From the NCBI GenBank assembly GCA_963804645.1, contig CAWDRG010000014.1:1-25777 (forward strand): a DNA stretch of 25,777 nt. Direction: 5' to 3'. The stretch comes from an uncultured Bacillota bacterium. Its GTDB lineage: Bacteria; Sysuimicrobiota; Sysuimicrobiia; Sysuimicrobiales; Segetimicrobiaceae. Every line of letters starts with the position of its first letter. Within the stretch, counting starts at the first letter, position 1. Both the position numbers and the translations under genes were made by a program. This document shows, piece after piece, positions 1 to 25,777 of this stretch. The notes beneath the pieces are model-generated. The model was not told the origin of the DNA. It searched no databases and saw only the letters and a program-made list of their open reading frames with translations.

Positions 1-314
1 CCAAGTCACCCGACGCCGGGACCTGCGCATCTTGGCCGCCGGACGCGCGAAGCCGGCGCGTGGGGTGGCGGCACCCCTCGAGACGACTGCCGAAGATCGG
101 ACTCAGACCGGATATCCTCTTGCCCCCCCGCCTCGTACGCTAGGGTGCAGGGTGGCGCTTTGGTCCGTCGGGTCCACGGGAGAAGTGCGTGCGAATCTCG
201 CTGTCCGCCAGAACCAAATCGATTCAGACGCCGTCTGCACCGCGGTCCCCGGGGTCGCGCCGTGCTCCAACCGGGGCACGCGGTCGTGTCCCCGGAGGCC
301 GAGGGAAGCCGCCC

Positions 315-2327
315 GTGGGCGCCCAGGCGCACTCCCGCGACCTCTCGCGCCCAGGCGGACGACGGCGCGCCTCGGGCGAGGCGGACACCTCCGCTCGAGC
401 GCGGATCGTGCACCTGCTCCCGGGTGCTCAACCAGTACTGTGTGTGGTGCTGTTGGTCGGGGGCCGCGTGGTCGAACACGCGATGCCGGGAACGGCGCTG
501 GGCTTGTACGTACTCGCCTACCTCGCCGGTGGGACCGGCAGCGCGATCGTCGCGTGGGGAGCGCTCCGGGAACGCCGCATCGACGTCAACGTGCTCATGC
601 TCCTCGCCGCGACCGGGGCCGCGTATCTTGGGTCGTGGATAGAAGGCGCGGTCCTGCTCGTCCTCTTCTCGACGAGCAACGCTCTCGAGTTCTACGTGAT
701 GGGCCGCACGCGGCGGGCCATCCGATCGCTCATGACGCTTCGTCCCGCCGAGGCGCTCGTCAGGCGAGAGGGCCGTGAGGAGATCGTGGCGGCAGACACG
801 CTCCGGATTGACGACGTCGTCATCGTCGGGCCCGCGGAGCGCCTCGCCGCAGACGGACTTGTGGTCCGCGGCACATCGGGCGTCGACCAATCACCGATCA
901 CCGGGGAGTCGATCCCGGTCGATGTGGGTCCCGGATCCCGGGTGTTCGCTGGAACGATCAATCAGCGGGGGAGCCTTGAAATCCGGGTCACGCGAGACCC
1001 GGAAGACACCACCCTTGCCCGCATCATCGCGCTGGTCGAGGAGGCGCAAACCGCACAGGCCCCGGCGCAGCGGATGATCGATCGGTTTGGGCAGATCTAC
1101 GCGCTCGGCGTGATTGCGGCCGCGGGGCTGACCTACGTGGTGCTGACCGGCAACGGCACGGCGGCCGGCGCCGCCTTCTACCGTGCCATCACGCTGCTGG
1201 TCGTCGCCTCCCCGTGCGCGGTGGTCATCTCCACGCCGGCGACCGTGCTCTCGGCGATTGCCAACGCCGCTCACCACGGCGTCCTATTCAAGGGCGGCGT
1301 GCACCTCGAGTCCCTCGCACGCGTCCAGACCGTGGTGTTTGACAAGACCGGGACGCTCACGGTCGGGCGGCCCGCCGTCACCGGCGTCATCGCGTTCGAC
1401 GGGGATCCGACAGGATTGATCGCCACCGCGGCCGCCCTCGAGCAGCGCTCCGAACACGCGCTCGCCGATGCCATCGTCGACGCGTGCCGCGCTCGGAACA
1501 TTTCCCCGCGTGTGCCCGACACGTTCGAAGCCGTCACGGGACGCGGCATCCGTGGGACGGTGGCGGGTACCGTTGTGCGGGTCGGAAGCGAGACGTTCCT
1601 CCGGCACGAGGGCATCTCGATTCCTGATGACGTGCCCCCAATCCTCGCGAGGCTGCGCAACGAGGCGAAGACGCCGATTCTGATAGGAGACACGCAGCTC
1701 CGGGGCATCATCGCGGTGGCGGACACGGTCCGGCCGGGGGCGGCGGAGGCCGTGGCCGCGCTCCGGGCGCTCGGGATCGAGCGTCTGGTCGTGCTCTCTG
1801 GCGACCATCAACAGGCCGTCGATGCGGTGACGAAGCAACTCGGTCTTGATGAGGGGCGAGGCGATCTGCTGCCGGAGGATAAGGTGCGCGCCGTTGAGGC
1901 GCTGGAGGCGTCGGGACCGGCCACAATGGTCGGCGACGGCGTGAACGACGCACCCGCCCTGGCGGCGGCTACCGTCGGGATCGCCATGGGCGCGGCCGGC
2001 ACGGACGCAGCAACGGAGACCGCGGACATCGTCCTCATGGGGGACAATCTTGGGCGGCTCCCCTACGCGATCGGGCTGAGCCGTCAGGCCCGCCGGGTCA
2101 TCGCTCAAAACCTTGTGTTCGCATTTTGCGTCGTGGGCGTGCTGGTGACCATCGTGCTGGTCACGGGGCTACGGCTGGCGTTCGGCGTCGTGGGCCACGA
2201 GGGCAGCACGGTGGTGGTGGTGCTGAACGGACTTCGTCTTCTCGGGTACGACTCGCCCCCGGCCGGCAGCCGACACCGTGTCCCATTCCTACGTAGCATC
2301 CGCCCCGCGGCGGCGCGCCGGCCATAG
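315..2327 (+). CDS. Heavy-metal translocating P-type ATPase, P1B-4 subtype (Co/Zn/Fe-type)
   Basis: TGES, SPC (VVASPCAVVIS), DKTGT, GDGVNDAP and C-terminal HEGST motifs; no N-terminal CxxC metal-binding domain. Start placed at GTG 315 behind GAGGGA (301-306); start is uncertain. Confidence 0.93.
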   Translation: MGAQAHSRDLSRPGGRRRASGEADTSARARIVHLLPGAQPVLCVVLLVGGRVVEHAMPGTALGLYVLAYLAGGTGSAIVAWGALRERRIDVNVLMLLAATGAAYLGSWIEGAVLLVLFSTSNALEFYVMGRTRRAIRSLMTLRPAEALVRREGREEIVAADTLRIDDVVIVGPAERLAADGLVVRGTSGVDQSPITGESIPVDVGPGSRVFAGTINQRGSLEIRVTRDPEDTTLARIIALVEEAQTAQAPAQRMIDRFGQIYALGVIAAAGLTYVVLTGNGTAAGAAFYRAITLLVVASPCAVVISTPATVLSAIANAAHHGVLFKGGVHLESLARVQTVVFDKTGTLTVGRPAVTGVIAFDGDPTGLIATAAALEQRSEHALADAIVDACRARNISPRVPDTFEAVTGRGIRGTVAGTVVRVGSETFLRHEGISIPDDVPPILARLRNEAKTPILIGDTQLRGIIAVADTVRPGAAEAVAALRALGIERLVVLSGDHQQAVDAVTKQLGLDEGRGDLLPEDKVRAVEALEASGPATMVGDGVNDAPALAAATVGIAMGAAGTDAATETADIVLMGDNLGRLPYAIGLSRQARRVIAQNLVFAFCVVGVLVTIVLVTGLRLAFGVVGHEGSTVVVVLNGLRLLGYDSPPAGSRHRVPFLRSIRPAAARRP

Positions 2328-2411
2328 CACCCTCGTTTCCCCCGTACGTGGCGCGGCAAGCCGGCGGCCGTTCCACGCGACGCCGATTGCGCAGCTGTCC
2401 GAGGCATCCTT

Positions 2412-2599
2412 GCCCTCCATGCGTTCAGCCGGCGGTATCTGCGCCACCGGGTAGCGAGAGCCGCACTGACTTGATCCCTCATATTGTCCGCGCGCTCCAC
2501 GAATACAATCGGTTCTACGCTCGCCCGTTTGATTGGTCATTCACGAGACACGTCATGCATGACTCGTACGCTCGCTGGACTTCGGCGACCATGCACGAG
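2412..2599 (+). mobile_element. Probable IS630-family transposase C-terminal remnant
   Basis: With one frameshift it reads ALHAFSRRYLRH/GSESRTDLIPHIVRALHEYNRFYARPFDWSFT...TSATMH, resembling the IS630 tail (RR.L.RGSF.S...L...I.....YN...A.PF.W.(F/Y)T). Confidence 0.5.
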
Positions 2600-3061
2600 G
2601 ACGGCTCGTCTGACTACATTGCCCAGGTAAACTAATGACACCGCCGGTTCACCGATCAAGGCGGGCTATTCAGAACGGGACACGCCGGCGTACAGAACCG
2701 CTCATCCTCCGCCGCGACGCCGGCCTCCAGGAGTGCCGAAGGCATCCGGGAACGCGGGACGTAGCATCCGCCGCACACCGCGAGCTCGGCGTTGATACGT
2801 GCTGACCGCGATCGTATTTCGGGATGAGGCCATGCAGCGGCCGCGACGGTACCGAGGGCACGAATCAGGTGGACGACGACCCAGACACCCGCACACCACG
2901 GCGGTCAGGTCGCATCCACGATAGCGAACCACATGGTGCGGATTGGACGCACGATGGATATGATTTCCACGGCCGTCGCCTCCCGCAAGCATTCCACGCC
3001 GGCGAGCGCCGTGGTCACAGCGTCTCGCAGCGGCGCCGGCCACCTCAGGGCCCCGGCCCGG

Positions 3062-6000
3062 TCACGACTGGCCGGGCTGGCGCCGACGCGGGAAGCGCTG
3101 CTCGAACATCAGGTACATCAGGGGAATCACGAGCAGCGTCAGCAGTGTCGACACCACGAGCCCGCCGATCACCGCGCGGGCCAGCGGCATGTTCGTCTCC
3201 GCGCCCTCCCCGAGGCCCAGCGCCATCGGGATCATGCCACAGACCGTCGCGATCGCGGTCATCAGGATCGGCCTGAGCCGGATCCGCCCGGCGCGGATGA
3301 TCGCGTCGTGAGGAGACATCCCTTGCGCCTGCTGCTTGTTCGCGTAGTCCACCAGCAGGATGCCGTTGCTGACGACGATCCCGATCATCATGATGACGCC
3401 CATGAACGAGATGATCGAGAGCGTGGTGTGCGTCAGCAGGAGCATCCAGATCACGCCGATGAAGCCCAGCGGTACTGTGAACATGATGACGAACGGGTCC
3501 ACCAGCGATTGGAACTGCGAGGCCATGATCATGTAGACGAGCATCAAGGCCATGATCAGCGCGAAGCCCAGGCTCGAGAACGCCCCCGACTGGGCCTCGG
3601 TCTGTCCGGCCATGTGATACGTGAAGCCCAGGGGAAACGGGGTCCGGTTGAGCGCCGAAATGATGTCCTGTGACACCGCGCCGAGCGGCCGGTTCACGAC
3701 GTTCGCCGTCACGTCGATCACGCGCTGCTCGTTCTTGCGGTCGATCTGGAGCGGCGTCGCGCCAAGCGTGATGTCCGCGACGTCCCGCAGCTGAATCGAC
3801 ACCGACGGCTGCGGCGGAGAGTTCGCCGCCGCCGCGTCTGGCAGTACGTTGAGCGGCACCGACCCGAGGTCCTCGGGGTGCGTCCGGTACTGGTCCTGCA
3901 GCTGGACGACCAAATTATACTCGTTCCCGGTGACGGGATCGATAAACTGGCTCGCGGTCGAGACGTTGCCGGCGATCGCGGTGTTCACCGCGTTTGCGAC
4001 GGCGGTCGGGTTCAGCCCGAGCTGGGCCGCCTTCTCGGTATCGATGTTCACGTTGAACTCCGGGGTCTGGCCCCGCGGCGTGATCTGCACGTCCGCCGTC
4101 CCGGGAATCGACTGCACCATCGACGCCACCTGCTGGGCAAACTGCTGACCGACGGCCTGATCGTAGCCGAGCAGCTGGATGTCGATCGCGGCCTGGGAGC
4201 CGAAGTTCACGACCGCGTGCTCCAGCCCGCCTATTTGGATAAACGCCAACACGCCAGGGAACTTTCCGCCGATCGCCCGGCGCACGTCGTTCGCGTAGTC
4301 GTCGGATGACTTCGGCCGATGCGTCGGGGAGACCAGGCGCACCTCGACCTCGCCGTAGTTCTGGCCGGCGTTCCCCCCGCCGCCACTCGCGGACACGCCA
4401 GTGTTCGTGTACACGGCTGTGACCGCGCTCGGAGGAATGGTCTGACTCACAATGTTGGCGATCTGCTCGACGACGGCGGACGTCGCCACGACCGCGGTCC
4501 CCTGCGGCGCCTGGACCTTGACCGAGAACTGGCTCTCGTCGGTCGCCGGGAAGAACTCCGTGCCGATGCCGCGCGCAGCGATCAGCGAGAGGACGAACAC
4601 CAAGGCGATCGCGCCGAGCACCAGTCCGCCGCGCCCGAGCGTCCAGTGCAGCACGCGCTGGTAGCGCTCGTCGATGTGCTCCATCGAGCGCTCGCTCCAC
4701 CGGACGAACCGCGGGACGATGCCCTCGCCCTGGATCCCCTCCCCGGTCGACGCGCGCAGCACGCGGAGGCTCAGCAACGGGTCGATCGTCATCGACACGA
4801 CGTACGAGGCGAGCAGCGCGAAGATCACCGTCAGGGCCATCGGCATGAACAGGCGCTGCGCGATCCCGCTCAGGAACACGACCGGGAAAAACACCGCGAT
4901 CGTCGTCGAGGTCGACGCGAACACCGGGAGGCCGACCTCCTGCGTCGCATTGATCACGGCCTGCAGCACCGGCGTGCCGGGCACCGAGAGGTGCCGTGTG
5001 ATATTCTCCCGGACGACGATCGCGTCGTCCACCAGGCGGCCGATCGCGAGGGTGAGGCCGCCCAGCGTGAAGATATTGAGCGTCTGGCCCGAGAAATACA
5101 GCAGCAGGAGCGCCGAGGACACCGACAGCGGGATGCCGATGCTGACGATGAACACGCTCCACAGGCTGCGCAGGAACACCAGCACCACGAGGAACGTCAG
5201 GAACGCGCCGATCATTGCTTCGTGCGCGAGCGTCGAGATCGCCGCCCGGATGTACTGGGACTGGTCGAACGACAACGTGAGGGTCACGCCCTTCGGAATC
5301 CCGGTCAGGTTCGGCAGCGCCGCCCGGACGGCGTCGACGACCTCGATCGTGTTGGCGTCCGGCTGCCGCGCCACGAACAGGAGGACGCCGGGCTTGCCGT
5401 TCACGTGGACGATCTGGCTCTGCGTCGCCGCGCCGTCCACCACCTGCGCGACGTCGCCGACGTGCACCGGGATGCCGTTGTCGCTCGCGACGATGACGTG
5501 CTGAATCTGGGGCATCGACTGCAGCAGCGTCGGCACGTTCAGCTGATAATTGAGCTGGGTGTTCTGCAGGTTGCCGGCTGGGAGCAGCGCGTTCGCCTGG
5601 CTGATGGAGGTGATCACACTCTGGAGCGTCAGCCCGGTCGCTTGCAACTTGTGGGGATCGACGTTCACGTTGATCTGCCGCAGGAGCCCGCCGTTCACAA
5701 ACGCGGTGGACACGCCCGGAATACGCTCGAGCTGCGGCTCGAGCGTATTGTACGCGAGGTCGTACAGCTGGAGGGCGTTGAGCCCGCCGCCGCCGACCAC
5801 CACCTGGACGACCGGGATGTTGGAGATGTCGAACTTGAGGACGAACGGCTGCGACACCCCGGTCGGCAGGCTCCGCAGCGCCCGCTGTACGTTCTGGATG
5901 ACCTCGATCTCGCCGACATCGAGGTTCGAGCCCCAGTCGAACCACACCTGGATGCTGCTGCTGCCCTGGCGCGTCGTCGACAGAATCTGCGTGACGCCGG

Positions 6001-6223
6001 CGACCCGCGTGACCGCCTGCTCCAGCGGGTACGTCACGGTGCGTTCCATCGTCTCCGTGCTCGCGCCGCTGTAGGTCGTCTGGACTTGGATGACCGGGAT
6101 CGTGATCTGCGGGAACAGGTCGCGCGGCAGCCGCTGCAGCCCGATCTGACTCAACACGGTGACCGCGATGCACACCATCAGCACCAGGACGGGATTCCGG
6201 ATCGCGGCGCGGGTCAGAAACAT
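3062..6223 (-). CDS. RND efflux permease (AcrB/AcrD/AcrF family)
   Basis: 1053 aa; N-terminal 'LPRDLFPQITIPVIQVQTTYSGAS...VTYPLEQ', TM4 'LVDDAIVVREN', TM11 'RLRPILMT'; two large extracytoplasmic loops. Confidence 0.96.
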   Translation of the reverse strand: MFLTRAAIRNPVLVLMVCIAVTVLSQIGLQRLPRDLFPQITIPVIQVQTTYSGASTETMERTVTYPLEQAVTRVAGVTQILSTTRQGSSSIQVWFDWGSNLDVGEIEVIQNVQRALRSLPTGVSQPFVLKFDISNIPVVQVVVGGGGLNALQLYDLAYNTLEPQLERIPGVSTAFVNGGLLRQINVNVDPHKLQATGLTLQSVITSISQANALLPAGNLQNTQLNYQLNVPTLLQSMPQIQHVIVASDNGIPVHVGDVAQVVDGAATQSQIVHVNGKPGVLLFVARQPDANTIEVVDAVRAALPNLTGIPKGVTLTLSFDQSQYIRAAISTLAHEAMIGAFLTFLVVLVFLRSLWSVFIVSIGIPLSVSSALLLLYFSGQTLNIFTLGGLTLAIGRLVDDAIVVRENITRHLSVPGTPVLQAVINATQEVGLPVFASTSTTIAVFFPVVFLSGIAQRLFMPMALTVIFALLASYVVSMTIDPLLSLRVLRASTGEGIQGEGIVPRFVRWSERSMEHIDERYQRVLHWTLGRGGLVLGAIALVFVLSLIAARGIGTEFFPATDESQFSVKVQAPQGTAVVATSAVVEQIANIVSQTIPPSAVTAVYTNTGVSASGGGGNAGQNYGEVEVRLVSPTHRPKSSDDYANDVRRAIGGKFPGVLAFIQIGGLEHAVVNFGSQAAIDIQLLGYDQAVGQQFAQQVASMVQSIPGTADVQITPRGQTPEFNVNIDTEKAAQLGLNPTAVANAVNTAIAGNVSTASQFIDPVTGNEYNLVVQLQDQYRTHPEDLGSVPLNVLPDAAAANSPPQPSVSIQLRDVADITLGATPLQIDRKNEQRVIDVTANVVNRPLGAVSQDIISALNRTPFPLGFTYHMAGQTEAQSGAFSSLGFALIMALMLVYMIMASQFQSLVDPFVIMFTVPLGFIGVIWMLLLTHTTLSIISFMGVIMMIGIVVSNGILLVDYANKQQAQGMSPHDAIIRAGRIRLRPILMTAIATVCGMIPMALGLGEGAETNMPLARAVIGGLVVSTLLTLLVIPLMYLMFEQRFPRRRQPGQS

Positions 6224-6232
6224 CGGGCGCTC

Positions 6233-7615
6233 CTAGAGACTGACCTGCTGGGTTTGCACGGCCTGCCCTTCCCGCACGAGGTCGGATCCGCGGAACACGA
6301 CGGTATCGGCCTCGGTGACCCCGCCGGTGACGGCCACGTACGAACCGGTCTCGCGGCCGATGGTCACCTGCCGCTGGGTCGTCTTCCCGTCGACGACCGC
6401 CCACACGTAGTGCTCGCTGCCGATCGTGACGATCGCGGTCAGCGGCACCACGAGCGAGCGCTGGTCGCCCGCGTTGATCAGCGCCGTGGCGTACATCCCC
6501 GGCCGCAGCGGATGCCCCACATTCGGAATGTCGATCTCCACCTGCACGGTGCGCGTCTGCGGATCGACGCCGCCCGACATCCGGCTGACGCGCCCGGTAA
6601 ACGTCCGGCCGGGGTAGCTGTCGACCAAAATCTGCACCGGGTCGCCCCGGTGGACCATCGGCAGCTGCGCTTCGCTCACGTCCACCAGGACGTACAGCTG
6701 ACTCAAGTCGGCGATGGTGACGATGGGCGTCGACGTCCCGGGCGTCACGTACGCCCCGGGGTCCAGGGTGCGCGCGACCACGATCCCCGTAAACGGCGCG
6801 ACGATCGTGGCGTTCTGGAGTCCGATCTGCTGGTTCTGCAGCGCGGCGGCCGCCGAATTCGCCATCGCCGACTGCGTGTGCACCTGCGACTGCGCGGCCA
6901 GGATCTGCTGCTGCTGCGCGGTCACCTGCGCGCGCGACTGCACCACCTGGGCTTCCGCCACGCTGATCTGCGCCCGCGCTTGATCGACGGCCGCTTGATC
7001 CGAGATCACCGTCGCCTTCGCGTCGTCGAGCGCCTGCTGTGCGGCGGCCCCCTGCTGAACCAGCGTCGCCGTGCGGTCGTACGTCGCCTGGGCGTCTGCG
7101 AGGGTGGCCTGCGCCTTGGTGAGCCCGGCGTGGGCGTTCACGAGGTTCGCGTCGGCGCTGCGCTCTCCCGCGACCGCACTCGCCAGCTGCGCCTGGGCGC
7201 TCGCGACCGACGCCCGCGACGTCGCGACTGCGGTCGTCGCGGCGGCAAGCGACGCCTGCGCCTGCACCACCTGCGCCTGGAGCTGGTCGTGGTTCACCAC
7301 GGCGACCACCTGACCCGCCGTGACCGGATCGCCGACGCGCACCGTCACCACCTGCAGGTATCCCGAGCTCTGCGGCAGGACCACCGCCTCGTGCAGCGAC
7401 GCGATGCTCGCGGTCAGCTGCAGGATCACCGGCAGATTCTTAACTTCCGGGTGCCCGACGCCGACCGTCGTGGCGACGCGGTTCCGCGCCCGCGAGGTCG
7501 TGGGAGCTGCCGCGGCCTGACTCGCGACCTTCGTCGATCCCGATCGTCCGACCAACAGCCCCGCGACGAGCGCGATGCAGACCAGCGCGATCCATCCCCA
7601 CGATCGACTCTTCAC
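6233..7615 (-). CDS. RND periplasmic adaptor / membrane fusion protein
   Basis: N-terminal TM anchor; lipoyl halves 'VRVGDPVTAGQVVA' and 'IVAPFTGIV' flanking a long Ala/Gln-rich coiled coil; 'LRPGMYA'; directly upstream of the RND permease. Confidence 0.95.
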   Translation of the reverse strand: MKSRSWGWIALVCIALVAGLLVGRSGSTKVASQAAAAPTTSRARNRVATTVGVGHPEVKNLPVILQLTASIASLHEAVVLPQSSGYLQVVTVRVGDPVTAGQVVAVVNHDQLQAQVVQAQASLAAATTAVATSRASVASAQAQLASAVAGERSADANLVNAHAGLTKAQATLADAQATYDRTATLVQQGAAAQQALDDAKATVISDQAAVDQARAQISVAEAQVVQSRAQVTAQQQQILAAQSQVHTQSAMANSAAAALQNQQIGLQNATIVAPFTGIVVARTLDPGAYVTPGTSTPIVTIADLSQLYVLVDVSEAQLPMVHRGDPVQILVDSYPGRTFTGRVSRMSGGVDPQTRTVQVEIDIPNVGHPLRPGMYATALINAGDQRSLVVPLTAIVTIGSEHYVWAVVDGKTTQRQVTIGRETGSYVAVTGGVTEADTVVFRGSDLVREGQAVQTQQVSL

Positions 7616-7906
7616 GCTCGACCCCCTACCCGCTCAACCATTTCGCCCACGCCGGCCTCATGGTATAGACGGTATAGGTGCCTCAGTTCGCACACATGCT
7701 GCTCGAGCTACCGTCGTAGCCGCCCGAGTTGTTGCATCGGCTCGCGCACCAACACCAGTTGCGCCTCGGTAATCTCGATCGCGCACCCGAGGGCCCGACG
7801 GCGAGCCGGTCGGCACCCGCAACTGAATCTCATCGTAGGAGTGAAGCGCCCGCGGCGTCAGCGCGCTGAGGCGGCAGACTCCGTGGATCTGACAAAACGT
7901 CACCAT
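7612..7906 (-). pseudogene. Degraded MerR-family transcriptional regulator
   Basis: ATG 7906 with GAGGT RBS gives MVTFCQIHGVCRLSALTPRALHSYDEIQLRVP (MerR HTH pattern T.R.L..Y..IGLL.P). After a frameshift near 7780 it reads IEITEAQLVLVREPMQQLGRLRR*LEQHVCELR with an in-frame TAG at 7708-7710. Its TGA overlaps the adaptor GTG start (GTGA). Confidence 0.65.
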
Positions 7907-7968
7907 GCGTCGCGGACCTCGCCCACGGACCCACTCACCTCGGCCCATGGTATTTCCACGGAGCACAG

Positions 7969-8349
7969 CTACCCAAGCTCGCCGCTACCTCCCGTCGGGA
8001 GCCTGCGCCGGGCGCGCTGGGAGTCGGAGACTCGGAGCGTTTCCAAATATCTGGGCGCACCGAGGGCTTTGGCCAGCCGTGCGCTCAACACCGACCGTGG
8101 GATCGAGAGCACGCGTGCGGCTGTGCTGCGCGAAAGCCCCCCGGAATCCACGAGGAGCAGCGGGAACCGGTGATGCAGGGGCAGTGCCTCGAGCGCGGAG
8201 GCGTACTCATCGGGGACCGTGGAGGTCCGGGGCACCTTCCGGGGTCCGGACATGCCCCGGTTCGTGGCGCGGGTCTCGGCCCCACGGAGGTACAGCGTCT
8301 CGATCTTCTGCTTAAGCCACGCGATCAGCGCGCCCCACAGACGCATCAC
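7969..8349 (-). CDS. Small protein with ECF sigma-70 region 4-like HTH only (no region 2); may be a truncated sigma factor
   Basis: 'ALEALPLHHRFPLLLVDSGGLSRSTAARVLSIPRSVLSARLAKA' matches the sigma70 r4.2 pattern AL..LP...R...LL....GLS..E.A.VL.IP..TV.SRL.RA. GTG/ATG start at 8349/8346 just after box A. Confidence 0.65.
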   Translation of the reverse strand: MMRLWGALIAWLKQKIETLYLRGAETRATNRGMSGPRKVPRTSTVPDEYASALEALPLHHRFPLLLVDSGGLSRSTAARVLSIPRSVLSARLAKALGAPRYLETLRVSDSQRARRRLPTGGSGELG

Positions 8350-8355
8350 GCGGTT

Positions 8356-8389
8356 AGCGTACGGCGGCGAGATGACAGCCCGATGACAG
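8356..8389 (-). promoter_or_regulatory. Box A: direct-repeat operator plus -10
   Basis: Minus strand: CTGTCAT cggg CTGTCAT ctcgccgccg TACGCT. Confidence 0.85.
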
Positions 8390-8773
8390 GAACCAGGACC
8401 TCGACGCATCAGGCCAACCCGCGCTTCCGGGGGGGGACGCCCTCCCGTCTGAGGCTGTTTTCCCATAGTAGACGGGGACGGGTCGTGGTGAGCGCCGCCT
8501 CGAGCGGGACGAGTGCCCCCGGGGTCCGGCACGCTCGCGGCAATGCGGCAACATGGAGTGTACCGATGCTGACGCTCCTTGCGTGCGCAATGTCGCTGGT
8601 CGAACTCCGTGAGTGCGGGTACTGCTGAGTGGTGCCTTCGAGACCTAGGCTGCGCGATGACGGGCGGCGAACTCTTGAGGGCAGGGGTTGACGTGCACAA
8701 ACGTTGAGACACTAGATGCTGCGTCCGACCGCCGGGAGAAGTATTGCGGTCGTCGGGTAACACGACCGGTCTC

Positions 8774-8805
8774 GTCATTGGGCCGTCATCCTCACCTGCT
8801 ACGCT
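8774..8805 (+). promoter_or_regulatory. Box B: direct-repeat operator plus -10
   Basis: GTCAT tgggcc GTCAT cctcacctgc TACGCT, followed by AGGAGG and TTG 8845. Confidence 0.85.
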
Positions 8806-8844
8806 GAAACCACTTGGTGACGGGCGCCAGAGGAGGGCGGCATC

Positions 8845-9010
8845 TTGAGGGCTCAACGCGACAGCACCGACCTGGTGATCACCGAAGCGCACTTGCAGAT
8901 CGTCTGGGTGCATCGACGCGAGCGGCGTACGGTCCGGCGCCGCTTCGAGCGGCGCGCACGAAACCTCCGGTGGGCTCTCCGCGCCACCCGAACGGTCCAT
9001 GGACGGACGC
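8845..9010 (+). other. Short basic helical coding segment, paralogue of 18934..19128, now running into a kinase remnant
   Basis: MRAQRDSTDLVITEAHLQIVWVHRRERRTVRRRFERRARNLRWALRATRTVHG aligns without gaps to the 18.9 kb ORF; AGGAGG RBS. Confidence 0.55.
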
Positions 9011-9024
9011 ATGCGACCGCCGAG

Positions 9025-9280
9025 CAGATGCGCATGGTCGTCCGCACCTTTCGCGATAACGCGATCAAGCACACGCCAGCGCCGGAACGCGTGTCCCTCG
9101 CCGCCGAGCCGGCCCGAAACGTGCTCCGTATCCGCGTCTCGGACGCCGGCGTCGGCATCCCCCGTGAGGAGAACGCCCGCTCGTCTTCGACCACTTCTAC
9201 CGCGTGGAGAACGCCGACCCCGAGCAGACCGATGGATGGGGGCTGGGCCTCGCGCTGGTCCGAGGGATCGTCGCGGCCCC
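9025..9280 (+). pseudogene. Sensor histidine kinase HATPase_c domain remnant
   Basis: N box 'DNAIKHTP', G1 'IRVSDAGVGIP', frameshift near 9170, then F box 'VFDHFYRVE' and G2 'GWGLGLALVRGIV'. No H-box or sensor domain. Confidence 0.8.
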
Positions 9281-9309
9281 GCGTTCGGCACTTCTGCGCT
9301 CGCCCGCCT

Positions 9310-9515
9310 CCGCGCCGGGACCCGCACCATCTCCGCGGCCGGGTATGGCCTCGGTGGCTCATCATGCTGGTGCCCGCGGTCCACACGGCGCGGGAGTTCT
9401 GGAAGGCCGAGATCCGGAGTTGTACCTCAATGCGGCGTACTTCGGCGAAGGCGCCCAGAGCATACCGCCGCCCGGTGCAGTCACTTGATCTCGTGCAAAC
9501 GGATCAACTCGTGCC
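9310..9515 (+). pseudogene. Peptidoglycan transglycosylase (GT51) fragment
   Basis: Across frameshifts: GTRTIS (cf. GGSTIT), 'LVPAVHTAREFWKAEI/ELYLNAAYFGEGA' (cf. SKDEILELYLNxxYFGxGAYG), 'RAYRRPVQSLDL'. Confidence 0.65.
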
Positions 9516-9755
9516 TCACGGCGAAGATCGTCTCCAAGGTTATGGAGGTTATGGCGCGAGTATCCACCATGGCATCAACACGGTGATATCCTGGGAGGCT
9601 GCTCGTGAGCATCGTCAGCGAGGTCGCCGCGGCCCGAGCCCGTGGTCTGCTGGAGTCGATGTTGAAGGGGGCTCGTCCGACGGCTCGGCGTCGGCGTTTC
9701 GGGTAACTATGGACGGCGTGCCTGGGACCGCGGCGGGAAGTCTCGAACGACCGTA

Positions 9756-10529
9756 ATGCTCCTTGGCCCGCTCTACCGGATCTACGAAGCACGACTCCTA
9801 ACGAGCCTACGAGATGGACCCCTTCCCAAGCACGTTGGCCTCATCCTTGACGGCAACCGCCGCTATGCGGAGCAAGCGGGGCGATCGAGCGCCGACGCGT
9901 ACCGGCGAGGGGCCGACAAGGTTGACGACGTCCTCAAGTGGTGTGATGAACTCGGGATTGCCCAGGTCACGGTGTGGGTGCTCTCCATCGAAAATCTCAA
10001 CCGTCCTGTCGACGAGATACAACCTCTGCTCGATGTGATCGAGCGGAAGATTGCGGCATTGGCCGGGCATCCGGTGACAACACGACACAGACATCGCATC
10101 CGCGCGGTCGGTCACCTGGAGGCGCTCCCGCCATCCCTTCGGCAGACGATCGCTGAGGCGGAACGGCGCACCGCGGGGCATGATACCTGCGTCTTGAACC
10201 TCGCGGTCGGATACAGCGGCCGGCAGGAAATCACCGATGCAGTCCGGGCGCTGGTGCGGACTCACTACCGGCCGGGCATCACCATCGAGGACCTGATGGC
10301 GCACCTTACCCTCGAAGAGATCGGGTGCCACATGTACGCTGGGAGCGACGACGATCCTGACCTGATCATTCGCACCAGCGGGGAGATCCGACTAAGTGGT
10401 TTCCTGTTGTGGCAAAGCGTCTACAGCGAGTATTACTTCTGTGATGTCTACTGGCCCGCGTTCCGCAAGGTCGACTTCTTGCGGGCGCTTCGCAGCTATC
10501 AGCAGCGACAGCGTCGGTTTGGTCGGTAG
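9756..10529 (+). CDS. uppS: Cis-prenyltransferase (UppS family polyprenyl diphosphate synthase), possibly the short-chain Z-isoprenyl type
   Basis: 'HVGLILDGNRRYA', 'SIENLNRP', 'YSGRQEI', 'PDLIIRTSGEIRLSGFLLWQ', C-terminal 'RRFGR'. Confidence 0.95.
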   Translation: MLLGPLYRIYEARLLTSLRDGPLPKHVGLILDGNRRYAEQAGRSSADAYRRGADKVDDVLKWCDELGIAQVTVWVLSIENLNRPVDEIQPLLDVIERKIAALAGHPVTTRHRHRIRAVGHLEALPPSLRQTIAEAERRTAGHDTCVLNLAVGYSGRQEITDAVRALVRTHYRPGITIEDLMAHLTLEEIGCHMYAGSDDDPDLIIRTSGEIRLSGFLLWQSVYSEYYFCDVYWPAFRKVDFLRALRSYQQRQRRFGR

Positions 10530-10849
10530 TAGAGCGGGCATGTCGGGCGGCATGGCGCACCTCGACGCGGGCGATCGGATGCCCGACATCGGTATTATGC
10601 TCCGCGCGCCGCGCTGATATGCGCGAGCGTCGAGCGGGGCGGACCGGTGCGGAGAAAAGCCGCGGCCCGAGGCATCACGACGGGGGGAGGAACGTCGATG
10701 ACACCAAGGGCCGCGGCGTATTGCCGAATATGAGCAAGGTCGGGCCGACCGATCGTCCGTGCCCGCCCGTAGGCGGCACTCGCGCGGGTAGCCTCACCTG
10801 GTGATGTACAGCATCGGGAGGCGGGCGATCTCATAATGTTCTTGGCATT

Positions 10850-12190
10850 TCATCGCGCTTGTGCGGCGTCCAGCGCCGCCTGCAGCTGGGTATCCACGCC
10901 GCGCTCCATGTCGGCCTCCGTGAGCGTTACGGGAACGTCGGGTGAGAGTCCCAGGCCCTCAACCCGCGCGCCTCGAGGGGTGGTAATCCGCTCGACCGTC
11001 ACGGACATCCCACCCTCCGGAAGGGGAACGTCAACCGCCCCACCTAGAGCGCCCGCAGTCTTCTCTCCCACGATCGTCGCTCGATGATAGTCCCTGAACG
11101 CGCCGGTCACGATCTCCGCGGCGGAGGCGGTGCCCGCATCGACCAGAACAGCGAGGGGAACCTCGGCGAGGAGGCCCACCCCCCGCGCCGTAAGCACGCC
11201 AGTTCCGTTCCGCGGGTCCGTCACATCCGCGAGTGCGGTCCCGGACGGGAAGAACAGACCGCCGACGCGCTCCGCTTCGGTGATGAGGCCGCCGGGGTTG
11301 CCGCGCAGGTCGAGGATGACGGCGCGCAGCGGAGCCTGCATGCCGAGTTCCCGAAGGGCGGCGTTTAGATCGCGGCCGGCTCCCTGGCTAAACTGGAACA
11401 GGCGGGCGTAGGCGATGCCGGGCTGGATGAACCGGGCTTGCACGGCTCCCGATTGGATCGGGGCCCGGACGACCGACATCTGCAGGGTCTGCTGCCCCCG
11501 CAGCACGGTGAGGGCCACCGTCGTGCCCGCCGGACCGCGGACTGCCTGGCTCGCCTCCGCGGGGGTGGCATGCCGAAGGGACGTGGTCCCCGCCAGCACG
11601 ATCCGGTCAAAGCGTTGGATGCCCGCGGCTTCAGCGGGGGATCCCGGCACCACCTCGTCGACAAAGACCCAGCGCACGCCGGCGCCATCAGTCCGTCCCG
11701 TGATCCGCACACCGATCCCCGTGAACATCGACGCTCCCGTCAGTACCTGCTGAGACGCCGCGAATTGGCTCGGATTCATGAAGTAGGTGTGGGTGTCGTG
11801 CAGGGAGTTGAGCATCCCCTGGGTCGCGGCATACGCGAGTTTCGTCTCGGCCTGCGGATCCGCCTGAACGGCGCGCAAAAACTCCGTTACAAACGCGGCG
11901 TCCGCCTCCTGCTCCGTCGCGGTGCTCGGGATATCCGGGAGGATCGCGGCGCTCTCATGGGTAGCCGTCCGCACGGTCGCGAGCGCCGCGTTCAGCAGGT
12001 CGACCGGATGCACGGGCTCCGCATAGTTCCCTTCGAGCACCTGGAGTGCCGACACGACGAGCGACCCGTCGGCCGCCCTGGCGGGGGCCACCTGGGCCAG
12101 CAGCGCCAGCACTAGCACGAGGGCCAACGCCGCGAGAGTGCCGCGCGACCCCGCGGACCGCGCATGACCCAACTTCCCCAGTACGTTCAT
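10850..12190 (-). CDS. Exported S41-family peptidase with PDZ domain
   Basis: Signal peptide ending ARA; PDZ 'FTGIGVRI...VVPGSPAEAAGI'; 'ILDLRGNPGG'; catalytic 'TASAAEI'; ATG 12190 with GAGGAGG RBS. Confidence 0.93.
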   Translation of the reverse strand: MNVLGKLGHARSAGSRGTLAALALVLVLALLAQVAPARAADGSLVVSALQVLEGNYAEPVHPVDLLNAALATVRTATHESAAILPDIPSTATEQEADAAFVTEFLRAVQADPQAETKLAYAATQGMLNSLHDTHTYFMNPSQFAASQQVLTGASMFTGIGVRITGRTDGAGVRWVFVDEVVPGSPAEAAGIQRFDRIVLAGTTSLRHATPAEASQAVRGPAGTTVALTVLRGQQTLQMSVVRAPIQSGAVQARFIQPGIAYARLFQFSQGAGRDLNAALRELGMQAPLRAVILDLRGNPGGLITEAERVGGLFFPSGTALADVTDPRNGTGVLTARGVGLLAEVPLAVLVDAGTASAAEIVTGAFRDYHRATIVGEKTAGALGGAVDVPLPEGGMSVTVERITTPRGARVEGLGLSPDVPVTLTEADMERGVDTQLQAALDAAQAR

Positions 12191-12238
12191 TCTGAGACCT
12201 CCTCGTCCCACGCGGCGCATGTGCCGAAGGTACCCGCG

Positions 12239-12916
12239 CTACGCTGCGCGCTGCGCAGTAAACTGAATCTCCAGGTCCACCTGGTTCTGGGCCTGGAGCA
12301 CCCCGAGGAGGGACGGCGGATCGAATCCAAAGTCCGTCATCAGGACGCTCGTGGTGGCATCACCGGTCAGCGTCTGGCCATTGAGCGTGACCGTCCCGGT
12401 GAAGGTGACGGGCTTAATGACGCCATGGACTTCGAGGGTGCCCACGATCCGAACGGGGATCGCGCGGCCATCCACGTAGGCGCTCGGCAGGCCCTCGATC
12501 GAAGTCGAAGTGAACACCGCGGTCGGGTACCGCGCGGACTCGAGCCAGCCACTCTGGATTTCCCGGTCGCGGTGGCGGCTGTCTGAGGTGAGCTGGCTGA
12601 GGTCCACGGTGATCGGTCCGATCCGGCTCTGCGACGGGTGGGCCCGATCGACCAGGATCTGGCCCTGGATCCCGTGCGTGGTCCCAACCGCGACCTTGAA
12701 CTGATTGTTGCGGTTGAAGAACGTCTCGCCGACTCGGTACAGCGCCTGCGACGCCGGCGAATCGATCGCGAACCGCTCCACGCCGGCTACGGCGGGCGCC
12801 GGGACGGGGGCGGCCGCGAGGGCGCCGCCGGACGGCATCCAGGCGGCGAAAAGGGCCGTCAGCGCCAAGAGACCCACGCGGCGCCGCAGGTATGTCAATC
12901 CTGTCCAACTGTGCAT
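12239..12916 (-). CDS. yceI: Exported YceI-family (polyisoprenoid-binding) protein, copy 1
   Basis: Signal peptide; 'LTSDSRHRDREI', 'YPTAVFTSTSI', 'GTLEVHGVIKPVTF', 'TDFGFDPP'; AAGGAG RBS before ATG 12916. Confidence 0.9.
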   Translation of the reverse strand: MHSWTGLTYLRRRVGLLALTALFAAWMPSGGALAAAPVPAPAVAGVERFAIDSPASQALYRVGETFFNRNNQFKVAVGTTHGIQGQILVDRAHPSQSRIGPITVDLSQLTSDSRHRDREIQSGWLESARYPTAVFTSTSIEGLPSAYVDGRAIPVRIVGTLEVHGVIKPVTFTGTVTLNGQTLTGDATTSVLMTDFGFDPPSLLGVLQAQNQVDLEIQFTAQRAA

Positions 12917-13044
12917 GCCAAGTGCTCCTTTCACGCGTCGGCTCGTGCCGAGCGTCCGCGCGATCGCGCGGCTCGAATAATAGTCCAATCGGCTATCCTC
13001 TTCCGTTCCCGTACAACCTCAGTCGTCTCACCTCCAATGGCCTG

Positions 13045-13076
13045 AACGTACCTCGGCGAGATGACATTCGGATGAC
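13045..13076 (-). promoter_or_regulatory. Box C: direct-repeat operator plus -10
   Basis: Minus strand: GTCAT ccgaat GTCAT ctcgccgagg TACGTT, upstream of yceI copy 1. Confidence 0.85.
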
Positions 13077-13440
13077 ACAGGTCGCTTGCACGATCGAGCC
13101 GATCTCCGAGATTCCTGCCCTTCGCCGAACCGTGTTAGGGACGGCACGCACGTCAAGTCGCGCGCGCGTCCAGACCGTGATGGTTGACAAGAGCGGCTTG
13201 CGAGGCACGCCCGTGTGGCTGATGGGCATCAGTATCGATACTCCGACGCGCAAACGGAAGTCCGGTGAGCGCGCGCGTCTCGTCGCGCCGTGGAAGTATC
13301 ATCGCTGCGCTACCAGCCCTGTGGAAAGCCCGACACATGCTGTTACTGACCCGCCGTGTCCGGGAGCGCCGCCCGGGCAGCCCTGGCGCTGCGCCGGACC
13401 ACAACTGGAGATATTGAGGTCGTGAGTAGCACGGCCGTGG

Positions 13441-13474
13441 CTGTCATCGGCCTGTCATCCTCACCCGTTACGCT
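13441..13474 (+). promoter_or_regulatory. Box D: direct-repeat operator plus -10
   Basis: CTGTCAT cggc CTGTCAT cctcacccgt TACGCT, followed by GGAGGT and GTG 13513. Confidence 0.85.
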
Positions 13475-13512
13475 GGGATCGATTGGTGACGGGCATTGGA
13501 GGTGACACCATC

Positions 13513-14166
13513 GTGAGTGCAGAACGCGCCCCCTGGAAAATCGTCGTGTTGGCGCTGACCGCCGTGGTCGGCCTGGGGCTCGGGATCGACGGCGCCCGCG
13601 CGCCGGCTCTAAATCCGGCGCTCGCCGGTATCGGGAGCGCTGCGTCGGCAGCCGGGAGCACTGGCACGGACGGATCCGCGTCGCCCCGCGCTCATGACGG
13701 CAGCGCTCCGTCATCTGCCCGGCCCGGCCGAGGACCAACCGCAGGCGCTGGCGAGGAGGTGGGCGAGCGCGGAAACGCCGAACACGGTGAGACACTCGCC
13801 GCCTCGTCGCAGACTGCGCCGGCCGGGACGCCCTCCGGTTCGCCGCCTCCGGCGGTTGGTCCGCTGCTGGCAGAGATGTGGTACGCGTCTCGCGCCTATC
13901 AAGTATATCCAGCGATGCCGTCCGCTCAGACGAACCGCGCCCTGACCGGCTTCCGGCTCTCGTTCCAGGACGTAAGTCCGACGTCCGCGAAAGTCACGGT
14001 GACGGACCTCCAGGACAACACGACGCAAACTGCCACGTTCGGTCGCACCGACCGTCTCTACTTCATCGAAACACGAATGGGGGATGATGGCTTTGATGGC
14101 GAGACAAACCTTTCCGACGATGGATTCGTCCTCACGGACGCCCAAGGCCACATCATCAGCCGCTAG
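13513..14166 (+). CDS. Uncharacterised membrane-anchored/exported protein with Asp-rich C-terminal domain, copy 1
   Basis: Hydrophobic N-terminus, P/A/S/G linker, and a C-terminal domain of about 100 aa homologous to 18057..18785; GGAGGT RBS. Confidence 0.8.
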   Translation: MSAERAPWKIVVLALTAVVGLGLGIDGARAPALNPALAGIGSAASAAGSTGTDGSASPRAHDGSAPSSARPGRGPTAGAGEEVGERGNAEHGETLAASSQTAPAGTPSGSPPPAVGPLLAEMWYASRAYQVYPAMPSAQTNRALTGFRLSFQDVSPTSAKVTVTDLQDNTTQTATFGRTDRLYFIETRMGDDGFDGETNLSDDGFVLTDAQGHIISR

Positions 14167-14188
14167 CGACAGGCGGCTCGGTCCCTGC

Positions 14189-14560
14189 CTGATCGCCAGG
14201 TTGACGACCGGGCTCATCCTGGGATGCTTCGGATTTTGGGAACTCACCGGCCCGAGCCAATGGACGGGCTATGTGCCGCAGTTCCTGGCGAACATCGCCT
14301 CGCCACTGTTGCTCGTCGTCCTCCATGGGTGGATTTTGTTCCTGCTCGGCGCAGCGGCGCTGATCGATTTCGCGCCGGTGGTCACTGCATGGAGCGCGGT
14401 CGTCGTGGTGGCGGAGGTTGCCGGCGGGCTGGCACTGACGAGCGGGTTCACCGAGATCCTCGTCCGGGACGTTGGGCTCCTCGCCCTGGCGCTAGTATGG
14501 GCACTGGAGAGCAGACACCAGCGAGATGCATCCGCGGCGAATGAACTCGGAACGGCGTAG
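14189..14560 (+). CDS. DoxX-like four-TM membrane protein, copy 1 (start uncertain)
   Basis: 'ARLTTGLILGCFGFWEL..P.QW.GYVP', 'VRDVGLLALAL'; paralogue of 17680..18060. No ATG at the equivalent position (CTG 14189 or TTG 14201 are candidates). Confidence 0.75.
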   Translation: MIARLTTGLILGCFGFWELTGPSQWTGYVPQFLANIASPLLLVVLHGWILFLLGAAALIDFAPVVTAWSAVVVVAEVAGGLALTSGFTEILVRDVGLLALALVWALESRHQRDASAANELGTA

Positions 14561-14866
14561 CCGGGTCGTGGGCGATCGCGCTCCGTTTCTGCGCGAGCCG
14601 CGCCCGGTCTTGCAAAGGGGCAGAAGGTGGCAGCGTGGGCGCGCGATCCAGAGCGCGTCGCAATCGGCCCACCCGTGGGCACCTCGCGAGATCCGCGACC
14701 GCCGCTTTAGGCAATCGCACTATGCCGCTTCGGACGATGTCGACGGGCCTCCGATCAGACAGTGCAGAGGTGCACTCGGAAGAGTTCATGTGAGGCCGCC
14801 GATGGAAGGTGAGCCGTCAAGGCACCACGGATCAAGATACAGCCGAGATTCAAGGAGATGACAAAG

Positions 14867-15265
14867 ATGAAAGGATTTACAACTAATATTGAAGCAGCTG
14901 TGAGAACGAATACTAATTACCGCAAAGTGCTTTACACCGGAAAACACAGCCAATTGGTGCTGATGAGCCTTCGGCCAAGTGAAGAACTCGGAATGGAGGT
15001 GCATCCCAACAACGACCAATTCTTCCGATTTGAAATGGGGCAGGGCAAATGCATCATTGGCGGACACGAATACTTGGTCAAAGACGGAGATGTGGTCATT
15101 GTGCCCTCCGGAGCGAACCATAATGTAATCAATGTATCCGGTTCGGAGGAATTGAAGCTTTATACACTTTACAGTCCGCCACATCATAGAGACGGTATCG
15201 TCCGGGCTACCAAAGCCGAAGCCGAAAAAGACGCGCCCGAGTTTGACGGTGTGACGACAGAATAA
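14867..15265 (+). CDS. Cupin domain protein
   Basis: 'LYTGKHSQLVLMSL...GMEVH...DQFFRFE.G.G', 'GDVVIVPSGANHNVIN'; AAGGAG 9 nt upstream of ATG 14867; much lower GC than the flanks. Confidence 0.92.
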   Translation: MKGFTTNIEAAVRTNTNYRKVLYTGKHSQLVLMSLRPSEELGMEVHPNNDQFFRFEMGQGKCIIGGHEYLVKDGDVVIVPSGANHNVINVSGSEELKLYTLYSPPHHRDGIVRATKAEAEKDAPEFDGVTTE

Positions 15266-15270
15266 AGTCA

Positions 15271-15582
15271 GTGGAACGCACCGTTCGGGACTACGGGGTT
15301 TCGTGGTGCGCTCATCAACGGGAACACGGGACGGCCACTACCTCGACGAGCCGCCGGGGTGGGCTATTCGAACGCGCGCAGGCACTCGACGACGTCCCGA
15401 TCTACATTCACCCGGCCGACCCTCCGGTATGCGATACGGGACATTTACTTCAAAGAATATCAGGGACTGGCGCGCACGGCATGAGGGCGGGCGCTCGACA
15501 CCGGCACACATCTCCTCCAGCTTATGTGTCGCGGGCTCTTCGACGCCTATCCCAAGGCACGAAGCACCGTGGGGCATATCCG
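15271..15582 (+). pseudogene. Amidohydrolase-2 family (aromatic acid decarboxylase/ACMSD-like) internal fragment
   Basis: Across frameshifts: ERTVRDYG/FRGALINGNT/DGHYLDEP/LFERAQALDDVPIYIHPADP...LARTA*GRALDTGTHLLQLMCRGLFDAYPK...VGH. Confidence 0.75.
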
Positions 15583-15601
15583 GCAGCGTGCACACATGCG
15601 A

Positions 15602-16225
15602 TTAGCGCCGGGCGCCATCGCGGGCGACCGCCAGCGCGACCTGGTGCCATGGCTCGGGCGCCGGACTTGCGGCCTCCGATGACGACGATCGGCGGGTGAT
15701 CGGCGCTATCGATGCGGCGGTCGCCGGCACCACCTGACCGGTCTCGCGACCGCGCTCCCGGTAGACCAACGCCCCTCCGGAGTAGCCGGTGACCAGCAAC
15801 ACGGCGAAGGTCAGCACGCCAGCGACCATCGCCAGCCCCGGACGACGGAGTTTGCCCAGGGCGACGGCCAGGCGCGCGGCGACCCATAGCGCGACGAGAG
15901 CGAGCAGGACGTACCCCCAGTGCTCGTGGACCTCCACGCGCCGGCCGCTGAAGAAGTGCGCGAGGTCGGGCAGATGAATCCCCGGCGCCGCGACGGCGGC
16001 ACCACCCTCGCGCTCATTCGCTTCCGGAGTGATGCGACCACTCAGCACGGCCAACACCGTACCAACCGCGCCGGCGGCGAGGCAGTACAAGCCCGCGACT
16101 CGAAACGAGGACGACTTGCGCGCCCAGCCGATGACGTCGAACAGCAGGGCCATCGACAACAGGGCGACCGGGAAATGGGCCAGGATCGGGTGCAACTCGA
16201 CACGCCAGTTGAAGGGAAACGGCAT
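15602..16225 (-). CDS. DUF2231-like membrane protein
   Basis: 'LHPILAHFPVALL', 'HEHWG', 'TGYSGGALVY'; four hydrophobic segments; AAGGAGG RBS before ATG 16225. Confidence 0.85.
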   Translation of the reverse strand: MPFPFNWRVELHPILAHFPVALLSMALLFDVIGWARKSSSFRVAGLYCLAAGAVGTVLAVLSGRITPEANEREGGAAVAAPGIHLPDLAHFFSGRRVEVHEHWGYVLLALVALWVAARLAVALGKLRRPGLAMVAGVLTFAVLLVTGYSGGALVYRERGRETGQVVPATAASIAPITRRSSSSEAASPAPEPWHQVALAVARDGARR

Positions 16226-16270
16226 CGATCTTCCTCCTTGTCTCGTCTGCAGCGCCATCGACCGCGACGC

Positions 16271-16427
16271 ACTGTCTTCGGGCACCTTGAGCCCCGACAC
16301 GAACGCCCCGTCGACCACCCTCGCGGGAACCACCTGGACCACCGGCACCAACACGAGGGCCAACCCCGCGGGAGCGCCGCGCGCTCCCGCGAATCTCACG
16401 TGCCCCGGCGTCGCCCCGCACGACCAT
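16271..16427 (-). pseudogene. Frameshifted 5' remnant of a second S41 peptidase gene
   Basis: RFAGARGAPAGLALVLVPVVQVVPARVVDGAFVSGLKVPE aligns with the S41 N-terminus RSAGSRGTLAALALVLVLALLAQVAPARAADGSLVVSALQVLE; same position after yceI and a similar RBS context (cgaggag..ctcag.ATG). Confidence 0.8.
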
Positions 16428-16475
16428 GCTGAGCACTCCTCGCCTCATTCCGCGCGTGGGCCGAAGGGACGCGCG

Positions 16476-17153
16476 CTACGGCGCGCGCTGCGCCGTAAAC
16501 TGTATCTCCAACTCCACCTGATTCTGCGCCTGGAGAATCCCCATGAGGGACGGCGGATCGAATCCGAAATCCGTTATCAGGACGTTCGTGGTGGCATCTC
16601 CGGTCAGCGTCGGACCATTCAGCGTAACGGTGCCGGTAAAGGTGACCGGCTTGGTCACGTCGTGGACCTGAAGGGTACCGGCGATCCGCACGGGAATTGC
16701 GCGCCCTTCCGCCAGGGTTCCCGGCAGGCCGTCGATCGAGTTCGGAGTGAATACCGCGGTCGGGTATTGCGCGGAATCGAGCCAGCGAGTCTGGATTTCA
16801 CGGTCGCGATGGCGGCTGTCCGACGTGAGTTGACTGATGTTGACGGTGATCGGTCCGATCCGACTCTGCGACGGATGGGCGCGATCGACCAAGATCTGGC
16901 CCTGGATGTCGTGCGTGGTCCCAACCGCGACCGTGAACTGATTGTTGCGGTTGAAAAACGTCTCGCCCACGCGGTACAGCGCCTGCGACGCCGTCGCATC
17001 AATGACAAACCGTTCGATCCCCGCCGCGGCGGGCGCCGGGACGGGTGCAGCCGCCAGCGCCCCGCCAGATGGTATCCAGGCGGCGAGCAGGGCCGCCGCC
17101 AAGAGGCCCACACCGCGCCGCCGTAGGTAGGTCATTCCTGTCTCAATGCGCAT
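16476..17153 (-). CDS. yceI: Exported YceI-family protein, copy 2
   Basis: 225 aa, collinear with copy 1 (about 80% identical by manual count); AAGGAG RBS. Confidence 0.9.
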   Translation of the reverse strand: MRIETGMTYLRRRGVGLLAAALLAAWIPSGGALAAAPVPAPAAAGIERFVIDATASQALYRVGETFFNRNNQFTVAVGTTHDIQGQILVDRAHPSQSRIGPITVNISQLTSDSRHRDREIQTRWLDSAQYPTAVFTPNSIDGLPGTLAEGRAIPVRIAGTLQVHDVTKPVTFTGTVTLNGPTLTGDATTNVLITDFGFDPPSLMGILQAQNQVELEIQFTAQRAP

Positions 17154-17322
17154 GCTGCATGCTCCTTTCCATCCGCCCGACGTGGCGGGCCTCCGCGCGA
17201 TCGCGCGGTCGAGAGTTTTCGATCAGAGCGCCCGCTCGCTCCTGAAGGTTCCGGGTGTAGGGTCGATGGGACGCCGTCGGCACCGGTCCCGGCCCACACA
17301 AGCGGGTCGGTCGCACCTCTGT

Positions 17323-17354
17323 AGGCTACGCCGCCGAGATGACATCCGGATGAC
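17323..17354 (-). promoter_or_regulatory. Box E: direct-repeat operator plus -10
   Basis: Minus strand: GTCAT ccggat GTCAT ctcggcggcg TAGCCT, upstream of yceI copy 2. Confidence 0.85.
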
Positions 17355-17679
17355 ACGCGGTCCCGGCGGAACCAGGAGGTGTTCGGCGCTCCGGGGCTGC
17401 GCGGAGCGCCGGGTCGTGCTCGCCAGGGGTGGCCCGAGCGCCAGTGGACCGCGGCGGACCGCGCTTGGTGCTCTTCGCCGCCCCATGCCCGTGGTGCTGG
17501 AGATCAGCGAGGAGAGGTGACGAGGTGCGCAACCGCACCCAGGACGCAGCGAGGTGGCCCCCCTCGGGCGGGTTCCGGATTGGTCGAGGAGGCCGCCCAC
17601 CCACGCAGGTCGGGTGCCGCGTGCCACCCCCACGAAGCGTGGCGTGCCATGCGCCGGACTGCGACGCGCGGGACGTGCG

Positions 17680-18060
17680 TTACGGGTTCGAGTCGGGCGC
17701 CCTCGTTGCCTCCGGATGCGGTCCGGTTTCCTCCGCCGCCCAGACCAAGGCCAGCGCCAGCAGCCCGACGTCGCGGATGAAGGTCGCGGTGACACCACCC
17801 GTCCATGCGAGCACCGCGACGACTTCGGCCAGCGCGGCCACGGCGAGCCAGGCGGTCACCGGGGGAACGAAGTTGATCCAGGCCGCCGCGCCCAGCATCA
17901 AGAGCACCCACCCGTGCGCCAGGACGAGCGGCACGGCCTCGACGCGTGCCGCGGGAAGAGGAGGGACGTAGCCGATCCATTGGGCCGGCGCCGCGAGTTC
18001 CCAAGCACCGAAGCTCACAAATACCAATCCCGTGGCCAGCCGCGCGAGGAGACGGGTCAT
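17680..18060 (-). CDS. DoxX-like four-TM membrane protein, copy 2
   Basis: 'LARLATGLVFVSFGAWEL..P.QW.GYVP', 'IRDVGLLALAL'; ATGA overlap with the upstream gene. Confidence 0.82.
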   Translation of the reverse strand: MTRLLARLATGLVFVSFGAWELAAPAQWIGYVPPLPAARVEAVPLVLAHGWVLLMLGAAAWINFVPPVTAWLAVAALAEVVAVLAWTGGVTATFIRDVGLLALALVWAAEETGPHPEATRAPDSNP

Positions 18061-18785
18061 CGCGGCCCCGTGCTGGGAGCTCCGAATAGGCCCGACGAAG
18101 CAAGGATGTGCCCCGCCGCGTCGGTCACGATGAAGATGTCGTCACTATCATCCGTTTCGCCCCCCACCCCATCGTCGTCCCCCTCCGAGTCGACGAAGTA
18201 GAGGCGATAGCTATTGTCATAGATCGCGTGCTGGGTGGAATCGTCCCGGAGGTTGTACAGCGTCATCTCCACCGTCGTCGGCGAGGCGGGGCGGATCATC
18301 AGCTGGAACCCCGTGAGCGCCCGCTCGGCGTCGGCTGATGGCGAGCCGGGATACAGCTGGTACGCAAAACGGGCGTACCACGTTTGCGACAGCAGAGGCC
18401 CGCTGCCTGGGCTCGCGGAGGCGCGAGCCGCAGCCCCCGACGGCGTGGGAGGAGGAGCCAGCGGTCGAACCCCGGTCTCCCGCCGGGTCGACCCCGCCGG
18501 CGCCGCCTCGGAGGTGGACACCGCACGGAACGTTCGCGGCGTTGGTGCGCGCGGTTCCCCCCGCTCCGATTTCATGGCGGGGGTGGACGGCTCGACGGGG
18601 ATGGCCGCGCGAGGGGTCGCCCCCAAGAGGATTTCGGGGGTGATGCCGCCACCCGCTGACGATGCGGGAGGCTCGACTCCCGGCAGCAGGGTGGATCGCG
18701 GCTGCACAGAATCGCTCGTCAAGGCCAGCGCGAGACCTCCGATCGCAACAAGCACCATGACCGTGATCTTCCCCATCTCCCGCAT
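18057..18785 (-). CDS. Uncharacterised membrane-anchored/exported protein with Asp-rich C-terminal domain, copy 2
   Basis: Hydrophobic N-terminus, P/A/S linker, 'GPLL..WYA..AYQ.YP...RALTGF...RLYF...DDG..GET..SDD.F..TDA.GHI' shared with copy 1. Confidence 0.8.
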   Translation of the reverse strand: MREMGKITVMVLVAIGGLALALTSDSVQPRSTLLPGVEPPASSAGGGITPEILLGATPRAAIPVEPSTPAMKSERGEPRAPTPRTFRAVSTSEAAPAGSTRRETGVRPLAPPPTPSGAAARASASPGSGPLLSQTWYARFAYQLYPGSPSADAERALTGFQLMIRPASPTTVEMTLYNLRDDSTQHAIYDNSYRLYFVDSEGDDDGVGGETDDSDDIFIVTDAAGHILASSGLFGAPSTGPR

Positions 18786-18866
18786 GCCGCTACTGTTGTG
18801 CCCTGCGTACGGACCTCGACGGACATGGCCGGACCGCATCACGCTCCAGGTATCACGACCTGTCCC

Positions 18867-18898
18867 GTCATCGGGCCGTCATCCCAACCCGTTACGCT
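18867..18898 (+). promoter_or_regulatory. Box F: direct-repeat operator plus -10
   Basis: GTCAT cgggcc GTCAT cccaacccgt TACGCT. Confidence 0.85.
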
Positions 18899-18933
18899 GG
18901 GCACGACTGACAGACGTGAGAGGGGATGGAATC

Positions 18934-19128
18934 CTGAGGACTTCACGCGACGCCGCCGACCTTGTGATCATCGCAGCGCAATTGCGGATCGTCCGAATGC
19001 ACCTGCGGACGTGGCGCACAGTCCAACGCCGCCTTGAGCGGCGCGCACGACTCTACCGATGGGTCCTCGGCGCGCCCCGAACGCTCCATGGATTACGCGC
19101 GGAGAGCGGCGGGCCCCCGGCAGCCTAG
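18934..19128 (+). CDS. Small basic helical protein (about 64 aa), paralogue of the 8845 segment
   Basis: (M)RTSRDAADLVIIAAQLRIVRMHLRTWRTVQRRLERRARLYRWVLGAPRTLHGLRAESGGPPAA*; start inferred (CTG 18934, homologous to TTG 8845) after GAGAGGGG. Confidence 0.5.
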   Translation: MRTSRDAADLVIIAAQLRIVRMHLRTWRTVQRRLERRARLYRWVLGAPRTLHGLRAESGGPPAA

Positions 19129-19203
19129 CGGATCGGCGCTGGGTCTCACGGTGGGACACGGATCATCGCGGGCCACGGAGGCACGCGTCTCCGCGCCGTG
19201 CCT

Positions 19204-19225
19204 GACGCCGCGAACGCGCGGCGTC
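19204..19225. terminator. GC-rich hairpin between convergent genes, possible terminator
   Basis: GACGCCGCG-AACG-CGCGGCGTC, perfect 9-bp stem; no U-tract. Confidence 0.35.
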
Positions 19226-19335
19226 GCGCGGATCCGACGTCTCGGACGCAGGTGATCTGCACTTCTCCAGGGAGGCCCGTATGAGCCGTATCATTCCGCG
19301 CGATGATATCCCGAATGACCGCATACTCTCGGGCC

Positions 19336-20589
19336 CTAGAGAACCAGCCGCAATGCGTCGAGCGACTCGAGGCCCGGTCGAATCTTCGGGAGCCCTTGCA
19401 TTTCATCCACGGACATCGGGGATTGCTTTAGGCCGTGCCCGGTAGACACGATGACCACCGTGTCGTCGGCGTCGATCGTGCCGGCATCTGCCAGGGCGGA
19501 CACCGCGGCCACGGCGACACCGACGCTCGGTTCGACATACAGACCCTCGGTCTCGATGAGGAGTCGCGCGCTGTGCAACAGGACTTCGTCCGCGACGGCA
19601 ACCGCCTGTCCTCCCGATCGACGAACAGCGCGGAGCGTGTAGGTGCCGTCAACGCTGTACCCGACCAGAGGATCGCGAATGCCCATCGCAACGGTGTGCG
19701 GGGACTCCCACGGCTCGACCGTATCTGCGTTCTGGACAAACGCGCGCGCGATGGGCGCGCATCCAGCCGCCTGTGCGGCCACGAGCTTGGGAAGATGGTC
19801 CACTAACCCCGCGCGCTGCATTTCCGCGAACCCCTTCCCGATCCCCACCAGGAGTGGCCCCGACCCAACCGGGACAATGATCCACGAAGGGCCACGCCAG
19901 CCCAAGGCCGCGGCGATCTCGTAGGCCACGGTCTTGTCGCCCTCGACGGAATAGGGGTTCTCGAACGTCGACGTGACGTTGCACCAGCCGAATTCACTCG
20001 CCGCGGCGTGCGCCAATTCACTGCAGTCGCTGAACGACCCGTCGACGCATACGATCCGAGCGCCGGGGGAAGCGATCTGAAGGAGTTTGGTCACCGGCGT
20101 GTCAGCCGGAACCAGCACTACTGCGCGGATCCCCGCCTTCGCCGCGTATGCGGCCATCGAGGCTGCGGCATTTCCGGTAGACGCCGTCACGACGATGTCG
20201 GTCCCCATCTCACGGGCTTGCGATACGGCAACGCTGATCGGGCGGTCCTTGAACGAGCCTGTCGGCTGCCTGGTTTCGTCCTTCACCCACAGCGACCGGA
20301 GTCCCACGGATCTCCCAAGCCGCTCTGCCTTGAGGAGAGGGGTCTGTCCCTCGCCCAGCGTGACCATATATCCCGGCGACACCGGGAGAAGATCTCGATA
20401 TACCCACATGCCGTCAGCACGGGTGCCCGAGGTCCCTTCGAACGAAGCGTGTCCGATCTTCGAATAATCGTAGTCGATGTCAAGCGGCCCCTCGCAGACG
20501 TCACAGCGGTAGATTCGACCAAGGCTGACGCGCTTGCCGCACATCGAGCAAGTCGCACTGATCGCAAGCGTGTGCCCTTCGGTGATCAT
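19336..20589 (-). CDS. thrC: Threonine synthase-like PLP enzyme (fold type II)
   Basis: N-terminal CxxC...CxxC; 'LGEGQTPL'; PLP Lys in 'KDETRQPTGSFKDR'; 'ASTGNAAAS'; 'EGDKTVAYEI'; 'VPVGSG'; 'TGHGLK'. Confidence 0.9.
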   Translation of the reverse strand: MITEGHTLAISATCSMCGKRVSLGRIYRCDVCEGPLDIDYDYSKIGHASFEGTSGTRADGMWVYRDLLPVSPGYMVTLGEGQTPLLKAERLGRSVGLRSLWVKDETRQPTGSFKDRPISVAVSQAREMGTDIVVTASTGNAAASMAAYAAKAGIRAVVLVPADTPVTKLLQIASPGARIVCVDGSFSDCSELAHAAASEFGWCNVTSTFENPYSVEGDKTVAYEIAAALGWRGPSWIIVPVGSGPLLVGIGKGFAEMQRAGLVDHLPKLVAAQAAGCAPIARAFVQNADTVEPWESPHTVAMGIRDPLVGYSVDGTYTLRAVRRSGGQAVAVADEVLLHSARLLIETEGLYVEPSVGVAVAAVSALADAGTIDADDTVVIVSTGHGLKQSPMSVDEMQGLPKIRPGLESLDALRLVL

Positions 20590-20622
20590 ACGAGGGTTCT
20601 CCTACGCGGCGCGGCAATCGCG

Positions 20623-21384
20623 CTACAGGACTCCTTGGAAGCGCCTCAAGAATGCCTGAAGCCGCTCTGTCTTTGGATGGCCGAAGACGTCACCGGGTGC
20701 CCCGTCCTCGACAATTACGCCCCCGTCCATGAACGCGATCCGGCTGGCGACCTCCCGAACAAACAGCATTTCGTGCGAGACGACGAGCATCGTCTGGCCG
20801 CTCCGCGCCAGATCCTGCATGACGGTCAGCACTTCACCCACGAGCTCCGGATCGAGCGCGGATGTCACCTCATCGAACAGCATCACCTTCGGTTGCATCG
20901 CGATCGCCCTGGCAATGGCCACCCGTTGCTGCTGGCCACCGGACAGCTGATACGGAAACGCCCCAGCTTTGTCGGCGAGCCCGACCCGTTCAAGCCAGGT
21001 AGCGGCGATACGCCGGGCCTCCGGCCGCGGCTTCCGTTGCACATGCACCAGTCCCAGCGCAACATTGTCCAACGCGGTCATGTGGGGGAACAAGTTGTAG
21101 CTCTGAAATACGACCCCCATCTTTGCGCGCTGCCGCGCGATTCGCGCCTCAGGAAGCCGGACGAGCCGTCCATTGGTCTCACGGTAACCAACGATCTCAT
21201 CGTCCACGTACACCCGTCCCTGCTCATACTCCTCGAGGGCATTCACACAGCGCAACACCGTGGTCTTCCCCGACCCCGATGCGCCGATCAAGGCGACCAC
21301 TTGACCTGCGTGCACGTCAAGCGAGACTCCGCGAAGTACCTCGAGCGTACCGAAGCGTTTGTGCAGGTCCTGAATCCTCACCAC
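20623..21384 (-). CDS. Polar amino acid ABC transporter ATP-binding protein
   Basis: Walker [23 protein letters not shown], '[17 protein letters not shown]'; start approximate. Confidence 0.95.
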
Positions 21385-21413
21385 AGGTTGCGCGACGATG
21401 GTTTCGGCCCCCG

Positions 21414-22064
21414 TCAGTATCGTAGATAGGCGAACTTCCGCTCCAGGACCACGGAGGTTCGCGACAAGGTGAAGTTGACCGCGAAGTAGAGCAACGCCGT
21501 CAGCACATAGAATGGGATGACGATAAACGTAGCACCGACGACGTTTTGCATGGCGAGCAGTAACTCGCCGACTCCAAGGAGAGACAGCAGCGCCGATCCT
21601 CGGACGATCCCGACCGCCTCGTTCACCCACGGTGGCAGCATGCGGCGAACCGCCTGAGGCAAGATCACCAAGCGCAACCGCTGCCAGAACGTCAACCCGA
21701 TGGCCAGCGCCGCGTCGGACTGAGCCCGCGGAATCGACTCAATGCCGCCGCGCACGATCTCCGCAACGTGGGCGGCAGCGAACGCGCTCAGGGCCGTAAT
21801 GCCGGCAGCCACCGCGGACAGCTTGAGCCCGACGGCCGGCAGGCCGAAGTAACATGCGAAGATGAGCACGAGCAATGGGATGCCCCGTATCGTGTCGATG
21901 TACACCCGCGCCAGGAGACGCAGCATACGAGGACCAAACATCAGAAGTACGCCCAGCAGAAATCCGAGGGACGAGGCCAGCACGAGCACGATGCCGGACA
22001 CTTCCACCGTCACGCTCAGGCCGCGCAGAAGCTGCGGCAATTCGGCGAGCATCTGCTGCGTCAT
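21414..22064 (-). CDS. Polar amino acid ABC transporter permease
   Basis: '[12 protein letters not shown]', '[12 protein letters not shown]', '[13 protein letters not shown]'. Confidence 0.93.
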
Positions 22065-22065
22065 C

Positions 22066-22734
22066 TTACCGGATGACGGCGTACCTGCGCTCAACGCTGC
22101 GCAGCGTCATGATGATCCCGTAGCCGGACACCAGGTACAGGACCGTCGCGAACGTCCATGCCTCAATGACGCGAAACGTATCGAGGTTCAGCCGCATGGC
22201 CGCGTACGTGAGCTCCGGCACTCCCAAGACTGACGCCAACGATGTGTCCTTAAACAGTGACACAAAGGTATTGCCCAGTGACGGCAGTACAATCCGTAGC
22301 GTCAGCGGAAGGGTCACGAGACGCGTGCGTTGCCAGGGACTCAGCCCGACCGCCCTGGCGGCCTCAGCGTACCCCGAGGGCACCGACCCGATCCCCGCGC
22401 GAAACACCTCGGTGAGATTCGCGCCGCCGTAGGCCGACAATGCCGCCACGAAGGACCAGACGTTGTCGAGCGCACTGATGCCCACCTTGGGCAATCCGTA
22501 GAATGCGAAATAGACCAGAAGCAGCAACGGGATGTTCCGGATAAATTCCACATAGGACGTCAGCAACAGACGAACCCACCGCGGGCCGGTTGTGAGTCCG
22601 AGCGCACCGATGACCCCAATTCCGGTGCCGATCAGGAGCGATACGGCGGCCAGTCCCAGCCCGAGCACCAGCCCTCGATAGAACTGGGGAAAGTACTGCC
22701 ACGCGATCGTCCAGTTGAAATGATAATTGCTCAC
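22066..22734 (-). CDS. Polar amino acid ABC transporter permease
   Basis: 'YVEFIRNIPLL', 'EVFRAGIGSVP..YAEAARAVGL', 'FKDTSLAS'; GTG start just after the binding-protein stop. Confidence 0.93.
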   Translation of the reverse strand: MSNYHFNWTIAWQYFPQFYRGLVLGLGLAAVSLLIGTGIGVIGALGLTTGPRWVRLLLTSYVEFIRNIPLLLLVYFAFYGLPKVGISALDNVWSFVAALSAYGGANLTEVFRAGIGSVPSGYAEAARAVGLSPWQRTRLVTLPLTLRIVLPSLGNTFVSLFKDTSLASVLGVPELTYAAMRLNLDTFRVIEAWTFATVLYLVSGYGIIMTLRSVERRYAVIR

Positions 22735-22745
22735 AGGCTCGACGG

Positions 22746-23732
22746 TTACTGGGTGCGAATCAGGCCCAGCGCCTGATCCATGCGCACCTCGATGGGAAAC
22801 CCGATCGGTGGAGACGGCAGATTGATGCCAAAATAGGTCTTGTAATTCTGTTGATAGTAGGGCCATCCAAGCCCACCCATCGCATCCTCCAACACGGTGT
22901 TCACGAAATTAAGCCAGACGGGGTCACCGGGCTTGACCGCTGCCGCGTACAAGTTGCCGAACCAGTAATGACCGGCATCCTTGTACTTGTCGAAGTACCG
23001 AGTGCTTAGCCAGCGGATCTGTCCGGAACCAACGCACGCGACGTCAGCCCGACCCGAGTCGACGGCCTGAATGACGTTGGCAATACTGTCCAGCTGCACC
23101 ACCTGCGCTTTGGGCAGGCCGTCGTGCACCTGTTGCTCCGCAAACGCGTTTTGGATCACTGAGGCTTTGACCGCGGCCCCGGCCGCAAGCAGTCCGTTGA
23201 AATCCCGGAAGCGGCTGTTCTTAGGCATGAGGAGGCCGACGCCCTCACGATAGTACGGCGTGGTGAACTCGACTTGCTGTGCCCGAGGGCCCGTGATGGT
23301 CATGAACTGGATGCAGAGATCAACCTTATCAGTCAGCAGGCTCGGAACGCGGGCGTCAGCCCCCTGCACTTGGAACTGTACCTTGCTGACGTCGTTGAAC
23401 AGAGCTTGCGCGACGAGATGGCCCAACGCGACATCAAAACCGGCCATGGCCCCCTTGTCGTCTGTAAAGTGCCACGGCGGATTGCCGGTGCCGGTCCCAA
23501 CGACAAGTGTCTTGCGATCGAGCACATCGTAGAGACGACTCTTCCCGCCCGGCTGTTGCGCCGCCGCAGCCGCCGCGAATGCTTGCGAGGCCACTGCTCC
23601 GACCCCAGCCGCCGCGGCTAGACGTAGCACCCCTCCCGCCAATGTGGTCTTGGCGGACGTCGTGATCAGGTCTCGCCGCGATATCGGTTCGCGCTCTGCG
23701 GTACCTTCCCCCACGGGCTTGTCTGCCTGCAT
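22746..23732 (-). CDS. Amino acid ABC transporter substrate-binding protein (family 3) with probable Tat signal
   Basis: 'SRRDLI' twin-arginine followed by an Ala-rich h-region; 'GFDVALG', 'LLTDKVD', 'TITGPRAQQVEFTTPYY'. Confidence 0.92.
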   Translation of the reverse strand: MQADKPVGEGTAEREPISRRDLITTSAKTTLAGGVLRLAAAAGVGAVASQAFAAAAAAQQPGGKSRLYDVLDRKTLVVGTGTGNPPWHFTDDKGAMAGFDVALGHLVAQALFNDVSKVQFQVQGADARVPSLLTDKVDLCIQFMTITGPRAQQVEFTTPYYREGVGLLMPKNSRFRDFNGLLAAGAAVKASVIQNAFAEQQVHDGLPKAQVVQLDSIANVIQAVDSGRADVACVGSGQIRWLSTRYFDKYKDAGHYWFGNLYAAAVKPGDPVWLNFVNTVLEDAMGGLGWPYYQQNYKTYFGINLPSPPIGFPIEVRMDQALGLIRTQ

Positions 23733-23762
23733 CGTCTCACCCCACATCCAGCAGATTGTGAA

Positions 23763-25469
23763 TCAGTCAGCCTTTCGCGGAACCGGAATATCCTCAGCCC
23801 AAAAATACTGGTCACCGACGCATACGAGCGCCTTGGGATCCGTTTGCTGGAGCGCCGCAAGCGTGGTCTCCCGCACCGCGCCCGCCGACGCACCGGCACC
23901 GCAGTCGGCCGCCTCCTGTGGGGTTAGAAATGCCAGGATCGTCTCGCCCACGGCGACCGTCCAGCAGTGGGTGCGGGGATCCAATGCCGAGTCCTGCGCA
24001 TCTCCGGCATGACCGGTCGCGTCCGACCACGCATAGGCACGAGTCCGCTCAGGCGATGCGCCATGCTCACGTAAGAACTCGAGCAGCGCCCGATTCAATG
24101 ACTCCGCCACCGATCGATGTGCGTCGATGACGTTACCGGCCTGACCGGGATCCTCACGCAAATAATAGAGTTCGGACTGCCTCGACCCCGCCGGGTGACA
24201 GATCAGACTCCATTCGTCGGTTGTGACGGTCAGGGGCTCGGAGATCCCGTCAATCCCCACCCAACCATCGAAGGTCATGGCCGCGTTCTGCTTCCGGACC
24301 CGTCCCGGTCCCTGAAAGCTCGTCTGGCGCGAGAATCGCCCTGAAAACGCGTACTCGTGGACACTGGCCGCCGTGCCGTCGATGACCGGCCACAGCGATT
24401 TGCCAACGACCGTCTCGGAAACTGGCACCCTGAGGAAGTCCAGGACCGTCGGAAGAATGTCGCACGGCTGGGCCAGGGCCTGGATGCGTTGCGCCGCCCC
24501 CCGCCCGTCTGGATGGCGAATAATCAGCGGTATCCGGATGCTGGGTTCGTACAGCATCCCCAAGGGACCCGTAGGCTTCCCCAGGAGATCATGCTCGCCG
24601 AACAGATGCCCGTGGTCGCTCAAGTAGATGATTAGCGTGTTCTCACGCAACCCGAGCGCATCGATCCGGTCGAGGAACTGACCGACCCAACGATCAACGA
24701 GCGTCACTTTGGCCGCGTAGAGTGCACGGATATCGTTGAGTTCCTCGTGGGCCAAGTAGTTGACGCGTCCATAGCGTGGATACGTAATGAAATCGCCCCG
24801 ATACGCAGGATCGCGATAGCGCACGAGGTCGTGCGCCGGGGCATCGAAAGGCTCGTGGGGATCCCACATATCGACCCACAGGACAAACTGGTCTCGGGTC
24901 CAGTTGCGCTCTAGCCAGTCCATCGCCGTAGACGTGGTCTTCGCGCACATCCAGTCGCGTTCGTAGACCCGACGCGTCGCATTCAACTGGTAGTTACGCA
25001 AACCCGGCACATTGTGCAGCTTGTACGCGGCCGCGGGGAGTGGAACACTCACGGGGTCGGTCACCCAACGGTCACGATGCTGGCCCCTGACCCAGTCCCA
25101 CCCGGTGAATCCCCGTGTGAAGTTGTATTCATCGTTGGCAAGCGCGGGGGTGTCGAAAATCAGCTCGGTGGTGTATCCGTGGTCTGACAACCACTCGGCA
25201 AAGGTGAGGTCATCCGCCTCGAGCGGTTCCCACCCTCGCGTGGGAAACCCGAACCGTCCGGTAAAAAGGTCGTACCGGGCAGGAATCGTCGGGTACGACC
25301 CGGTGTAGTATCGGTGAAAGCTAATCGACTCGCTGATCAGGCCGTCGAGGTATGGTGTCTCAATAAACGGGCGCCCATCGTGTCCGGGGCGATCCCAGGG
25401 CTGCGGCAGCCCGTACGCGCTGATGTGATCTGCGCGCAGCGTATCGTTCAACAGCACAACGACGTTCAA
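23763..25469 (-). CDS. Sulfatase-like hydrolase (alkaline phosphatase superfamily)
   Basis: 'LNDTLRADH', 'PTIPAR..LFTG', 'DPHEPFDAP', 'IIYLSDHGHLFGEH'; TTG 25469 after GGAG. Confidence 0.92.
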   Translation of the reverse strand: MNVVVLLNDTLRADHISAYGLPQPWDRPGHDGRPFIETPYLDGLISESISFHRYYTGSYPTIPARYDLFTGRFGFPTRGWEPLEADDLTFAEWLSDHGYTTELIFDTPALANDEYNFTRGFTGWDWVRGQHRDRWVTDPVSVPLPAAAYKLHNVPGLRNYQLNATRRVYERDWMCAKTTSTAMDWLERNWTRDQFVLWVDMWDPHEPFDAPAHDLVRYRDPAYRGDFITYPRYGRVNYLAHEELNDIRALYAAKVTLVDRWVGQFLDRIDALGLRENTLIIYLSDHGHLFGEHDLLGKPTGPLGMLYEPSIRIPLIIRHPDGRGAAQRIQALAQPCDILPTVLDFLRVPVSETVVGKSLWPVIDGTAASVHEYAFSGRFSRQTSFQGPGRVRKQNAAMTFDGWVGIDGISEPLTVTTDEWSLICHPAGSRQSELYYLREDPGQAGNVIDAHRSVAESLNRALLEFLREHGASPERTRAYAWSDATGHAGDAQDSALDPRTHCWTVAVGETILAFLTPQEAADCGAGASAGAVRETTLAALQQTDPKALVCVGDQYFWAEDIPVPRKAD

Positions 25470-25777
25470 GCGTATCGACTCCAGACGTTCGTAATGCGAG
25501 TCCACTTCCACCGTCTAGGACAATCCCCTGCTCGCTGTCCACAATGCGGACACGGAGCCCACCTAATCGTGCGAGCCTTTCTGGGTCAGGAGCGACGCTA
25601 CTTCTTCTCAATTATCAATTGCCTTGGATATCTGTGGCACGTCCGGGCGGGCGCCGACTCTCGCCGGCGGAATCGCCGGCTGTACCCAGGTCCGCCACGT
25701 CAACCCGATTTCTACCTGATGAGGTGCCCGCATGTCTCCCACCGCCGCCGCGCCCCGGCTGACCCTTGCCGAAGCTA

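Follow-up and report, generated by a model that had tools for sequence, protein, structure and literature searches.

What reads the six evenly built, promoter-like elements of this locus, and which genes do they serve? The window, that is the whole 25,777-nt stretch of DNA analysed here, lies on contig C14 of genome G000, whose host group comprises uncultured bacteria of soil and peat. A search allowing one mismatch revealed six GTCAT-N6-GTCAT-N10-TAnnnT sites (hereafter boxes), all of them exact, with the hexamer TACGCT in four and TACGTT or TAGCCT in the others; the 100 shuffled sequences contained none. The bare GTCAT-N6-GTCAT repeat occurs six times, for a shuffle mean of 0.06 and a maximum of 1. 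The exact repeats and spacing described by the first-pass annotation were thus verified, as was its view that the elements are intergenic and point into genes, since none of the six lies inside a gene call and every one is directed into an ORF (Table 1). Four of its coordinates are unchanged, but the ends placed at 8389 and 13441 included a 2-nt CT prefix and become 8387 and 13443. The flanks of the sites at 8774, 13443 and 18867 are 73-75% identical to each other, and the two yceI units share 80% identity. The six sites are therefore partly duplicates and not independent, so that the shuffle test overstates their significance; boxes found ahead of unrelated genes in relatives provide independent support for the motif. 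Based on the comparisons below, the boxes are probably promoters of one OmpR-family regulator/kinase pair serving envelope-stress repair.

Table 1. Boxes and gene features of the window (4TM, small multi-TM protein).
Feature	Position	Strand	Remarks
P1B-type ATPase	444..2327	+	SPC and HEGS(T) motifs (P1B-4 type); unboxed; travels with the module
AcrB-family RND permease	3062..6223	-	nearer multidrug than CzcA models; under all NCBIfam cut-offs
RND membrane-fusion protein (MFP)	6233..7615	-	here downstream of box 1; in relatives behind intact merR, unboxed
Broken merR	7615..7906	-	pieces in different frames, internal stop; intact copy on C21
125-aa protein	7969..8346	-	sigma-70 region 4-like part only, weak matches
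Box 1	8356..8387	-	-10 TACGCT; ATG of sigma-4-like ORF 9 nt further on
Box 2	8774..8805	+	-10 TACGCT; precedes MerR-coil ORF copy 1
MerR-coil small protein copy 1	8845..9000	+	52 homologous codons, TTG start
Cis-prenyltransferase	9756..10529	+	best models PRK14835/PRK14828, under cut-off; 950 nt from box 2
S41 C-terminal processing protease with PDZ domain	10850..12190	-	
YceI-family secreted protein 1	12239..12916	-	
Box 3	13045..13076	-	-10 TACGTT; precedes yceI-1 and S41 protease
Box 4	13443..13474	+	-10 TACGCT; precedes acidic protein 1 and 4TM protein 1
Acidic protein 1	13513..14166	+	N-terminal hydrophobic segment, linker, conserved ~100-aa beta domain
4TM protein 1 (formerly 'DoxX')	14189..14560	+	start uncertain
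DUF2231 membrane protein	15602..16225	-	
YceI-family secreted protein 2	16476..17153	-	
Box 5	17323..17354	-	-10 TAGCCT; precedes yceI-2 and DUF2231
4TM protein 2	17680..18060	-	
Acidic protein 2	18057..18785	-	own strand without box
Box 6	18867..18898	+	-10 TACGCT; precedes MerR-coil ORF copy 2
MerR-coil small protein copy 2	18934..19128	+	64 aa; CTG start where relatives have GTG

The exact full box occurs 12 times in the genome, six times in the window and six in a second, 93-94% identical copy of the region on contig C17. The window represents an island that has been duplicated and has decayed in part; the genome carries several 87-99% duplicated blocks and a contamination of 4.17%, and contig C14 may come from a co-binned strain. 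Genome-wide, N6 does not stand out among spacings 3-12 of the bare repeat (13 copies at N6, 16 at N7 and 0-7 at the others), but TAnnnT follows at exactly N10 in 12 of the 13 N6 repeats, and never at N7-9 or N11-13, so the signal resides in the added -10. Two N11 spacing variants occur in the genomes of relatives. A matrix scan of the source genome, a check proposed in the first-pass annotation, used a matrix built from 23 distinct sites of relatives alone; it placed the 12 boxes on top (27.6-39.4 bits; next match 19.2), with no match above 15 bits in the reversed genome. Among the five C14/C17 box pairs, 0 of 65 core versus 10 of 95 non-core positions differ (p=0.006), which shows, at the level of sequence comparison, that selection acts on the core bases of the box. 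A chance promoter sequence spread by local duplication, with no regulon behind it, would be in line with window sites that sit in duplicated units, with a C17 copy that is a paralog, and with the lack of enrichment of the bare repeat. This explanation is nevertheless exceedingly improbable, being already contradicted by the matrix ranking, by core bases kept while spacers vary, by relatives whose boxes precede genes unrelated to each other and located on separate contigs, and by a box that follows the kinase across the phylum.

The single regulator that had been predicted to be encoded elsewhere has a good candidate in an OmpR-family regulator (C17:129390-130079; receiver PF00072 and Trans_reg_C PF00486) that, with its kinase (C17:128218-129393; HisKA/HATPase, PF00512 and PF02518), adjoins the C17 copy of the window region. 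The kinase has two membrane helices and an outside domain of ~85 aa, and lacks a HAMP domain. Of 11 loci encoding an OmpR-type DNA-binding domain in the genome, the C17 pair is alone in having a strong box at a distance of up to 1.5 kb (31.5); the best scores of the others are 12.0 or less. Across 94 genomes of the phylum, the exact box was found in 11 and the kinase ortholog in 11, with both in 10 and neither in 82; counted by genus, where kin are not independent, there were 4 with both, 1 + 1 with a single one and 25 with neither. The search for a site at an OmpR-family pair, also suggested in the first-pass annotation, was successful: a box adjoins the pair in all 11 genomes having the kinase ortholog, G009 contributing a one-mismatch box directly behind the kinase. 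In G045, a box adjoins a different OmpR pair whose recognition helix is similar. At the divergent loci checked, the box stands back to back with the regulator's TTG-17-TATACT promoter (6/6). The regulators form a single clade (support 100/99) with a near-invariant recognition helix, NVVD(A/V)T(V/I)SRLRRRL. These associations argue that the C17 regulator very probably reads the box. The GTCAT half-site is not unique to it, since other bacteria use it as a Pho box, and G013 and G015, both lacking the kinase ortholog, contain two-mismatch variants.

As read from the DNA, the geometry is that of OmpR/PhoB-class promoters, as had been proposed, with 11-bp direct repeats at a fixed N10 from the -10 in place of a -35. 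An envelope signal would cause the kinase to phosphorylate the C17 regulator, which would bind the two GTCAT half-sites head to tail, substituting for the -35 element, and bring sigma-70 polymerase to the weak -10; binding, activation and start sites are all predictions here. The regulator gene would be driven by its own sigma-70 promoter, and in this genome read-through into it from the boxed DUF2231 promoter may create positive feedback. The transcript of the sigma-4-like ORF behind box 1 is probably leaderless, and its 9-nt offset from box to ATG is also present in G002.

In other bacteria, the GTCAT geometry is that of an ordinary Pho box. In the portions of the E. coli literature cited, the Pho box has the core CTGTCAT (PMC4415409) and consists of two 11-nt direct repeats with strict core-promoter spacing (PMC4415409, PMC10294691), as here, and an identical geometry occurs near pstS/pstC/phoU in 10 of 119 metagenome loci. 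Recognition of the sites by PhoB, as Pho boxes, is very improbable in this genome, however, and already contradicted by its phosphate genes. pstS, pstC, phoU and phoB lie on contig C9, where the box score is at most 4.2 bits, so the site upstream of pstS or phoU that the first-pass annotation proposed to look for did not appear. Phosphate promoters instead follow (A/T)T(C/A)A(C/T)-N6-TTAA(C/G/T)-N10-TAnnnT, with four sites in the genome, all on C9, and none in the reversed control. The PhoB of this genome has the helix RTVDVHVRWLR and falls outside the box-regulator clade; the C17 regulator scores 178 against TIGR02154 (cut-off 296), and the exact box is absent from 83 of the 94 phylum genomes. 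The observation that no classic phosphate gene is among the targets therefore holds, these genes using TTAA repeats and another regulator.

Boxed targets among 11 genomes comprise HtrA/trypsin (6), YceI (6), the MerR-coil protein (6), S41 (4) and DUF2231 (4). HtrA, the S41 protease, YceI, DUF2231, the acidic-protein/4TM pair and a candidate RNA (a putative sRNA present in 5 genomes) recur in relatives. Both yceI units proposed as targets are preceded by boxes (3 and 5), in line with the recurrence of YceI; the boxed yceI/S41 unit is found likewise in G002, together with a boxed ortholog of the sigma-4-like protein (51% identity). Box 4 does precede the acidic-protein unit, yet the DoxX identity given to the 4TM protein is unsupported for all 26 homologs: none matches Pfam or NCBIfam at E<=1, and hhalign to a true DoxX (PF07681) protein gave a probability of 0.1. 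For acidic protein 1, whose beta domain carries a D/E-rich loop, neither a Pfam family nor a fold match was found. No box was found on the own strand of the second acidic/4TM unit (18785-17680, -), and the module of acidic protein, 4TM protein and DUF2231 exists without a box as well: G015 and G019 have it next to another kinase pair, and it is likewise unboxed in G002 (contig C39), G009 and G013. The RND pump and the cis-prenyltransferase, both counted as regulon members in the first-pass annotation, were not retained: within 1.5 kb, none of four MFP loci and none of four close cis-prenyltransferase loci in genus relatives is boxed, and both are thus at best recent captures in this genome. 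Island duplication and decay may have left them behind boxes. The RND permease gene has a 92.6% DNA copy on C21, and the reading frame of MerR-coil copy 1 continues to 9756 across a histidine-kinase ATPase remnant; co-regulation of the cis-prenyltransferase by box 2 is uncertain.

The box regulon is most likely a cell-envelope stress kit, a reading preferred on account of the repeated occurrence of HtrA and S41 proteases among the targets; the isoprenoid stress raised earlier has little support. The output would be a repair kit of HtrA and S41 proteases, YceI (a lipid/quinone-binding family), DUF2231 and the acidic-protein/4TM pair, extended by the MerR-coil microprotein and, in relatives, the candidate sRNA. 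If the C17 regulator reads the box, the chances that the signal is envelope or protein-folding damage appear even. The HtrA ortholog of this genome has no box (best score -8.6), so that the strongest envelope-stress marker is missing here, and the sole box detected in G009 and G017 lies ahead of an NMT1-type ABC importer, a target out of keeping with envelope repair.

The main rival signal is metal. The C17 pair would then sense metal excess (Fe2+/Co2+, or copper) like CusRS/CopRS/CzcRS, with envelope genes secondary. A P1B-4-type ATPase (SPC, HEGST), of a type described in the cited excerpt as Fe(II)/Co(II) exporters (PMC7012047), adjoins the module in G000, G002 (twice) and G019, with a remnant in G015; a double cupredoxin is encoded next after the kinase on C17, the G002 module has cupredoxin and VIT1 genes at its sides, the D/E-rich loop of the acidic protein is invariant, and on C21 a Met-rich secreted protein has a weak site (19.2) ahead of it. 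TIGR01387 is the second-best model for the regulator, but at 181 bits against a cut-off of 279, and the kinase reaches 89 of 293 with TIGR01386. Moreover, no His, Met or Cys column of the outside domain is conserved at 90% among 62 kinase homologs, neither the ATPase nor the cupredoxin of G000 is itself boxed, and the boxed targets of relatives include no metal exporter. This account as a whole is rather unlikely, although metal excess is a possible, minority candidate for the signal once the C17 regulator is taken to read the box. Sensing of the extracytoplasmic redox or quinone state in the service of an electron-transfer module is a decidedly unlikely account, and under the same proviso redox is an unlikely signal. 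It is suggested by Bacillota locus L057, the nearest outside relative (44% kinase identity, same regulator clade), whose pair is flanked by ApbE, a ferric-reductase-like membrane protein and DUF2231, a trio that G015 has beside another pair; ApbE/MsrQ-like clusters are extracytosolic redox systems in the part of the source cited (PMC8238504). The genus locus also adjoins NDH-2 and CtaA/UbiA genes. Against it, the box-like sequence of L057, between DUF2231 and the operon, is weak (9.1 bits), NDH-2 is directed towards the box and hence is not its target, and a conserved sensor Cys is absent (59 of 62 kinase homologs have none).

Among known envelope systems, CssRS, MprAB and CpxRA combine a membrane kinase, an OmpR-type regulator, a direct-repeat operator and an HtrA-type protease target, and in these general terms resemble the box system; the kinase reaches only 71 bits with the CpxA model (cut-off 486). 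As far as the cited excerpts describe it, CiaRH of Streptococcus pneumoniae reads TTTAAG-N5-TTTAAG, with an 11-bp period and ten nt to the -10, and controls htrA and small RNAs in connection with cell-envelope stress (PMC3091779, PMC11034029). By analogy, the box system would work like CiaRH, with an OmpR-type regulator and the same period and distance; htrA is boxed in 6 of 11 genomes but not in G000, and the RNA of 5 genomes is a candidate. The box system is not classed as CiaRH: the half-site is GTCAT instead of TTTAAG, the recognition helix differs from VVEVYVSKVRKKL, and targets include YceI, S41, DUF2231 and the MerR-coil protein. Compared with heavy-metal two-component systems, as represented in the extract on CopRS of Corynebacterium glutamicum (PMC3353115), it shares an OmpR-type pair, a tandem-repeat operator by the regulator gene, divergent targets, and a P-type ATPase and cupredoxin nearby. 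It differs from these and from cyanobacterial RppA/RppB (NF041734/NF041735), the best-scoring models, in scores under cut-off (199.9 of 250 and 146.8 of 400 bits), and in having no HAMP, no conserved metal ligands and boxed targets that are not metal exporters.

Boxes 2 and 6 precede the small helical ORFs of the first-pass annotation, whose MerR origin had been missed: they reproduce, as free-standing units, the coiled coil at the C-terminus of the pump-linked MerR (hhalign probability 95.8, E 7.7e-9, 45% over 40 columns). Against 4875 predicted proteins, the only significant match of the small-protein profile was the pump-linked MerR (5.6e-7; next 0.46), the best value in the reversed proteome being 0.14. 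The C-terminal helix of MerR proteins forms the dimer coiled coil; in contrast to the MerR family (PF13411), the small protein has this helix without a DNA-binding domain, as a separate gene under a putative two-component promoter, and is boxed in 6/6 genus genomes having the box system. It is a possible dominant-negative microprotein, a concept best known from eukaryotes. Tentatively, the kinase signal would induce this 52-aa coil, the most conserved target of the genus, and its pairing with MerR would yield heterodimers with a single DNA-binding head that reset transcription of the MFP-RND pump. The structured candidate sRNA would be a second non-enzymatic output, and in the window, where merR is broken, the pump copy directly behind a box could be a short-cut of the same logic.

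The locus provides a complete, testable regulon (operator, regulator, kinase and targets) from an uncultured phylum for which a literature search found no described gene regulation. Two OmpR-class regulons of one genome have a common promoter geometry and different half-sites, and the half-site known from E. coli Pho serves a non-phosphate system here; automatic annotation of GTCAT repeats as Pho boxes is thus unwarranted. DUF2231, the acidic protein and the 4TM protein, all three uncharacterised, are now associated with envelope proteases. Specialists might be surprised by one component only, the MerR-coil protein. If the proposed role is true, a dominant-negative microprotein would, in a bacterium, link a kinase signal to a one-component regulator, and if the coil binds MerR, it would illustrate a simple evolutionary route to cross-talk between regulators.

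Six elements of the form GTCAT-N6-GTCAT-N10-TAnnnT (hereafter boxes) are present in the window as the first-pass annotation described them, the full pattern being exact at all six sites and absent from 100 shuffled sequences. The bare repeat GTCAT-N6-GTCAT gave six matches against 0.06 expected from shuffles. Across the source genome (G000; 5.3 Mb, 69% GC, the window being its complete contig C14), the bare repeat is unremarkable, with 13 occurrences at N6 and 16 at N7; TAnnnT stands exactly ten bases behind 12 of the 13 N6 repeats and is never found at 7-9 or 11-13. Six of these 12 boxes lie in the window and six at 130.8-140.5 kb of contig C17, where the region is duplicated at 93-94% identity. 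The exact pattern was detected in 9 of the 41 genomes of the relatives set, G000 counted, with 24 sites outside G000 and one control hit. The matrix scan proposed earlier used a matrix trained solely on the relatives' 23 distinct sites and placed the 12 sites of G000 at the top (27.6-39.4 bits; next match, 19.2), with nothing above 15 in the reversed genome. Allowing one mismatch in the repeat added no further member in G000 (still 12; reversed control 0). Looser matches were discarded: on C19 they fall at the ends of two transposase genes, and on C13, C15 and C22 they are unconvincing. A generic sigma-70 scan returned two sites, which is the chance level. In RNA-seq data, 8% of the words were present in one run; contigs of three runs from one study yielded a single identical 202-nt match at 13881-14082 and, for the rest, short dissimilar fragments, which is too weak to indicate expression or start sites.

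Features and their locations in the window (contig C14), elsewhere in G000 and in extracted loci (L) of other genomes
Feature	Location	Strand	Remark
Box 1	C14 8356-8387	-	
Box 2	C14 8774-8805	+	
Box 3	C14 13045-13076	-	
Box 4	C14 13443-13474	+	
Box 5	C14 17323-17354	-	
Box 6	C14 18867-18898	+	
OmpR-family regulator	C17 129390-130079		
Sensor kinase	C17 128218-129393		
MerR-coil small protein, copy 1	C14 8845..9000	+	
MerR-coil small protein, copy 2	C14 18934..19128	+	
Sigma region 4-like protein	C14 7969-8346; L032 8042-8368		
Palindrome CCGCGCGATCGCGCGG	C14 12960-12975, 17193-17208		yceI leaders
Cupin gene	C14 14858-15265		
Lower-GC block	C14 19336-25511		
HtrA ortholog	C11 59391-60503		
Met-rich secreted protein	C21 29142-29680		
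Likely Pho promoter of G000	C9 254322	+	TTAA-type direct repeats, N6/N10 geometry
Likely Pho promoter of G000	C9 256685	-	same type
Likely Pho promoter of G000	C9 245415	-	same type
Likely Pho promoter of G000	C9 610921	+	same type
Candidate sRNA	L033 7790-7994	-	several hairpins; also L025, L030, L036, L045, L149
Tandem GTCAT half-sites	L080 8127-8179		G045

A box next to an OmpR-family regulator/kinase pair, which the first-pass annotation suggested looking for, was found in G000, where the C17 copy of the region directly adjoins such a pair. Behind the box at C17:130860, genes for DUF2231, the regulator (PF00072+PF00486), the kinase (PF00512+PF02518) and a double cupredoxin follow on one strand, and this is the only one of 11 G000 loci with an OmpR-type DNA-binding domain to have a strong box nearby. 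In all 11 genomes with the kinase, a box touches the pair, being located upstream of the operon in G000, divergent in G001, G002, G003, G005, G006, G012 and G014, and just behind the kinase in G009, G017 and G057. At the six divergent loci checked, it invariably lies 6 nt from the -35 of the regulator's TTG-17-TATACT promoter, which G000 retains with one half-site left. Among the 94 genomes of the phylum, which include non-independent kin and incomplete genomes that can hide either element, 11 have the exact box and 11 the kinase ortholog; 10 have both and 82 neither. In a tree of 22 rows, with a long-branch join warning for G045, a clade supported at 100/99 unites the ten regulators with one Bacillota-labelled relative and excludes the other OmpR proteins of G000 that were included. 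The two exceptions fit the association of box and kinase: G009 (kinase, no exact box) has a one-mismatch box 12 nt behind the kinase, and G045 (exact box, no kinase ortholog) has four tandem half-sites, flanked by a fasciclin gene and by an OmpR/kinase pair other than this one. The recognition helix of the G045 regulator, NVVEATIRRLR, is similar to that of the clade, and G045 would represent a second system using the same GTCAT half-site. Based on this comparative evidence, the C17 regulator very probably reads the boxes.

No NCBIfam model scored above its cut-off for this regulator, the closest being RppA (199.9/250), heavy-metal regulators (181/279) and PhoB (178/296). The kinase has two membrane helices and a small beta-rich outside domain, with no HAMP match. 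No conserved His, Met or Cys was found in this outside domain among 62 homologs, and for its model (pLDDT 74) Foldseek found nothing at E<=0.001, the best candidate being WalK at E 0.07, and VIA-align only generic helical hairpins. The N-terminal part of the kinase retrieves 64 proteins, which group at 50% identity into about a dozen clusters. Eight of 27 genome loci hold true orthologs, one of them Bacillota-labelled with a weak box only, and no box score exceeded 10.8 at 18 distant kinase loci (L059-L076). A literature search, mostly of open papers, returned no description of the regulator/kinase/box system.

Since three promoters of the window have flanks 73-75% identical and its two yceI units are 80% identical, the six window sites are not independent draws, and the set might be viewed as the chance duplication of one promoter. 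This explanation was ruled out by the relatives' matrix, the co-occurrence with the kinase and the conservation of the core: across the five paired C14/C17 sites, differences affect none of 65 core positions versus 10 of 95 others (Fisher p=0.006), a pattern that shows selection on the box. A Pho regulon is the other reading considered. Outside this genome, the GTCAT geometry often is a Pho box, with pstS, pstC or phoU in 10 loci among the 119 metagenome matches listed (39 with short flanks); among these same listed matches, one locus has an ortholog of the regulator/kinase pair and most have no match to the reference set. In G000, the Pho reading was rejected: as the first-pass annotation had noted, no classic phosphate gene is a target, and pstS, pstC, phoU and a phoB/phoR-like pair on C9 score at most 4.2 bits for the box. 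Four C9 promoters, that of pstS included, keep the geometry of the box with a different half-site, (A/T)T(C/A)A(C/T)-N6-TTAA(C/G/T)-N10-TAnnnT, a pattern formulated after viewing these four (reversed control 0). The genes behind them are pstS, the GAK operon, a small ORF transcribed divergently from phoB and a gene whose motif suggests a phosphoesterase-like product. A further variant, GTCAC-N6-ATCAT-N10-TACGCT, stands ahead of an HMA-domain protein in two genomes without this kinase (L209, G013:C108:1938; L210, G015:C88:21876) and probably marks another OmpR-type regulon.

Targets of the box were counted in 11 genomes, second genes of apparent operons included. HtrA-type proteases are boxed in six (exactly in G001, G003, G005 and G057, with a GTAAT variant in G002 and G006), YceI also in six, S41 protease and DUF2231 in four each, the acidic protein in three, and a sigma-4-like protein, a membrane protein and an NMT1-type ABC importer in two each. 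The HtrA ortholog of G000 has no box, which was lost or never present; a GGAAC-containing region upstream may, by the consensus we assume, be an ECF-type promoter, and rewiring of control is possible. Two units that the first-pass annotation had included did not hold as members. The RND pump is preceded by an intact merR and no box in 4/4 genus relatives with a close ortholog, as is its second copy on C21; in the window, where merR is broken, box 1 and the sigma-4-like ORF precede the pump. Close orthologs of the cis-prenyltransferase are unboxed in 4/4 loci, one ortholog, in G015, being placed after an acidic/4TM/DUF2231 module. No profile supports the name DoxX given to the small multi-TM (4TM) protein, and none supports a DoxD/DoxA-like pair, which was also considered. 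For the acidic domain (model pLDDT 81), Foldseek found no counterpart, the best Z was 4.6, none of 24 rows was assigned to a Pfam family and the ESM Atlas value was 0.79; a missing match is not equivalent to a new fold. The boxed, apparently leaderless sigma region 4-like protein, present in the window and in L032, comprises this part only and, like the MerR-coil protein, may function in trans as a truncated regulator. The palindrome CCGCGCGATCGCGCGG occurs in the two yceI leaders (128 and 169 nt) and in G002 (L031), and may be either an additional operator or a hairpin in the RNA.

The small helical ORFs encode proteins of 52-64 aa whose conserved start follows a GAGG(A)GG-type site; copy 1 of the window is diverged and reads on into a kinase remnant. 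Clear orthologs occur in 6 of 94 genomes, exactly the genus genomes with the system, and the gene is boxed in all six, at N10 in G000, G002, G005 and G006 and at N11 in G001 and G003, whose two N11 sites have no equal elsewhere in the 23 family genomes. Weaker matches (E 1e-5 to 1e-3), where examined or mapped and with that of G015 left out, are the C-terminal helix of MerR proteins, and profile comparison with this helix gave a probability of 95.8 (E 7.7e-9, 45% identity over 40 columns). Searched against the 4875 predicted proteins of G000, a set without the small ORFs, the profile, which contains the window copies, had a single significant match, the pump-linked MerR, and none to the two other MerR-like proteins; the ESM Atlas value for the small protein (0.82) was uninformative. 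Because the C-terminal helix acts in MerR dimers, the small protein is possibly a dominant-negative partner of MerR. The plain alternative is a recruited gene fragment forming its own coiled coil with another role.

In five genus relatives, the box facing away from the regulator gene leads into a stretch of about 200 nt in which no gene was called; in four of them this stretch converges with NDH-2. This candidate sRNA is about 70% conserved and folds more stably than shuffled sequence (z -2.75 and -3.47), with some compensatory pairs, its covariation resting on about three lineages. Rfam gave no match for the window or the candidate (six sources), and the RNA model, run among 23 genomes, found its five training genomes and no copy in G000 or other genera. 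One published account of pneumococcal CiaR reports htrA and sRNA targets and the same promoter geometry as that of the box (PMC3091779), which makes CiaR the closest functional analogue.

The relatives' records are labelled 'bacterium', 'Bacillota' or 'Armatimonadota' and together form a one-order phylum of 94 genomes; we infer that it is CSP1-3/Sysuimicrobiota, described in one report as a single class and order (PMC11604079). Compared with C14, C17 differs mostly by single-base deletions, which may be decay or long-read error, with several targets broken and the regulator and kinase intact. Since other blocks of 5-11 kb are duplicated in G000 at 87-99% identity (C13/C21, C3/C4, C12/C9, C15/C5, C17/C20), C14 could come from a co-binned strain, and more than one strain may be present in the assembly, though the tetranucleotide profile of C14 is ordinary (ranks 0.11-0.23). 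The regulator assignment is unaffected by either explanation. The cupin gene of C14 has no counterpart in the C17 copy, 14578-15343 being skipped in the alignment, and the separate lower-GC block (60-63%), which encodes a PLP-dependent enzyme, an amino-acid ABC transporter and a sulfatase, has no boxes.

The acidic-4TM-DUF2231 module is mobile and is also found next to another kinase pair, its neighbours being ApbE, a ferric-reductase-like protein, a P1B-4 ATPase, VIT1 or cupredoxin; metal and redox are thus kept as rival signals. These genes recur under different kinase pairs in L237 (G015:C102), L239 (G019:C75), L240 (G002:C39) and L057, and would constitute a mobile island with an iron/redox flavour. 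The gene for a Met-rich secreted protein, 4.5 kb from the native merR-RND copy on C21, carries a weak box (19.2 bits), and its opposite strand has an array of three half-sites. The regulon is real, of a known kind and apparently undescribed, and its signal is most likely envelope stress.
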